A DNA stretch of 63,253 nt from Candidatus Pacearchaeota archaeon (GTDB lineage Archaea; Nanobdellota; Nanobdellia; Pacearchaeales; GW2011-AR1). The stretch lies in the NCBI GenBank assembly GCA_041654895.1, contig JBAZCR010000005.1:1-63253 (forward strand), in the 5' to 3' direction. The first letter of the stretch is position 1; each line of letters starts with the position of its first letter. Under the pieces are notes generated by a model. It made no database searches and was not told the DNA's origin. It saw nothing but the letters and a program-made list of their open reading frames with translations. Made by a program: the position numbers and the translations under genes. Below, piece after piece: positions 1 to 63,253 of this stretch.

Positions 1-641
1 TCCTTTTCATTGCCTAGTGTTATAATTGTCTTTGGAAGTTTTGTTCCTTGCATACCAATTACATTATTAATTCCTGCTTTAAGTAAATTAACAACATCAG
101 CTCTTCCTTCAACAACAATAACTTCTTTGGAATTTTCTACTTCAGGTCCTGCTGCAAGTCCTTCATCACCATAAGAAATAACTTTTGATGTTCTAGTAGA
201 ATCTCTTAATTCACTTTCCATTTCACGAGAATTCATTCCTTCATTTTTAATACTAGATAAAAGCTGTTTTGCTCTCTCCATTATATAGTCTCTTTTGCTC
301 CCTCTAACATCTTCTATTTCTCTTATAGTAATTTTAGCATCAGTAGGTCCTATTTTATCAATTGTTTCAATTGAAGCAGCAATAATTGTTGTTTCTGTTC
401 TATCAAGTGCTGTTGGGATAATAATTTCTCCTTTAGTTTTTCCATTTTCAGTGACTAAATCAACATCAACTCTACCAATTTTTCCATTCTTTTGTAATTC
501 TCTTAATTCCATATCAGAACCTAATAATCCTTCTGTTTGGCCGAAAATTGCACCAATAACATCAGGTTTTTGAAAAGGCCCATCTGCAACAAACTCTGCA
601 ATAATTGAATATTTAATAGACGACGGACTAATTTTTGCCAT
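1..641 (-). CDS. dnaG: Archaeal-type DNA primase DnaG, N-terminal part; the gene runs off the left edge of the window
   Basis: Hand translation of the reverse strand from the ATG at 641-639 gives MAKISPSSIKYSIIAEFVADGPFQKPDVIGAIFGQTEGLLGSDMELRELQKNGKIGRVDVDL... then ...VIVVEGRADVVNLLKAGINNVIGMQG (TOPRIM). PDVIGAIFGQTEGLLG is the conserved archaeal DnaG N-terminus. It is absent from the ORF track because no stop codon lies in the window. Confidence 0.8.
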   Translation of the reverse strand, partial: MAKISPSSIKYSIIAEFVADGPFQKPDVIGAIFGQTEGLLGSDMELRELQKNGKIGRVDVDLVTENGKTKGEIIIPTALDRTETTIIAASIETIDKIGPTDAKITIREIEDVRGSKRDYIMERAKQLLSSIKNEGMNSREMESELRDSTRTSKVISYGDEGLAAGPEVENSKEVIVVEGRADVVNLLKAGINNVIGMQGTKLPKTIITLGNEK

Positions 642-895
642 TTTTTCTCCTTTAATTTAGTTAATATTTGTAGAAAAAATTCATCGCTTATCTTTTGTTA
701 AGTCTAACTTGTTAAACCCTAAACTGAATATGATTGTGATATATTTATAATCATGAATTCTTATTGTTGAATCACTTTTTCTACAAGATAAAAAGAAAAA
801 ATCAATTTATAAATTTTTCCTTTAATCCTTTTGACTAAATATACTTAAATGTTTTTAATAGCAAGATTTATAAATTAATTTTTTTTCAATAGTTT

Positions 896-1477
896 ATGTT
901 CTATGAATTACTAGTTACAGACTATGTTAGAGTAAGTCCTGAAAAATTTGGAGAAGATACTGATGAGGCTGTAAAAAAACAATTAGAAGAATCTTATATT
1001 GGCTTTCAAGATAAAGATATTGGAGTCACTGTTGCAGTTTTAGATGTTTTAGATGTAAAAGAAGGAGTAATTATTCCTGGCGATGGTGCAGCATATTACG
1101 AATCTACTTTTAAGTTAATTGTTTTTAGACCAGAATTACAAGAAGTAGTTTATGGAACTCTTGACGAGATTACAAATTTTGGTGCTTTCATTAATCTAGG
1201 AGTTATTAAGGGAATGATTCATATTTCTCAAACAATGGACGATTTTGTTTCATTTTCAGATACAGGTACTCTATCAGGCAAAGAAAGTAAAAGAGTTCTA
1301 ATAAAAGGAGATAATTGTATTGCAAGAATCGTAGCAATTTCTTATAGAGGAGAACAACCTAAAATAGGTCTTACGATGAGACAGCCCGGATTAGGAAAAT
1401 TAGAATGGGTAGCTCAAGAAAAAGAAAAAGCAAAAAAATTATCAATTAAAAAAGAAAAACCAGAAAAGAAAAAATAA
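896..1477 (+). CDS. rpo7: DNA-directed RNA polymerase subunit Rpo7 (E')
   Basis: 193 aa. The Rpo7 N-domain is followed by an S1 fold (GTLDEITNFGAFINLGVIKGMIHISQ). It is the first gene of the conserved archaeal rpo7-spt4-rps24e-rps27ae cluster. Confidence 0.9.
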   Translation: MFYELLVTDYVRVSPEKFGEDTDEAVKKQLEESYIGFQDKDIGVTVAVLDVLDVKEGVIIPGDGAAYYESTFKLIVFRPELQEVVYGTLDEITNFGAFINLGVIKGMIHISQTMDDFVSFSDTGTLSGKESKRVLIKGDNCIARIVAISYRGEQPKIGLTMRQPGLGKLEWVAQEKEKAKKLSIKKEKPEKKK

Positions 1478-1478
1478 A

Positions 1479-1667
1479 ATGGCAAAAGAAAAAGCATGTT
1501 TAAATTGTAAAGCAATATATCAGGGAGATAAATGTCCTATTTGTGGAGAAACACCATCAAATGAATCATTCAAAGGACGGGTTTATGTTTTTAATCCTGA
1601 AAAATCAGAAATTGCAAATAAATTAGAAATACATAAAGAAGGAGAATTTGCAATAAAAACAAAATGA
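1479..1667 (+). CDS. spt4: Transcription elongation factor Spt4 / RNAP subunit E''
   Basis: 62 aa. Zinc ribbon CLNC...CPIC followed by FKGRVYVFNPEKSEIA. It starts 1 nt after rpo7. Confidence 0.85.
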   Translation: MAKEKACLNCKAIYQGDKCPICGETPSNESFKGRVYVFNPEKSEIANKLEIHKEGEFAIKTK

Positions 1668-2017
1668 AAACAAGAATAATTAAACAAACCGAAAATCCCT
1701 TTTTAGAAAGAGATGAGTTTTTATTTGAAATAATCAATGAAACTCTGCCAACCAAAGAAGAAATTATAAAAGAATTAGGGAAAAATCCTGAGTTAACAGT
1801 CATTCAAAAAGTAAATAATAGTTTTGGTAAAAATTCTTTCACCGTTAAAATTTATGTTTATAAAAATAAAGAATCAAAAGATAAATATACTATAATTTCT
1901 AAAAAAGCAAGATTAAAATTAGTAGAAGAAAAAAAAGCTCTTGAAGCAGAATTAAGAAAAAAAAAGCAGCAAGAAAAAGAAATAAAAGAAGGAGAAAAAT
2001 TACAAGATGGCAATTAA
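1664..2017 (+). CDS. rps24e: Ribosomal protein eS24, with a Lys/Glu-rich C-terminal tail
   Basis: The N-terminus [19 protein letters not shown] matches the eS24 family. It overlaps spt4 by 4 nt and sits in the conserved cluster position. Confidence 0.8.
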
Positions 2018-2231
2018 ATCAAAAATAAAAGGCAAGAAAAAACATATTAATAAAAAACCTTCAAAGAAGTATACCAAATATAAAATTGAGGATGGAAAAT
2101 TAATAAAAGCAAGAACTTGTCCAAGATGTGGTCCAGGTATTTTTTTATCTGTTGGAAAAGGAAGAGCTTATTGTGGAAGATGTCATTTTACTGAGTTTGA
2201 CAAAAAAGAAGTTGAAGCAAAGTTAGCTTAA
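2007..2231 (+). CDS. rps27ae: Ribosomal protein eS31 (S27ae)
   Basis: 74 aa, basic, with the C4 zinc ribbon CPRCGPG...CGRC. It is followed by T-runs at 2236-2262. Confidence 0.85.
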
Positions 2232-2299
2232 ACATTTTATTTTTTTAAAATTTTTTATATTAATAATTTAATACAGATATTTTTAAGTCGAATTTATAA

Positions 2300-2355
2300 C
2301 CCTGGGAGATGCGATAAAGCGAGCTAAATAGTGGCCTTACCGCTCTCTCCTGGGG
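2300..2355. ncRNA. Candidate small structured RNA of unassigned family; GC-rich hairpin island
   Basis: This 56-nt segment is far more GC-rich than the surrounding AT-rich spacer. CCCTGGGAGA (2300-2309) pairs with TCTCCTGGGG (2346-2355) as a 10-bp stem including 2 G-U pairs. An inner GAGC (2321-2324) pairs with GCTC (2342-2345). No ORF is present. Confidence 0.3.
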
Positions 2356-2460
2356 AAAAAGAGGTGATAATATAACTAAAGATATATACTTTATAAATCT
2401 TTTGGTTTGTTGTGATTGGTTAGTGACAATAAATTTATCCTAAACTTTATTAAATAAATA

Positions 2461-3267
2461 ATGATAATCTTACTTATGAAAAAAGAGGATAAGATAAATC
2501 AAAATCAATTTTTTGATTTAATTACAAGTAATGAATTAAGTTGGCAATCTATCATTTATGATTTAATTAAAACAGAACAATTAGATCCTTGGGATATCAA
2601 TTTAACAATCTTGGCTGATAAATATATTGAAACAATAAAGAGGTTAGAAGATGAGAATTTTTTTATCTCTTCTAAAGTTTTACTTGCTTGTGCTTTAATT
2701 TTAAGATTAAAATCTGATATTTTAGCTGATGATTATATACAAGAATTAAATGATTCTTTATACGGAAAAAAAGAAATACAGTCAATATTAAATTTCACTT
2801 CATTTGAAGAAATAGATGAAGAAAATTTACCAATTCTTATTCTAAAAACCCCATTAGCAAGACATAAAAAAGTTACTCTTGATGAATTAATGAAAGCACT
2901 AAATCATGCGATTAATACTGAAAATAAAAGAATTAAAAGACAGATTAAAACATTTCAAACAAAAAAGGCTACCTTAAATTTGATTCCTAAAAAGCAAGTA
3001 CCCTTAACTATTCGTATTCAAAAAATGTATTCTGTTATAACGCAAAATATTTTAGTTTCAGGAAGAAAATTAATGAAGTTCCAAGAAATAGCCTATGAAA
3101 AAGATCAAAAATTATCTTTATTTTTGCCTTTGTTACACTTAGCAAATGCCCAAAAAATTTATTTATGGCAACCAGTCCATTTTAAAGATATTAATATTTC
3201 TAAAGAAATGCACCCTGAAGAACAATTGAAAATTAAAGAAGAATTGGAATTTATAGAGGATTTATAG
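2461..3267 (+). CDS. scpA: Segregation and condensation protein A (ScpA kleisin)
   Basis: QLDPWDINLTILADKYIETIKRLEDENFFISSKVLLACALILRLKSDIL is the ScpA N-terminal signature. An alternative start exists at 2476. Confidence 0.75.
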   Translation: MIILLMKKEDKINQNQFFDLITSNELSWQSIIYDLIKTEQLDPWDINLTILADKYIETIKRLEDENFFISSKVLLACALILRLKSDILADDYIQELNDSLYGKKEIQSILNFTSFEEIDEENLPILILKTPLARHKKVTLDELMKALNHAINTENKRIKRQIKTFQTKKATLNLIPKKQVPLTIRIQKMYSVITQNILVSGRKLMKFQEIAYEKDQKLSLFLPLLHLANAQKIYLWQPVHFKDINISKEMHPEEQLKIKEELEFIEDL

Positions 3268-3306
3268 AATCTAAATATTTTTAACTTTTGAGTTCTTTTT
3301 TTTAAG

Positions 3307-4038
3307 ATGGAAAGCAAAATTTCAGCAGGTAGTTATGATTTAAATAAATTTTTATACGGCGGTTATGAAAGAGATATAATTAATACAGTTTACGGCCCTG
3401 GTGGAAGTGGTAAAAGTAATTTTTGCATGTGTGCTTGTGTAAGTCAATCTAAAAAAAATAATAAAGTTTTGTTTATTGATACAGAAGCAAGTTTTTCTAT
3501 AGATAGATATAAACAAATTCATAGCGGGACTCGTGAAGAAGTAGAAAAAGATTTACAAAATGTTTTCATATTTAAACCAACAAATTTTTTAGAACAAGAA
3601 AAAATCTTCGAGGATTTAAATAACAAAATAAAAAATACAGATTTTTCTTTAATTATTGTGGATTCTATTGGTATGCTTTATAGAGTTGAATTAGCAAGTG
3701 CTATACAAACAAAAAAAACAGAAGAAATACAAAAAGTGAATCAAAAATTAGCTAAACAATTAATGCTCTTAAATGAGATTGCAAGAAAAAAAAATATCTG
3801 TGTTTTAGTAACAAATCAAGTTTACTCTAATTTTGTTCAAGATATAGATAAAATTGAAAAGTCAGTTAATATGGTAGGAGGAGATTTATTAAATTATTGG
3901 AGTAAATGTCTAATAGAGTTACAAATTAATTTTGGTAAAAGAAAAATGATCTTAAAAAAACATAGAAGCATAAGAGAAAAAGAAATGTTTTTTGAAATTA
4001 ATAATCTAGGCATAAAAAGAAAATCAAGTCTTTTCTAA
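3307..4038 (+). CDS. radB: DNA repair/recombination protein RadB (RecA/KaiC-like ATPase)
   Basis: 243 aa. Walker A is YGPGGSGKSNF and Walker B is LIIVDSIG. It has the short RadB-type architecture without an N-terminal HhH domain. Confidence 0.75.
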   Translation: MESKISAGSYDLNKFLYGGYERDIINTVYGPGGSGKSNFCMCACVSQSKKNNKVLFIDTEASFSIDRYKQIHSGTREEVEKDLQNVFIFKPTNFLEQEKIFEDLNNKIKNTDFSLIIVDSIGMLYRVELASAIQTKKTEEIQKVNQKLAKQLMLLNEIARKKNICVLVTNQVYSNFVQDIDKIEKSVNMVGGDLLNYWSKCLIELQINFGKRKMILKKHRSIREKEMFFEINNLGIKRKSSLF

Positions 4039-4104
4039 ATATATTTTATGCTGATTAAAGAAATATCATAATCAATAAAGATTATATCTTAAAATTTTTT
4101 AATT

Positions 4105-6204
4105 CTATTTTTTCTTTTTTAGGCTTTTCTTAAATTCTTCTTTTTTCTTTTTTAATTCTTCATTTGTTGGGCAATCAGGATTAAAGCAAAATTTCCAAGG
4201 AGCTCTCCCTTTTTTCATAGATACAACCAAAGGGAAATTACACTCTTGACACATTTCAATGTTCCCATCTTTATCCCTTGAAGGTTTCATAAATCCATTC
4301 GGTGGTAAAGAATAAGTTGTCTTACATTCAGGGTAGCTATTACAAGCAACAAAATAGCGATTATATTGTCTAGCATATTTAATTGTTAATTGACCCTTTT
4401 TACATTTAGGACATTGAGTCATTGTATTTTCTTTAATTTCCTCTTGAATAACTTGTTTGTTTGCATTAGACAATAATTTTCCAATCTTCCCCAAATTTTT
4501 AGTAAAGTCTTTAGCAATCATTTCAATTGTTTTTTTTGACTGATTCAATAATCTTTCCTGTTGCTTTTCAAAATCCTCTTTAGATAATTCTATTTTTTCC
4601 ATTTCTATTTCCATATCACTAGTTAATTTTTCATCCAATATTAAAGGTGCAAATTTTGTAAGAGTTTCATCTAATCTTAAACCTAATTCTGTGACTTCAA
4701 TAGATTTTCCTTTTGCATAACCTCTTGAAAATAATGTATCTATAATTTGTGCTCTTGTAGCTTTCGTTCCTAAATTTCTTCTTTCGAGTTCTTTAATTAA
4801 AGAAGCTTGAGTATATCTTTTTGGAGGTTTAGTCATTTTCTCTTCAATTCTAATTTCATTAATATTCACACTACCATTTAGTGTCGGAATTTCTTCTTCT
4901 TTAATATCCCCAGGATATACATTCATCCAATTTTTCTCTATAATTTGATAACTTTTCGCCCTAAATATCAAATCATTTATTTTAACTTCTACATTTTTAT
5001 TTTCAATTTTTGCAGATTCACAAAAACAAGAAATAAATCTTTTTACAACTAAATCATATATTTTTTTATCATTTGGAGTTAATTTTTTCATTTCCCCAGT
5101 AGGATAAATTGCTGGATGAGCAGGATCTTTTTTATTTCCACTTGTAGGTTTGTTTTTAACAGCATATTTTACAAGTGTTGTATATTTCTTTAATTGTTTT
5201 AAAATTTTATTATAATCAATAGAATTTGGATATTCTTGAGAAGATGTCCTCGGATAAGAGATAATCCCTTCGGTATACAATTTTTGAGCGATTTGTAATG
5301 TCTGAGAAGGTGTAAATTTATATCTTTTATAACTTTCAGTTTGAAGAGTTGTTAAATCAAAAGGAGTTGGAGCTGGTATTTCTTCTTCTTTAATTATAGT
5401 TTCTGCAACTGCATTTTTTCCTTTTAGATGTTGAAATTTAAGTAATTCAGATTCTCTTATAATATCTCTAATAAATTTAACTTCTAATTTTTGATTTTTG
5501 ATATCTTGAATTTGAAGAAAAATTTGCCAATAAGGAGTCGGAGTAAAACTTTTGATTTCTTTTTCTTTTTCAACTAAGATATGTAATGCAGGCCCTTGGA
5601 TTCTTCCAATAGATAAAATCTTAAAGTGCCCTGTTTGTGAAAGAGCTTTCATTAAACCTCGCGATAAATTAATACCATAAAACCAATCTAAATAATGTCT
5701 AGTTTCTCCAGCATATGCAGGACCTTTTTGAATAGAAGGTAATAATTTTTCAAATGATTTTTCTAATTCATCTTTTGTAAGTGTAGAAAATTTCATTCTT
5801 TTAGCATCTTTTTTCTTGCAAATATGTCTTACAACATTCCATCCAATTAATTCTCCTTCTCTATCAAAGTCTGTTGCAACAATGAAATTTTGAGCTTCTT
5901 TTGATAATTTTTTTAAGACACTAAAATACTTTTTTGTAAAAGAAGAATCTTTTTTATTATAGGCTGGTTGCCATTCAACATTAAAATTTGGAAAAGGTCC
6001 TCTTTTCTCAATTTGCTGAATACTAAATAAATGTCCAACAGCACAACCAACAATATAAGATTTTTTATCTCTTTGAAAGGTATAATAAGATACCTTATCC
6101 TTAGATGTTATTTTTTCATCTTTTCCATTAGAAAGAGCAAATGCAATTTTTTGTGCTGCTTGAGGTTTTTCTGTAATAATCAATGTTGTTTCATTAGTCA
6201 CCAT
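4105..6204 (-). CDS. topA: DNA topoisomerase, type IA
   Basis: 699 aa. TOPRIM N-terminus (LIITEKPQAAQKIA, DFDREGE), active-site ISYPRTSSQ, and C-terminal zinc ribbons (CPKC...CNSYPEC; CQEC...CFNPDC). Confidence 0.9.
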   Translation of the reverse strand: MVTNETTLIITEKPQAAQKIAFALSNGKDEKITSKDKVSYYTFQRDKKSYIVGCAVGHLFSIQQIEKRGPFPNFNVEWQPAYNKKDSSFTKKYFSVLKKLSKEAQNFIVATDFDREGELIGWNVVRHICKKKDAKRMKFSTLTKDELEKSFEKLLPSIQKGPAYAGETRHYLDWFYGINLSRGLMKALSQTGHFKILSIGRIQGPALHILVEKEKEIKSFTPTPYWQIFLQIQDIKNQKLEVKFIRDIIRESELLKFQHLKGKNAVAETIIKEEEIPAPTPFDLTTLQTESYKRYKFTPSQTLQIAQKLYTEGIISYPRTSSQEYPNSIDYNKILKQLKKYTTLVKYAVKNKPTSGNKKDPAHPAIYPTGEMKKLTPNDKKIYDLVVKRFISCFCESAKIENKNVEVKINDLIFRAKSYQIIEKNWMNVYPGDIKEEEIPTLNGSVNINEIRIEEKMTKPPKRYTQASLIKELERRNLGTKATRAQIIDTLFSRGYAKGKSIEVTELGLRLDETLTKFAPLILDEKLTSDMEIEMEKIELSKEDFEKQQERLLNQSKKTIEMIAKDFTKNLGKIGKLLSNANKQVIQEEIKENTMTQCPKCKKGQLTIKYARQYNRYFVACNSYPECKTTYSLPPNGFMKPSRDKDGNIEMCQECNFPLVVSMKKGRAPWKFCFNPDCPTNEELKKKKEEFKKSLKKKK

Positions 6205-6250
6205 GTTTAACTCAAAATAATAAGCTTTTAATTACTTTTTGTTTAGCAAA

Positions 6251-6832
6251 CTATATTTCAAAAATTATCCCACTTTTTCCTACCTGAATAATTTTTGTTT
6301 TTTCGATTTCATCTACCATTCCTTCTGCTTCGTGAACATGCCCACAAAATGCAACTATTGGCTGGTTATTTAATATTATTTTTTTTAAATAATAATCCCC
6401 TTTAATTCCTGAAAATTCTGCAATACTATCCTTAACATGTAAATGAGAAATTAAAATTATTCTTTTTGATTTAATACTTTTAAATTTTAAATCTAATTCA
6501 TCAAAATCTTTTTTAGTTAATTTTAATTTCCAATTTTTACACCCTATACCAATTATTGAAATGTCTTCAAAAAAATAAATTTCCTTATCAATATTTATTG
6601 CTCTTTTATCTATTTTTTTTAAATCTTCATCAAAATCACAATTTCCAGGAACAAATAAAACCTTATAATTTTCTACTAAAGGATTAATCAATTCTGGATC
6701 AAAGGAGTCATATGTAGCAATATCTCCAGCTAAGATTATTAAATCAACATTATATTTTTTCGCTAAATTTAATAAATTTTTAATAACCTTTTTATTATTA
6801 TGAATATCACTTGCGATTAGTATTTTTTTCAT
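6251..6832 (-). CDS. Metallophosphoesterase (calcineurin-like, YfcE/MJ0936 type)
   Basis: Motifs SDIHNN, LAGDI, GNCD and GHVHE are present in the canonical order. Confidence 0.8.
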   Translation of the reverse strand: MKKILIASDIHNNKKVIKNLLNLAKKYNVDLIILAGDIATYDSFDPELINPLVENYKVLFVPGNCDFDEDLKKIDKRAINIDKEIYFFEDISIIGIGCKNWKLKLTKKDFDELDLKFKSIKSKRIILISHLHVKDSIAEFSGIKGDYYLKKIILNNQPIVAFCGHVHEAEGMVDEIEKTKIIQVGKSGIIFEI

Positions 6833-6913
6833 AATCTAAGAGACAATTTTTCATTAATAAATTTAATTAAAGAATATCAACAATTTTTTAAAGAGTAAAT
6901 TATATTTTATTAT

Positions 6914-9307
6914 ATGAAAAAGGATAAAAAAGAAATTTATAATTTTAATAAAGTAGAAAATAAATGGTTAAAATATTGGAATAAAGAAAAGATTTACAAA
7001 TTTGATATTAATTCTGATAAACCTATCTTTTCGATAGATACTCCTCCTCCAACAGTTTCTGGAAAATTACATATGGGTCATTTTTTTGGAGACTCCCAAC
7101 AAGATTTTATTGCAAGATATAAACGAATGAGAGGTTTTAATGTCTTAAATCCTTTTGGAACAGATAATAATGGGCTCCCGACATTAAAATTAATTGAAAA
7201 AGAAAAAAATATCAAAGCAAAAGATATGTCCAGAGAAAAGTTTATTAATTTATGTTATAAAATTATTCAAGAAGAGTATATTCCTTCTTTTATTAGTGAA
7301 TATCAAAGATCTGGAATGTCTGCTGATTTAAGTTTATTTTATTCAACTATTGACGAAAGATCTAAAAGAATTTCTCAAAAAAGTTTTATAGATTTATATA
7401 ATAAAGGCAGAGAGTATAGAACAAATTCTCCTGCTCTTTGGTGTGTTAATTGTCAAACAACAATTGCTCAAGTTGAGTTAATTGATTTTGAAAAAGAAAC
7501 TTTTTTTAACGACCTGATATTTAAAGTAGGAAACAAAAAAGTTATTATTTCTACAACTCGTCCAGAATTATTACCTGCATGTGTATGTTTATTCGTAAAT
7601 CCAGATGATGTGCGAGCAAAAGAATTAGTTGGTAAAAAAGCTAAAGTTCCATTATTTAATTTTGAAGTTCCAATCTTATTAGATGAAAAAGTAGATCCAA
7701 ATAAAGGTTCTGGGATAGTTATGTGTTGCACTTTTGGTGACCAAACAGATATGGAATGGCAAAAACAATATGATTTAGAAATTAAAAATGCCATAAATTT
7801 AGATGGAACAATGAGTGAAATATCTGGTAATTACAAAGGTCTTAAAATTACAGAAGCAAGAAAAAAAATTATTGAGGATCTAAAAAAAGAAAATATTTTA
7901 ATTAAACAAAAAAAAGTTTCTCAAGTTGTGAATGTTTGTGAAAGGTGTAATACTCCTATTGAATTTATAACTACAAAGCAATGGTTTGTAAAATATTTAG
8001 ATTTAAAAGAAGAAATGTTAAAATGGGGCGATGAAATTAAATGGTATCCAAACTTTATGAAAACAAGGTATAATAACTGGGTTAATGGATTAAAGTGGGA
8101 TTGGTGTATTTCTAGACAAATTTCTTTTGGAATACCTTTTCCAGTATGGTATTGTAAAAATTGTGATGAAATTATACTAGCAAGAATAGAAGATCTACCT
8201 ATTGACCCCTTAGAATCAAAACCTCCATTAGATAAATGCCCTAATTGTGGTTACAAAGAATTTGTTCCTGAAAAAGATATAATGAATACTTGGGCAACTT
8301 CTGCTTTAACTCCGACGATAATTAAAGATATTTTGAAAGATACTAAAATTTATAATAAAATTAAAGATAAACCACTATCAATTAGACGAAATGGTCATGA
8401 TATAATTACTTTCTGGGATTTTAATACTATTTTGAAATCATATCTACACTATAATCAAAAACCTTGGAATGAGTTGTTAATCAATGGATGGATGTTAGGT
8501 TCAGATGGTAAAAAAATGTCTAAATCTCTCGGTAATGGGATTTCTCCTAAAGAAGTGATTAATGAATGGGGGGCAGATGTCTTAAGATATTTATCTTCCT
8601 ATTCCAAACTTGGTGAAGATTTAAGCTTCCCAGAAAATGAATTAAAATCAGGTAAAAAGTTAATTACAAAATTAATAAATGCAACAAAGTTTATTTTTTT
8701 AAATTTAGAAAATTACATTCCCATTAAACCCAAAAAACTAGAAAAATTTGATAGCTTATTTTTTAAAAAATTAAACCAAACCATTCAAAATTCTACAAAT
8801 TATTTTGAGTCTTATGAATATTCAAAAGCAAAGTATGAAGTAGAACAATTTTTCTTTAAAGATTTCTGCGATAATTATTTAGAGATTATTAAAAAAAGAG
8901 TTTATAATGGAAACCCTTCAGAAAAAGAATCAGCTAAATATGTTTTATATAACTCTTTGTTAAACATACTGAAAATGTTTGCTCCATTTATGCCTTTCAT
9001 TACAGAGGAATTATATCAAAATTATTTTATTTCAAATGAAAAAGCTAAATCAATTCATTTAACTTTCTGGCCAATACAAATAGAAATTGATGAAGGAGAT
9101 TTAAAAATTTATGAAATATTCCTAGATGTTTTAAAGGATGTAAGGCAAAATAAAAGCGATGCTCAAAAATCAATGAAAACAATAATTAATCTATATTTAC
9201 CTATAGAGAAATTAGAAATTTTAAATGGTCTATTAGATGATTTAAAAAATGTAACCAATGCTCAAGAAATTTTAGAGGGTGATTTTAGAGTAGAGTTTTT
9301 AGAATAA
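6914..9307 (+). CDS. valS: Valyl-tRNA synthetase (archaeal type)
   Basis: 797 aa class I aaRS. It has PPPTVSGKLHMGH (HIGH region), GTDNNGLPT, WCISRQ and KMSKSLGN. Confidence 0.85.
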   Translation: MKKDKKEIYNFNKVENKWLKYWNKEKIYKFDINSDKPIFSIDTPPPTVSGKLHMGHFFGDSQQDFIARYKRMRGFNVLNPFGTDNNGLPTLKLIEKEKNIKAKDMSREKFINLCYKIIQEEYIPSFISEYQRSGMSADLSLFYSTIDERSKRISQKSFIDLYNKGREYRTNSPALWCVNCQTTIAQVELIDFEKETFFNDLIFKVGNKKVIISTTRPELLPACVCLFVNPDDVRAKELVGKKAKVPLFNFEVPILLDEKVDPNKGSGIVMCCTFGDQTDMEWQKQYDLEIKNAINLDGTMSEISGNYKGLKITEARKKIIEDLKKENILIKQKKVSQVVNVCERCNTPIEFITTKQWFVKYLDLKEEMLKWGDEIKWYPNFMKTRYNNWVNGLKWDWCISRQISFGIPFPVWYCKNCDEIILARIEDLPIDPLESKPPLDKCPNCGYKEFVPEKDIMNTWATSALTPTIIKDILKDTKIYNKIKDKPLSIRRNGHDIITFWDFNTILKSYLHYNQKPWNELLINGWMLGSDGKKMSKSLGNGISPKEVINEWGADVLRYLSSYSKLGEDLSFPENELKSGKKLITKLINATKFIFLNLENYIPIKPKKLEKFDSLFFKKLNQTIQNSTNYFESYEYSKAKYEVEQFFFKDFCDNYLEIIKKRVYNGNPSEKESAKYVLYNSLLNILKMFAPFMPFITEELYQNYFISNEKAKSIHLTFWPIQIEIDEGDLKIYEIFLDVLKDVRQNKSDAQKSMKTIINLYLPIEKLEILNGLLDDLKNVTNAQEILEGDFRVEFLE

Positions 9308-9309
9308 TC

Positions 9310-10017
9310 TTAAGCAATAAATTTAACTTCTTTTGTTTGCTTTTTATCATCTAAAGAAATATTTCTAATTAAAATACCTTCTCTTTTAGATAATTCTCTT
9401 ACTTGTGCAGGATTTAATTTATCAATATTGTCAGGGTAAATAATATTTTCAACCTTAATTGTATGATTTATTTTAGCTCCTTTCCAATTTAAACCAACAT
9501 CAAAAAAAATTTGATTTAATAGATTTTTATCATCTGTTTTTAATGTACAAAAGTCAGCTTTAATTTCTTCATCATCTTTTTTATTAGAAGAACTACTTTT
9601 AGGAGGTTTTGCCTTTATTTTTAATTCAAAATCTTTTCCTTTGAAACTTAATGCAAAGAAAACTCTTGGGTATTTTTTCATTAATATTAATACATCTTCG
9701 GATTTAACATCAGTGTTTATAGTATATTTTTTAACTCCTTGAAATTGGCTTACCTTAGATATTTCAAAAGGTATTTCATTTTTAATATCCAAAGTAGTTG
9801 AAATAATACCAGTAACTTTGAAAATACTCTTTTCTTTTTCCATACAAGATTTAACAAAAGAATTAGTAAATTCAAAGCTTGTTTTTATAGACCATCTATT
9901 TGCTTGCTTTTTTGCTTCAATCAAATATCTATCTTTGAATTCCCCTCTTGAGAATTTTAAGAAATCATTATGCACTTCATCATTAAAATCCCCTTCAAAA
10001 ATATTTTGAATAATCAT
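9310..10017 (-). CDS. Hypothetical protein
   Basis: 235-aa ORF that fills the gap between valS and the thermosome gene. I recognise no motif. Confidence 0.55.
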   Translation of the reverse strand: MIIQNIFEGDFNDEVHNDFLKFSRGEFKDRYLIEAKKQANRWSIKTSFEFTNSFVKSCMEKEKSIFKVTGIISTTLDIKNEIPFEISKVSQFQGVKKYTINTDVKSEDVLILMKKYPRVFFALSFKGKDFELKIKAKPPKSSSSNKKDDEEIKADFCTLKTDDKNLLNQIFFDVGLNWKGAKINHTIKVENIIYPDNIDKLNPAQVRELSKREGILIRNISLDDKKQTKEVKFIA

Positions 10018-10118
10018 AGATTAAAAATAATTTGGTGATTTATAAATATTCCTTCTAATAACAGATTATATCTCTAGAGTGTATAAATTCTTAAAAGATA
10101 AAATTACTTATTTTTATA

Positions 10119-11708
10119 ATGAATGAAGAAAACAATAGTCTTTTACAAGGAATTTCTAAAAGAGATACCCAAAGAAATAATATACTTGCTGCAAGAGTCT
10201 TAGCAGAAACACTAAAAACAACTCTAGGACCTAAAGGAATGGATAAAATGCTTTTAGATAGTGCAGGTAATATCACAATAACAAACGATGGTGTAACAAT
10301 TTTAGAGGAAATGGAAATAGAACATCCTGCAGCTAAAATGCTGGTCGAAGTTTCTAAGACTCAGGAAAAAGAAGTTGGAGATGGTACAACAACAGTTGTA
10401 ATGATTGCAGGAAAATTATTAGAAAATGCAGAAAAGTTATTAGATTTAAAAATTCATCCTACTATTATAACTCAAGGTTATAGGCTTGCTCAAAAAAAAG
10501 CAATCGAAATTTTAGAAGATTTAACAATAGATATTAGTACAGAAGAAGAGTTACTCCAAGTTGCAAAAACTGCAATGACTGGAAAAAGCGCTGAATATCT
10601 AAAAGAGAAATTTTCTTCTATTATTCTTCAAGCAATTACTTTATTGAACCAAGGAAAAGATTTTGATATAAGAAATATTAGAATAGAAAAACAAAAAGGA
10701 GAATCAATAGAGGAAACAGAATTAATCCAAGGAATAATCTTAGATAAGGGAAGAGTTTCTATTGATATGCCTAAAGAAATTCAAGATGTTAAAGTTGCTT
10801 TAATTGAAGAAGCCCTAGAATTAAGATCTCTAGAAAACACAAGTAAAATTTCAATTGCTTCTCCAGAACAATTACAGAATTTTATTTCACAAGAAGATAT
10901 CATATTAAAAAATAAAGTTGAAAAAATAAAAAGAACAGGAGCAAGCTTAATACTTTGTCAAAAAGGAATTGATGAGTCTATTCAATTTTATTTAGCAAAG
11001 GCTGGAATTTATGCGATAAGAAGAGTCCCTAAATCAGACATGCAAGCAGTTTCAAAAGCTACTAATGCAAAAATTGTTGCAAGATTAGAAGATTTAGATT
11101 TAGATAGTCTTGGTTCTGCTCAAAAAGTATTTGAAAAAAAGATTAACGAAGATGAATTTACTTATATTATTGGTTGCGAGAATCCTCAAAATTTAACAAT
11201 CTTAATTAAAGGAAGTAGTGACCATATTTTAGATGAAATACAAAGAGCTATTGAAGATGCATTAAATGATGTTGCTTCAATCTTAAAAGATTCAAAAGTT
11301 GTTCCAGGAGGGGGTGCTATTGAGATAGAATTATCTCGTAGGTTAAAAGAATTTGCAAAAACATTAAATGGCAGAGAACAATTAGCAGTAGAAATCTTTG
11401 CTGAAAGTTTAGAATTCATTCCAATAACCTTGGCTGAAAATGCAGGATTAGATCCTATTGATATTTTAACAGAATTAAAAGTTGCTCATGAATCAAGCAA
11501 TCCTAATTTTGGTTTAAATCTTTTCAATAATAGAATAGAGGATATGTTAAAACAAGGAATCATTGAACCTTTAAGAGTTAAAACTCAAGCAATAGGCTCT
11601 GCAAGCGAAGTAGCTATAATGATTCTAAGAATTGACGATTTAATCGCAGCAAAAAAAAGAAAAGGAAATAATCTAAACAACCCAAATTCTATTTTAGATT
11701 ACGATTAG
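10119..11708 (+). CDS. ths: Thermosome subunit (group II chaperonin)
   Basis: 529 aa. [26 protein letters not shown] and VPGGGAIE are group II chaperonin signatures. Confidence 0.95.
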
Positions 11709-12917
11709 TTATTCATATCTTAGTGCGTTTACAATATTTGTTCTTGAAGCATTCTTTGAAGGTAAAAAACCACTAATAATCCCGATTAAAACACTAAAGA
11801 TTAAAACTCCTATAATTAAATATAAAGGGTATATTGGTTTTAAATAGGAAATATTAGCAAAATTTAAAATTAAATAACTAATTAATTCAGCAAATAAAAA
11901 ACCCACAAACATCCCAATTATCCCTCCAATTAATCCTAGTAACCCTGACTCAAATAAAAATATCTTGGTAATTGAAAAGTTAGTTGCACCAATAGCTTTC
12001 ATTACGCCAATTTCTTTTGTCCTCTCGAGAACAGAAGTATACATTGTATTAGCTATTCCAACAGCACCAACTAAAACACTAATACTCCCAATTCCAATTA
12101 AAAAAATACTAATGACTGATAAAATAGAATTAAAAATTTTTAAAATATCTTCTGGTGTTTGAATAATATAATCTCTTGTATCTTCTGTAACATTCCTATA
12201 TTTATCTAATCTTTTTTTAGTTTCTTCTACAACCAAATCCATATCATCAATGTCTTTTATTTTTATTCCTACAAAGTCAATTTTATTTTCTGTATTATTA
12301 AACAAATTTTTTGAATCAGAATAACTAATATATAATAAAGAATCGTCAAGATCATTTCCTAATGATTCTAAAATTCCAACAACTTGAAATTTTTGATTAT
12401 TTATTAATACAGGATCCCCAATCCTAATTCCTTCAAAGATAAAAGGAATTTTAAAACCTAAAACCACTTTTCTATTATCTTGTGATTTCAAAAAATCTCC
12501 CTCTTTTAGTTCCAAAGTAAAACTATCAAATAGTAAATCAATAACTCTATTATCGTCATCTATAATTCCTATTGTTTGTAAATACCTTTTTTTATTTTTA
12601 AAAGTCATTTCTGTTATATCTGTTGTTGCATAAAATGTCTTTTCAACTCCAGAAACTTTATCAATTACATTAATATCTCTAATTGTTAAATCAGAAGAAG
12701 TCATAATCCCCGGAATTCCCATAGGATATACAAAGAATTTATCTCGTCCCATTTGATTAAACAAATCTTCAATTCCCTGTTTTAACCCTAAAGACAAACT
12801 AATAAGAAGAAAAATAACCATAACAGAAATAATTATTCCTAAAAGTGTTAAGCTACTTCTCAATTTTCTTTTTTTTAAGTTTGAACTTGCTAGTTTTAAG
12901 AATTCTTTATTTACCAT
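11709..12917 (-). CDS. ABC transporter permease, MacB/FtsX family
   Basis: 402 aa. N-terminal TM segment, large extracytoplasmic domain, and C-terminal FtsX-type 3-TM bundle (ERTKEIGVMKAIGAT). Confidence 0.8.
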   Translation of the reverse strand: MVNKEFLKLASSNLKKRKLRSSLTLLGIIISVMVIFLLISLSLGLKQGIEDLFNQMGRDKFFVYPMGIPGIMTSSDLTIRDINVIDKVSGVEKTFYATTDITEMTFKNKKRYLQTIGIIDDDNRVIDLLFDSFTLELKEGDFLKSQDNRKVVLGFKIPFIFEGIRIGDPVLINNQKFQVVGILESLGNDLDDSLLYISYSDSKNLFNNTENKIDFVGIKIKDIDDMDLVVEETKKRLDKYRNVTEDTRDYIIQTPEDILKIFNSILSVISIFLIGIGSISVLVGAVGIANTMYTSVLERTKEIGVMKAIGATNFSITKIFLFESGLLGLIGGIIGMFVGFLFAELISYLILNFANISYLKPIYPLYLIIGVLIFSVLIGIISGFLPSKNASRTNIVNALRYE

Positions 12918-12918
12918 T

Positions 12919-14130
12919 TTATCCTCTTAATGCTTGTACTGGATTTAATTTAGACGCTTGTTTTGCTGGAATATATCCTGCTATTAATCCGATTATAAAC
13001 GAGAAGAATGATGCTCCAATTAATAATGGCCAAGATAACATAACCTTAAACAATTCCCCTCCGATAATTTGCGTTGCAATATTTGAAACTAAATACGCAA
13101 TTGTTAAACCAAATAATGCTCCTGCTAGTCCTCCAAAAAAACCCAATAAACCTGACTCAATTAAAAAAATCTTCAATATATCCTTATTTTTAGCACCTAT
13201 TGCTTTCATAATACCTATTTCTTTTTTCCTTTCAACAATTGAAGTAAACATTGTATTTGCAACGCCAATTCCCCCAATTAAAAGTGCAATAGAAGCAATT
13301 GTGATAACTACCGCATTAACCATAATTAAGACAGTATTGATATTATTTAATGTAGTACCAGGTGTGTCAATTGAAAAAGATTCTTCCCCAATATCTTCTT
13401 TTCTATCTTTTCTAATTATTTCTTTGATTTCATTTGCAACTTCATCAACATATTTCTGATCTTCAACGTATATTTCAATTAAATCATAATTTCTTTTCAA
13501 ATTTAATAAATCTTCTAAATCAACATCCAATAAATAAACTGCTTGGTTAATAGCAAAAGATCCTGATTTTTCTAAAAATCCAATAACCCTAAATTCTTTA
13601 TTATTTATTTTAATATTATCCCCTAATTTGATTTCTTTACCGAAGATGTTATTTGTTAAAAAAGAATTTCCTAATAATATTTTTTGGTTTTGATAAGCAG
13701 AAAGAAAATCCCCTTGTTCTGTTTTTTTATACTTTCTATAAATTATTTTCAAATATTCATTTTTACTTGGAAGAGACTGAATAAAAGTAAATTGGGATTT
13801 TCCATTATAATTTAATGTTACAGGACGAAGATATGTTCCATAAACTGCATTAATATATTTAACATTTGAAATCAAATCTATTTCTCTTTGCGTTAAAGAT
13901 TTTGCAGAATTAGATCCTGGTGGTGCCATACCATTTTCAGCATTTTTTAATTGAATCTTATCAGGTTCTAAACTTGCAAATTGTGATGAGATAGCTAATT
14001 GTAATGCTTGACCTAAACTAATTAAAGCTACAACTGCAGCAATACCAATGAAAATCCCAATAACTGTTAACCAACTACGTAAACCTCTCCTTTTTAAATT
14101 TCTAAAACTTAATAAAAAATAATCTTTCAT
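12919..14130 (-). CDS. ABC transporter permease, MacB/FtsX family (paralog of the previous gene)
   Basis: 403 aa with the same architecture (ERKKEIGIMKAIGAK). There is a 1-nt gap to the downstream paralog. Confidence 0.8.
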   Translation of the reverse strand: MKDYFLLSFRNLKRRGLRSWLTVIGIFIGIAAVVALISLGQALQLAISSQFASLEPDKIQLKNAENGMAPPGSNSAKSLTQREIDLISNVKYINAVYGTYLRPVTLNYNGKSQFTFIQSLPSKNEYLKIIYRKYKKTEQGDFLSAYQNQKILLGNSFLTNNIFGKEIKLGDNIKINNKEFRVIGFLEKSGSFAINQAVYLLDVDLEDLLNLKRNYDLIEIYVEDQKYVDEVANEIKEIIRKDRKEDIGEESFSIDTPGTTLNNINTVLIMVNAVVITIASIALLIGGIGVANTMFTSIVERKKEIGIMKAIGAKNKDILKIFLIESGLLGFFGGLAGALFGLTIAYLVSNIATQIIGGELFKVMLSWPLLIGASFFSFIIGLIAGYIPAKQASKLNPVQALRG

Positions 14131-14133
14131 ATT

Positions 14134-14859
14134 TTACTCTTTTATTATTGACCATTTATTGTTTTGTTTTTTAGTAATTTTTTCAACTTTACCGTCTTTT
14201 ATCCAATAAATTTTATTAGCATATTCTAGTGCAAGTTCAGGGTCATGAGTTACGACAATTATTGTTTTATCTCTTTTATGCATCTTATTTAAAAATTCCA
14301 TTACAACTTCTCCTGTTCTAGTATCTAAATTTCCAGTAGGTTCATCTGCTAAAATTACTTCAGGTTCATTTGCAAGCGAACGAGCTATTGCAACTCTTTG
14401 TTGTTGACCTCCAGAAAGTTGATTTGGATAGTGATCTAATCTATCTCCTAATTCTATCATTTCTAATAATTGCCTTGCCTTCCTTAAACGAGTAATTTCA
14501 TCTACTCCTTGAAATAGTAATGGCAATGCAACATTTTCTAATGCTGTTAAATTTGGAATTAAATTAAATTGTTGAAATATAAATCCTATTTTTTTACCCC
14601 TTAATTGAGCAAGTTTACTTTCTTCAAAGGAATTAATATCTTTGCCATCTAAATAAATAATACCTCCAGTAGGTTTATCTAGAGAACCAATCATATTCAT
14701 TGCAGTAGATTTTCCAGAACCAGATGGACCCATTATTGCAACAAAGTCCCCAAGATTAACTAAAATATTTATTCCATCTAATGCCTTTACAACATTTTGT
14801 CCAAGGTAATAATATTTTTTTACATTATTTAATTTTATCACTTGCTTTCTTTGAATCAT
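14134..14859 (-). CDS. ABC transporter ATP-binding protein (MacB/LolD-like)
   Basis: Walker A GPSGSGKST, signature LSGGQQQRVAIARSL, Walker B ILADEPTGNLD. Confidence 0.9.
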   Translation of the reverse strand: MIQRKQVIKLNNVKKYYYLGQNVVKALDGINILVNLGDFVAIMGPSGSGKSTAMNMIGSLDKPTGGIIYLDGKDINSFEESKLAQLRGKKIGFIFQQFNLIPNLTALENVALPLLFQGVDEITRLRKARQLLEMIELGDRLDHYPNQLSGGQQQRVAIARSLANEPEVILADEPTGNLDTRTGEVVMEFLNKMHKRDKTIIVVTHDPELALEYANKIYWIKDGKVEKITKKQNNKWSIIKE

Positions 14860-14999
14860 ATTTTTATTTAAGAAAAAGAGTATTATAAAATTAACTAAAT
14901 TTTATCTCCTTGTATTGTCGAAACATTTATAACTATTAAAATCATTTAAATATTGTTATGAATCAATTTAAAATAAAAAAGGTGAAAGGAGGTTTAACT

Positions 15000-15542
15000 A
15001 TGTTTAATAAAAAAGGTGTTTCCGCAATTATTGCAACTGTTTTACTTATTTTAATTACTATTGCAACAGTTACTATTGTTTGGACAGTAGTTGTTCCTAT
15101 GGTCCAAAATAATTTAGGTCAGGCAGAATCTTTCACTGATTGTATTTATGCTGCTGAACAATTCCAAGTTTTAGAAAATGAAAACGCTTGTTATTCTCTA
15201 AGCGGTAATACTATAACTTTTAAAATTCCTACTAAGATGGGTGGGAAAGATTTTAATTTTTATGGATTAAGTTATGCCACAAATTTTAGAACAGTTGAAG
15301 GTGGTTATAGCACAGTATATGAAGAATCATTTTCTGGAAAAATAACGGATTCTACTAATTTACCTTCATCAGGTGGAAGTAAAATAATTAGCATTCAGGA
15401 AACACTTGCAAACCAAGGAAATCAACTTGTTGACAGCTCTATAGATTTTTCATTAACTGTTTTAACAAAGAGAGGAGATAAAGAATCTAGTTGTGGAGAT
15501 ACAACAAAGACAATAACTTTATCTGCTTGTCCAGTTGTATAA
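15000..15542 (+). CDS. Archaeal type IV pilin-like protein (class III signal peptide)
   Basis: MFNKKGVSAIIATVLLILITIATVTIVW is the archaeal pilin N-terminal motif. The ORF track starts at 14958, but a strong GGAGGT Shine-Dalgarno sequence lies 7 nt before the ATG at 15000. Confidence 0.75.
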   Translation: MFNKKGVSAIIATVLLILITIATVTIVWTVVVPMVQNNLGQAESFTDCIYAAEQFQVLENENACYSLSGNTITFKIPTKMGGKDFNFYGLSYATNFRTVEGGYSTVYEESFSGKITDSTNLPSSGGSKIISIQETLANQGNQLVDSSIDFSLTVLTKRGDKESSCGDTTKTITLSACPVV

Positions 15543-15548
15543 ATTTTC

Positions 15549-15585
15549 AGCCTTTTATTTTTTAGGCTTTTCTTATTTTTTTAAA
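15549..15585 (+). terminator. Hairpin plus T-tract after the pilin gene
   Basis: AGCC (15549-15552) pairs with GGCT (15565-15568) across a T-rich loop, followed by T-runs. Confidence 0.35.
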
Positions 15586-15622
15586 AGATAAATATTTAAA
15601 CAATATTCTTTTTTTAATAAGT

Positions 15623-16174
15623 ATGAATAAAAGAGGTTTTAGTAATTTTATTAGAAATAAAAATGCTCAAGTATGGGTTGAAACTGTTATTTATACTTTA
15701 ATTGGATTAACAATTATTGGAATTTTGCTGGTAGCAACTTTACCAAGAATAGAAGAAATGAAAGATCAGTCATTAATAGAGCAATCAATTCAGAGTCTTG
15801 GGAAAATTAATGAACAGATTTACGATGCACTAAAGGCTCCAGGAAATAGAAGGGTGATTCAGCAATTAAGTATTGGTAAAGGCAGTTTTTTTATTGATGG
15901 AGAAAAAGATAAACTTCGTTGGGAACTAGAATCTAAAAAACAATATTCTGAATCTAGTGTTTCTATAAAAGTAGGAATAGTAAATGTTACAACAATAGGA
16001 AGTGATCCATGGTTTATAACTCTTGAAGTAGATTATTCTAATCTAGATATTAAATTTAATAATCAGGATGTTGTCAAAGAATTTTATGAAAGTTCCACGC
16101 CATATAGAATCTCATTAGAATATTTAGGTTTAAACTCCAATAATAAACCAATAATAAATTTTGCTGAGTTTTAA
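15623..16174 (+). CDS. Pilin-like / pilus-associated protein with a prepilin-type N-terminus
   Basis: MNKRGFSNFIRNKNAQVWVETVIYTLIGLTIIGILLV has a charged head, then a conserved Glu, then a hydrophobic helix. Confidence 0.55.
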   Translation: MNKRGFSNFIRNKNAQVWVETVIYTLIGLTIIGILLVATLPRIEEMKDQSLIEQSIQSLGKINEQIYDALKAPGNRRVIQQLSIGKGSFFIDGEKDKLRWELESKKQYSESSVSIKVGIVNVTTIGSDPWFITLEVDYSNLDIKFNNQDVVKEFYESSTPYRISLEYLGLNSNNKPIINFAEF

Positions 16175-16178
16175 TAAA

Positions 16179-17714
16179 ATGCAAGAAGAAATAAAGATTA
16201 ATTTAAATCCAAAAATTCCTCCTATTCCAAAGTACGAGGATAAAACAAAGATAAATATTCGGTATATGGTTATAGCCCCTTATGTTTCAATTCATATTTT
16301 TTGGGATAGTGAAAAATTAGAATTAGTTTATGAAGTAGAAGAACCGATATTATCTGAACAAAACAAAATAAACTTCAAAAAAATTGAAGAAGTATTAAAA
16401 GAAACAATTAATTTTACTTTAACAGAAGAAAATAAACCAATAGATAGTTTAATTGATTATATTAACAAACATACAAAAAAAGTAGTAGTTGAATTAGGCA
16501 TGAAAATTTCTGAAGAAGATTACAAAAAAATATTTTATTATTTGTATAGAAATTTTATTGGATTAAATGAAATAGAACCTATTATGAAGGATTATTTTAT
16601 AGAAGATGTAGAATGTAATGGTGCAAATGAATCAATTTATGTAGTGCATAGAATTTTCAGGAATTTAAGAACAAATATTAAATTTAAAGAGGTTGAGCCT
16701 CTTGCATCATTTGTAGAAAAACTTGCTCAAAAAACAGGTAAATATGTTTCATATGCCTCTCCTATTTTAGATGGTACATTACCTGATGGTAGTAGAGTTA
16801 ATGCAACTTATACAAAAGATATTTCAAGTAAAGGCCCAACATTCACAATAAGAAAGTTTACAAAAGTTCCTTGGACTCCAATTCAATTAATAGGATTTAA
16901 CACTCTAAATGCTGAAATCTTGGCTTATTTTTGGATGAGCTTACAATATCAATCAAATATTATGATCGTCGGTGGAACAGGATCAGGTAAAACAACTTTG
17001 TTAAATGCAGTTGCCTTTTTTATTCCTCAGGAAGATAGAGTTGTTTCTATTGAAGATACCCGAGAATTAAATCTACCTAGAGAAAATTGGCTTCCAAGTG
17101 TTGTTAGAACTGGAGTTAGTGGAGGACAAGTAGGAGAAGTAGATATGTTTAGTTTATTAAGAAGTTCTTTTAGACAGAATCCTGATTATGTAATTGTTGG
17201 TGAAGTAAGAGGTGCAGAGGCATCTGTTTTATTCCAAGGAATGGCTTCAGGTCATGCTTCTATTTCTACACTTCATGCAGATTCTGTCCAAGCAATAATA
17301 AATAGACTTTCAACACCCCCAATTAATTTAAGCCCCACACTAATAAATGGTTTAGATGTTATAGCAATACAAGCACATGCAATTGTAAGAGGAGAAGAAA
17401 CAAGAAAAGTTAGAGAAGTTGTTGAAATAATTAGAGTAAATCCTGATGGGACGTTTAACACTAATACTCCCTTCAAGTGGGATCCTGCTCAAGATAAATT
17501 TTTATTTCAAGGCAAAAGTTTTGTTTTCCAAAAAATTTCCGAAAAAGTAGGTATACCTCTAGATAAATTGATTAAGGAATTTCAAATAAGAACACAATTA
17601 ATAAATCAATTATATAATCAAAAAGTTTTAAGTTATGACGATGTACAAAGAGTAATTAATGAATATGCTAAAAATCCTGAGAATATTCTAAGAAGGTTTG
17701 GTATTCAAAGTTAA
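16179..17714 (+). CDS. Type II/IV secretion-family ATPase (archaeal PilB/ArlI-like assembly ATPase)
   Basis: Walker A is VGGTGSGKTTLLNA, with EDTRELNL and the GEVRGAEA Asp/His boxes. The track start at 16161 is a TTG that overlaps the upstream gene, so the ATG at 16179 is more likely. Confidence 0.85.
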   Translation: MQEEIKINLNPKIPPIPKYEDKTKINIRYMVIAPYVSIHIFWDSEKLELVYEVEEPILSEQNKINFKKIEEVLKETINFTLTEENKPIDSLIDYINKHTKKVVVELGMKISEEDYKKIFYYLYRNFIGLNEIEPIMKDYFIEDVECNGANESIYVVHRIFRNLRTNIKFKEVEPLASFVEKLAQKTGKYVSYASPILDGTLPDGSRVNATYTKDISSKGPTFTIRKFTKVPWTPIQLIGFNTLNAEILAYFWMSLQYQSNIMIVGGTGSGKTTLLNAVAFFIPQEDRVVSIEDTRELNLPRENWLPSVVRTGVSGGQVGEVDMFSLLRSSFRQNPDYVIVGEVRGAEASVLFQGMASGHASISTLHADSVQAIINRLSTPPINLSPTLINGLDVIAIQAHAIVRGEETRKVREVVEIIRVNPDGTFNTNTPFKWDPAQDKFLFQGKSFVFQKISEKVGIPLDKLIKEFQIRTQLINQLYNQKVLSYDDVQRVINEYAKNPENILRRFGIQS

Positions 17715-17731
17715 AATTTCTTTTGTAATCC

Positions 17732-18172
17732 TTAAATTAAAATCTTTTTAACCTCGTCTACAAAAAGATCTATTATTGAAGAATACTCTGTTAATTTTTC
17801 CATATTTATTGAGACTTCTTCATTAGGTAGTTTTACTTTTAAACAAACATTTTTCCTAAATTCAGATTCTCTTTTTTTATTAAGTTCTGGTATTCTTTTA
17901 AAGAAGATGTATACGGGGATAATATTTTGTATAGAAGGAGATTTTTTGAAATTTGTTCTAATAAACTCAATTCTCTGTTTGGGTGAATTTGGTAATCCTG
18001 CTAATTTATTTTTATCAATCAAATCTTGTAAAAGTGCATCAAAAGATTTCTCAATAAGATATCTCCATCTTTCAATTAAATTTAGTATTACATCACATGT
18101 TTTAGTATACTTTAAACTTACATAAAGCAAGTGATCTGCACTCGTTTTTTCTTTTACTACTTCTCTAATCAT
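17732..18172 (-). CDS. Hypothetical protein
   Basis: 146-aa helical-looking ORF with no motif I recognise. Confidence 0.5.
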   Translation of the reverse strand: MIREVVKEKTSADHLLYVSLKYTKTCDVILNLIERWRYLIEKSFDALLQDLIDKNKLAGLPNSPKQRIEFIRTNFKKSPSIQNIIPVYIFFKRIPELNKKRESEFRKNVCLKVKLPNEEVSINMEKLTEYSSIIDLFVDEVKKILI

Positions 18173-18305
18173 ATAATTTTATTAAAATCAAAATTTAGCT
18201 GTATTAAAGTCAAAAACAAGTACCTTTTTATATTTTTTTATATTTTCTCTAAAAATTACATAAAAAGTATGTTTTTTTAATTAAAAACAAATATTTTGTC
18301 AAGAA

Positions 18306-19241
18306 TTAAACCCCTTCTTGTACAGTTTCACCAACAAATACATCTTCTTCAACTTTCTTTTGTTTTTTCAAGATTTCATCTTCTTTTTCAGCAATTTGTC
18401 TCATTTTTTCTTCTATTGCCTCTTGTGCACTCTTTAACTCTTGTTCTTTCTTTTCTCTTAACCTTCTTTTTTTCTTAGGTTCTTCTAATATTAATTTTTC
18501 TCCAACAAAATCTTCTAAGCTTGGTAAAGGTTTATCTATATTGTGAGCTTTCATATATTCTCTTGCAAGTAGCCAGAATATTAAACCTAAAGATTTATTA
18601 GATTTATTATTTGAAATAATAACAACATCTAAGTCTCTTGTATGATTGTTTGTATCACAGATTCCAACAACAGGAATTCTAATTCTTTTTGCATCTGTTA
18701 GTGCGTTTTTATCAAGCCAGGGGTCACAAATAAAAATCATATTTGTTTCAATAAAATTATTTAGCTTAGTATTAGTTAAAATACCAGAAGGATATTTTTT
18801 AGTAAAGAGTCTTACTCCTGTTAGTTCACTAAACATTTTAGCAGCTCTCCAGCCAGCTTCTCTTTTACAAACCAATGTCCATTCATCTGGTTTATATTGT
18901 TTTACAAAATTAATTGCACTAGCGAGTTTCTCATCGATAACTAAAGTATTTAATATTGCAAGACCATCTAATCTTCTTCTATAAATATATTTTCTCATAG
19001 AAGGTGTAATAACTTTCGTACCCAAGTAAGATGCTGTTTTAATATAATCCTCAATTGAAGTTAAGATAGTATTTTCTTTTATATCAACATCTCCTCCATC
19101 CTCAATAACTTTAGACTCTCCAATTTTCTTTTTTGTTTTAGTATCCTCGTTTTTTTCAAGATTATCGTGGATTTTCTCTTTTATATTCTCAACAACTTCC
19201 TTTACTTTCTCTATCAAATTTTCTTTTTTTTCTTTAACCAT
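18306..19241 (-). CDS. rps2: Ribosomal protein uS2 with N- and C-terminal charged extensions
   Basis: The core reads YLGTKVITPSMRKYIYRRRLDGLAILN ... VVGICDTNNHTRDLDVVIISNNKSNKSL. At 311 aa it is longer than my recollection of about 200 aa for archaeal uS2. Confidence 0.85.
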   Translation of the reverse strand: MVKEKKENLIEKVKEVVENIKEKIHDNLEKNEDTKTKKKIGESKVIEDGGDVDIKENTILTSIEDYIKTASYLGTKVITPSMRKYIYRRRLDGLAILNTLVIDEKLASAINFVKQYKPDEWTLVCKREAGWRAAKMFSELTGVRLFTKKYPSGILTNTKLNNFIETNMIFICDPWLDKNALTDAKRIRIPVVGICDTNNHTRDLDVVIISNNKSNKSLGLIFWLLAREYMKAHNIDKPLPSLEDFVGEKLILEEPKKKRRLREKKEQELKSAQEAIEEKMRQIAEKEDEILKKQKKVEEDVFVGETVQEGV

Positions 19242-19352
19242 TTTATAATAAGATTCAGGGATAAAAGCTACTCTCTTATTTTCATAAGATTCTGCACCTG
19301 AATATAATAAATCTTATCAAAAACCCTTTTTAAATTTGTTGGTTTATTTCCT

Positions 19353-21932
19353 TTAATCTTCTAGACCTAAGTAATCCGTATAGATTTCATTAACATTATA
19401 TTTTTTTAAAAAAAATTCCTTTTCTTCAATAGTGTTTATTGTATGAACATAAGTTAAAATATTTATTTCTTTTAATTTAGTTGGTAGTTCTGATTTAGCC
19501 CTCTCTAAAGGCATGCTTACAGCAAAAATCTTATCTAATTCTTTAATCTGGTCTATTATATAATTGTCATCAGTAGAACAATGTTGATACATACCATAAA
19601 TTATTCTTTCATAACCTCTTTCTTCAACTTCCTTATATTCCTCAAACAAAAAAATTTGGGGAACAATTTTCTCTTTATAATCTGGAATTATTTCAGAAAT
19701 CATATTTAATGCTATAATATTTTCCTCTTTAATATCTGTAATAATCCTAGCATTAGGATTTTTTTCTAACCATTCTTTTAGACTATAAATAGTACAAGGA
19801 GTAATATTATTTTTTTTAACTAATTCTTCAAACTCCTTTAAACTTAATCTTTCATTAACCTTAAAATGAAATAAATTCTCAAAATTTCCTTCCCAGTCAT
19901 GTAAGCAAACTAATTGATCATCTCTGGTAAAAATAAAATCTATTTCAAAATAATTAAATCCTTTTTTCAGACTATTATCTAAAGCTTCAAAACTATTAGA
20001 ATAACTTTGCATATTTATTTCTCCCCCAGCATGTGCTACTCTTTCTAATCCTGTTTCTTCTTTTGAAAGATTATGACTTTCATTAAAATTATAGTTCAAT
20101 TCATTATTAATTGTTTTTTTTAATTGTCTTTTTGAAAATTGGATATTTGAATCAATCTTTTGATAATGAGAATATTTGTCTTTTTTACCAATTAATAGGC
20201 AATATCCTAAATCATAAGAACTTTTGTTTAAAAGATAATTAATTTCAATACATGAGTCAATTAAAACAAAAGATTCTTGTTTATTCAACTCAGAAATATA
20301 AGATGTTAAATCTTCTTCTTGATTTTTGAAATAAAGTTTAGAGTTAAATTTTTCATCTAGCTTAATTAATAAAGGAAATTCAAAAAATCTTTTATCTATA
20401 GATATTTTTTCATTTTTCAAATATATATTTAAATTTTCCTTTAATCTTGGAAAGTTCCAGAATCTCAAGAAATAAGGTTTTAAAGAATTTAAATTTTCTA
20501 GAATAAAATTAACCCTTAAATCATTTTCACTTTTATTTTCAATCTTATTTAGATTCTTACCAAGACCTAATTCTCCTTCAAAACCTAAATAATTTAAAAT
20601 TGTCGGGCTAACATCTAAAGTTAAACCAAAATTATTATTTTTTATCTCTTCTTTTTGGTTTGGAAGGTTTATTAAAAATAAATTTTTTCTATCTAATTCT
20701 TTCAATAAATCTGTTGCTGTATTTGGCATAGATAGATGATCCGAGACTATCACAATAATTGTGTTATTACTAAATTCAGAATCTCTTATTTTTTTAACAA
20801 ATTGTCCTATTAGATAATCTGAGCATTTTACAGAATTTAACATTGGGTTCTTTCCATCTCCATAGGACATATTTTCACAACTCCTTGATATAAATCCCTC
20901 AGGAAAATGAGTATCAAGTGTCAATAAAAAAAGAGCAAAATTTTCTTTTTCTTTTGAATAAGAAAGAAATCTATTGTAAGCCAAACCTAATAGAGTATCA
21001 TCATAAATACCCCATCTATTTTTGTAGTTTGTATCTCTTAATGTAGATAAGATTTCTTGCTCACCATATATTTCATCAAAATTATGAGTTTTTAGAAACT
21101 TATCTTTTCCTGAAAAAGTTATCCTAGCCCCATTATAATAACCTAAGTAATATCCTTCTTTACTCAATAAATCACTTAAACAAACTGCATTTTCTAAAAA
21201 AGCATCCATCCCTTGCATTTCATTGTTATAGCTTAAAGAAACTAACGGAATACCACATTGAGTTGCAACAATACCTCCGATTGTATGACCAGAATATTCA
21301 TCTTGATTAATATTAATAAAAGATATACTTTCAGATTCAATCTCTTTTAATGAAGAAGTAAGATTTGGAAAAACATCCTCGTTAAAATATGTTCTTTCTA
21401 ATCCCTCTAAATAAATAAAAACTAAATTTTTAGTAGTATTTATTTGCTCAATATAAGGACTTCTATAGTGCTGATTAAATAAAATATAACCTTCTATATT
21501 CTCTGAATTATTTAATATAACATCTTTAAAACTAAATATTATTGGATTAAAAATTAAAGATAAAATCAATAAAATAATAATAGTTAAGCCTTTTTTATTA
21601 TTATTCTTAAACTTTTTATTAAACCTAAAAACATAAATAGAAAAAATAGAACTTAATATTAAAAATATACTCCCAATAAAAATCAATATAAAATATTCAG
21701 AATATCCTGCACCTTTTATTCCATGCATAAAATAATAAATTACCTGATAGTTTATTCCTTCATGAGTTATTTGATTAATCAAAAAATAAAATATATGTCC
21801 CAATATTGAAATAAAAATCATTAAACATACAATTAAATTAGTCTTATTTGAGAAAGATTTTTTCTTAAAAAATATTATGTAAATAGCTATTAAAAATAAA
21901 ATAATTGATACGAATAAAGAATAATGAACCAT
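19353..21932 (-). CDS. Multi-TM sulfatase-superfamily (LtaS/OpgB-like phosphoglycerol transferase) fused to a glycerophosphodiester phosphodiesterase (GDPD)-like domain
   Basis: 859 aa. About 5 N-terminal TM helices are followed by FIYLEGLERT...SGHTIGGIVATQCGIPL...VIVSDHLSM (alkaline-phosphatase/sulfatase fold). The C-terminal region RVAHAGGE...FEALDNSLKKGFNYFEIDFIFTRDDQLVCLHDW is GDPD-like. Confidence 0.6.
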   Translation of the reverse strand: MVHYSLFVSIILFLIAIYIIFFKKKSFSNKTNLIVCLMIFISILGHIFYFLINQITHEGINYQVIYYFMHGIKGAGYSEYFILIFIGSIFLILSSIFSIYVFRFNKKFKNNNKKGLTIIILLILSLIFNPIIFSFKDVILNNSENIEGYILFNQHYRSPYIEQINTTKNLVFIYLEGLERTYFNEDVFPNLTSSLKEIESESISFININQDEYSGHTIGGIVATQCGIPLVSLSYNNEMQGMDAFLENAVCLSDLLSKEGYYLGYYNGARITFSGKDKFLKTHNFDEIYGEQEILSTLRDTNYKNRWGIYDDTLLGLAYNRFLSYSKEKENFALFLLTLDTHFPEGFISRSCENMSYGDGKNPMLNSVKCSDYLIGQFVKKIRDSEFSNNTIIVIVSDHLSMPNTATDLLKELDRKNLFLINLPNQKEEIKNNNFGLTLDVSPTILNYLGFEGELGLGKNLNKIENKSENDLRVNFILENLNSLKPYFLRFWNFPRLKENLNIYLKNEKISIDKRFFEFPLLIKLDEKFNSKLYFKNQEEDLTSYISELNKQESFVLIDSCIEINYLLNKSSYDLGYCLLIGKKDKYSHYQKIDSNIQFSKRQLKKTINNELNYNFNESHNLSKEETGLERVAHAGGEINMQSYSNSFEALDNSLKKGFNYFEIDFIFTRDDQLVCLHDWEGNFENLFHFKVNERLSLKEFEELVKKNNITPCTIYSLKEWLEKNPNARIITDIKEENIIALNMISEIIPDYKEKIVPQIFLFEEYKEVEERGYERIIYGMYQHCSTDDNYIIDQIKELDKIFAVSMPLERAKSELPTKLKEINILTYVHTINTIEEKEFFLKKYNVNEIYTDYLGLED

Positions 21933-22045
21933 ATTTCTTTTTATTAACTAAAGTTTTTTAATTTATGGGATATTCTTAAGATAATCTTTTCTTAATAAAA
22001 TTTGTCTAACAGAGATTTTTTAAATTCATTTATGTTCTTTTTAGA

Positions 22046-22354
22046 ATGAATAAAAATTTAGTTATTAAATTTGCTTTAATCTTTTTAATTCTGAGTTTAT
22101 TTTTTACACAATCATCATTAACTGAATTAATTATCAAATCAAAAATAAATAAAGCTAATTATTGTGATATAGCTTCTGATTGTGTAGATGTTGGAGGAAA
22201 ATGTCCTTTTGGTTGTTATATTTATGTAAATAAAGGAGAGTTTAACAAAATTTCAGAGTTAGTAAATTCTTATAAATCTAAATGTGTCTATGGGTGTATC
22301 TCTTGTCAAGAGGTTGATTGTATAAATAATAAGTGTAAAGAAATTTGCGAATAA
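22046..22354 (+). CDS. Small membrane-anchored/secreted Cys-rich protein
   Basis: 102 aa. N-terminal hydrophobic segment, then 10 Cys within about 65 residues. Confidence 0.55.
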   Translation: MNKNLVIKFALIFLILSLFFTQSSLTELIIKSKINKANYCDIASDCVDVGGKCPFGCYIYVNKGEFNKISELVNSYKSKCVYGCISCQEVDCINNKCKEICE

Positions 22355-22360
22355 ATTTTA

Positions 22361-23836
22361 TTAAACTAAAAGTCCTGCATCTTCAAAATTTATTTCTTGA
22401 TTAATTAATCTTCTAATAATATCTTTTATTTTTTCAATATTTACTCTTATTTGTTTTCCATTATCTCTATTTCTAATTGTGGCAGTATTATCTTCTAATG
22501 TTTGAGTATCAGTTACAATACAATAAGGTGTTCCAATTTCATCATTTCTTGCATACCTTCTTCCAACGCTTCCCTTTTCATCATAGGTGCAATTAAATTC
22601 TTTTCTTAAATCATAATAAATTCCTCTTGCTCTTTTAACTAACTCATCATCTTTTTTAACCAAAGGGAAAACTGCTGCTTTTATTGGTGAAATCCTTGGA
22701 TGTAATTTCAACACAACTTCTCCTTTATCGTTTTTTGAATATGCTTCTAACAAATAAACTAAAAATGCTCTCTCAACACCAAAGCTTGGTTCGCAAATTA
22801 CCATTGGTAAAATCTTTTCTTTTATTTCTTCATCAAGAATCTCTAAAGATTTGGAACTTTTATTTTGATGCCTTGTTAAATCATAAGTTCCCCTATCTGC
22901 AATTCCTTGAAGTTCTTTATATCCAAAAGGAAATTTATATTCAATATCCCAACAATCACTTGAATAGTGTGCGAGTTCGTTTTTCTCATGTTGTCTGATC
23001 CTAAAATTATCTAAATTTGCACCATTTTCTTTAAACCAATTTAAGCAATTGTACAACCAATAAGCATGCCAAGAAAGTTTTATTATCCCCTTTTTTAGAG
23101 CATCTTTTAATTTCATTTTTTCTGGTTCCTTTTTATTTTCTTGCATTTCAGCAGAGTAAACTAAAATTTCTAAATCTTGTATTTCAAAAGGGCATTTTCT
23201 TTTTTCTTTTGGATTAATAAAATATTCAATTTCCATTTGCTCAAATTCTCTTAACCTAAATAAAAAGTTTCTTGGTGCAATTTCGTTTCTAAAGCTCTTT
23301 CCCATTTGAGCAACACCAAATGGCAACTTTAATCTATTTGTATCGACAATATTTTTAAAATTGGCAAAAATTAATTGTGCTGTTTCAGGTCTTAAATACG
23401 ATTTAATTGAATCTCCTTTTATTGGTCCAACTTCTGTAATGAACATTGGGTTAAATTCTCCTTTGCTAATTAATTCTCCTCCACATTTTTCACATTTTGC
23501 TTTTTTTAATTCTGATTTATCTACTTTAAATTTATGAAAACATTTTTTACATTCAACAGCATAATCTAAAAAACAATCAACATGACCTGAAGCTTCCCAA
23601 ACTTTTGGATTTGTAATTATTGCACCATCTAAACCCACGATATCATCTCTTTGTCTAACATAAAAATTCCACCAAGAAGATTTAATATTATTTTTAAGTT
23701 CAACACCTAAGCTTCCAAAATCCCAAAAACCTGCAAAAGAACCATATAATTCTCCACTAGGAAAAACAAATCCTTTTCTTTTACAAAAGTTTGTTATTTC
23801 ATCAAAATTAATCTTTGATTTCATATTAATATTCAA
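22361..23836 (-). CDS. glyS: Glycyl-tRNA synthetase (archaeal/eukaryotic alpha2 type)
   Basis: 491 aa. RKGFVFPSGELYGSFAGFWDFGSLGVELKNNI..., FRNEIAPR, and a C-terminal anticodon-binding domain. Confidence 0.9.
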   Translation of the reverse strand: MNINMKSKINFDEITNFCKRKGFVFPSGELYGSFAGFWDFGSLGVELKNNIKSSWWNFYVRQRDDIVGLDGAIITNPKVWEASGHVDCFLDYAVECKKCFHKFKVDKSELKKAKCEKCGGELISKGEFNPMFITEVGPIKGDSIKSYLRPETAQLIFANFKNIVDTNRLKLPFGVAQMGKSFRNEIAPRNFLFRLREFEQMEIEYFINPKEKRKCPFEIQDLEILVYSAEMQENKKEPEKMKLKDALKKGIIKLSWHAYWLYNCLNWFKENGANLDNFRIRQHEKNELAHYSSDCWDIEYKFPFGYKELQGIADRGTYDLTRHQNKSSKSLEILDEEIKEKILPMVICEPSFGVERAFLVYLLEAYSKNDKGEVVLKLHPRISPIKAAVFPLVKKDDELVKRARGIYYDLRKEFNCTYDEKGSVGRRYARNDEIGTPYCIVTDTQTLEDNTATIRNRDNGKQIRVNIEKIKDIIRRLINQEINFEDAGLLV

Positions 23837-23860
23837 TAATTATACTTTATAAGATTTAGG

Positions 23861-24382
23861 TTACATTATTTTCTTCCAATTAGATTCATAATAAGTTATA
23901 TCATTTTCTAAATCAACCACACAAATTAGCAAACTTTTTTTAGTTGAGTTTGCGACTCTATTTTTTGAAGCAAAATCATACCAATTTATTTTATCACTTT
24001 CTTTAACAATAAAGCAAAGCCACTTAGAATGACTTTTTTCTATTTTATTTCCCTTGTCATATACTCTAAATTTTACTCCAAATTTCAATCCAGGTTTAAC
24101 AATATAACCTTTTTTTTTCAAATCTCTAAATACAAAATAATTCAATAAAAAATCTTTATCAATTTTAATAAACTTTTTCAAAATATCTTCTTTGGTTAAT
24201 TCTCTTAAATTATTATTCAAGACTTTCATTTTTTTTTGTTCAACCAAATAATATGCTTCCTCTAACATATAGTAGATTTTTTCATTATCTTTTTCACCAA
24301 ATCTCTGTTTAGAAAAAAGTTCTATTGCTTCATTATTATTTGAACTTACTTTATTAGAATTAAATATAGCATCAATAACCAT
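23861..24382 (-). CDS. endA: tRNA-splicing endonuclease
   Basis: 173 aa. FRDLKKKGYIVKPGLKFGVKFRVYDKG...HSKWLCFIV matches the EndA catalytic domain. Confidence 0.8.
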   Translation of the reverse strand: MVIDAIFNSNKVSSNNNEAIELFSKQRFGEKDNEKIYYMLEEAYYLVEQKKMKVLNNNLRELTKEDILKKFIKIDKDFLLNYFVFRDLKKKGYIVKPGLKFGVKFRVYDKGNKIEKSHSKWLCFIVKESDKINWYDFASKNRVANSTKKSLLICVVDLENDITYYESNWKKIM

Positions 24383-24422
24383 AAAATTAAAACTAAAAAC
24401 AATATTATAAACCTTTTCAAAA

Positions 24423-24533
24423 TTATCTATTTCTTTTTAACTTTCTCTTATGTTTTTCTTTCTTTAATCTTTTCCTTTGCCATTTCCAACGCATTTGGCC
24501 TTTCTTTTTCCATCTTCTAGAACTTCTTTTCAT
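24423..24533 (-). CDS. rpl41e: Ribosomal protein eL41 (36 aa; below the ORF-track size cutoff)
   Basis: Hand translation gives MKRSSRRWKKKGQMRWKWQRKRLKKEKHKRKLKRNR*. The KRSSRRWKKKG.MRWKW core matches my recollection of archaeal L41e. Confidence 0.75.
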   Translation of the reverse strand: MKRSSRRWKKKGQMRWKWQRKRLKKEKHKRKLKRNR

Positions 24534-24569
24534 AATATCTATTTCAAAAATACATTTATAAATATTTGG

Positions 24570-25049
24570 TTAATTAAATTTGTTTTTTTTGAAATTCTTT
24601 TTCCTATATTTTACAAAGTCAATTATTAATAATAAAATAAAATTTAAGATTAGAAAAAGAGTTAAAATTAAGTTCTTAGAAAGTATTTCTAATAAAGTTA
24701 AAATAGGATTAGATAAAATAATAAGGCTTGTGATTAAAACAACTATAAGTGCTAATAAAACCATACCTGCTAAGTAATCTTTTAATTGGCCTACTTTTTT
24801 ATTATAATTTGGATAAAGAAAATCTAACATTTTTTCAAAAAAGTGGTTTAATGTCTCTAATAAAATTAAAAGAGAGCAAACAATAAACAATATTAAAAAA
24901 TAGATTATAGTAGTGTTAAAAATCAAAGCACCTGTAAGTATAATCAAGACAAACAACATTAAAATTTTAATATTTCTTTCAAATAATATTTCCTTAAAAA
25001 AACCTTTTAGTGCATAATAAATGCTTTCAATTAGACTTGTCTTTGTCAT
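24570..25049 (-). CDS. dgkA: Diacylglycerol/undecaprenol kinase family membrane protein (DgkA-like)
   Basis: 159 aa with 3-4 TM segments. SIYYALKGFFKEILFERNIK, ETLNHFFEKMLD and QLKDYLAGMVLL parallel the prokaryotic DAGK motifs. Confidence 0.6.
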   Translation of the reverse strand: MTKTSLIESIYYALKGFFKEILFERNIKILMLFVLIILTGALIFNTTIIYFLILFIVCSLLILLETLNHFFEKMLDFLYPNYNKKVGQLKDYLAGMVLLALIVVLITSLIILSNPILTLLEILSKNLILTLFLILNFILLLIIDFVKYRKKNFKKNKFN

Positions 25050-25137
25050 TTTTTTACAAAGAGGATTTAATTTATAATTATTATTATCTTTTAAAGATTA
25101 GTTAAATTTTAATATTAATTTAATAATATTATTTTAA

Positions 25138-25210
25138 AGTCCTGTAATCTAGTGGTCAAGGATACGAGACTCTGGCTCTCGAAACCGCGGTTCGAATCCG
25201 CGCAGGACTA
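25138..25210 (+). tRNA. tRNA-Gln (anticodon CTG)
   Basis: Folded by hand into 73 nt. Acceptor stem AGTCCTG/CAGGACT has 7 perfect pairs. D arm is ATCT-AGTGGTCAA-GGAT. Anticodon stem is CGAGA/TCTCG with loop CT-CTG-GC. T arm is CGCGG-TTCGAAT-CCGCG. The discriminator is A and no CCA is encoded. The segment forms a GC-rich island. Confidence 0.9.
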
Positions 25211-25252
25211 TTTTTCCACTAAATTTATAATATTCCAGAATTTAATAGTTAT

Positions 25253-26197
25253 ATGAATAATTTAAGAGGTGAGTTTAATTTTGTCTTACTCTTTGCAATT
25301 TTCGCAGGGATTACTATTTTAGCATTAGCTATTTATGGAGCTGCTCAATTTGCAAATACAGGAAGGTTTCAAACAAGCACATTAGTAGCAAAACAATTGG
25401 ATGTTTTAACAGACCCTTTTCAGGCAGGTTTTGCATCAGCCCAGAAAAATGAAATTTCCTTTAATCAAAATGTAATAATAAAAAATTCTTGTGAAAACTT
25501 TACACAATTTGGTTCTAATGATTTATCTGTACTAATAGATATGAGTTTAGGTCAAGAAAAATATGGAACACCAATAAAAATAAAAGATAAATATATTTTT
25601 TCTTCAGAACAAATCCATGGAAGAAAAATATACTCTTTATCTAAATCATTTAATTTCCCATTTAAAATATCAGATTACTTAATTTTCTTTTCAGAAGATG
25701 ATAATTATTGTCTTGAGGATTCTCCAGATTGGTTTAAACAAGAACTACAAAATTTAGAAATGCCAATTTTAAAATTTAAAGATTGTAAAAATAATGAGCT
25801 TTATACGCAGGTTTGTTTTAGTGATTCTTCTTGTGATATTTATATTAGTGGAGGTTGTAATGGTCCTGATTGCGAGAATGAATATGACATTGGTGCTGTC
25901 TCAAAAAAAGGTTCAATTTTATACTATCAAAAAGATCTATTATTGCCTGCAATTTTTTCTGATTCCCTTATATATAACTGCAATGTAAATAGGCTTCTTG
26001 AAAAAGCATCAATTTTAACTGAAATTTATTCTGAAAAAGCAAATTTACTAAACCAAAAAGATTGTATTAATTATTTGCAAAGTGATTTAGAAAGTTTAAA
26101 ACAGCAAATTGATTCTGGTGCAGATATAAGGTCACTACATTTTATCCAGCACGATTTATTAATTAAAAATAGGCAAAGTTCTTGTAGAGTATGGTAA
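25253..26197 (+). CDS. Membrane-anchored hypothetical protein, first gene of a pilin-like operon
   Basis: 314 aa. N-terminal anchor FNFVLLFAIFAGITILALAIYG and a Cys-rich ectodomain. It overlaps the next gene. Confidence 0.55.
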   Translation: MNNLRGEFNFVLLFAIFAGITILALAIYGAAQFANTGRFQTSTLVAKQLDVLTDPFQAGFASAQKNEISFNQNVIIKNSCENFTQFGSNDLSVLIDMSLGQEKYGTPIKIKDKYIFSSEQIHGRKIYSLSKSFNFPFKISDYLIFFSEDDNYCLEDSPDWFKQELQNLEMPILKFKDCKNNELYTQVCFSDSSCDIYISGGCNGPDCENEYDIGAVSKKGSILYYQKDLLLPAIFSDSLIYNCNVNRLLEKASILTEIYSEKANLLNQKDCINYLQSDLESLKQQIDSGADIRSLHFIQHDLLIKNRQSSCRVW

Positions 26198-26685
26198 AAA
26201 AAGCACAATATAAAATAATGCAAATGGCTTTTATGATTGTAGCTGTATTTATTTTCTTTTTAATGGTAGGAATTTTCTTTTTTAATTTTCAAATTCAAAA
26301 GGTTAAGGAATTAGCTCAAATTTCAAATGAACAAAAAATAGTTGGTTTAATTAGCTCAATTGCAAATTCTCCAGAATTTCATTGTTCATCTAGTTCGTCA
26401 CTTTGTGTAGATTTTGATAAAACAAAGATATTAGGACAAGAAAAATATTATTCTCTGTATAATGAATTCTGGCCAGTGTCTTCTATTGAACTAAGAATAA
26501 TAGACTCAAATTTTAATGATATTGTATCTTGTAAAAATAAAAATTTAAACAACTGTAATTATTATGAAATCTATACTAAAAATAAAACTGACATAATAAA
26601 GTATTCATCTTACATCACTCTTTGTGAGAAAGAAGAAATAAATATAGATAAATGTAAATTAGCTCAGTTAATTGTAGGAATATGA
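26191..26685 (+). CDS. Pilin-like protein (class III signal peptide)
   Basis: MVKKAQYKIMQMAFMIVAVFIFFLMVGIFF has a KKAQ-type prepilin junction. Confidence 0.55.
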   Translation: MVKKAQYKIMQMAFMIVAVFIFFLMVGIFFFNFQIQKVKELAQISNEQKIVGLISSIANSPEFHCSSSSSLCVDFDKTKILGQEKYYSLYNEFWPVSSIELRIIDSNFNDIVSCKNKNLNNCNYYEIYTKNKTDIIKYSSYITLCEKEEINIDKCKLAQLIVGI

Positions 26686-27191
26686 AAAACAAGAAAGCTC
26701 AGCAGGAAATTATTGGTTTTGTTTTAATTGTTGTAGTAGTTATTATAGCTGCTTTAATTTTTCTAGTAATTCAAGTAAATAAACCTGTAAAAATAACTGA
26801 AAATCCTTTATCAAATACTTTATTAGAATCAATAATGAAGACTAGTTCTCCTTGTGTTATAACTTATGGAGCAACTGAAACTTATGAAAGTCTAATAAAT
26901 AGCTGTGCAAAAGGCTATACTTGTAATAATTTAGGGAATAAAGATTCTTGTATTGTTCTAAATGAATCTATAACTAAGGTAATGGAAGATATTTTACAAG
27001 TTGATAATTCTATTTTAGCATATCAATTAGATTTTATACAAAATGAATCTTCTCAAATTACAAACCTAATTGAATCTATAAGAGGTGGAGAATGCTTAAA
27101 TGGAAATATTTATGGTTCTTATCCTTATAATATATATTTGTCAAGTTCTAATAATATTAAGATAACTTTAACTTTATGTATTAAAAAATAA
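26682..27191 (+). CDS. Pilin-like protein (class III signal peptide)
   Basis: MKNKKAQQEIIGFVLIVVVVIIAALIFLVI has a KKAQ junction followed by a conserved Glu. It overlaps the upstream gene by 4 nt. Confidence 0.6.
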   Translation: MKNKKAQQEIIGFVLIVVVVIIAALIFLVIQVNKPVKITENPLSNTLLESIMKTSSPCVITYGATETYESLINSCAKGYTCNNLGNKDSCIVLNESITKVMEDILQVDNSILAYQLDFIQNESSQITNLIESIRGGECLNGNIYGSYPYNIYLSSSNNIKITLTLCIKK

Positions 27192-27600
27192 AACCATTTC
27201 TAAATTCTTTTTCTAATCTCTCGTCAATTCTTTTAGAAACTTCTTTTATTTTTCTCATAGTATTAAAAACATCTTTTTCAATTTCTTCTATTAACTCTTC
27301 AAAATTTCTTGTTTTTAGAGTGTAACCTTTATCTTTTTTTATTACAATTCCCGAATCTCTTAATTTTGATATATGGTGAATGACTGTTCCTCTTGAAAGA
27401 TTTGACCTCTCTGCAATTTCGTCAGAAGAAATCGGATTTTGTTCTTTTAATAAATTTATAAAAATTCTAAAACAAGATTTCTCTTTATCTCTTTTATTAA
27501 ACATTCCCAGACAATTTGATATCCATTGAATTTCTTGATTAAGTTCATTATTTTCTAATTTCTTTGAGTTTATGATAGTAATTTCTTTAAAATAATCCAT
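27181..27600 (-). CDS. Winged-helix transcriptional regulator, divergent from grpE
   Basis: 139 aa. ISSDEIAERSNLSRGTVIHHISKLRDSGIVIKKDKGYTL is an ArsR/TrmB-like wHTH. Confidence 0.65.
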   Translation of the reverse strand: MDYFKEITIINSKKLENNELNQEIQWISNCLGMFNKRDKEKSCFRIFINLLKEQNPISSDEIAERSNLSRGTVIHHISKLRDSGIVIKKDKGYTLKTRNFEELIEEIEKDVFNTMRKIKEVSKRIDERLEKEFRNGFIF

Positions 27601-27631
27601 ATTAAATTAAGAAACGAAAAGTTTAAATACT

Positions 27632-27674
27632 TGTTGATTTTAAATAAACTATATCTGTTGATTTCAAGTCAACA
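27632..27674. promoter_or_regulatory. Candidate operator in the regulator/grpE divergent intergenic region
   Basis: TGTTGATTT occurs twice (27632-27640 and 27656-27664). The second copy forms the palindrome TGTTGA-N7-TCAACA (27656-27674). TATA-like TTTAAATA lies at 27622-27629. Confidence 0.35.
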
Positions 27675-27687
27675 CTTTTAAGATAAA

Positions 27688-28119
27688 ATGAGTAAAGAAC
27701 AAACAAAAAAATCAAAAGAACATGAATATTTAGAAACCTTGCAGCGTTTGCAAGCAGAGTTTGATAATTTCAGAAAAAGAACAGAAAAAGAAAAACTTGA
27801 AGTTATAAAATATGCAGAAGAAGGTTTAATAATGGAATTATTAGATATAATAGATGATCTTGAATTATCTTTAAAATATTCAAAAGATGAAGGAATAAAA
27901 ATGATTTATTCTGAATTATATTCACTTTTAGAAAAAAAAGGATTAAAAAAAATTGATATCCAAGGAAAATTTGATCCAAGATATCATGAAGCTTTAATGC
28001 AACAAGAAACTAAAGGAGAAGAAAATATTATATTAGAGGAATTACAAAGAGGATATATGTTAAATGATAAGGTTATTAGAGTTTCAAAAGTAAAAATATC
28101 TAAAAAAGGAGAAAAATAA
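27688..28119 (+). CDS. grpE: Nucleotide exchange factor GrpE (short form)
   Basis: [19 protein letters not shown] and a C-terminal beta domain ([14 protein letters not shown]). Confidence 0.9.
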
Positions 28120-28120
28120 A

Positions 28121-29923
28121 ATGGCAGGTAAAATTATAGGAATTGATTTAGGAACAACATTCTCAGCTGTGAGTGTGCTTGAAGGAGGAAAACCAAAAAT
28201 TATTCCAAATTCAGAGGGAAGTAATACAACTCCTAGTGTTGTTAGTGTTAATAATGGTGAAATTTTAGTTGGAGAAATAGCAAGAAGACAAGCAGTTGCA
28301 AATCCCAAAAATACAATTAGAAGTATAAAAAGATTAATGGGTAAAAAAACAAAGATAAAAATTGATGAAAAAGATTATACTCCTGAACAAATTTCAGCTA
28401 TGATATTACAAAAATTGAAAAAAGATGCTGAGAATTATTTGGGTTATGAAGTTAAAGATGTTGTAATCACAGTTCCTGCATATTTTGAAGATGCTCAAAG
28501 ACAGGCAACTAAAGATGCTGGACAAATTGCTGGATTAAATGTAAAAAGAATTGTAAATGAACCTACTGCTGCTGCTTTAGCATATGGTTTAGAAAAATCA
28601 CAATCGCATAATATTTTAGTTTTTGATTTTGGTGGTGGAACTTTTGATGTTTCAGTTTTAGAATTAGGTGATGGAATTTTTGAAGTAAAAGCTACAAGTG
28701 GAAATAATCATTTAGGCGGAGATGATATTGACGAAACAATAATAGATTATCTTTCTAAAGAATTCAAGAAATTTAATGGAATTGATTTAAGAGAAGATTT
28801 AGTTGCTTTACAAAGATTAAAAGACGCTTCTGAAAAAGCAAAAATTGAATTAAGTTCTTCACAACAAACATCAATAAATATTCCTTATGTTACTGCAGAT
28901 TCAACAGGACCAAAGCATCTGAATATTAATTTAACAAGAGCAAAATTTGAAGAAATTTGTGATCCTATTTTTGAAAAATTAAAAGGTCCTACAAAACAAG
29001 CTATTAAAGATTCTAAATTAGATAAAATTGATAAAGTTATTTTAGTTGGTGGAAGTACAAGAATCCCTAAAGTTCAAAAAATTGTTGAAGAATTAACTGG
29101 CCTAGCTCCTGATAAATCAATTCATCCAGACGAAGCTGTTTCATTAGGTGCTGCAATTCAAGGTGGTATTTTAGGAGGAGATGTAAAAGATATTTTATTA
29201 TTAGATGTTACTCCATTAACTTTAGGAATTGAAACATTAGGGGGAATTAGAACTCCATTGATAGAAAGAAATACAACAATTCCGACTAAAAAAAGTCAAA
29301 CATTCTCAACTGCTGCAGATAATCAACCTGCTGTAACAATTAATGTTTTACAAGGAGAAAGAGAAATGGCTTCTGACAATAAATCTTTAGGAAGGTTTGA
29401 TTTAGTAGGTATTCCTCCAGCTCCAAGAGGCGTTCCTCAAATTGAAGTAACTTTTGATATAGATGCAAATGGAATTGTAAATGTTTCTGCAAAAGATTTA
29501 GGCACAGGAAAAGAACAAAAAATTACAATAACAGGTGGTTCTGGATTAAGTAAAGATGAGATTGATAAAATGTTAAAAGAATCTGAAAAAAATAAAGAAG
29601 AAGATAAAAAAAGAAGAGAATCTATTGAAGTAAAAAATAATGCAGAATCTTTAATTTACTCTACTGAAAAAATGTTAAATAAAAATAAAGAAAAAGTAGA
29701 CAAAGAAACAAAAGAAAAAATAGAAAAAGAAATAAATGAGTTAAAAGAATTATTAAAAAATGATGATATTGAAAAAATAAAATCAAAGTTAGAAGAGATT
29801 CAAAAGATATCTCAAGAAATAGGAACAAAAATGTATCAACAAGCTTCTCAAGAAGAAGAAAAAGATGAAACAAAAGAAAAAAAAGATGATGTAGAAGATG
29901 CTCAAGTAGTTGATGATGAATAA
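28121..29923 (+). CDS. dnaK: Chaperone DnaK (Hsp70)
   Basis: [22 protein letters not shown] and [14 protein letters not shown] are canonical Hsp70 signatures. Confidence 0.97.
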
Positions 29924-29969
29924 TTCTTTTTCAATAAAATTTAAATAAGAAAGAAAAATAAAACTAATT

Positions 29970-31043
29970 ATGGAGAAAAAAGATTATTATGAAATTCTTG
30001 GAGTAAAAAAAAGTGATGATAAGGAAACAATAAAAAAGGCATATAAAAAGTTAGCATTAAAATATCATCCTGATAGAGCGCCTGAAGATAAAAAACAAGA
30101 ATATGAACAAAAGTTTAAAGAAATAAGTGAAGCATATGCTGTTTTGAGTGATGAATCTAAAAAAAGTCAATATGATACTTTTGGTCATAGTGGTTTTGAT
30201 AGACAATATAGTCAAGAGGATATATTTAGAGGTGCAGACTTCTCAAGTATTTTTGAAGAATTATTTGGAGGAAGTTTTTTTAATAGTTTTAGAGAGAGAG
30301 ATTTTTATGAAAGAGAAGAAGTTGCAGAAGATTTAAGGTATAGATTAACCATTGAATTTGAAGAAGCAATATTTGGAACTGAAAAAGAAATAGAAATTAA
30401 AAGAAATGTCTTATGTAATAGTTGTGAAGGAACAGGTGCAAAAAATAAAGAGTTTGTAAAGTGTGATAAATGTTCTGGCAAAGGTAGAATAAATATAGAA
30501 CAAAGAACTCCTTTTGGTATAATTAGACAAACAAGAACTTGCCCTTCTTGTTCTGGTGCTGGAAAAATTCCAAAGCAAATTTGTCCATCTTGTTCTGGTA
30601 AAGGAATTTTAAATAAAAAAGAAAGAATAAAAGTAAAAATTCCTGCTGGTATTGATAATAATCAAACACTAAGAGTCCAAAATTCAGGTAATGAAATTTA
30701 TAGAGGACAAAAAGGAGACTTATTATTATTTATTAGTGTGAAACCTCATAAATTTTTCCAAAGAAATGGAGACGATATTTCTCTTGATTTTGAAATTAGT
30801 TTTTCTCAAGCTGCCTTAGGTTCAACTGTTTTAGTTCCTACATTATATGGAAAAACAAAAATAAAAATTCCTGCAGGTATTCAATCAAATACTATTTTAA
30901 GATTAAAAGGAAAAGGTGTAAAAAATATTTTGTATTATAAAACAGGAGATCAATTTATTAATATAAAAGTTAAGACTCCTAAAAACTTATCAAAAGAACA
31001 AAAACAATTATTTAAAGAATTAGATAAATTAACAAAAGATTAA
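29970..31043 (+). CDS. dnaJ: Co-chaperone DnaJ (type I)
   Basis: J domain with KYHPDR, a G/F region, and four CxxCxG zinc-finger repeats. Confidence 0.95.
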   Translation: MEKKDYYEILGVKKSDDKETIKKAYKKLALKYHPDRAPEDKKQEYEQKFKEISEAYAVLSDESKKSQYDTFGHSGFDRQYSQEDIFRGADFSSIFEELFGGSFFNSFRERDFYEREEVAEDLRYRLTIEFEEAIFGTEKEIEIKRNVLCNSCEGTGAKNKEFVKCDKCSGKGRINIEQRTPFGIIRQTRTCPSCSGAGKIPKQICPSCSGKGILNKKERIKVKIPAGIDNNQTLRVQNSGNEIYRGQKGDLLLFISVKPHKFFQRNGDDISLDFEISFSQAALGSTVLVPTLYGKTKIKIPAGIQSNTILRLKGKGVKNILYYKTGDQFINIKVKTPKNLSKEQKQLFKELDKLTKD

Positions 31044-31327
31044 TCCTTTCTTAAATAAAAACTATTTTCTATTGGTCCACTATATAATTTTGGAGTAAAT
31101 TCAAAAGGGTTTAGTATTCTCCCGTCTTTTTGAATTGTTTCATAAAATGAATTGTGTGCTATTATTCTCATCTCTTTTCTTTTTTCACTATCAAACATAT
31201 CTGCAATGCTTGTTTTCTTAAAAGAAGAAGGATTAAAGTATAAAAAAGAATTCTCGCTTTCTTTAAAACAAATTAATTCTCTTAAATCTTTTTTAGTTAA
31301 ATAATTTTTTATATTAATATATTTCAT
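31040..31327 (-). CDS. Hypothetical protein, last gene of the cdc48 operon
   Basis: 95 aa. Its start overlaps the cdc48 stop by 1 nt. Confidence 0.5.
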   Translation of the reverse strand: MKYINIKNYLTKKDLRELICFKESENSFLYFNPSSFKKTSIADMFDSEKRKEMRIIAHNSFYETIQKDGRILNPFEFTPKLYSGPIENSFYLRKD

Positions 31328-33636
31328 TATGATAAATAGCTCTTTTGAAAGTCATAATCTAATGCTGACCTTGCACTTTTTAGATATCTTTTTTCAATTT
31401 GTTTATACCTTTCTTGATCTTCTTTTGTTACACTTGGAAGAACTCTCTCCATTGCTTTGTCAAAATCTTTTTTTGTAACTTCTTTTGTTTCTATATCATT
31501 TCTCAATGCAATCATACCTGCTTCTCTACATAAATTTTCCAAGTCTGCACCAGTATATCCTTCTGTTTTATTTGATAAGTCTTCTATAATTTTTTCTTTG
31601 CTTTTAATAGGCATATTTTTTGTATGTATTTTTAGTATTTCTAATCTTTCTTCTTTTTTAGGTACAGGAACATAGACAATTCTATCAAACCTTCCAGGTC
31701 TCATTAGTGCGTGATCCAACATATCAGGTCTATTTGTTGCGCCAAGAACAATAACATTATTTAAATCTTCAATACCATCCATTTCAGCTAATAGTTGGTT
31801 TAAAACATTCTCTGTTACTTTTGTTGAACTGCCAATCATTCCCCTTTTTCCAGCAAGTGCATCTATTTCATCAAAGAAAATAACACAAGGAGAAACTTGT
31901 CTTGCCCTCTCAAATATTTTTCTAACTCCTTCCTCACTCTTTCCTACCCACATACTTAATAAAGAAGGTCCTTTAACCTGAATAAAATTTGCTTCACTTT
32001 CATTTGCAACAGCTTTAGCAAGTAATGTTTTACCTGTTCCTGGAGGCCCGTACAATAAAATTCCTTTTGGAGGTCTAATTCCTAATCTCTTAAAATTCTG
32101 AGGAAATTTCAAAGGCCACTCAACTGCTTCTTTTAATTCTTGTTTAACTTCTTTAATTCCTCCAATATCATTCCAATTAATATCTGGCGTTTCTACTAAA
32201 ACTTCTCTCATAGCTGAGGGCCTTACAACTTTTAATGCTTCATCAAAATCTTTTTTTGTAATAATTAATTCATCTAATACTTCTTTTGGAATTTCTTTAT
32301 CTTCCTCTAAATTAAATTTATGAACATTTCTCCTTAAGACACTCATTGCAGCTTCCTTACTTAGACTTTCTAAATCAGCTCCTACAAAACCATGAGTTTT
32401 ATTTGCAAGTTCTTCTAAATTAATACCTCTTGTTAGGGGCATGTTTCTTGTATGTATTTTTAAAATTTGAACTCTTCCCTCTTTTCCTGGAACAGATAAT
32501 TCAACTTCTCTATCAAATCTTCCAGGCCTTCTAAGTGCAGGATCAATTGCATTTGGTCTATTTGTTGCACCAATTACAATTACTTTACCTCTTGATTGCA
32601 ATCCATCCATCATTGTTAATAATTGTGAAACAACTCTTTTTTCAACATCTCCATTTCCTTCTTCTCTTTTTGGAGCAATTGCATCTATTTCGTCTATAAA
32701 AATAATAGAAGGAGAATTTTTTTGAGCTTCATCAAAGATTTCTCTAATTTTTTTTTCACTTTCACCATAAAATTTACTCATGATTTCTGGACCATTAATT
32801 ACCACAAAGTTTGCCTCACTTTCATTTGCAACAGCTCTTGCAAGTAATGTTTTACCTGTTCCTGGAGGCCCATATAATAAAACACCTTTTGGAGGTTCAA
32901 TTCCTAATCTAGAAAATATTTCAGGTCTCTTTAAAGGTAATTCTACCATTTCCCTAACTTTTTTAACTTCTTCTTTTAATCCTCCAATGTCCTCATAAGT
33001 AATAGAAGGAATTTTTTCTTCTTCAATATCAATCAACTTATTGCTTAATGTAATAGAAGTATTCTCGCTGATTATACAAGGAACAGAAGGATTTGTTGAA
33101 ACAACAATAAAACGAATTTGAGAAATTCCAATAGGCATTCCAATACCCATTTGATTAAAAATATCACTAAAAAAATCTTGAAATTCTTCTCCCATTAAAT
33201 CTCTTCTTTTTCCTAAGTTTCCTAAAACAAAAATATCACCTTTAGTAAAAGGCTTACCCAATAAACTTGTCTTAATTGCTTCAGGGTCGCCTTTTATGCT
33301 AATTCCTTGCTGTAAAGGTGCAATTACTATTTTTTTAGCTTCAGAAATATTATTTACTTTTTTGATTTCAACACTTTCTCCAATTCCAGATTTAATGTTT
33401 TTTCTAGTAATACCGTCGATTCTAATAATATTTTCTCCACTGTCTGCTGGATAACCATAATCTACAATGCAAAAACTCTCTCTTTCTCCCTTAATAGAAA
33501 TAATATCTCCTCTATCTAAGTTTAACTTTCTCATAATTGGAGGGTCAACCCTAGCAATACCTTTGTATGCATCATCTTGTAATGCTTCTACAATTCTTAA
33601 TTTCTCAATTTTATTATTTTCATCTGTTTTTGCCAT
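31327..33636 (-). CDS. cdc48: AAA+ ATPase Cdc48/VCP family (two AAA domains)
   Basis: 769 aa. N-domain followed by two copies of [11 protein letters not shown](R/K)AVANE with their Walker B and SRH regions. Confidence 0.95.
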
Positions 33637-33637
33637 C

Positions 33638-33970
33638 TTAAAATCTTAAAGATATTCTCCCAATATCTTCTAAACATAAATTTACTAAATTATTTAATTC
33701 TTTTTCTTGTTCATTTAAAAAATTAATAATTTCTCTTGGAATACTTACAGTATAGCTATTCCCAACAAATCTTAATTTAACCTGATATTGTTTTTGCTTT
33801 AAATTTAAAAATGTTTCATATTCTTTTAAATCTTCTGGATGAGTTATCTTATTTGAACAAGAAGGACATCTTAATTCTCTTATTTTAAATCCCTCCTTTA
33901 TCAAAATAACTGGTTGCATTTTTTTATCACAATTCTTACATAAGATAGTATTATCAAATAAATCTTCCAT
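33638..33970 (-). CDS. Zinc-ribbon protein with a possible AbrB/SpoVT-like C-terminal half
   Basis: 110 aa. CKNC...CPSC ribbon, then KLRFVGNSYTVSIPREI. It ends 1 nt before the cdc48 start. Confidence 0.5.
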   Translation of the reverse strand: MEDLFDNTILCKNCDKKMQPVILIKEGFKIRELRCPSCSNKITHPEDLKEYETFLNLKQKQYQVKLRFVGNSYTVSIPREIINFLNEQEKELNNLVNLCLEDIGRISLRF

Positions 33971-34015
33971 GTATATACAGAGAAATGTATACTTTTTAAA
34001 TTTTTAGTTTATTAA

Positions 34016-36061
34016 TCACATCTTTTGAATATACCCTCGTTTGGGTCTAAATAAATCCCCTGATTTTAAGAGTTTATCAATAACTTCTTCCATTTCAGTT
34101 TGACTCATTTTACCATCTAATTCTTTTTCAAGTTCTTCTAATGGGATTAACTTTCCAAGTCTTTTTTCTAATTCAGAAACAGTTTCTCTTACAATTACAA
34201 TTTTATTTCTTTGAGAAGCTGTATTCCCACTAATTTTATCAATGTCAATTCTTTTTGTTTCCTCATCATAACCCACTTCTAATAAATAACTTCTCATAAC
34301 ATCAATTGCAACTTTTGCATCTTCAATTTTCACTTCTTTATGTAATTTTATTCTCGCATGAGCTTCAGCTAATCTAACTAAAGCCTCTAATTGCCTTGCA
34401 CCTATTGGAATAGCTTTAACAGCACTCTCGTCGTCATATGCTTGACTTCTTAAACTAACATAAAAATTTTTCATTTCTTCTATTGCTTCATCAGTTAATA
34501 CAGGGTTATACTTTGTTTTAGAATAAGAAATATATTTTCTAAGTATATCTTTATCAATCATAGAAGGTTTATGCTCTTGTTGATGTTCTTTTAATACATG
34601 TAATGCAATAGATTCATCTCTATCTTTTTTTGGAATATCTCTCATAATAAAAATAGCATCAAACCTTGATAATAATGAAGGAGCCAAGTTTACTTGTTTT
34701 GGTATTGGTTCTGTTAGACTAAATCTACCAAATTTAGGGTTTGCAGCAGCTAAAACAGATGTTTGAGAACGTAGTGTAGCTTGAACTGTTGCTTTAGATA
34801 TTGTTACTGTTTGTTGCTCCATAGCTTCATGCATAGCACTTCTATCTTCTTCATTCATTTTGTCAAATTCATCAATACAAACAACACCTTTATTTGCTAA
34901 AACCATTGCACCAGCTTCTAAACTCCATCCTTTTAGTATTTCATCTTTTACTACAGTAGCAGTAATACCAGCACCAGTAGCAGATTTACCTGAAATATAC
35001 CTTGCCTTTGGAGCAATTTTTGAAATAAAAGAAAGCATAACTGATTTTGCAACACCAGGATCACCAACTAATAATACATGAATATCTCCTCTCATTTTTG
35101 TTCCATCACTTCTAACTTTTTTTACCCCACCAAATAATTGTAAGGCAAGGGCTTTTTTCACATTTTCATGACCCCAAATTGAAGGAGCAATACTATCAAC
35201 CATTCTCTCAACAATATTAGGATCTGCTGCTAACTCCTTTATTTCCCTTTCATTCTCTTCACTAATTTTAATGTCTTCAAAACTTTCTTCTAATGGAATA
35301 ATATTATTTGCTTCAATTGCTAAATCAAATCTTGTAAGTAAAGCCCCACTAGATGAAGTTAAAGCAATTTCTTTTAAAATTCCAATTATCTTAACACGAC
35401 TTCCCGGAGTTGTTCTCATCTCCATTCTTGGATCAACTAAATCTTCTTTTAGATAAATTGTCATTCTCTTAGGTTGTTCTCCTCCACTTAAATTATCACT
35501 TGCTTCTTCAATTGTTAAAACTTGAGCATCAACCATTTCTTTATCTAATAATTTAAATCCTCCTCTTCTACCACAACTACATCTACTCGGTTCTTTGAAT
35601 TTTTTATCAAATTGTAAAACTGAAATAATTGTTCCACAACTTGGACATTCAAAACGTGCATTTGTAACTAAAGGTCTAACTTCACTTGCTTGTCTTACAA
35701 TACCCTCAATACCAATTAGTTTCCCTAAATTTATTGCTCTTATATTTCTAATAAACATTTCTTGCAATGGAGAAATAGAAGTAAATCTCACTCTTGCCTT
35801 TTTAGGAGCCCACTCTAGCTCTTCTAAAGCAATTTCTAAAACCTGAATAGTTTCTTCAGGTCTTTCTAATAAATATTCAGATAATCTTGGAGAAAATTCA
35901 CTAAATTCTTGAAAATTAATTTTAACTATTTTCTCACTTGACTTTGCAACATCACCAATTTCTTTTCTATTTATTTCAAAAAAGCTTTTAGCTTCCATTA
36001 AAAATTCTTCTTGATTAAATTGTCCTAAAAAGTCATTATTCGCATTTAATCCTTTATCCAT
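34016..36061 (-). CDS. mcm: Replicative helicase MCM
   Basis: 681 aa. Zinc motif CPSC...CSC, Walker A GDPGVAKS, Walker B CIDEFDKM, arginine finger SRFD. Confidence 0.95.
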   Translation of the reverse strand: MDKGLNANNDFLGQFNQEEFLMEAKSFFEINRKEIGDVAKSSEKIVKINFQEFSEFSPRLSEYLLERPEETIQVLEIALEELEWAPKKARVRFTSISPLQEMFIRNIRAINLGKLIGIEGIVRQASEVRPLVTNARFECPSCGTIISVLQFDKKFKEPSRCSCGRRGGFKLLDKEMVDAQVLTIEEASDNLSGGEQPKRMTIYLKEDLVDPRMEMRTTPGSRVKIIGILKEIALTSSSGALLTRFDLAIEANNIIPLEESFEDIKISEENEREIKELAADPNIVERMVDSIAPSIWGHENVKKALALQLFGGVKKVRSDGTKMRGDIHVLLVGDPGVAKSVMLSFISKIAPKARYISGKSATGAGITATVVKDEILKGWSLEAGAMVLANKGVVCIDEFDKMNEEDRSAMHEAMEQQTVTISKATVQATLRSQTSVLAAANPKFGRFSLTEPIPKQVNLAPSLLSRFDAIFIMRDIPKKDRDESIALHVLKEHQQEHKPSMIDKDILRKYISYSKTKYNPVLTDEAIEEMKNFYVSLRSQAYDDESAVKAIPIGARQLEALVRLAEAHARIKLHKEVKIEDAKVAIDVMRSYLLEVGYDEETKRIDIDKISGNTASQRNKIVIVRETVSELEKRLGKLIPLEELEKELDGKMSQTEMEEVIDKLLKSGDLFRPKRGYIQKM

Positions 36062-36119
36062 AAATATCTTAAACGAAATTCTTTTTTATAGATTGTTGTT
36101 TTATAAAATGTTTAAACCA

Positions 36120-36989
36120 TTAATTATATACGAAAAGAGGTTTTGCTATAATATTATTTTGTGTAAATTTTTTTGCAATTTCTATAAAATTTTCTCTTTC
36201 AAATATTGCAAATTCTTCTCCCCCATCTAATTCTTCAATCTGTTTTGAGTCAATGATATGATTCTTTAATAAAGGTTTTCCAGTCAATAAACTTTTTACA
36301 ACCTCTTTTTTAACATAGATTATCTTGAACCTTTTCCTAATTATTTCTATTGCAGGTATAATCATTTCTTTTAGTGCTTCACTTTTCCCATTTTTATATT
36401 CTAAAATTGCTTTGTCAAATTCATATAAAGTATACATCTTATTTTCACTAAAATATCCTGCCTTTGTCCTTCTTAATTCACTCATATGAGCTCCACCAAT
36501 AAATTCTCCTAAATCACTACATAATTTTCTAACATAAGTTCCGCCCTGAACCTTACAATAAAATAAAAAATCTTTCTTATTTTCTTTAGCTTCTAATAAT
36601 TCCCAATCAAAAACTTCCCTAACTCTTTCTTCTCTTTTAACAGCACTTTTATGAGGGGGAGTTTGTTTTATTTTCCCTAAAAAATTAATATTAATAATTT
36701 CTTGCAGTTTTTTTATATCTTGTTCTTTATGAGTATGAAGTATACCAACATATTCTTTATCACTTCCAATTAAAAATCCTGTTAATTTACATGCTCTTCC
36801 CAAGGCTATTGGTAATACTCCTCCAACTTTAGGGTCAAGAGTTCCCAAATGAGAAGTTTTATTTAAGCTAAATTCTTTTTTAACATAATTACTAACACTA
36901 AAGCTTGTTGGTCCAACTGGTTTATCTATATTAATAATTCCAAAATTAATTAATTTTTTTATATCTTCCATTTTATTAAAATCAACCAA
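36120..36989 (-). CDS. cbf5: H/ACA RNP pseudouridine synthase Cbf5 (TruB family with PUA domain)
   Basis: INIDKPVGPTS and HLGTLDPKVGGVLPIALG (catalytic Asp), followed by a C-terminal PUA-like region. Confidence 0.9.
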   Translation of the reverse strand: MVDFNKMEDIKKLINFGIINIDKPVGPTSFSVSNYVKKEFSLNKTSHLGTLDPKVGGVLPIALGRACKLTGFLIGSDKEYVGILHTHKEQDIKKLQEIININFLGKIKQTPPHKSAVKREERVREVFDWELLEAKENKKDFLFYCKVQGGTYVRKLCSDLGEFIGGAHMSELRRTKAGYFSENKMYTLYEFDKAILEYKNGKSEALKEMIIPAIEIIRKRFKIIYVKKEVVKSLLTGKPLLKNHIIDSKQIEELDGGEEFAIFERENFIEIAKKFTQNNIIAKPLFVYN

Positions 36990-37048
36990 ACCCTTATAAG
37001 ATTAATTATTTTGTAAAGATTTATTAATATTCGTTTTTTTAAATAAAT

Positions 37049-37951
37049 ATGAATAAAAGAGGTATTGGTTTTTCTGTAATTAGTTCATTAATCTTAGGTG
37101 TTCTTTTATTAGTTATAGTTTTTATTTGGATAAATGAAACAGGTCAAGATTCTGAATGGGATGTTTGTAGAAATAGTATTATTATTAGAAATACAATACC
37201 TGAAGTAAGTTTATCTGAAGATATGACTATTACAAGTTTTAAAAATTCCTACCCTTTAAGTTGCAAAACCCAAGTAATAACTATTGATTATAAAGACTCT
37301 CAAAAAGCTAAAAAAGAAATAATGGATGCTATGGCTTCTTGTTGGTATTTAATAAACAGAGGAGAAGCGACAATTTTCCCTCCAAGATTTTTGTTTTCAC
37401 AAACTACTTGTTTTACTTGTGCAAGAGTTCATTTTACTCCTGATGTAAGAGAGTATTATAGTTCTAAAGAAAACAAAATTAATATTCCAAAAGCATTAGC
37501 AACTACTGAAATTCAACCTCAAATAAGTTATATGGCATATCTAACAAACGATGGAAATAATCCATTTCTAAAAGAATTAATTTATAATTCTGTAGATGAA
37601 CCAGATCCTAATTGGGAATATGGGTTACAAGTTTCAAATAGCCGTTTTAAAGTCAGTCAAGAAAAGCCTACTAAAGAAACTTTTTGGGATTGGCTGAATC
37701 CTTTTTATAATTATCAAGATAGGTTAGAAGGAACAATTATTCTACCCCAAGAAATTGACCCAAATCAAGGATTTTATATTACAATCAGTTCTTGGGCAAT
37801 TAACGCTGAAACTGTTTTCAACCATTTATTATTTTATCACTATGAGGATATTGCTCAATTATCTGTTCCTATATTCTTACCTAAAGAAGAAGATGGTAAA
37901 ACTAAAACTAAGTATAGTGTTTGTGATAATTGGGATGGAATCCCTGCATAA
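37049..37951 (+). CDS. Membrane-anchored hypothetical protein
   Basis: 300 aa. MNKRGIGFSVISSLILGVLLLVIVF resembles the MNKRGF head of the 15623 protein. The ectodomain is Cys-containing. Confidence 0.55.
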   Translation: MNKRGIGFSVISSLILGVLLLVIVFIWINETGQDSEWDVCRNSIIIRNTIPEVSLSEDMTITSFKNSYPLSCKTQVITIDYKDSQKAKKEIMDAMASCWYLINRGEATIFPPRFLFSQTTCFTCARVHFTPDVREYYSSKENKINIPKALATTEIQPQISYMAYLTNDGNNPFLKELIYNSVDEPDPNWEYGLQVSNSRFKVSQEKPTKETFWDWLNPFYNYQDRLEGTIILPQEIDPNQGFYITISSWAINAETVFNHLLFYHYEDIAQLSVPIFLPKEEDGKTKTKYSVCDNWDGIPA

Positions 37952-37986
37952 AATAAAAAAAGGAATAAAAAAATAAATTCCTTAAA

Positions 37987-39183
37987 TTAATAATAACTAG
38001 TTTCTACTTCTTCAACAGCTTTATCTTTTTTTGTCATTAAAACTACTAATACTACTAAAAGTATTACAAAAATTACTGCTAAGATTACTGTTAAAGTAAC
38101 CATAGGTGTTTGTGTAACTCCTTTTGTCTTAACAACATTTGCAACAAAATTAACAGGTTGATTGTTAACTTCTACTGAAAAAGTGTATGTTCCTAAATTT
38201 GCATCTTTTAGTGCTGTAACACTTACAGGAACAACTTCATATGAATTTGCACCAACAGTAACTACTGATGGAACAGATACATCTAAAAATCTTCCTGAAA
38301 CACTTTTCAAATTAAACATTCTAACTTCATCAGCATTGTTTACAACAATTAACTCATAAGTTGCCTTTTCACCAACAACTAAATCTAAATCTTTTATTGT
38401 TGGAGATACCATTGTTGCACTAGATTCTTTAACTGTTAAAAGTTTTGTAACAATTGTTTCAGCGTCTGAATTATAAACTCTTATTAAAGTTTCATAAGTT
38501 CCTAATTTAGCACTCTCTGGAATTTTTAAGTAAACAACAGTACTATAACTATCTTCTTTTTCACTTGTTGATACTTCTTTTTCTAATAAGTCTCCTACAT
38601 ATGCTCTTGTATAAATGCCTAACTCAGGAACAGATGCCATTACATAAACATCATCTAATCTATTGAATCCAACATTTTTTAGAACAACATTAATAGGAAA
38701 GACTTCTCCAGCAGAAACTTGTGTGTTAAAGTCAGCACTTAATACACTTAATTCATAAGAATTTCTTTGCATAGTTAATGAATAACTCTCTTCAGTTTTA
38801 TCAGTTGAATCAATAATTTTTACATATAGTGTAAAATCTTGATGTAACTCTTTTAATGAAGAAGGTAATTCAACTGTTAAGACTTTTTTATATGTTTTTC
38901 CAGCTAAGATATCAAATCTTTGTGTTGAAACTTCAATATCTTTTTTTAAACCAGAAATTGTTAAAACTACCTTAACATCCCCTGCATCTTTTGCTGCTAC
39001 AAATTCTACTTCTACAGGTACTCTAATTGAAGATAATTCTCCAACCATTTCTGTACCAGTACTCAGACTAACTCCATCAAATGTTGTTGAAACAGATGAA
39101 GCTAAATTTGCTGCAGAAACAAAACTTACTAACATTAAAGTTAGAACTGCGAAGAATGGAACTAAAAGTTTGTAACTTTTCAT
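37987..39183 (-). CDS. Cell-surface protein (S-layer candidate) with signal peptide and C-terminal TM anchor
   Basis: 398 aa. Signal peptide LMLVSFVSAA, Val/Thr/Ser-rich beta-type repeats, and C-terminal anchor VILAVIFVILLVVLVVLMTKKDK. Its composition is visibly less AT-rich than its neighbours. Confidence 0.6.
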   Translation of the reverse strand: MKSYKLLVPFFAVLTLMLVSFVSAANLASSVSTTFDGVSLSTGTEMVGELSSIRVPVEVEFVAAKDAGDVKVVLTISGLKKDIEVSTQRFDILAGKTYKKVLTVELPSSLKELHQDFTLYVKIIDSTDKTEESYSLTMQRNSYELSVLSADFNTQVSAGEVFPINVVLKNVGFNRLDDVYVMASVPELGIYTRAYVGDLLEKEVSTSEKEDSYSTVVYLKIPESAKLGTYETLIRVYNSDAETIVTKLLTVKESSATMVSPTIKDLDLVVGEKATYELIVVNNADEVRMFNLKSVSGRFLDVSVPSVVTVGANSYEVVPVSVTALKDANLGTYTFSVEVNNQPVNFVANVVKTKGVTQTPMVTLTVILAVIFVILLVVLVVLMTKKDKAVEEVETSYY

Positions 39184-39282
39184 TGTTTTACCATTTTAAA
39201 TTTAGTTAATAATATAATCAGAAAAGAGTTTATAAATATTGTTATCTTGTTGTAATTAACGAATGACAAAAAAACTTAAAAA

Positions 39283-39307
39283 GTATACTTTCGTATACCT
39301 TGTATCA
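39283..39307. promoter_or_regulatory. GTATAC-type repeats upstream of the RHH gene (candidate operator)
   Basis: GTATAC at 39283-39288, GTATAC at 39293-39298 and GTATCA at 39302-39307, spaced about one helical turn apart and 23-47 nt before the ATG at 39330. Confidence 0.3.
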
Positions 39308-39329
39308 TTAAAATGGAGGAATAACAAAA

Positions 39330-39575
39330 ATGGAGATTACAACAATAAAATTAAAAAAAGAAACTAAAGAAAGACTAGGAAAATTAAAGGAAAGTAGGAG
39401 AGAAAGTTATGACGATATTATTAGAAAAATCTTATATGTTTTGAATACAACAAGAGATAATCCTAATAAAGCAAAACTAATTTTAGAGAGAATAGATGAA
39501 TTAAGAAAAAGAATGTTTGATGAAGAAAAAGAAGAAAGAAAAGAACAAAAGAAAAAATCTAAAACTTCTCCTTAA
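39330..39575 (+). CDS. Ribbon-helix-helix (CopG/Arc-like) protein with a Lys/Glu-rich tail
   Basis: 81 aa. TTIKLKKETKERLGKLK...ESYDDIIRKIL fits a beta-strand/helix/helix RHH pattern. Confidence 0.5.
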   Translation: MEITTIKLKKETKERLGKLKESRRESYDDIIRKILYVLNTTRDNPNKAKLILERIDELRKRMFDEEKEERKEQKKKSKTSP

Positions 39576-40335
39576 AAATTTTTAATCCTTTAACAGAATC
39601 TTCTATCGGGCTTGGAGATTCATTAATAATAGTATACTCTTTATCAATCTTTTTTAATTCCTTTAACAATTCTTCCCATTTTTTTTCACTTGTTAAAATA
39701 TGGTTTTTTTCTCCTTTTTCTGTATACTCTATTCCTGAGAAATGACAGTGCCATTTTTTTTGAGGAAATGCTTTTTTTAATTCTTCAAACCTGTCTTCTT
39801 TGTATCTTGCTAAAATATGGGCAAAGTCAATAGTAAAAGAACAATTGGTTTCTTTAGTTAATCTTGAGATCTCTTCAATAGAGCCAAAAACATTTATTTT
39901 ACCCATAATTTCAGGACAAAGAAAAACATTCCAATTATTTTTTTTAATTTCTTTTTGTAATTCTATTATATTATCTTTTATATTTTGGAATGTTTCTTCT
40001 TTTGATTTTTTTGAATAAAACCCTGCATGGAAAACAATGTTTTTTGCGCCTAAGTAATGACCTATTTCACAGCACTTTAATATTCTTTTTTTTGAATTTT
40101 CTACTTTTATTTTTTCTTCAGAGTTTAAGTTCACAAAATAAGGTGCGTGTATTGATAATTTAATTTTATTTTTTTTAGCAAATTCGCCAATTTTGATTGC
40201 ATCTTCTTTTTTAATATAAATATTATAAGTAAAAGGAATTTCACACGCACTTAAACCTAATTCTAAATACATCTTTAAATTTTCAATTGCTTCATTAACA
40301 GAACCAAGTCCAGAAGGACCAAAATTTATTTTCAT
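39559..40335 (-). CDS. nfo: Endonuclease IV family AP endonuclease (xylose-isomerase-like TIM barrel)
   Basis: 258 aa. SIHAPYFVNLNS, VFHAGFY and IDFAHI are the metal-ligand motifs. Confidence 0.75.
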   Translation of the reverse strand: MKINFGPSGLGSVNEAIENLKMYLELGLSACEIPFTYNIYIKKEDAIKIGEFAKKNKIKLSIHAPYFVNLNSEEKIKVENSKKRILKCCEIGHYLGAKNIVFHAGFYSKKSKEETFQNIKDNIIELQKEIKKNNWNVFLCPEIMGKINVFGSIEEISRLTKETNCSFTIDFAHILARYKEDRFEELKKAFPQKKWHCHFSGIEYTEKGEKNHILTSEKKWEELLKELKKIDKEYTIINESPSPIEDSVKGLKIFKEKF

Positions 40336-40824
40336 TTAATTTGTATTATTTAGTGGACTAAACATCTCTGCATTTATTTGTCCGAGATTTTGTGAAATGT
40401 AATTATGTAATTTTATTATTGTTTGTTCTTGTAAATTTTCTTTTAAGATACCATGGCAATTTGTTAAATCTGATTCAGGTAAAATAACAGAGCCTAAAGG
40501 AATATTACAAACCATAGAATAATCTTTTAATTTTAGTGTTTCTTGGTTAGTTAATTTCCCTTGAAGTAAAACAACCTCAACTTCACAAAACTCTTTATTT
40601 TTTCCATTAATAGTATAACCAAATATCATCTCTCGTCCACCAGCAAATTTTGTCTTCTTGCAATTTTCTAAATTATAATTAAAACAATCCCATGAATTAC
40701 ATTTTTCATAATTATTCATTAAAATTAAGATTAAAATAACTGAAACAATTACAATTCCGATTAAAAAAAATAAAATTATTTTCTTTTTAGAAAAAGAATC
40801 TCTAAATAATCCGCCTCTTAACAT
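40336..40824 (-). CDS. Membrane-anchored hypothetical protein (Cys-containing ectodomain)
   Basis: 162 aa. N-terminal TM segment IILFFLIGIVIVSVILILILM. It abuts nfo with no gap. Confidence 0.5.
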   Translation of the reverse strand: MLRGGLFRDSFSKKKIILFFLIGIVIVSVILILILMNNYEKCNSWDCFNYNLENCKKTKFAGGREMIFGYTINGKNKEFCEVEVVLLQGKLTNQETLKLKDYSMVCNIPLGSVILPESDLTNCHGILKENLQEQTIIKLHNYISQNLGQINAEMFSPLNNTN

Positions 40825-40910
40825 AAATATATTTAATTAGAATAGTATATAAATTTTAGGATTTCAAATAACTTTATAAAACACATTTGTTATTCTTAAA
40901 TTAGAAAAAG

Positions 40911-42293
40911 ATGGCACAATTTTTTATTTATGATATAATTTTCCTAGTATTGTTTACGACATTTATAGTATTTTTCTTGTATAAAAATAGAAAAAATTTG
41001 GTAAGAGATGGGTGGATGTTTTTGTATAAAACAAAATGGGGTATTAATTCTATGAAAAAATTTGATGAAAAATATCATAAAGTTTTGGGATATTTAAGAT
41101 ATGTTATTGTAACTGTTGGTTATTTATTAATGGCTATAATGATTTACATGTTATTACAAACTGTTTATATTTATATGAGTCAGCCAAATATTACAGATAC
41201 AATAAAAGCACCTCCAATTGCTCCACTAATTCCTTATTTTCCTGAATTATTTGGAATGGAAAGTTATTTTCCTCCATTTTATTTCACTTACTTTTTAGTA
41301 GCTTTAGCAATTGTCGCAATTGTTCATGAGTTTGCACACGGAATTTATATGAGATATAGTAAAACAAAAATAAAATCAACAGGACTTGTTTTCTTAGGAC
41401 CTATTTTAGGAGCTTTTGTTGAAGAAGATAAACAGAACTTTCATAAAAAAGATAGATTTAATCAAATGAGTGTATTAGGTGCTGGAGTTTTCGCAAATGT
41501 TTTGTTTGCTATCTTATTTTATTTTATTTATACAGGATTTTTTTATTTAACATTTACTCAAGGAGGATTTATTTTCAATAGTTATGCAGTAACGCCAATA
41601 AATTCAAGCTTAATTCAGGATTTTAATCATTATGAGAATTATTCAACTATTGATTTAGCTAATAATAAAACTTATTACATCGAGGGAATTTTAGCAAACC
41701 AGTTAAACTCCAGTTATGAAATTATTTATGCATATGACCCTAGTCCTGCTTATCTAAATAAGATAAAAGGTGTAATTATTGGGATAGATGATTATATTAT
41801 TAAAAATCAAGAAACACTCTCAGAAACATTATCTTATTATAATCCAGGTGATGAAGTCATTCTTTATTCTTTATATGAAGGAGAAATTTTAGAATATAAT
41901 ATTGCTCTTGGAGAAAATCCTCTTGATTCTTCTAAAGCATTTTTAGGAATAACATATTTATCTAGTTCAACAAATAATAAAATACAGTTGTTTTTAGCTA
42001 AATTAATGGGCTTTAGCCAAGATTCAACATATTATATGCCTAAATATAACAATGACTTAATTTATTTTTTCTATCATTTATTTTGGTGGATTATGGTTAT
42101 TAATTTTTTAGTGGCTTTATTTAATATGTTACCTTTAGGAATTTTAGACGGTGGAAGGTTCTTTTATTTGACTGTTGAAAAGTTTACTAAAAAAGAAAAA
42201 ACAGCCGTGATTATTTTTAATATAGTTAGAAGACTCATTATATTATTATTTGTCTTAATGATGGTTATTTGGTTAATTAGAATTATTATTTAA
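40911..42293 (+). CDS. Site-2 protease family (M50) intramembrane metalloprotease with a PDZ-like insert
   Basis: HEFAHGIYM (HExxH) and NMLPLGILDGG (NxxPxxxLDG), with multiple TM helices. Confidence 0.85.
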   Translation: MAQFFIYDIIFLVLFTTFIVFFLYKNRKNLVRDGWMFLYKTKWGINSMKKFDEKYHKVLGYLRYVIVTVGYLLMAIMIYMLLQTVYIYMSQPNITDTIKAPPIAPLIPYFPELFGMESYFPPFYFTYFLVALAIVAIVHEFAHGIYMRYSKTKIKSTGLVFLGPILGAFVEEDKQNFHKKDRFNQMSVLGAGVFANVLFAILFYFIYTGFFYLTFTQGGFIFNSYAVTPINSSLIQDFNHYENYSTIDLANNKTYYIEGILANQLNSSYEIIYAYDPSPAYLNKIKGVIIGIDDYIIKNQETLSETLSYYNPGDEVILYSLYEGEILEYNIALGENPLDSSKAFLGITYLSSSTNNKIQLFLAKLMGFSQDSTYYMPKYNNDLIYFFYHLFWWIMVINFLVALFNMLPLGILDGGRFFYLTVEKFTKKEKTAVIIFNIVRRLIILLFVLMMVIWLIRIII

Positions 42294-42330
42294 CTATAAA
42301 TTTAAAATACTAATTTTTCTTTATTAATTT

Positions 42331-43335
42331 ATGATTCCAGAAAGTGTAAAACAAAAATTAGAAAAAATGCAGTATAGGATAGTTGGAAATCATTCTGCTG
42401 TTCAAATTTGTAGGTGGACTAAAAATGCATTAAGAGGTGAAGGCGTTTGTTGGAAAGAGAAGTTTTATGGGATAAAAACAATTGGGTGTTGTCAGATGAC
42501 CCCTTCAGTTATGTGGTGTGAAAATTTATGCCTTCATTGCTGGCGTCCTATTGAAATGAATTTAGGAACAGATATTGGAGAAATAGATTCCCCAAAAGAA
42601 ATTTTAGATGGAATAATTAAAGAAAGAATAAAATTATTAGAGGGCTTTGGAGGTAATAAAAAAGTAAATCAAAAATTATTAAAAGAAGCAAAAGAGCCAA
42701 AACTTTTTACAATGTCTTTATCTGGCGAACCTACTCTTTATCCTAAACTTGGAGAACTCTTTAAAGAAATTAGAAAAAGAAATGCAGTAAGTTTTTTAGT
42801 AACAAATGGACAAAATCCTCTAGCAATAAAAAAATTAGAAAAAGATGGATTACCTACTCAAATAACTGTCTCACTAAATGCTCCTAATAAAGAATTATTT
42901 CAGAAGTGGCATAATTCCACTAAAAAAAATGCTTGGGAAGAATTTTTGAAAACTTTAGATTTGGTTAATTCTTTAGAGGGAAAAGTAAGAAGAGTTATTA
43001 GATTGACACTTGTAAAAAAAGGTAAAGGAGATACACCAAGATTAAATGAAATTACAAATATGTCTCAAGAAAATTTAAAAGAATATGCTTTACTAATAAA
43101 AAAAGCAAATCCAGATTTTATACATATTAAAGGATTTAAGAGTGTTGGCTATTCAAGAGATAGAATGGGTTATGATAAACAACCTTGGTTTAAAGAAGTA
43201 AAATCTTATTCTAAACAATTACTTAATGAACTAAAAGACGAAAATTATAAAATTGGCGCAGAAGATAATGCAAGTTGTGTTGTAATGCTTGCTAAAAAAG
43301 GTAAAAAATTAAAAATTAGAAAACAAGATTACTAA
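42331..43335 (+). CDS. taw1: 4-demethylwyosine synthase Taw1/TYW1 (radical SAM)
   Basis: HSAVQICRWTKNAL...CWKEKFYGI and CENLCLHCWRP (radical-SAM CxxxCxxC). Confidence 0.85.
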   Translation: MIPESVKQKLEKMQYRIVGNHSAVQICRWTKNALRGEGVCWKEKFYGIKTIGCCQMTPSVMWCENLCLHCWRPIEMNLGTDIGEIDSPKEILDGIIKERIKLLEGFGGNKKVNQKLLKEAKEPKLFTMSLSGEPTLYPKLGELFKEIRKRNAVSFLVTNGQNPLAIKKLEKDGLPTQITVSLNAPNKELFQKWHNSTKKNAWEEFLKTLDLVNSLEGKVRRVIRLTLVKKGKGDTPRLNEITNMSQENLKEYALLIKKANPDFIHIKGFKSVGYSRDRMGYDKQPWFKEVKSYSKQLLNELKDENYKIGAEDNASCVVMLAKKGKKLKIRKQDY

Positions 43336-43371
43336 CAAATAATTTATAAACAATTTTTAATTTTATTAATC

Positions 43372-44097
43372 ATGGCAAAAAAAGGTTTTTTTAAAAGATT
43401 AACAGCGAAAACACTTTATTTTCCTGGTTGTCTAACAAAATCAATTTTGAAAAAAGAATATGAAAATTATAAAGAGATATTTAATATTTTAAAAATTGAT
43501 TATATTTTAATGAATGATAAAGATCTTTGTTGTGGACTTCCAGCATATAATGGAGGATATAAAAAAGAAACTATAAAATTAGCTAAAAAGTTTTTAGATT
43601 ATTTAAATGAAAAGAATATTTCTAAAATAATTACTAATTGTCCTTCGTGCTATCACACATTTAAAGAAATTTATCCTAAATTAATTAGGGGTTGGGATGT
43701 TGAAGTAGAACATGCAACTCAAACAGTTTACAACTCTCTTAAAAAAAAGCCATTAAAAAATTTATCAAAAGAAAAAGTTACTTATCACGACCCTTGTCAT
43801 TTGGGTAGATATGAAAATGTTTATGATGAACCTAGAAAAGTCATTGAATTTTTAGGAGGGCAAATTATTGAAATGAAATATAATAAAGAAAATGCTCTGT
43901 GTTGTGGTGGAGGAGGAGGAGTAAGAGCAAATTATGAAAGTTTAGCAAAAGACATAGCAAAAAAAAGAGTTCAAGGCATAACTGAAGAAGTTTCAAGAAT
44001 AATTACTCCTTGTGGACTTTGTTATTCACAATTAAACGAAGCAGACCCAAGGACAATTGAATTTTCAACTTTTGTTTTGAGTAAATTAAAAAGATGA
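43372..44097 (+). CDS. Cysteine-rich (CCG) domain Fe-S protein (GlcF/LutA/HdrD-like)
   Basis: Two CCG-type modules: LCCG...CPSC and DPCH...LCCGGGGG. Confidence 0.75.
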   Translation: MAKKGFFKRLTAKTLYFPGCLTKSILKKEYENYKEIFNILKIDYILMNDKDLCCGLPAYNGGYKKETIKLAKKFLDYLNEKNISKIITNCPSCYHTFKEIYPKLIRGWDVEVEHATQTVYNSLKKKPLKNLSKEKVTYHDPCHLGRYENVYDEPRKVIEFLGGQIIEMKYNKENALCCGGGGGVRANYESLAKDIAKKRVQGITEEVSRIITPCGLCYSQLNEADPRTIEFSTFVLSKLKR

Positions 44098-44129
44098 TTT
44101 TGAAAACTTTTTTCTCATGAAGATAAATT

Positions 44130-45917
44130 TTGAAGATGGAAGAAACAAAAATAAACTATAAAGCCACATTAAAAAAATATCTTAGTTATATTTGGGACTT
44201 TAAATTTGTTTTTTTAATGTTAATTTTTACTGTTTTTTTATTAGAAATTCTTAGTGTAATTCCAAATTTTTTATTTAAATCCTTAATTGACAATGGCACT
44301 TTATTTTCAAATAATATTTTAGGAAGAGCAGAGTTTGTTCATATTTTATTAATTATTTTTTCAACTTTTTTAGTTACAAGACTTTTTTTAGTTGTAATGT
44401 TTTATATTAGAGCAAAATACTTAGCAATAGTTGAAGCAAAAATTGTTTTTAATTTAAAGAACCATTTTTTTAATCATATAATTGACTTAGATCATAATTT
44501 TCATACAACACATAAATCAGGTTCACTAATTTCTAAATTAAGTAGAGGAGCAGGAGCAATAGAAGGTTTAACAGATGTTATATTCTTTAATTTTGCACCT
44601 TTTTTTGTTCAAGCAATAATTATTGGAGCTTCTTTAATCTATTTTAATTGGATCTCAGCACTAATCATTGGTTTAGTTACATTCTCCTTTGTCCTCTTTA
44701 GTATAAAAATGCAGAAATTCCAACAATTAGATAAGAAATCTTACAATAAATATGATAATTTAGAAAAAGGAAACATCTCTGACATTTTCATTAATATAGA
44801 TTCAATAAAATATTTTGGAAAAAACAAATTTGTTAAAAACTTGTATAAAAAATACTCTGGTAAAACAAAAGAAAAACAAGAAAAATATTATTCTTGGTTT
44901 AAATTTTTTGATTCAGGACAAATAATTATAATTTCTATTGGAACAGTTGCAATATTAATTTTCCCAATCTTAGATTTTTTAAATAAAAATATAACACTTG
45001 GAACATTGTCTTTTATTTATACAACTTATCTTAGTTTAATTGGAAGTTTATATGGTTTAGTCTGGGGCATTAGAGGAGTCTATCGTTCACTAACAGATTT
45101 ACAAGATTTGTTTGATTATGAAAACTATCAAAAAGAAATAGTTGATAAAGATAAAACAATACCTTTGAAAATAAAAAAAGGAGAAATAGAATTTAAAAAT
45201 ATTTATTTTGATTATGAAAAAAATAATGATTTATTTAAAAATTTTAATCTAAAAATACCAGCAAATAAAACTATAGCACTAGTCGGCTCTTCTGGTTGTG
45301 GAAAAACAAGTCTAGTTAAACTATTATATCGTCTATATAACCTAAAATCAGGTAAAATTCTAATTGACGGAATAAATATTGAAGATGTCGCCCAAGAAGA
45401 ACTAAGAAATGAATTGAGCATAGTCCCTCAAGAAGTAATATTATTTGATGATACCATTTATAACAACATAAAATTCGCAAATCCATTAGCAAAAAAGCAA
45501 GACGTCTTAAATGCAATAAAATTCGCTCAATTAGAAGAATTAATCAAAAAACTACCCAAAGGATATAATACAATCGTAGGAGAAAGAGGTGTAAAATTAT
45601 CAGGTGGACAAAAACAAAGAGTATCAATTGCAAGAGCAATCTTAGCAAATAAAAAAATCCTAATCCTTGACGAAGCAACATCAGCCTTAGACTCTGAAAC
45701 AGAACATAACATCAAAATAGCACTAGAAAACCTAATAAAAAACAGAACAACAATAGTAATCGCCCATAGACTCTCAACAATAATGAACGCAGATTTAATT
45801 GTAGTCTTAGACAATGGAAAAATAGTTCAAGTAGGAACACACAGAGAACTAATCACACAAGACGGAGAATATTCAAAACTCTGGGACTATCAAAAAGGTG
45901 GATTTTTACAAGAATAA
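44130..45917 (+). CDS. ABC exporter, fused permease/ATPase (ABCB/MsbA-like)
   Basis: 6-TM N-terminal domain, Walker A GSSGCGKTS, signature LSGGQKQRVSIARA, Walker B ILILDEATSALD. The track start is a TTG, and the ATG at 44136 is more likely. Confidence 0.9.
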   Translation: MKMEETKINYKATLKKYLSYIWDFKFVFLMLIFTVFLLEILSVIPNFLFKSLIDNGTLFSNNILGRAEFVHILLIIFSTFLVTRLFLVVMFYIRAKYLAIVEAKIVFNLKNHFFNHIIDLDHNFHTTHKSGSLISKLSRGAGAIEGLTDVIFFNFAPFFVQAIIIGASLIYFNWISALIIGLVTFSFVLFSIKMQKFQQLDKKSYNKYDNLEKGNISDIFINIDSIKYFGKNKFVKNLYKKYSGKTKEKQEKYYSWFKFFDSGQIIIISIGTVAILIFPILDFLNKNITLGTLSFIYTTYLSLIGSLYGLVWGIRGVYRSLTDLQDLFDYENYQKEIVDKDKTIPLKIKKGEIEFKNIYFDYEKNNDLFKNFNLKIPANKTIALVGSSGCGKTSLVKLLYRLYNLKSGKILIDGINIEDVAQEELRNELSIVPQEVILFDDTIYNNIKFANPLAKKQDVLNAIKFAQLEELIKKLPKGYNTIVGERGVKLSGGQKQRVSIARAILANKKILILDEATSALDSETEHNIKIALENLIKNRTTIVIAHRLSTIMNADLIVVLDNGKIVQVGTHRELITQDGEYSKLWDYQKGGFLQE

Positions 45918-45962
45918 CAAAAAATGCAAAACAAATTTAAACTCCCTTCAATATTATAAAAC

Positions 45963-48596
45963 ATGGGAAAAGAGGTGAGATGTAAACAGTTGACAGTGAA
46001 CAGTAGACAGTCGACCGTAAACCGTAAACTGCTAACAGCCCTAATCCTTTCTTCTATTTTATTAATCTCTTTTGTCGCTGTAACAATAGCAACAGGATTT
46101 TTTGGAACAAACACAACAAAGATATCCTCACTAGAAAAAGGATTAATCGGACACTGGATGTTAGATGTAGAAAACGGCGCAAAAGATTTAACCCCATATG
46201 GAAACCATGGGAATGTTATAGGAGCATCGTTGACAACAGGAGTAAAAGATGAACCAAATAGAGCATACAACTTTGCTTCTACAAATAGAATCGAGATGAC
46301 AGGCATTAGTTTGTCTAAAGATGCTTCTTTTTGTGCTTGGGGTAATGCAAATACTGCTGGTACAAATATGATGCTATTCTCGTGTAATTCAAACTCCATA
46401 ACAGGTCCAGATTTCTATTTTACAGCTAGTACAATCGCCTGGAATTCAGGAGATAGTGCCAGTACACCCTTTAAAAAAAATGGGGTAAATGTTGCTCAAC
46501 CTACATTAAATGAATGGCACCATTATTGTATTATTAGCAAATCAGATTTACCAAAAACTTATTTGTATGTTGATGGAGAGTATTATGGAGAAGCAAATTA
46601 TAAAAGCCCAGCTCAGACTAATAGGGGATTTATTATTGGAAATTATTATCCTGGACAAACAGGTTATGCTTGGAGAGGGAAAATAGCAGATTTTAGAATA
46701 TATAATAGACAATTATCTGAAGACGAAATCCAGCTTTTATATGATTCTCACAAGCCAACAGCCTCGGCATCTGATTTGAATAAAGGTCTAATTTTATATT
46801 CTCCTTTAAATGGTGAGAACGGTATAGACTTCACGATTAATGAGTATTCATACCCTACATTCAATACATCAAGCTCAAATGGAGGGTGGAGCCATTGGGG
46901 ACAAAGTGGTGCATCAGGAAGTCATTCCCAAAATACTAACAAAGATTACATTTTTGATAAAACAAATACTTATTCACATAAAGTTTCAAATGGTTTAGGT
47001 GCTACTGGTAACTATATCCTCTACCAGTCTCCACCTATCGAGGGTCTTACTTATAGATCTCTTTCAGCAATTATAAAGTTAAGTGATGGGAGTCAGATTA
47101 CTAATTCTAAAGTTTATCCTGCGTGGAATGCAATTGCATCTGGGAGCATCCCAAATAATAAGTGGACCTCTATAGAGTATTTAGGTGATGGTTTTTATTT
47201 ATGTAAGGCTGAAGGAATTAGACAAGATGGTAGTAATGATTTAGTTGGGATTTATGTTACTCAGGGTATAGAAGCTTATTTTTCTAATGTTCAGTTAGAA
47301 CAGAAAATTTATTCTAGTTCATTTGTTAACGGGGGAAGAAATGGTACTGTTGATGATAGAAGTGGATATTCAAATAAAGGAATAAATTTTGGAGCTACAT
47401 TAACAAATGGAAGAAAGGGAGAAAGTAAAGGGGCTTATGTTTTTGATGGAACCGATGATTATATTGAATTTTATAATAATAATTTATTTAATTCATTACC
47501 AGTTACCTTCTCCTTATGGTATTATCATGACAGTACCCATGGTGGCGATCTTATCAATAAATATTATTCTAACTCTGTAAATGGTTATAGCATTGCTCTC
47601 TCTTCTTCCACTGGAGGAATTAGGCTTTATTATTTTAAAAGTGGTTCAAATTATATAGAAAATTATAATAGTTACCATGGTCAATCAATTTTAGATTCTT
47701 GGAATCATGTTTCCATAAGTGTTGATGAAAATAATGCGAAAATTTATTTAAATGGTGAATTGATTGCAACTAAAAACTGGGTTGGAGTAGCAGGAAAACC
47801 TACAACTAATCAAAACTTAGCTCTAGGTTATTATCCTGGTGCTACTTCATCATATTCAAATAATATAATTTCTGATGTCCGTATCTACAATCGAGTTCTC
47901 TCTGAAGACGAAATAAAATTACTTTTTGATTCTTACAAACCAAAAGAAACAAGCACTGGAAGTTTAAACAAGGGTTTAGTATTTGATATGCCTTTGACAA
48001 CAAGACATATGAAATCAAGCACAATAGTATCAGATTTAACACCTTATGGAAATGATGGTACAGTGATGAATGGGGCAGTAGTCAGCGAAGATGGAACTAC
48101 GTTTGATGGAGTAAATGATTACATCGAGATATCTAATAATAACTTATTAAATTTTGAGGCTAAAAATTTTACTATTTCTTTCTGGACATATAGAACATCA
48201 GAAGGATATCAAGGAGGTTCATATATCTCTAAAGGAACTCACAACTCTGCAGGATTTGATATGTATGATTCTAGATTTGAAGTACGTGCAGAAAGTGGTT
48301 TAGTTGCTAGAGTAAAAATGAGTGCTAATTTTAATGTTTGGGAAATGCATACTATGGTAGTAAATCAGCAATCTTCTCCATATATTAAACATTATATCAA
48401 TGATATATTGGATCAAACAGGGTACACTGAATCAGGGAATAAAGGTAGCATAAGCAATCTTAGAAATTTAATAATAGGGAGAAGCAATGCTGGTGGAATT
48501 AATAGATATTTCAATGGTCAAATCTCCAATGTTAAAATATGGGATAGAGCATTAACTGACGATGAAATAAAACTTTTATATGATAAGGGGAGATGA
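45963..48596 (+). CDS. Large surface protein with three LamG (Laminin_G_3 / concanavalin-like) domains and an N-terminal TM anchor
   Basis: 877 aa. TM segment LLTALILSSILLISFVAVTIA. Three modules each end in a variant of F/VRIYNRxLSEDEIxLLYDSxKP (FRIYNRQLSEDEIQLLYDSHKP, VRIYNRVLSEDEIKLLFDSYKP, VKIWDRALTDDEIKLLYDKGR). Codons 7-25 are encoded by heptamer block R1. Confidence 0.7.
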   Translation: MGKEVRCKQLTVNSRQSTVNRKLLTALILSSILLISFVAVTIATGFFGTNTTKISSLEKGLIGHWMLDVENGAKDLTPYGNHGNVIGASLTTGVKDEPNRAYNFASTNRIEMTGISLSKDASFCAWGNANTAGTNMMLFSCNSNSITGPDFYFTASTIAWNSGDSASTPFKKNGVNVAQPTLNEWHHYCIISKSDLPKTYLYVDGEYYGEANYKSPAQTNRGFIIGNYYPGQTGYAWRGKIADFRIYNRQLSEDEIQLLYDSHKPTASASDLNKGLILYSPLNGENGIDFTINEYSYPTFNTSSSNGGWSHWGQSGASGSHSQNTNKDYIFDKTNTYSHKVSNGLGATGNYILYQSPPIEGLTYRSLSAIIKLSDGSQITNSKVYPAWNAIASGSIPNNKWTSIEYLGDGFYLCKAEGIRQDGSNDLVGIYVTQGIEAYFSNVQLEQKIYSSSFVNGGRNGTVDDRSGYSNKGINFGATLTNGRKGESKGAYVFDGTDDYIEFYNNNLFNSLPVTFSLWYYHDSTHGGDLINKYYSNSVNGYSIALSSSTGGIRLYYFKSGSNYIENYNSYHGQSILDSWNHVSISVDENNAKIYLNGELIATKNWVGVAGKPTTNQNLALGYYPGATSSYSNNIISDVRIYNRVLSEDEIKLLFDSYKPKETSTGSLNKGLVFDMPLTTRHMKSSTIVSDLTPYGNDGTVMNGAVVSEDGTTFDGVNDYIEISNNNLLNFEAKNFTISFWTYRTSEGYQGGSYISKGTHNSAGFDMYDSRFEVRAESGLVARVKMSANFNVWEMHTMVVNQQSSPYIKHYINDILDQTGYTESGNKGSISNLRNLIIGRSNAGGINRYFNGQISNVKIWDRALTDDEIKLLYDKGR
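45981..46036 (+). repeat. Heptamer block R1 (8 units)
   Basis: tgtaaac agttgac agtgaac agtagac agtcgac cgtaaac cgtaaac tgctaac. It lies inside the LamG 5' coding region and translates as CKQLTVNSRQSTVNRKLLT. Confidence 0.9.
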
Positions 48597-48598
48597 AA

Positions 48599-48647
48599 AG
48601 TAAACAGTTAACCGTAAACAGTCTACCTTCAACACTGAACAATTGAC
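48599..48647 (+). repeat. Heptamer block R2 (7 units)
   Basis: agtaaac agttaac cgtaaac agtctac cttcaac actgaac aattgac. It starts 3 nt after the LamG stop. The right flank TTCCTTCAAAC resembles the right flank of R6, TTTCCTTTCAC. Confidence 0.85.
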
Positions 48648-48652
48648 TTCCT

Positions 48653-49198
48653 TCAAACCAAGTACTGTAATGTTGACAAATCAAAAGCTAAAACTTCTTT
48701 TTTTTCATCATTAAACACATTTCTAATAAAACGACCATCAAAAGAAATAATGCAAGAGTGTTTAAATTGTCGTATATGTTTTTCTGTCGCTAAGAAAAGA
48801 GAAATGTCGTTTCCATAGTCTATAAATTTATTATGACTTAACAAATCATTCTTATTTATTTGAATTTCATCAAAATTTTTTAAATCTTCTAAACATTCCT
48901 TTTTTATAATTTTATATTCAGATTTTAATTCTTTTCTTATTTTGTTTATGAATTCAGATAAAATATAAGGAGTTATAATTACTTTAGATATTCTAAAATT
49001 AGTTAGCATTGTAGATAAACATTGTATTTGATTTTCTTTGATGTTTGCTTTTTCTAAAATAAAGTTTTTTTCTGGATTTAGTTTGACATATTTATCTAAA
49101 AAGAAAATCATCAAAACACAAGTATCAAATATTACTCCATTATCAAAATATCTTTTTTTAAAATAATATGAGTCATCAAAAGGATATTCAACTATCAT
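48653..49198 (-). CDS. PIN-like domain protein (putative nuclease/toxin), unusually long
   Basis: 181 aa. The acidic residues are spaced as in PIN domains: VIFDTCVLM, ITPYILSEF, NDISLFL, ISFDGRF. Confidence 0.55.
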   Translation of the reverse strand: MIVEYPFDDSYYFKKRYFDNGVIFDTCVLMIFFLDKYVKLNPEKNFILEKANIKENQIQCLSTMLTNFRISKVIITPYILSEFINKIRKELKSEYKIIKKECLEDLKNFDEIQINKNDLLSHNKFIDYGNDISLFLATEKHIRQFKHSCIISFDGRFIRNVFNDEKKEVLAFDLSTLQYLV

Positions 49199-49458
49199 TT
49201 CTTCAACTCTTCTTCATGAATCTCTTTTGTCTCAAATATGTTTTTGTCTTTTATATTTATTCTTGCTTCATAAAAGAATCTTTTACCTTCTTTATTATCA
49301 CGAGGGATAAAACTATATTTAACAATATAAGTATCTTCTGCACAATTTGGTCTAATAGAGTGCACTTTAAATCCAAAATAACCTAAACTACCATAAGAAC
49401 CTACAATAATATCAATGACTGTTTCAATAACTTCTTTGGGACCTAAACTCGCCTCCAT
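49195..49458 (-). CDS. Small hypothetical protein translationally coupled to the PIN-like gene (putative partner/antitoxin)
   Basis: 87 aa. It shares an ATGA stop/start overlap with the PIN-like gene. No RHH, AbrB or HTH motif is visible. Confidence 0.5.
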   Translation of the reverse strand: MEASLGPKEVIETVIDIIVGSYGSLGYFGFKVHSIRPNCAEDTYIVKYSFIPRDNKEGKRFFYEARINIKDKNIFETKEIHEEELKK

Positions 49459-49522
49459 TTTAACCCCGCTAATATTTTTTAGACGAAAGAACTATTTAAA
49501 CATAATCACATCTTTGGGATAA

Positions 49523-49711
49523 CGGTTAGCAGTGGACAGTAGACAGTAAACCGTAAACAGTAAACCGTAAACCGTAAACAGTAAACAGTAAACCGTAAAC
49601 AGTAAACCGTAAACCGTAAACAGTAAACCGTAAACCGTAAACAGTAAACAGTAAACCGTAAACCGTAAACAGTAAACCGTAAACCGTAAACAGTAAACCG
49701 TAAACAGTCTA
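49523..49711 (+). repeat. Heptamer block R3: 27-unit tandem array of CAGTAAA / CCGTAAA
   Basis: Counted by hand. Three degenerate units (cggttag cagtgga cagtaga) are followed by 23 perfect units and a final variant unit cagtcta. With A=cagtaaa and B=ccgtaaa, the order of the 23 is A B A B B A A B A B B A B B A A B B A B B A B. The array lies between the divergent PIN-operon and lipoprotein promoters. Confidence 0.95.
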
Positions 49712-49773
49712 CCCCCTTTTTGTCGCTACTCTTAAAACATAACATATTTAAATAGTGAATATTTCTATATTTC

Positions 49774-50547
49774 ATGCAAAAGAAAAGTAATTACATTAAA
49801 AATGGATTAATTGTTGGAGCTTTGTCTTTACCACTTTTATTTGGAGGATGTTATAAGGAAGGTCAACGGTCTACAGTCGACGGTCTACAGTCTACAGTTA
49901 ACAGTGAACAGTCAACAGTTTACAGTCAACAGACTCCGGCTGATAAAAAAATACCTAAATCTTTAGAGAGTATAGTTGGTTCTAAAAAGTTTCATGAAAA
50001 TCTATCAAATAAAGAATCCAAATCCTTAGATGAGAAATATGGTGATGATGTTGACTCAATACATCGTAAACTTTTTGATGAGGATATCGCATTATATGGA
50101 AAATCATCAACTGGCCTAGACATCTATACAGATATTGAAGAAAATGAAAATAAAGGATTCTATAACGTTGTATGGTATTCAGTGTTTAACAAAAAATTAG
50201 TGCGGTTAGCACGAAAAACAATACGAGAGACTCAACCACATACAACTGAAACATTTCTGGATATGTTTAAGAAGCAATATGGATATTTTACATATTTCTA
50301 TGGGTTAGGTCGTAGTACTATTAGTATATATAAAAATATAGAATCTGATGACTATGACCAACGATTTCCAGCGTTACTTTTTTCTATACCAAACTCTTCT
50401 TTTGTTAAATTTAAAAGAGATGACGATTTTGGCGTATTAAAAAGGGATGGAAGCATAGTAAATGAATATGGAATTATAGATAATATTTCAAAAGAAGACT
50501 TAGGAAAAGTGGAAAAACTCTGGGAAGCAACAGCTTTTTGGGACTGA
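49774..50547 (+). CDS. Putative lipoprotein of unknown function, with a heptamer-encoded linker
   Basis: 257 aa. Signal peptide plus lipobox-like LLFGGC, then GQRSTVDGLQSTVNSEQSTVYSQQ encoded by block R4, then a globular domain I cannot assign. Confidence 0.6.
   Translation: MQKKSNYIKNGLIVGALSLPLLFGGCYKEGQRSTVDGLQSTVNSEQSTVYSQQTPADKKIPKSLESIVGSKKFHENLSNKESKSLDEKYGDDVDSIHRKLFDEDIALYGKSSTGLDIYTDIEENENKGFYNVVWYSVFNKKLVRLARKTIRETQPHTTETFLDMFKKQYGYFTYFYGLGRSTISIYKNIESDDYDQRFPALLFSIPNSSFVKFKRDDDFGVLKRDGSIVNEYGIIDNISKEDLGKVEKLWEATAFWD
49861..49930 (+). repeat. Heptamer block R4 (10 units), in frame inside the lipoprotein gene
   Basis: ggtcaac ggtctac agtcgac ggtctac agtctac agttaac agtgaac agtcaac agtttac agtcaac. 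Confidence 0.9.
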
Positions 50548-50551
50548 TATC

Positions 50552-50586
50552 CGTAAACCGTCCACTGCCAACTGTTTACCGTAAAC
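50552..50586. repeat. Heptamer block R5 (5 units, partly inverted relative to R3)
   Basis: cgtaaac cgtccac tgccaac tgtttac cgtaaac. The reverse complement of 50557-50573 (AGTTGGCAGTGGACGGT) matches 49524-49540 (GGTTAGCAGTGGACAGT) at 14 of 17 positions. Confidence 0.8.
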
Positions 50587-50598
50587 CATCCGATACTT

Positions 50599-50658
50599 AT
50601 ATAAACTAAAGTTAATACATATAAACTATGGTTAACATATATAAACAGGAGTTGACAT
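50599..50658 (+). repeat. Three tandem 20-bp repeats spanning the nucleotidyltransferase start codon
   Basis: ATATAAACTAAAGTTAATAC / ATATAAACTATGGTTAACAT / ATATAAACAGGAGTTGACAT. Each unit ends in a GTTRAY element related to the heptamer core. The ATG at 50628 lies in unit 2. Confidence 0.85.
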
Positions 50659-51176
50659 TACTTCAACAAAATATATTAAGACTTTTATTTGTAAAAACAG
50701 GTTCTCAATTAAATCAAAGACAAATTGCAAATTTTTTAAATGTTACTTCTCCAGCCATAACAAAAGCACTCCCACATCTTGAGAAAGAAAAATTTATTAA
50801 AATTAGTAAGGATAAATACTCAAAAAGATTATCAATTGAATTAAATACAGACAATTTAAATGTCGTTCAATTGAAAAGAATAGATAATTTAAGCTTAATT
50901 TATGAAACAGGATTTGCAGATTTTCTCGAAAAGAATTTTATGGGAAGGACAATAATCTTATTCGGAAGTTATTCAAGAGGAGAAGACCATTTTAATTCAG
51001 ATATTGATATCGCCATAATCGGAGGAAAAGAAAAAAAATTAGATTTAATAAAATTTGAAAAGATATTTGAAAAACAAATCAATATAAATTTTTATTCTTC
51101 TTTCAAAGAAATTCATAATGATTTAAAGGAGAGCATATTAAATGGAATATTATTATTAGGAAGTGTTGAATTATGA
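50628..51176 (+). CDS. wHTH-fused minimal nucleotidyltransferase (MNT-type)
   Basis: 182 aa. N-terminal wHTH (LNQRQIANFLNVTSPAITKALPHLEKEKFI), then the NTase motif ILFGSYSRGEDHFNSDIDIAII. Confidence 0.75.
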   Translation: MVNIYKQELTLLQQNILRLLFVKTGSQLNQRQIANFLNVTSPAITKALPHLEKEKFIKISKDKYSKRLSIELNTDNLNVVQLKRIDNLSLIYETGFADFLEKNFMGRTIILFGSYSRGEDHFNSDIDIAIIGGKEKKLDLIKFEKIFEKQININFYSSFKEIHNDLKESILNGILLLGSVEL

Positions 51177-51616
51177 GATCAAAGAATTTTGATGAATTTA
51201 TAAGAATTGGAATCGTTAAAAAACAAACTCCTGATAAATCAAGAGGAAATTTTCTTATTAAAGAGTCAGAAAAAAATTTTAGTTATCTTTTAGAATTAAT
51301 TAAAAAAATAAAAATAGATGATATAAGTGCCAATAATTATGTTAAGATTTGTTACGATATAATCATGGGTTTAATAAGGGCAAAAATGTTTTTTGATGGT
51401 TATAAGACATCCGGATTTAGAGCACATGAGGTAGAAGTCACTTATTTTGAGAAAATAGGTTTTCCAGAAAAAGATGTTTTATTCTTAGATAAAATGAGAT
51501 ATTATAGGAATGGAATATTATATTATGGAACAATTATAAACGAAGAATACACACAAAAAGTAATTGATTTTACAAAAAAGATATATCATACATTAAAGGA
51601 AGCAGTTGACCGTTAA
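51173..51616 (+). CDS. HEPN-like domain protein (partner of the nucleotidyltransferase)
   Basis: 147 aa, helical. It has an ATGA overlap with the NTase gene. MRYYRNGILYYG resembles the conserved HEPN C-terminal helix. Confidence 0.6.
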   Translation: MRSKNFDEFIRIGIVKKQTPDKSRGNFLIKESEKNFSYLLELIKKIKIDDISANNYVKICYDIIMGLIRAKMFFDGYKTSGFRAHEVEVTYFEKIGFPEKDVLFLDKMRYYRNGILYYGTIINEEYTQKVIDFTKKIYHTLKEAVDR

Positions 51617-51638
51617 CCGTTTACTGTTTACATCTCAC
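51604..51638. repeat. Heptamer block R6 (5 units), containing the right terminal inverted repeat
   Basis: agttgac cgttaac cgtttac tgtttac atctcac. It overlaps the HEPN stop codon. Confidence 0.85.
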
Positions 51639-51684
51639 TTTCCTTTCACGAAAGAATTTTAAATCTATCTTAATTATACACTAT

Positions 51685-52794
51685 ATGGTAATTATCACAC
51701 CTTATTTATATGACGCTTCTCAAATAAAAGGAAAGGCATCAAAAGTTTTTTTTCCAAAGACAATAAATGAAGTTAAGAGAATCGTTCAATCAAATAAACA
51801 TATTTGTATAAGAGGTGGAGGCACAAGTTTAGTTGGAAGTAGTGTTCCTCAAAATGATGTTGTCTTAGACATGTCTAAATTAAATCACATCTCAAATTTA
51901 GATATAAACAGAAAAACTGTAGAGGTGGAAGCAGGAGTAATACTAGATGACTTACAAGATTACTTATCAGAAAACAATTTAGAATTCCCAGTTAATCCTT
52001 CAAGCCACGCAGTTTGCACTATTGGTGGAATGATCGCTACAGATGCCGTCGGAAGTAGAGCAATAAAATACGGACGAACATCAAAATGGATTAGATGGAT
52101 TGAAACAATAGATGCAAATGCAAATCTAACAAGAAACACAAACACAGAAATATCAGATTTTGCAAAGATGGAGGGAATAACAGGAATAATTGTAAAAGCC
52201 TGTTTAAATTTAACTAACAAAACACAAAAGACTGGCTCAATTTTTAAACTAAAAACAATAGAAGAAGTAATTCAAAAAACAAAAGAACTAAAGAAAAACC
52301 CCTCAATATCAATGATAGAATATTTAGATAAATCTGCTTCTAATAATATTGGTTTAGGGGATAACTATCATTTAATCGCTGAATTTGAAGACGATTCTGG
52401 CGAACTAAAAGATGAAAAATATACAAAACTATTACAAAAAAGAGACGAAGTATATCCTTTTTTAGCAGGAGAAGGCTATACACACATTGAAGATCCTAAA
52501 ATTATTTTAGACAAAATTGCCGGTTTATTAAAATGGTTAGAAAAAAATGATATTCCTTGTTTTGGCCATATTTCCGTAGGATTATTACATCCCTGCTTTA
52601 ATAAATCACAAGAAAATCTAATACCAGAAATGATGAAAATTGTTAAAAAACATAGTGGACAAATAAGTGGCGAACATGGAATAGGACTATTAAAAAAACA
52701 ATATGTAGACGAACAAGATAAAAAAATTATACAAAATATTAAAAAAAGAAAAGACAAACAAAACAAATTTAACCAAGGAAAAATAATTAATTAA
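51685..52794 (+). CDS. FAD-binding oxidoreductase (GlcD / D-lactate dehydrogenase-like), short form
   Basis: 369 aa. RGGGTSLVGSSVP (FAD_binding_4) and the C-terminal SGEHGIGLLKK motif. Confidence 0.75.
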   Translation: MVIITPYLYDASQIKGKASKVFFPKTINEVKRIVQSNKHICIRGGGTSLVGSSVPQNDVVLDMSKLNHISNLDINRKTVEVEAGVILDDLQDYLSENNLEFPVNPSSHAVCTIGGMIATDAVGSRAIKYGRTSKWIRWIETIDANANLTRNTNTEISDFAKMEGITGIIVKACLNLTNKTQKTGSIFKLKTIEEVIQKTKELKKNPSISMIEYLDKSASNNIGLGDNYHLIAEFEDDSGELKDEKYTKLLQKRDEVYPFLAGEGYTHIEDPKIILDKIAGLLKWLEKNDIPCFGHISVGLLHPCFNKSQENLIPEMMKIVKKHSGQISGEHGIGLLKKQYVDEQDKKIIQNIKKRKDKQNKFNQGKIIN

Positions 52795-52795
52795 T

Positions 52796-53005
52796 ATGAT
52801 AATAAATGTTAAAGTAAAGACAAATTCTAAAGAACAAAAAATAATAAAAGAAGATGAAAATAATTATATAGTCCTATTAAAAAAACAACCTATTGACGGA
52901 AAAGCAAATAAAGAATTATTAAAACTTTTGACAAAGCACTTTAAATCAAATGTTCTTCTCTTAAGAGGAGAAAAATCAAAAAATAAAATTATTAAAATAA
53001 ACTAA
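52796..53005 (+). CDS. DUF167 (YggU-like) protein
   Basis: 69 aa. VKVKTNSKEQKI...PIDGKANKELLKLLTKHF...LLRGEKSKNKIIKI fits the YggU pattern. Confidence 0.65.
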   Translation: MIINVKVKTNSKEQKIIKEDENNYIVLLKKQPIDGKANKELLKLLTKHFKSNVLLLRGEKSKNKIIKIN

Positions 53006-53427
53006 TGGCAATAAAATATATCTTAGCTGAAGATGTGAAAAAAAGAGCAGAAGAAATAATCGACCTAATGAATTGGACTCATATTGACAAAGAAAATGTT
53101 TCATACATTAGAAGTTTTGGCTCAACATCAAAAAATACTATTGCTCGTTGCCATGCATTAGGAAAAGCAATGCAAATAGGCATGAATAGAAAAACTTCTT
53201 TTTATCTCATAGAAGTAATTTCTGAAAACTTTGATAAATTATCTGAAAATGAAAAAATAAAAGTAATCATCCACGAACTAATGCATATTCCTAAAACTTT
53301 TGGTGGAGGTTTTATTCATCATGATAAAGTAACTGATAAAAATGTTGACATCCAATATAAAAGATATATTGATTTAAAGTTAGACGACAAAATATACAAC
53401 AGAGAGTATAAATCAAAATGGTTTTAA
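53005..53427 (+). CDS. Predicted zinc metallopeptidase (small archaeal HExxH family)
   Basis: 140 aa. IIHELMHIPKTFGGGFIHH preceded by IRSFGSTSKNTIARCHAL. Confidence 0.55.
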   Translation: MAIKYILAEDVKKRAEEIIDLMNWTHIDKENVSYIRSFGSTSKNTIARCHALGKAMQIGMNRKTSFYLIEVISENFDKLSENEKIKVIIHELMHIPKTFGGGFIHHDKVTDKNVDIQYKRYIDLKLDDKIYNREYKSKWF

Positions 53428-53714
53428 AAAAAATAACTTACCTAAATAAAAATAAAAAAATAAATTTAATTGTTAAACCTGTCTCAAATTTTTCTACAGG
53501 ACTAATGTTTAAAAGATCAACTCCTCCACTACTTTTTAATCTAAAAAAAGAAAAATTTTTTTCAATTACAGCTTTATTTTGTAAAGATTTTTTAGCAATT
53601 ACACTCGATAAAAACTATAAATTAATTAAGTCGCAAAAAGTTAAAGCAGGTACACTAAAAACAAAACTATATGGTCAATATCTAATTGAAATAATTCAAA
53701 ATTACGACGATTAA
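53418..53714 (+). CDS. Hypothetical protein, possibly DUF192-like
   Basis: 98 aa. The STGLMFKR motif is reminiscent of DUF192, but the match is weak. Confidence 0.4.
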   Translation: MVLKKITYLNKNKKINLIVKPVSNFSTGLMFKRSTPPLLFNLKKEKFFSITALFCKDFLAITLDKNYKLIKSQKVKAGTLKTKLYGQYLIEIIQNYDD

Positions 53715-53800
53715 CCGACGAGCAAATAGAAACATTTAAATATAAGAATAACTTTAAAAAATTATTAAGTTATCTAAAGAGGTAAAAAGGAGGTTGAAAA

Positions 53801-54049
53801 ATGGGAAAAATTGTTAAAAAAGGTGTTATCGAAAGAAAACCAGGTCATCTTTATTATGTAGATGCTCAAGGTAATGTTTGTGAGGCAAAGATGGCTAGGG
53901 GTGGTAAAAAGAAAAAAGCTGTTGCTAAAAAACCTGTTGCTAAAAAACCAGTAGCAAAAAAGACAGTAGCAAAAAAAGCACCAGCAAAAAAAGCACCTGC
54001 TAAAAAGCCAGTAGCAAAGAAAAAAGCTGCTCCTAAAAAGAAAAAATAA
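53801..54049 (+). CDS. Small basic protein with a histone-H1-like (A/P)(V/A)AKK repeat tail; putative nucleic-acid-binding protein
   Basis: 82 aa. N-terminal region GVIERKPGHLYYVDAQGNVCEAKM, then AVAKKPVAKKPVAKKTVAKKAPAKKAPAKKPVAKKKAAPKKKK. A strong GGAGGT Shine-Dalgarno sequence lies 7 nt upstream. Confidence 0.65.
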   Translation: MGKIVKKGVIERKPGHLYYVDAQGNVCEAKMARGGKKKKAVAKKPVAKKPVAKKTVAKKAPAKKAPAKKPVAKKKAAPKKKK

Positions 54050-54082
54050 ATAATTTTTTTATATTATTTAAATTTCATACTC

Positions 54083-54118
54083 AATGAACTCATTGAAAAG
54101 GGAGACAGTGAGTTCATT
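54083..54118. terminator. 10-bp perfect hairpin between convergent genes
   Basis: AATGAACTCA (54083-54092) pairs with TGAGTTCATT (54109-54118) across a 16-nt loop. It overlaps the iscU stop codon. Confidence 0.35.
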
Positions 54119-54500
54119 ATTTCTTTAATTTGTTTTTATAATCATCAATTGCCTTTCTTAATACATCTGCTGCTAAATTTGAACAATGTATTTTAATGTT
54201 AGGCAATCCTCCTAATCTTTCTAAAACATCTTTATTATCTATTTGATAAGCTTCATCTAAATTTTTTCCTTTTGCAATTTGTGTTAACATTGAAGAAGAA
54301 GCAATTGCAGCAGCACAACCAAAAGTTTGAAACTTAATATCCTCTATTTTATCTTCTTTAACTCTTATCATTATTTTTAAAACATCTCCACATCTAGCAT
54401 TACCAATCATTCCCTCTCCATCAGGCTCTTGCATCTCTCCCATATTCTTTGGATTTAAAAAATTCTCTTTGACAACTTCGTTATAATTTGTATTACTCAT
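54117..54500 (-). CDS. iscU: Fe-S cluster scaffold IscU/NifU-like
   Basis: 127 aa. GNARCGD, FGCAAAIASSS and HCSNLAADVL carry the three cluster-ligand Cys. Confidence 0.9.
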   Translation of the reverse strand: MSNTNYNEVVKENFLNPKNMGEMQEPDGEGMIGNARCGDVLKIMIRVKEDKIEDIKFQTFGCAAAIASSSMLTQIAKGKNLDEAYQIDNKDVLERLGGLPNIKIHCSNLAADVLRKAIDDYKNKLKK

Positions 54501-54696
54501 TTTTATTCAACTCTTTAATTATTTCATTAACATTAACACCATGTAATAAACAACCTTCCTCTATTGTTTCAAATTGAGCCATAGCACATCCTCCACACAT
54601 CAACCCTCTCTCCATTAAAATAAATCCTGCTTTTGGATTCTTCTCCATAACTTCTAAAAAAGTCATTTCTTTTGTTATTAAATTTTTATTCTTCAT
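54493..54696 (-). CDS. DUF1858-like small redox/disulfide protein
   Basis: 67 aa. ITKEMTFLEVMEKNPKAGFILMERGLMCGGCAMAQFETIEEG. Confidence 0.6.
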   Translation of the reverse strand: MKNKNLITKEMTFLEVMEKNPKAGFILMERGLMCGGCAMAQFETIEEGCLLHGVNVNEIIKELNKNE

Positions 54697-55831
54697 CTTT
54701 AATTTTAAATGGACTAATTTTTCTTAAATAATCCACATGTTCTTTTAATTTTTCAATAAAATAGTCTGCCTTTTCTTTGTCAATATCTTTATCTAAACTA
54801 ATCCTAATACTACCATGTGTATATAATTCGTCTACATTAATCGCCCTTAGCACATAACTTTCTTCTAAATTATACGACGAACAAGCCGAACCAGTAGAAA
54901 CATAAATACTATCTTTATCTAACAACAACATTAAACTCTCACCCTCAATTCCATAAAAAGAAACATTAATATTATTATATATTCTTTTTTCAATTGAACC
55001 ATTTATCTTAATCTTTTTTATTTCTTTTAACCTTTCTAAAATATAATCTCTATTTTTCTTTACCCTTTCAATCTCCAAATCTAAATCTAGTGCCTTAGAA
55101 AGACCAATTATCCCTAAAATATTTTCTGTTCCAGCTCTTAATTTAAATTCTTGCTCACCACCGTCAACAAACCTCTTAATTCTTGTTCCTAACTTAATAT
55201 ATAAAAAACCAATTCCCTTTGGTGCATTAAACTTATGTCCTGAAACACTCAATAAATCAACATTCAATTCTTTCACATTTAAAGGTATTTTCTTAAAACC
55301 TTGAACAATATCACTATGAAAATAAACTTCCTTTTCTTTACAAATTTCCCCTATCTCCTTAATTGGTTGAATAGTTCCAATTTCATTATTTACCCACATA
55401 ACACTGACAACCAAAGTATCTTTTCTAATCTTCTTTTTTATTTCACTAATATCCACAATCCCATCCTCATTAACCCTAATATAATCAACCTCATAACCTT
55501 TTTTTTCTAATACTTTACATGTATTAATAATTGAAGGATGTTCAATACAAGACACAACAATATGTTTTTTTTCAGGATGTGCTAAAGTAAGACCTTTAAT
55601 TGCAAAATTATTACTCTCTGTTGCACCACTAGTAAAAATTATCTCTTCAGAATCTGCATTAATATATTTAGCTATTTTTTTCCTTGCCTCATCAATTTTT
55701 TCTTTTACTTCCTTAGCAATTTTATATTGGCTCGAAGGATTTGCATAATGTCCCTCATTAAATTTTATTATTTCATCTATTACTTTTCTATCAATTTTAG
55801 TTGTAGCAGCATTATCTAAATAAACTTCCAT
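54686..55831 (-). CDS. nifS: Cysteine desulfurase (NifS/IscS class)
   Basis: 381 aa. YLDNAATT, the PLP-lysine motif SGHKFNAPKGIGFLY, and the active-site loop GSACSS. Confidence 0.9.
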   Translation of the reverse strand: MEVYLDNAATTKIDRKVIDEIIKFNEGHYANPSSQYKIAKEVKEKIDEARKKIAKYINADSEEIIFTSGATESNNFAIKGLTLAHPEKKHIVVSCIEHPSIINTCKVLEKKGYEVDYIRVNEDGIVDISEIKKKIRKDTLVVSVMWVNNEIGTIQPIKEIGEICKEKEVYFHSDIVQGFKKIPLNVKELNVDLLSVSGHKFNAPKGIGFLYIKLGTRIKRFVDGGEQEFKLRAGTENILGIIGLSKALDLDLEIERVKKNRDYILERLKEIKKIKINGSIEKRIYNNINVSFYGIEGESLMLLLDKDSIYVSTGSACSSYNLEESYVLRAINVDELYTHGSIRISLDKDIDKEKADYFIEKLKEHVDYLRKISPFKIKDEE

Positions 55832-55833
55832 AT

Positions 55834-56148
55834 TTATTTTTCCTCACTTTTTTTATAACAACACTTTCCCTTACAAAAAGTAGTTGCATGTTTATCAATT
55901 AAATTTAATATTGGAATTATTGTATCTTTATTTAAAGAATAAATTCTATTTTTCCCCTGAACTTCAACATTTACAATATTACAATGTCTTAAGTTTCTAA
56001 GTGCATGAGACACTTTACTTTGTTCAATATTTAAACTATCAGAAATCTCACTCACATTTTTCTTTCCTTTCTTTAATTCACTAATTATTTTAATCCTTAA
56101 TTCACTAGCAAGATTACTGAAAAACACATAATATGAATTGTCGCTCAT
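55834..56148 (-). CDS. ArsR-family wHTH regulator heading the Fe-S operon
   Basis: 104 aa. LASELRIKIISELKKGKKNVSEISDSLNIEQSKVSHALRNLRHCNIV, with a C-terminal CKGKCC. Confidence 0.75.
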   Translation of the reverse strand: MSDNSYYVFFSNLASELRIKIISELKKGKKNVSEISDSLNIEQSKVSHALRNLRHCNIVNVEVQGKNRIYSLNKDTIIPILNLIDKHATTFCKGKCCYKKSEEK

Positions 56149-56188
56149 ATGAAAATGTGTTCATATTTGTTTTTAAATCTTTTTATTT

Positions 56189-56347
56189 TTAACTAATAGC
56201 ACCAACAGGACATGCTTCAATTGCCTCTTCAGAACATGGAGCTTGTTTCTTAACTATGGCCTTTCCATTTTTGAGCTCAAAACCTTCTGGACAAACTGCC
56301 ACACATGCCCCACAACCAATGCACTTTTCCTTATCTACCTTTACCAT
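56189..56347 (-). CDS. Small 4Fe-4S ferredoxin (52 aa; below the ORF-track cutoff)
   Basis: Hand translation gives MVKVDKEKCIGCGACVAVCPEGFELKNGKAIVKKQAPCSEEAIEACPVGAIS*. It has CxxCxxCxxxCP plus a distal CP, and a GGAGGAG Shine-Dalgarno sequence upstream. Confidence 0.75.
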   Translation of the reverse strand: MVKVDKEKCIGCGACVAVCPEGFELKNGKAIVKKQAPCSEEAIEACPVGAIS

Positions 56348-56413
56348 AAACTCCTCCTTTAATGAAAATATTTGAGTAAAAATATTTATAAACTTAATTA
56401 ATCAATTCTTTCT

Positions 56414-56968
56414 ATGACAAGTTTATTAATTGGTTTAATTATTTTAGGTTTACTATTAGTTTTTACTTTTTTCGGTTATTATAATAAATTTATCGTCTTA
56501 AAACAAAGAATAAAAAACTCAAAAGCACAAATTAATGTTCAATTAAAGAAAAGATCTGATTTAATCCCGAATCTAGTAAATATTGTAAAAGGTTATATGA
56601 AACATGAAAAAAGTTTACTAACAGAAATCACAAAAACAAGAACAAGTTTCTTAAATGCTAAAAGTTTTGAAGATAAAGTTAAAGTAGGTAATGAATTGCA
56701 ACACTCTTTAAAGAATTTATTTGCTGTAGCTGAAAATTATCCGGAAGTAAAAGCAAATCAAAGTTTTGTAGAATTACAAAGAGAAGTTTCTTCTATTGAA
56801 GACAAAATAGCTTATTCAAGGCAATATTACAATGATTCTATAATGAGTTATAATAATTCAGTTGAAGTAGTCCCAGGAAAATGGTTTGCAAGTTTATACA
56901 AATTTAAAAAAGAAGATTATTTTGAAATTCCAGAAGAAGAAAAAATTACTCCTATAATTGAATTTTAA
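56414..56968 (+). CDS. lemA: LemA family protein
   Basis: 184 aa. N-terminal TM segment, then QLKKRSDLIPNLV...AENYPEVKAN...SRQYYND. Confidence 0.85.
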   Translation: MTSLLIGLIILGLLLVFTFFGYYNKFIVLKQRIKNSKAQINVQLKKRSDLIPNLVNIVKGYMKHEKSLLTEITKTRTSFLNAKSFEDKVKVGNELQHSLKNLFAVAENYPEVKANQSFVELQREVSSIEDKIAYSRQYYNDSIMSYNNSVEVVPGKWFASLYKFKKEDYFEIPEEEKITPIIEF

Positions 56969-56976
56969 TAATTAAA

Positions 56977-57864
56977 ATGAATAGAATATCTTTTTATGAG
57001 GAAATTAAGAAGAATAAAATAAAATCTAATATTTTATTAATCCTAGTTTTTTTAGTTTTACTTAGTTTAGTATATGTAATTTCATTAGCTTTAGGACCCG
57101 ATTATTTTTTTATAATCCTAGTTTTCGGAACAATATTTTCTATTTTTTATGTATTAATTTCTTATAATAGTTCCTCAAAAATAGTATTAGCTTCAGTTAA
57201 AGCAATAAAAGCAGAGGAAGAACAGTTTAAAACATATCACAATATTGTTGAGGGATTATGCCTTGCTTCAGGACTTGAAAAACCTAAATTATATATTATG
57301 AAAGATAGTCAGATAAATGCTTTTGCATCTGGGAAAAATCCAAAAGAAGCAATAATCTGTGTAACAACAGGAGCCTTAGAAAAACTAACAAAACAAGAAC
57401 TAGAAGGAGTCTTATCACACGAATTAAGCCATATTGCAAACTATGACATTCGTTTTATGAGTCTTGTAGCTGTTTTAGTTGGTTTAATTTCAATATTCTC
57501 CCAAATCTTCCTAAGAAGCATTTTCTTTGGTGCAGGAAGCTCTAATAGAAATGAAAAAAATAATGTCATATACTTTTTAATAGCTTTAGCACTGGCAATA
57601 ATTTCTCCTTTAATTGTAGCATTAGTTCAACTTGCAATATCTAGAAAAAGAGAATATTTAGCAGATTCTTCAGCAGTTAAATTTGTAAGAAGCCCAACAG
57701 GTTTAATTGGCGCACTAGAAAAAATCAAAAAAGAATCTAAATCAAATGTCAGAATACCTGATGCAATTTCCCCCTTATTTTTAGCTAAACCCTATAACTC
57801 AAAAGAACTATTCCAAACACATCCAGATATTAATAAAAGAATTGAAGTCCTAAAAAAAATGTAA
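56977..57864 (+). CDS. htpX: HtpX-like M48 membrane protease
   Basis: HELSHIANYD (HExxH) and REYLAD. The pairing with lemA is a common arrangement. Confidence 0.85.
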   Translation: MNRISFYEEIKKNKIKSNILLILVFLVLLSLVYVISLALGPDYFFIILVFGTIFSIFYVLISYNSSSKIVLASVKAIKAEEEQFKTYHNIVEGLCLASGLEKPKLYIMKDSQINAFASGKNPKEAIICVTTGALEKLTKQELEGVLSHELSHIANYDIRFMSLVAVLVGLISIFSQIFLRSIFFGAGSSNRNEKNNVIYFLIALALAIISPLIVALVQLAISRKREYLADSSAVKFVRSPTGLIGALEKIKKESKSNVRIPDAISPLFLAKPYNSKELFQTHPDINKRIEVLKKM

Positions 57865-57910
57865 AGATAAGAGTAATTTTATAAATTCATCTTTATTTAA
57901 CAATTATATT

Positions 57911-58216
57911 ATGCCTAAAGAAAAAAATAAAATAAATTTTGAAAAGAGCCTTTTATTTGGTCTAAGTTTAGTTTTAATTGTATTAATTTTTCTAAATATT
58001 ATAAATGATTTTTTATTAACTTCTAATCCCAACTTGGAGAATTTATGTTCTTCATTTGAAGGAAAATGGTTAAAAGAGTATAATGAATGTGAGGGTATTT
58101 CATTAAATAGTTGTCAAGAAATGAAAGGCACTTTTAGTGAATGTGAGTCTGCTTGTAGACATACAAACTCTGAATTCTGCATCTTAATCTGCGTTCCAGT
58201 TTGTTCTTTTAATTAA
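57911..58216 (+). CDS. Small membrane-anchored Cys-rich protein
   Basis: 101 aa. TM segment LLFGLSLVLIVLIFL, then 8 Cys in the C-terminal 55 residues. Confidence 0.5.
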   Translation: MPKEKNKINFEKSLLFGLSLVLIVLIFLNIINDFLLTSNPNLENLCSSFEGKWLKEYNECEGISLNSCQEMKGTFSECESACRHTNSEFCILICVPVCSFN

Positions 58217-58298
58217 AATTAAGTTAATCCTCCCCCTATTTCAATTACAGAAGGGTATAATAAACCTTATAAACTGATATTAACTTAATAATAGTAAC

Positions 58299-58964
58299 AT
58301 GGGCAATATAAAAAAGAACATTATTGGTGGATTAGCAACTATTGTGTTAGCATCAACTATCGGATGTACTTCTTTACCAATAACTTCTCAAGAGCTTTCA
58401 AGCCCAAATAACAATACATATACCATTCAAAAAGTTAAAGGAATAAAAATTCCATTTACAAAGGATACAAGAATATTTCGTGGCCTAGATTTGAATTCTT
58501 ATAATAAACCTTTCTTTTATTTTAATAGTAATAATTTCAATAAAAATTCTTCTTATTTATTGGAAAAATATGATTCCTTATTAGCTGATGACGATACTTC
58601 TAATACTTTATATGTCTTTTATCCAATTGGTAAATCCCAGGATGGGGATAAAATATATGAGTCATACAAAGTAGATAAAATAAAATTTGATAAAGAATTA
58701 AGAGAAGATTCTAAATTCTATGAAACTTTAACAAAACAAAAAGTATATGTTTCTAATAATTTTATTCCAGAACTTGTAGACGAAAAAGATGAAAGAATAA
58801 ATTCAATAGAAATATATTTTACTCCATATCAAGAAACAAAAGATATTGATTCAGATGGTTCAGGAGACTCTAATTATGATATACCTACTTACATACCAGG
58901 AAATAGTAATACTGTTGGTGGTGGAGAATATATTGCAGGAAGTGGAGGCTCAATAGGAAATTAA
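58299..58964 (+). CDS. Putative lipoprotein, unknown function
   Basis: 221 aa. Signal peptide with lipobox-like STIGC and a Gly-rich C-terminus. Confidence 0.5.
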   Translation: MGNIKKNIIGGLATIVLASTIGCTSLPITSQELSSPNNNTYTIQKVKGIKIPFTKDTRIFRGLDLNSYNKPFFYFNSNNFNKNSSYLLEKYDSLLADDDTSNTLYVFYPIGKSQDGDKIYESYKVDKIKFDKELREDSKFYETLTKQKVYVSNNFIPELVDEKDERINSIEIYFTPYQETKDIDSDGSGDSNYDIPTYIPGNSNTVGGGEYIAGSGGSIGN

Positions 58965-58965
58965 A

Positions 58966-60360
58966 ATGGAAAAAAGAATAAAATACATTGGTTTATTTTT
59001 GTTTATTGCTTTAATTAGTTTAACAACTGTTTTAGCTGAATTAAATGTAAAATATACTGTTTATGAGGGAGAATTAGATTCTTCTGGTAGCCTAACTAAA
59101 AAATTAAATACAATTTCTGGATTTAATGTTAATGTTTACCCATGTAATAATGATGCTTGTACTAGTGTTGGTGCATTAATTCCAAGTTTAAGTACAACTT
59201 CTTTAAGTGATAGTGTAACTATTTCTTACCCTCATGAAATGTTAACAACACACGGTTATGCACTTTATTTTTACAATCAAGATTATATTGGTTTTCAAAT
59301 ATGGAATGAAAAAGCATGGGGAACTTCTTCAACAGTTTATCAAGGACAAGAAATTTATTTATCTAAAAGAATTGGAGGATACATCCCAATTTCAGATTTT
59401 GAATTTGATTCTCAAACAAAGAAGAACCAAAATACAAATTTTAATATTAACATAAACTTAAGCTCAAGCGATTACTTACTTATATCTGATAAAAAACACT
59501 TTGATACAGGAATAATAGAAAAAGTAAAAGTAAATGTTACATTCATTATATTAAATAATTCTAATACTTTATCTAAACAAGAAAAAACAATAGAAATTCC
59601 TTATGGAGAAAGTTCAACAACTTTATCATTTAACTACACATTTAGTGAAGTAGGTTTATATGATGCATTTGTTGAAACAAAAATAATTGATTCTAAATTT
59701 AAATCAACTTCTATAACAAATGAAACAAAAACAATTAAAGTAATAAGTGATTCCAAGAATAATTATAGTTCTTCTTATATTGTAAATGTAGATTATTCTC
59801 CATTAAACCAATATCTAAATGATAAAATCTTTGTTAATTTTATTCCTAGAAGTAATTATATAGACGAATTCCAAAATTCTTTTGACAAAGATAGCTCTGT
59901 TAAAATAACAATCAAAAATCAAACAAATTTAATTTATTCAAATATATCAAATACAAATTACAATGATTTATTTACTTTCTTCTACAAATTTGATAAAGAA
60001 GGAAAGTATAATGTTTCTTTTGAAATTTGCCCAATCGAAGACATTTCATCAGATAAGACTTGCACTTTCTTAAATTTAAATTATATTATAACAAAAAAAG
60101 ATTCTTTAAGTAGTGTTTCTAAGGGTTCTTCAACTACTAATAAACAAGAATCTATTATTCTTTCTTCTAATGAAACATTTATTTTAGAACAAAACACCCA
60201 AATAATAAATGATAAGGAAGATCATGAAGTCATTTCATTAAATAATCAAGAACAAGAAAAAGATAAGGAAGTTTTATTCTTCATTTTAATCACTGTTTTT
60301 GGTTTTGGAAGTATTAGTGTTTTAACTTTCTTAATTTTCAAATTTTTATTATTCTTTTAA
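58966..60360 (+). CDS. Surface protein with signal peptide and C-terminal TM anchor
   Basis: 464 aa. Asn/Ser/Thr-rich, with C-terminal anchor LFFILITVFGFGSISVLTFLIFKFLLFF. Confidence 0.55.
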   Translation: MEKRIKYIGLFLFIALISLTTVLAELNVKYTVYEGELDSSGSLTKKLNTISGFNVNVYPCNNDACTSVGALIPSLSTTSLSDSVTISYPHEMLTTHGYALYFYNQDYIGFQIWNEKAWGTSSTVYQGQEIYLSKRIGGYIPISDFEFDSQTKKNQNTNFNININLSSSDYLLISDKKHFDTGIIEKVKVNVTFIILNNSNTLSKQEKTIEIPYGESSTTLSFNYTFSEVGLYDAFVETKIIDSKFKSTSITNETKTIKVISDSKNNYSSSYIVNVDYSPLNQYLNDKIFVNFIPRSNYIDEFQNSFDKDSSVKITIKNQTNLIYSNISNTNYNDLFTFFYKFDKEGKYNVSFEICPIEDISSDKTCTFLNLNYIITKKDSLSSVSKGSSTTNKQESIILSSNETFILEQNTQIINDKEDHEVISLNNQEQEKDKEVLFFILITVFGFGSISVLTFLIFKFLLFF

Positions 60361-60479
60361 TCTCAAAACTTCCATTTTTTTACTAAAATATACTTTTTAT
60401 AACATAAGAATTTTTAAAGAATAATTACTCAAAAATATTATAACTAAATTCAAAGAGATTTGAAAGGAGGTAATTAAAT

Positions 60480-61565
60480 ATGGCGTTAGATTTTGCAAAA
60501 GAAGCGATTGAAAATGTCGAGGCTAATAGTATTAACTTTAGTGAGTTACGAGCTGGAAAAGCAAATATTAAAGTTTTTGGTTGTGGTGGTTGTGGATGTA
60601 ATATGGCTACTTGGTTATTCAATAAAGGAATAAATGGTGCTACTGTTTATGGTATAAATACCGACGCATTACATCTATCTATTACTAAAACTGACGAGAA
60701 AATACTTATTGGAAAAGAATTAACAAGAGGATTAGGCTGTGGTGGTTATCCTAAAAAAGGACGAGAAGCTGCAAAAGAATCTCTTTCTGACCTGAAAAAA
60801 GCTGTTTCAAATTCTGATATGGTTTTTGTTCTGGCTGGAATGGGAGGAGGTACTGGAACTGGTGCTATACCTGTAGTTGCTCAATTATCTAAAGAGTCTG
60901 GTGCTGTTGTGATTGCTGTTGTGACAATGCCTTTTGAAGCAGAAAAAGCAAGAATTGACAAAGCCGAGTTCGGACTTCAAGAATTAAGAGAAGTAGTTGA
61001 TACTGTTATTGTTCTTGATAATAATCGGCTTGTAGATATTGCTGGACAACTTCCAATGGAACAAGCTTTCGCAGTTGCTAATGAATTAGTATCTACTATG
61101 ATTAAGGGAATTGTTGAGACAATAACTTTACCGTCTTTAATCAATTTAGATTATGCAGATGTTTCTTCTATTATGAAGAATGGAGATGTAGCTGTAATAG
61201 GAATTGGTGAAGATAACTCAAATGCAAAAGTAGATGCAGCTGTTCAACAAGCACTAACACATCCTTTGTTAGATGTTGATTATAGAGGAGCAACTGGAGC
61301 TTTAATACATGTAACTTGTGGCCCTGACTTGAAATTAGAAGAATTTGATAATATTGGTCGTCTTGTAACAGAAAACTTGTCTCCTGAAGCACAAGTAATT
61401 ATAGGTGCAAGGGTCAATAAAGAATTTCAAGGAAGAGTCAGAGTAATCACAATCATGACTGGTGTTAAATCCCCTTATATACTGGGAAAAAACCAATTAA
61501 GCATGTTTCGTGATGAAAGACAAGTCAGTGTTAATGATTTAGGTCTTGACGATTTAAGTTACTAA
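60480..61565 (+). CDS. ftsZ: Cell division GTPase FtsZ
   Basis: 361 aa. GCGGCGCN P-loop region and the tubulin signature GMGGGTGTGAIPVVA. GGAGGT Shine-Dalgarno sequence upstream. Confidence 0.9.
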   Translation: MALDFAKEAIENVEANSINFSELRAGKANIKVFGCGGCGCNMATWLFNKGINGATVYGINTDALHLSITKTDEKILIGKELTRGLGCGGYPKKGREAAKESLSDLKKAVSNSDMVFVLAGMGGGTGTGAIPVVAQLSKESGAVVIAVVTMPFEAEKARIDKAEFGLQELREVVDTVIVLDNNRLVDIAGQLPMEQAFAVANELVSTMIKGIVETITLPSLINLDYADVSSIMKNGDVAVIGIGEDNSNAKVDAAVQQALTHPLLDVDYRGATGALIHVTCGPDLKLEEFDNIGRLVTENLSPEAQVIIGARVNKEFQGRVRVITIMTGVKSPYILGKNQLSMFRDERQVSVNDLGLDDLSY

Positions 61566-61574
61566 AAATAATAT

Positions 61575-61600
61575 GCCCTTTTTGGGCTTTTTTTCTTTTT
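61575..61600. terminator. GCCC-TTTTT-GGGC hairpin plus T-run between convergent genes
   Basis: Stem at 61575-61578 and 61584-61587, followed by T-runs. Confidence 0.35.
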
Positions 61601-61604
61601 TTCT

Positions 61605-62174
61605 TTATACCCAATCATTTCTTACAAAAGTTCGACTTTTATATTCTTTATTATTATATTTATTAAAAAATAAAATACTATCTAATTCAGGTTTTTTCTT
61701 TTGAATTTCATTTTGTCCTGGAACTTTTAATCCAATTGGAAAGATACCTTCTACATTTAATTTTTCAGGAATATCTAAAACTCTCTTAACTTTATCGTCA
61801 TAGAAATATCCTATCCAACAACTAACCAAGTCATAATTTGTAATAGCTAATAATAGGTTTTGAATTGCAGCACCTGATTGCTGATAACTATATTTTTCCC
61901 CTCTTTCATTATAACTTCTAACTAAAATTTCAGGATTACTAACTAAAACAATAACATAATTTGCTTGAGAAATAAATTTTTGTTGAGAGGCTATTGATAA
62001 TTCTTCTATGATTTTTTTATCGTCAACTAAGATATATTTTAAAATATTCTGATTTCCTGCTGCGGGGGCAAGGCTTGCTAACTCAATTGCTTGAAGAATT
62101 TTTTTTAATTCAGGTTTTTTTGTAGAATATTTTCTTACACTCTTTCTTTCTCTAACAACTCTCTCAAAATCCAT
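61605..62174 (-). CDS. Nitroreductase family protein
   Basis: 189 aa. RKSVRKYS start motif and a PAAGNQN loop. Confidence 0.75.
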   Translation of the reverse strand: MDFERVVRERKSVRKYSTKKPELKKILQAIELASLAPAAGNQNILKYILVDDKKIIEELSIASQQKFISQANYVIVLVSNPEILVRSYNERGEKYSYQQSGAAIQNLLLAITNYDLVSCWIGYFYDDKVKRVLDIPEKLNVEGIFPIGLKVPGQNEIQKKKPELDSILFFNKYNNKEYKSRTFVRNDWV

Positions 62175-62209
62175 AAAGAAAATATGTTTTTAGAATATAA
62201 AAATCTTTA

Positions 62210-62773
62210 CTAAAATAAAATTGCCTCTAATATCTTAGGAAACTCATTCCAATTACTCATCTTAACAAGTCCTTCATGATCCCCATTTGATTTTGAATTA
62301 TAAAGAATACCTTTTAATCCAGAATTTTTCATTCCCTTAAAACTTTTTATTGAGTCATCCACTAATAATCTTGCTCCTTTTTCCTCACTAAATTTTACTT
62401 TTGAACTTAATTCTCCAAAATAATGTATTTTATCAATACAAGAATCATAATAATCAAAAATAATTTTATCAATAAAATAAGAATGAAAAAGAGGTCTTGA
62501 AGTACAACATTCAAATCTATATTCGCTTGTTAAATCTTTTATATTCTCATATGCATTTGAAGTTCTATGAAATAAATAATCTATATTCTTGTGGTTTAAC
62601 ATCTGCTTTCCAATTTCAAATAATTCTTCTAATTCAATTTTATCAAAATAAGAGTCTAACTCTTCTGAACTATTAAAATTATGTTTTCTATTTAAAAATA
62701 ACTTTTGAATCTTCTGAGTCTCTAACAAAGTGTCATCAATATCTAAAAAAATAAGTTCTTTTTTCATAATCAA
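62210..62773 (-). CDS. HAD-superfamily hydrolase (nucleotidase-like)
   Basis: 187 aa. Motif I is LIFLDIDDTLL, and a late LVDDS motif is present. Confidence 0.6.
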   Translation of the reverse strand: MIMKKELIFLDIDDTLLETQKIQKLFLNRKHNFNSSEELDSYFDKIELEELFEIGKQMLNHKNIDYLFHRTSNAYENIKDLTSEYRFECCTSRPLFHSYFIDKIIFDYYDSCIDKIHYFGELSSKVKFSEEKGARLLVDDSIKSFKGMKNSGLKGILYNSKSNGDHEGLVKMSNWNEFPKILEAILF

Positions 62774-62807
62774 AGTTAAATAATATCATTAAAAAGTATT
62801 TGTATTC

Positions 62808-63253
62808 TCAAACAATTGTTTTAATCTTATCTAAGATAATATCTTCTTTTTTAGAACTTCTTCCATATGTTTGACCAAATTTAACTAAAATATAATTAAT
62901 TTTACGATGATATCTCTCAGGAAATAATTTCATTAAATCTTGTTCAACTTTTTCTCTATTATTTGAAAAACTCCAATTTAATTTTTTAGATATTCTATAT
63001 ACATGAGTATCAACGCCTATTCTATTTTCTTTTTTTACTTCAGCCAAATAAACATTTGCTGTTTTTCTTCCAACTCCGGGCAATTTTATTAAATCCTCAA
63101 ACTCATATTTAATTTTTCCTTCTAATAAAATTTTCGAAATTGAAATAATATTTTTAGCTTTTGTTTTATAATAATTAATTGATTTAATTTCTTTTTCAAT
63201 ATCTTTGAGCTTAGCATTAGATAGTTTTTTTAAAGAATTATATTTTTTGAATA
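62808..63253 (-). CDS. nth: HhH-GPD DNA glycosylase, endonuclease III family, lacking the C-terminal Fe-S loop (5' end outside the window)
   Basis: The reading frame stays open to the window edge: ...YYKTKAKNIISISKILLEGKIKYEFEDLIKLPGVGRKTANVYLAEV...GVDTHVYRISKKLNW. There are no Cys residues after the GPD region. Confidence 0.8.
   Translation of the reverse strand, partial: FKKYNSLKKLSNAKLKDIEKEIKSINYYKTKAKNIISISKILLEGKIKYEFEDLIKLPGVGRKTANVYLAEVKKENRIGVDTHVYRISKKLNWSFSNNREKVEQDLMKLFPERYHRKINYILVKFGQTYGRSSKKEDIILDKIKTIV

What the first reader, a model, noticed from the sequence alone, without database searches (positions are those of the whole stretch)
45975..51638. Accessory island bounded by a perfect 16-bp terminal inverted repeat and partitioned into gene cassettes by six blocks of a 7-bp [A/C]GTNNAC repeat
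Seen directly: GTGAGATGTAAACAGT (45975-45990) and its exact reverse complement ACTGTTTACATCTCAC (51623-51638) sit at the outer edges of the outermost repeat blocks. Between them are six tandem blocks with strict 7-bp periodicity, 62 units in all: R1 45981-46036 (8 units), R2 48599-48647 (7), R3 49523-49711 (27), R4 49861-49930 (10), R5 50552-50586 (5) and R6 51604-51638 (5). The blocks sit at the seams between four modules: (1) a triple-LamG surface protein, (2) a PIN-like gene plus an 87-aa partner on the opposite strand, (3) a lipoprotein gene, and (4) a wHTH-nucleotidyltransferase/HEPN pair. R2 and R6 share a similar right flank (TTCCTTCAAAC and TTTCCTTTCAC). Both sides of the island are housekeeping genes (ABC exporter; FAD oxidase, DUF167). 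I did not notice comparable heptamer tracts elsewhere in the window. No integrase, transposase or Cas gene lies inside. Inference: this could be a non-autonomous, TIR-bounded cargo element whose ends are built from short tandem repeats, as in foldback transposons. It could also be a cassette array whose heptamer tracts are recombination seams used by a recombinase encoded elsewhere. I know of no described archaeal element with this architecture.
Basis: partly seen in the sequence, partly recalled or inferred. Interest (0 to 1): 0.9.

Follow-up and report, generated by a model that had tools for sequence, protein, structure and literature searches.

The report
Heptamer microsatellites lining an archaeal surface-protein island
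A 5.7-kb accessory gene island in a tiny DPANN archaeon is real, but its 7-bp repeat blocks are slippage-prone microsatellites that accompany a family of surface-protein genes, not the ends of a new transposon.

Summary
The 16-bp inverted repeat is exact, and all six period-7 GTNNAC blocks in the 63-kb window lie in 45982-51638.

The segment is a genuine accessory insertion. In the closest relatives (FAD oxidase 84% and 77% identical, five assemblies) the ABC exporter abuts the FAD oxidase across 39 bp, and there are no heptamer tracts.

The transposon reading is not supported:
- The 16-mer occurs only at this locus.
- Exact 16-bp inverted pairs are as common as chance in this AT-rich DNA.
- The arms lie inside the insertion edges, with no clear target duplication.
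- Gene order is identical in five assemblies.

The tracts behave as heptanucleotide simple-sequence repeats. Only the long pure tract R3 varies, with five alleles in five assemblies, always by whole units. R1 and R4 lie inside coding sequence, where they encode polar heptapeptides in a signal-anchor leader and a lipoprotein tether.

All five members examined of a narrow LamG paralog family, at four loci in two organisms, carry one tract in the 5' leader and one just after the stop codon. Heptanucleotide repeats of this general kind are long known in bacteria.

A role as homology patches for module exchange, or in phase variation, is not excluded.

The parts
45918..51684 (.). Accessory insertion, defined against the sister genomes. 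It is everything between the ABC-exporter stop and the FAD-oxidase start. The true insertion edges are roughly 45925 and 51648, each +/- about 10 nt.
   Evidence: In L140-L143 (84% FAD oxidase identity) and L144 (77%) the two genes are 39 bp apart with conserved synteny. GC is 0.304 against 0.267 for the rest of the window, and LamG and lipoprotein GC3 is 0.21 against 0.141 +/- 0.026 for host ORFs.
45975..45990 (+). Left arm of the exact 16-bp inverted repeat. It comprises a GTGAGAT edge plus the first heptamer unit and lies inside the LamG coding sequence (codons V-R-C-K-Q).
45963..48596 (+). Triple-LamG surface protein of 877 aa with an N-terminal signal anchor. The leader reads MGKEVRCKQLTVNSRQSTVNRK, followed by the transmembrane segment LLTALILSSILLISFVAVTIATGFFG.
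   Evidence: Pfam Laminin_G_3 at 1.4e-56, three stretches. The paralogs P0127, P0129, P0130 and P0128 share the leader.
45982..46036 (+). R1: 7 strict and 1 degenerate heptamer units, all within the LamG leader-coding region. Units are imperfect and avoid in-frame TAA.
   Evidence: The tract is identical in 5 assemblies.
48599..48647 (+). R2: 4 strict and 3 degenerate units. It starts 3 nt after the LamG stop codon and ends 6 nt from the stop of the convergent 181-aa gene.
   Evidence: The same post-stop position is seen in the LamG paralogs.
48653..49198 (-). 181-aa ORF. It is PIN-like only by motif reading (IFDTCVL...ITPYILSEF...SFDGRF); no database support was found.
   Evidence: No Pfam, NCBIfam, PADLOC or PDB-sequence match. 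The AlphaFold single-sequence model has pLDDT 33 and is unusable.
49195..49458 (-). 87-aa ORF that overlaps the start of the 181-aa ORF by 4 nt, forming an operon-like pair. Its family is unknown.
49488..49500 (-). TATA/BRE-like box (ACTATTTAAACAT) about 30 nt upstream of the 87-aa gene start. It is the mirror image of the box at 49743-49755.
   Evidence: The flank alignment matches 12 of 13 bases. The promoter role is an inference.
49523..49712 (+). R3: 27 units, almost pure GTAAAC[A/C], with a 21-bp super-period. It is intergenic and lies between two divergent promoter-like boxes. It is the only length-polymorphic block.
   Evidence: TRF gives 24.7 copies at 89% matches, rising to 95% at period 21. 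Five alleles occur in five assemblies, with 23/21/18/18'/15 core units. Eight short-read contigs end inside it.
49743..49755 (+). TATA/BRE-like box (ATATTTAAATAGT) about 25 nt upstream of the lipoprotein start codon.
   Evidence: inference
49774..50547 (+). Lipoprotein of 257 aa with lipobox LFGGC. Its family is unknown.
   Evidence: The exact protein is present in 16 contigs from many samples.
49861..49930 (+). R4: 10 imperfect units inside the lipoprotein ORF. They encode the tether QRSTVDGLQSTVNSEQSTVYSQQ directly after the lipobox Cys.
   Evidence: The tract is identical in 14 contigs.
50552..50586 (+). R5: 5 units (2 strict, 1 degenerate, 2 strict), starting 5 nt after the lipoprotein stop codon.
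   Evidence: It forms no stable hairpin (z = 0.44).
50598..50658 (+). Three 20-bp direct repeats (TATAAAC-N4-GTTRAYA) that overlap the start codon of the wHTH-nucleotidyltransferase gene. They are operator-like.
   Evidence: TRF period 20, 3.0 copies. The operator role is an inference.
50628..51176 (+). Fusion of a MarR-type winged helix and a minimal nucleotidyltransferase (182 aa).
   Evidence: Pfam NTP_transf_2 at 1.6e-9 and MarR at 4.4e-7. NCBIfam MntA at 3.4e-8, below its cutoff. PADLOC PDC-M05A at 1.1e-12.
51173..51616 (+). 147-aa partner, overlapping the upstream gene by 4 nt. It is HEPN-like only by context and an RNxxxY motif.
   Evidence: PADLOC PDC-M05B at 9.6e-10. No Pfam or NCBIfam match.
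51604..51638 (+). R6: 4 strict units plus the ATCTCAC edge, in the opposite (T-rich) orientation. It contains the stop codon of the 147-aa gene, and its last 16 nt form the right arm of the inverted repeat.
   Evidence: Its reverse complement aligns with the LamG start region beyond the 16-mer: CGTGAAAGGAAA|GTGAGATG against CATGGGAAAAGAG|GTGAGATG.
44130..45917 (+). ABC exporter, the left flanking core gene.
   Evidence: Pfam ABC_membrane and ABC_tran. It is adjacent to the FAD oxidase in the sister genomes.
51685..52794 (+). FAD-binding oxidase, the right flanking core gene.
   Evidence: Pfam FAD_binding_4 and FAD-oxidase_C. Homologues are named Pacearchaeota or Nanoarchaeia.

Best explanation
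The 5.7-kb block is a lineage-specific accessory island in a Pacearchaeota/Nanoarchaeia (DPANN) genome.

**Cargo**
- a LamG surface protein
- a lipoprotein
- a wHTH-nucleotidyltransferase plus partner pair (PADLOC PDC-M05 type, toxin-antitoxin or defence-like)
- a pair of unknown function (181 aa and 87 aa)

**What the six heptamer blocks are**
They are not transposon ends or site-specific recombination sites. They are heptanucleotide simple-sequence repeats with unit N-GT-NN-AC. In this lineage they accompany a small family of LamG surface-protein genes. Every member examined has one tract in the leader-coding 5' end and one directly after the stop codon.

**How they behave (shown)**
- The tracts change length in whole 7-bp units. 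The long pure tract R3 differs in every assembly.
- The short imperfect tracts are stable.

**How they work (inferred)**
- Length change comes from replication slippage or unequal exchange.
- Where a tract is translated, three units equal 21 nt, or seven codons. Selection has removed in-frame TAA, which makes the units imperfect. The result is a polar (Q/K)(S/L)TV(N/D/Y)xx heptapeptide repeat.
- That repeat serves as the cytoplasmic n-region of the LamG signal anchor and as the flexible tether after the lipoprotein Cys.
- Between genes the tracts act as variable spacers. R3 separates two divergent promoters.

**The 16-bp 'TIR'**
It is a by-product. GTNNAC is its own reverse complement, so any two tracts read as imperfect inverted repeats in register. 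The extra 7 nt most likely come from an inverted, decayed copy of the LamG start region at the right end.
For: **The island is an insertion**
- There is an empty site in 5 assemblies of 2 sister lineages, and no tracts in 77 kb of relatives.

**The tracts behave as simple-sequence repeats**
- R3 has 5 alleles in 5 assemblies that differ by whole units. R1, R2, R4, R5, R6 and the gene order are identical.
- Short-read contigs break in R3.

**The tracts go with the LamG family**
- In the same genome, LamG-699 (L347), LamG-833 and LamG-701 (L349, L545) carry tracts. In another organism, LamG-919 (L352) does too.
- All have 5' leader tracts, and four of the five have clear post-stop tracts (that of LamG-699 is degenerate).
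- No other chains occur in those loci apart from neighbouring accessory toxin-antitoxin genes.
- Leaders end in a conserved GTAAACCGTAAAC, which encodes TVNRK.
- The leader family is narrow: 7 hits among 1.84 billion representatives.

**The general kind is common and described**
- At least 120 genome loci across bacterial phyla and one archaeal MAG hold 5 or more GTNNAC units. Of 131 tracts, 90 lie outside any ORF of at least 100 aa. Some are in-frame and encode QSTVNS-type peptides.
- The literature covers heptanucleotide simple-sequence repeats (PMC4692102, PMC4679880).

**In L352 the tracts also lie about 100 bp upstream of core genes** (rpl1 and a DHH-family gene).

**Evidence against transposon ends**

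Against: - The R3 length differences could be partly collapse of a 189-bp repeat in short-read assembly. No reads were available to check.
- Simple-sequence-repeat behaviour alone does not explain two things: why the tracts are confined to LamG-containing accessory DNA in about 110 kb of this genome, and why they sit so tightly against stop codons (0-21 nt).
- The shared 7-nt edge GTGAGAT at the two outermost tract ends is unlikely by chance. I estimate roughly 1e-2 after multiple testing.
- The function of the translated peptides is inferred only.
Confidence: 0.6

Rival explanations
1. **Homology seams.** The tracts are register-tolerant patches of homology. General recombination (RadA-type, with no dedicated recombinase) would use them to insert, delete and shuffle LamG and toxin-antitoxin modules. 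The island was then assembled, and can be remodelled, at the tracts.
For: - Tracts lie at module boundaries in three loci of the same genome.
- Each LamG ORF is bracketed by direct tracts.
- The LamG units sit exactly at synteny breakpoints relative to the sister genome: SNF2|PPDK and 457-aa|463-aa.
- A terminal motif GTAAAC[A/T]GTCTACC is shared by R2, R3 and the 3' tract of LamG-701.
- A chimeric LamG (P0358) exists in another sample.
Against: - Gene order and five of the six tracts are identical in five assemblies.
- The chimeric paralog joins inside the conserved LamG inter-domain region, not at a tract. It comes from a 2.3x-coverage contig, so it may be a misassembly.
- The inner edges of R2 and R3 are the degenerate ones, as expected for independent repeats rather than halves of a split tract.
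- Any non-coding element in a compact genome must lie at a gene boundary.
Confidence: 0.17
2. **Contingency (phase-variation) loci.** Copy-number change of a 7-nt unit in the 5' coding region (R1, R4) would switch surface proteins on and off by frameshift. Change in R3 would modulate the two divergent promoters.
For: - The repeats sit in the 5' coding region of two secreted proteins, and the unit length is not a multiple of 3.
- R3 is hypervariable and lies between two promoter-like boxes.
- The arrangement resembles the pentamer repeats in the signal-peptide region of Neisseria opa genes (own knowledge) and promoter heptamers in Haemophilus hmw (PMC8262952, listed).
Against: - The coding tracts are imperfect; adjacent units differ, which suppresses slippage. 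They are invariant and in frame in all assemblies and cluster members.
- R3 lies outside the TATA-to-start interval, so length change would not alter core promoter geometry.
Confidence: 0.1
3. **Protein-binding arrays.** The tracts would be tandem sites for a DNA- or RNA-binding protein. Candidates are the island's own MarR-type wHTH domain or the small wHTH-like genes next to other LamG paralogs. Such binding could co-regulate or mark the accessory genes.
For: - The operator-like 20-bp repeats upstream of the wHTH gene contain TAAAC and GTTRAC half-sites that resemble the heptamer core.
- Small divergent HTH-like genes precede LamG-699, LamG-833 and LamG-701.
- GT and AC are strictly kept while the NN positions vary.
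- Regulatory roles have been proposed for cyanobacterial heptamers (bioRxiv 10.1101/2022.06.06.494920).
Against: - No direct evidence exists.
- Conservation of GT/AC is partly built into how the tracts were defined.
- Control frames (CANNTG, ACNNGT, GTNNCA, GANNAC) give similar numbers of degenerate heptamer tracts in viral contigs.
- The small upstream genes are barely similar to one another.
Confidence: 0.07
4. **Non-autonomous TIR-bounded or foldback-like mobile element**, mobilised in trans, with ends built from the heptamer tracts.
For: - An exact 16-bp inverted repeat sits at the outermost tract edges.
- The segment is absent from sister genomes.
- A weaker inverted resemblance (23 of 30 bases) joins the first and last tracts of the L347 island.
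Against: - The 16-mer is unique to this locus among all fetched loci.
- Comparable exact inverted pairs occur by chance in this DNA.
- The arms lie inside the apparent insertion edges, and the left arm is coding sequence.
- There is no target-site duplication.
- No transposase was found among the window ORFs scanned.
- Single LamG units have direct, not inverted, tracts.
- There is no structural heterogeneity in five assemblies.
Confidence: 0.04

Closest known systems
Cyanobacterial STRR heptanucleotide repeats (Mazel et al. 1990, cited in PMC4692102; the unit sequences are from my own knowledge, e.g. STRR3 CAACAGT = GTCAACA in register)
   Same: - Both are tandem 7-bp units, often of mixed variants, mostly intergenic and sometimes in ORFs, at many loci per genome.
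- R4's consensus GTCAACA is the same unit.
- Microcoleus, Tychonema, Nostoc and Calothrix dominate the genome hits for GTNNACN x5.
   Different: - Here the host is a DPANN archaeon.
- In the DNA seen, the tracts are restricted to accessory islands around one gene family.
- There is a fixed 5'-leader and post-stop arrangement.
TAACTGA direct repeats of marine Beggiatoaceae, cyanobacteria and Bacteroidetes (MacGregor 2015, PMC4679880)
   Same: - Both are heptamer direct repeats concentrated next to start codons and in intergenic DNA.
- Both are translatable in one orientation into a 7-aa repeat.
- Both have a patchy phylogenetic distribution that suggests transfer.
- The function of both is unknown.
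- The reverse complement, CAGTTAT, is one base away from the NGTNNAC frame.
   Different: - The unit differs.
- Those arrays are usually short (2-6 copies).
- No link to one gene family was reported there.
GGGAATC / GGGGAYT heptamers of Xanthomonas and Nostoc (Rehm et al. 2015, PMC4692102)
   Same: - Both are intergenic heptamer simple-sequence repeats.
- Both show extensive length variation between close relatives while the flanking genes are conserved.
- Inverted pairs occur in both.
   Different: Those repeats are G-rich and form quadruplexes. The tracts here have no G-runs.
Phase-variable repeats in leader-coding regions of surface-protein genes, such as the Neisseria opa CTCTT pentamers (own knowledge)
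   Same: Both place a repeat whose unit is not a multiple of 3 inside the signal or leader-coding part of surface-protein genes.
   Different: - The opa repeats are perfect and observed to vary.
- R1 and R4 are imperfect and were invariant in all assemblies.
Integron gene cassettes with attC sites, including the archaeal integrons reported by Ghaly et al. 2022 (own knowledge)
   Same: - Both have compact ORF-plus-3'-element units.
- Both carry toxin-antitoxin and surface-protein cargo in an accessory array.
   Different: - No IntI gene is present.
- The tracts are tandem repeats without the attC imperfect-palindrome fold.
- The modules have their own promoters and mixed orientation.
Tandem repeats of Borg elements that create intrinsically disordered protein regions (Schoelmerich et al. 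2023, own knowledge)
   Same: Both are archaeal tandem nucleotide repeats that lie between genes and inside ORFs, where they add polar, probably disordered peptide repeats.
   Different: - Borg in-ORF units are multiples of 3 and perfect.
- Here a 7-nt unit is read in all three frames over a 21-nt period.

Membership tests
Heptanucleotide simple-sequence repeat (STRR-like) | Head-to-tail tandem copies of a 7-bp unit | tested here: met
   There are 53 strict GTNNAC units at exact 7-bp spacing in 7 chains. TRF reports period 7 or 21.
Heptanucleotide simple-sequence repeat (STRR-like) | Copy number differs between close strains by whole units while the flanks stay identical | tested here: met
   R3 measures 206/192/171/171'/150 bp between fixed anchors in five assemblies. 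Caveat: collapse during short-read assembly is not excluded.
Heptanucleotide simple-sequence repeat (STRR-like) | Recurs at several loci of the genome and in other genomes, mostly in non-coding DNA | tested here: met
   Tracts occur at three loci in this genome and in another Pacearchaeota contig that includes core-gene upstream regions. At least 120 loci were found in other prokaryotes.
TIR-bounded non-autonomous transposon (MITE or foldback type) | Terminal inverted repeats lie exactly at the insertion boundaries | tested here: not met
   Against the 39-bp empty site, the window has 57 bp to the left of the left arm and 46 bp to the right of the right arm. The left arm lies behind the LamG promoter and start codon. 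The intergenic DNA has diverged, so the edges are known only to about +/-10 nt.
TIR-bounded non-autonomous transposon (MITE or foldback type) | Target-site duplication flanks the element | tested here: inconclusive
   Only TATA-like AAATTTAAA and AATTTTAAA sequences occur on both sides. They are promoter boxes and are not identical.
TIR-bounded non-autonomous transposon (MITE or foldback type) | Multiple copies share the same ends | tested here: not met
   The 16-mer was found only at this locus among 352 loci, including two other islands of the same genome. The whole genome was not available.
TIR-bounded non-autonomous transposon (MITE or foldback type) | A cognate transposase exists in the genome | not testable with these tools
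   None was found among the window ORFs of at least 130 aa that were scanned (direct scans to about 36 kb; precomputed Pfam from about 39.6 kb; three ORFs at about 36.1-39.2 kb had no Pfam scan). The rest of the genome was not seen.
Integron-like cassette array | Adjacent tyrosine-recombinase IntI gene and attI site | tested here: not met
   No integrase domain appears in the precomputed or scanned Pfam results around the locus.
Integron-like cassette array | attC sites: imperfect palindromes that fold as single strands | tested here: not met
   The sense-strand folds of R2, R5, R6, R1 and R4 have z-scores between -1.2 and +1.2.
Integron-like cassette array | Cassette content or order varies between strains | tested here: not met
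   The order is identical in five assemblies. The only contrast with sister genomes is presence or absence of the whole island.
Phase-variable contingency locus | A repeat in the 5' coding region or promoter whose unit is not a multiple of 3 | tested here: met
   R1 and R4 lie in 5' coding regions, and R3 lies between divergent promoter-like boxes.
Phase-variable contingency locus | Frame-shifting or expression-changing length variants are observed in populations | tested here: not met
   R1 and R4 are identical and in frame in every contig and cluster member. No read-level data were available.
Type VII HEPN-MNT toxin-antitoxin pair | A minimal nucleotidyltransferase (MntA-like) gene | tested here: met
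   Pfam NTP_transf_2 at 1.6e-9, above its cutoff. NCBIfam MntA scores 33 bits, below its 60-bit cutoff.
Type VII HEPN-MNT toxin-antitoxin pair | An adjacent HEPN-domain toxin with the Rx4-6H motif | tested here: inconclusive
   The 147-aa partner has no Pfam or NCBIfam HEPN hit. It matches PADLOC PDC-M05B at 9.6e-10. Its motif reads RNGILYY, with Y in place of H.
PIN-domain nuclease (181-aa ORF) | A match to a PIN profile or fold with four conserved acidic residues | tested here: inconclusive
   There is no profile or PDB-sequence hit. The structure model has pLDDT 33. Only a motif-level resemblance remains (IFDTCVL, and others).

The most novel reading that the evidence does not exclude
In these episymbiotic DPANN archaea the heptamer tracts could be a purpose-built variation system. 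Each LamG surface-protein cassette, and nearby toxin-antitoxin modules, would be bracketed by register-tolerant repeat arrays. Those arrays would let general recombination swap, add or delete host-interaction genes. Slippage within them would switch or tune expression. That would be a recombinase-free cassette and contingency system not yet described in Archaea.
Probability: 0.15. Interest if true: 0.7.

Novelty: new member of a known kind. Interest (0 to 1): 0.35.

Why it matters
Heptanucleotide tandem repeats are the commonest long simple-sequence repeats in many bacteria. They are still functionally unexplained, and they are scarcely documented in Archaea.

This locus gives a clean archaeal case with useful handles:
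- a defined empty site in sister genomes
- one hypervariable tract among five stable ones
- a fixed arrangement around a surface-protein gene family (a leader tract plus a post-stop tract)
- translation of a 7-nt unit into a 7-aa repeat

DPANN archaea depend on cell-surface contact with hosts. If the tracts promote gain, loss or switching of LamG adhesin-like proteins, they would bear on how these organisms vary their host-interaction surface.

As it stands, the finding is an instructive but not categorically new feature. The mobile-element reading should be dropped.

Tried and rejected
**Is GTNNAC a specially enriched heptamer frame? Rejected.**
In viral contigs GTNNACN x5 gave 78 loci. The controls gave 54 (CANNTG), 71 (ACNNGT), 100 on both strands (GTNNCA) and at least 120 (GANNAC). 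The fraction of mixed-unit tracts was similar across all of them.

**Are the tracts arrays of restriction sites, with GTNNAC avoided elsewhere? Rejected.**
Outside the island GTNNAC occurs 63 times against 76.8 expected (z = -1.4).

**Are the tracts RNA structures or terminators? Rejected.**
- Rfam finds nothing in the island.
- Sense-strand folds are no better than shuffles.
- Only the untranscribed-sense minus strand of R3 folds well (z = -6.5), through G-U pairs. This follows from ACNGU self-complementarity.

**Does conserved flank sequence mark a mobile unit around each block? Rejected.**
No flank similarity goes beyond the 7-nt GTGAGAT.

**Are R2 and R3 two halves of one tract split by insertion of the 181-aa/87-aa pair? 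Rejected.**
Their inner edges are the decayed ones.

**Work that led nowhere**
- The structure of the 181-aa protein: the single-sequence AlphaFold model has pLDDT 33 and is unusable, so no fold search was run.
- The metagenome scan for FAD-oxidase relatives gave only three loci, one of them useful (L137, 61% identity).
- The papers by Mrazek 2007 and Mazel 1990 are not held in the library. Their content is cited second-hand from PMC4692102 and PMC4679880.
- P0129 could not be looked up by exact sequence. It was recovered through the P0130 contig instead.

Full report
**1. Observation.**
The window has 27% G+C. The 16-mer GTGAGATGTAAACAGT (45975-45990) and its exact reverse complement (51623-51638) are present. 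I listed every run of GTNNAC cores spaced exactly 7 bp apart. All seven runs of two or more units fall in 45982-51631: 7, 4, 26, 10, 2+2 and 4 strict units. Mononucleotide shuffles give 0.35 such runs per 63 kb. TRF independently reports the period-7 and period-21 arrays.

ORF analysis corrects two points.
- R1 lies inside the 5' end of the LamG ORF (45963-48596). Its leader reads MGKEVRCKQLTVNSRQSTVNRK and precedes a transmembrane segment.
- R4 lies inside the lipoprotein ORF (49774-50547), right after the lipobox Cys, where it encodes QRSTVDGLQSTVNSEQSTVYSQQ.
- R2 and R5 begin 3 and 5 nt after stop codons. R6 contains a stop codon. R3 is intergenic.

**2. Organism and cargo.**
The window encodes MCM, thermosome, archaeal topoisomerase I, CDC48 and a FlaI-type ATPase. 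Homologues of its FAD oxidase are named Pacearchaeota or Nanoarchaeia. It is therefore a DPANN archaeon.
- The LamG protein has three Laminin_G_3 domains.
- The 182-aa protein is a MarR-type wHTH fused to a nucleotidyltransferase. Together with the 147-aa partner it matches the PADLOC candidate system PDC-M05 A/B.
- The 'HEPN' label has no Pfam or NCBIfam HEPN support (the 147-aa partner matches only PADLOC PDC-M05B), and the 'PIN-like' label has no profile, PDB-sequence or structural support at all.
- No integrase or transposase was seen among the ORFs of at least 130 aa scanned directly up to about 36 kb or in the precomputed Pfam tables from about 39.6 kb onward; three ORFs at about 36.1-39.2 kb had no Pfam scan. 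A RadA/Rad51-like gene lies at 3307-4038.

**3. It is a real accessory insertion.**
Exact-protein look-ups recovered the same locus from at least five independent assemblies (L121/L128, L122, L129, L130, plus short Logan contigs). Gene order was identical in all.

Relatives whose FAD oxidase is 84% identical (L140-L143, four assemblies) or 77% identical (L144) keep the whole neighbourhood: MCM, TruB, Taw1, CCG, ABC exporter, FAD oxidase, DUF167 and onward. In them the ABC exporter is followed by the FAD oxidase after 39 bp. They hold no GTNNAC chain in 12-21 kb. A more distant relative (61% identical, L137) lacks the ABC exporter as well. Island G+C is slightly raised, and LamG and lipoprotein GC3 is about 2.5 SD above the host ORFs.

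**4. It is not a TIR-bounded element.**
- Exact inverted pairs of at least 16 bp within 10 kb number 10 in the window. Markov-randomised sequence averages 6.1, with a maximum of 12.
- Nine of the 16 bases are one heptamer unit, whose GT..AC core is self-complementary.
- The 16-mer occurs only at this locus among all 352 loci fetched, which include two further islands of the same genome.
- Alignment with the empty site places the homologous FAD-oxidase promoter region from about 51649 onward. The LamG promoter and start codon lie to the left of the left arm. The arms are therefore internal to the inserted DNA, and no clear target duplication exists.
- The reverse complement of the right end aligns with the LamG start region beyond the 16-mer: CGTGAAAGGAAA|GTGAGATG against CATGGGAAAAGAG|GTGAGATG, where every mismatch is a purine transition. 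This suggests an inverted, decayed copy of a LamG leader rather than a transposon terminus (inference).
- The similar right flanks of R2 and R6 are coincidental. The R2 copy is the end of the 181-aa coding sequence.

**5. The tracts behave as microsatellites.**
Between fixed anchors R3 measures 206, 192, 171, 171 (a different internal order) and 150 bp in five assemblies. These are five alleles that differ by whole units. R1, R2, R4, R5 and R6 are identical everywhere. Eight short-read contigs end inside R3. Assembly collapse of a 189-bp repeat cannot be excluded without reads. R3 sits between two mirror-image TATA-like boxes (49488-49500 and 49743-49755), each about 25-30 nt from a start codon. 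It therefore lies upstream of both core promoters.

**6. The tracts belong to a LamG gene family.**
A protein search with the LamG protein found that P0127, P0128, P0129 and P0130 share its leader. Each has a heptamer-coded n-region of variable length (for example RLTVNGKQLTVNRRRLTVNRK) that ends in TVNRK. The conserved transmembrane segment LLISFVAVTIATGFFG follows it.

| LamG gene | Source | 5' tract | 3' tract |
|---|---|---|---|
| P0127 (LamG-699) | another contig of the same genome (L347) | 10014-10086 | see below |
| P0130 (LamG-833) | same population (L349) | 3803-3855 | 6260-6300 |
| P0129 (LamG-701) | same population (L349) | 11141-11160 | 13234-13260 |
| P0128 (LamG-919) | a different organism, 33% G+C (L352) | 4768-4829 | post-stop tract (strict chain 7519-7531; degenerate units run on to about 7555) |

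- In L347, further tracts lie around a RelE/YoeB-like pair and at the border with a YchF-type GTPase gene. There are none elsewhere in the 16.5 kb.
- In L349 and L545 no other tracts occur.
- In L352 tracts also sit about 100 bp upstream of rpl1 and of a DHH-family gene, at both contig ends.
- The sister genome lacks these LamG genes and has no tracts in 22 kb. The LamG units sit at synteny breakpoints.
- The 67-aa leader finds only 7 proteins among 1.84 billion representatives.

**7. The general kind is known.**
A scan of one genome per species for five or more GTNNACN units stopped at its 120-locus limit.
- Hits came from cyanobacteria, Gemmatimonadota, Acidobacteriota, Bacteroidota, Chloroflexota, Patescibacteria and one archaeal MAG, across 28-71% G+C.
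- Of 131 tracts, 90 lay outside any ORF of at least 100 aa. Some lay in frame in real proteins and encoded QSTVNS-type repeats.
- Control frames are about as frequent in viral contigs, so the GTNNAC frame is not special in itself.

The literature describes this kind of repeat, with functions still unsettled:
- heptanucleotide repeats as the most abundant long simple-sequence repeats in many bacteria
- the cyanobacterial STRRs
- GGGAATC repeats in Xanthomonas
- TAACTGA repeats in Beggiatoaceae, cyanobacteria and Bacteroidetes

**8. Mechanism.**
- Shown: the insertion status; the tract positions; R3 length polymorphism in unit steps; coding use of R1 and R4; the association with the LamG family.
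- Inferred: slippage or unequal exchange as the length-change mechanism; selection against in-frame TAA as the cause of imperfect coding units; the peptide roles (n-region and tether); the origin of the right arm as a leader relic.
- Not excluded: the tracts as homology patches for module exchange; phase variation; protein-binding arrays.
- Tested without support: tracts as restriction-site arrays and as RNA structure.

**9. Verdict.**
The island is real and the repeats are real. The architecture is best read as a lineage-specific family of heptanucleotide microsatellites that travels with LamG surface-protein genes. This is a new archaeal member of a known, poorly understood repeat class, not a new mobile element.

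Noticed in passing
window 50598-50658: Three 20-bp direct repeats (TATAAAC-N4-GTTRAYA), each an imperfect palindrome, overlap the start codon of the wHTH-nucleotidyltransferase gene. They look like its operator, and their half-sites resemble the heptamer core.
   Followed up: partly
window 49488-49500 and 49743-49755: Mirror-image ACTATTTAAA(C/T)AT boxes flank R3, each about 25-30 nt from a start codon. They are probably TATA/BRE elements of two divergent, near-leaderless transcripts.
   Followed up: partly
L545 10001-12508 (P0358), compared with L349: A LamG protein is identical to LamG-833 for 636 aa and then switches to the C-terminal domain of LamG-701. The 7 kb between the two paralogs, which includes PEP synthase, is missing from the contig. 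This is either recombination between direct paralogs or a misassembly at 2.3x coverage.
   Followed up: partly
L349 versus L350/L351: Relative to the sister genome (PEP synthase 93% identical), the block 463-aa / SNF2 / 456-aa / PEP synthase is rearranged. The two LamG genes sit exactly at the new junctions.
   Followed up: partly
L352 2-28 and 9254-9301: In a different Pacearchaeota contig (33% G+C) heptamer tracts lie about 100 bp upstream of the rpl1 gene and of a DHH-family gene, at both contig ends. In that organism the tracts are therefore not confined to accessory genes.
   Followed up: partly
L347 12162-12842: A second island of the same genome carries a weak RelE/YoeB-like 105-aa ORF and a 95-aa partner next to a LamG paralog. 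Heptamer tracts lie at its borders, and the C-terminus of the 95-aa ORF runs into one of them.
   Followed up: partly
window 49506-49775 (minus strand): R3 is open in the minus-strand frame listed, which yields a spurious 89-aa ORF (CLRFTVY repeats; by eye the other two minus frames are also stop-free). As RNA the minus strand would fold strongly through G-U pairs (z = -6.5), but it lies upstream of the 87-aa gene's promoter.
   Followed up: yes
window 53801-54049 (tandem repeat 53912-54031): An 82-aa lysine-rich protein has KKPVAKK-type repeats encoded by a 15/30-bp tandem array. It gives a weak HC2 histone-like Pfam hit and may be a small chromatin or nucleic-acid-binding protein.
   Followed up: no
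window 43372-44097 and 51685-52794, compared with L137 7569-11092: In a more distant relative, the CCG-domain gene and the FAD oxidase are separated by two different genes (91 aa and 461 aa) instead of the ABC exporter. The ABC exporter is therefore itself a lineage-specific neighbour.
   Followed up: no
L009, L010, L018, L037, L052, L087 and other genome loci: In many bacterial loci two heptamer tracts lie 50-150 bp apart. In L087 two tracts of opposite orientation abut each other and could form a long hairpin. What lies between paired tracts was not examined.
   Followed up: no
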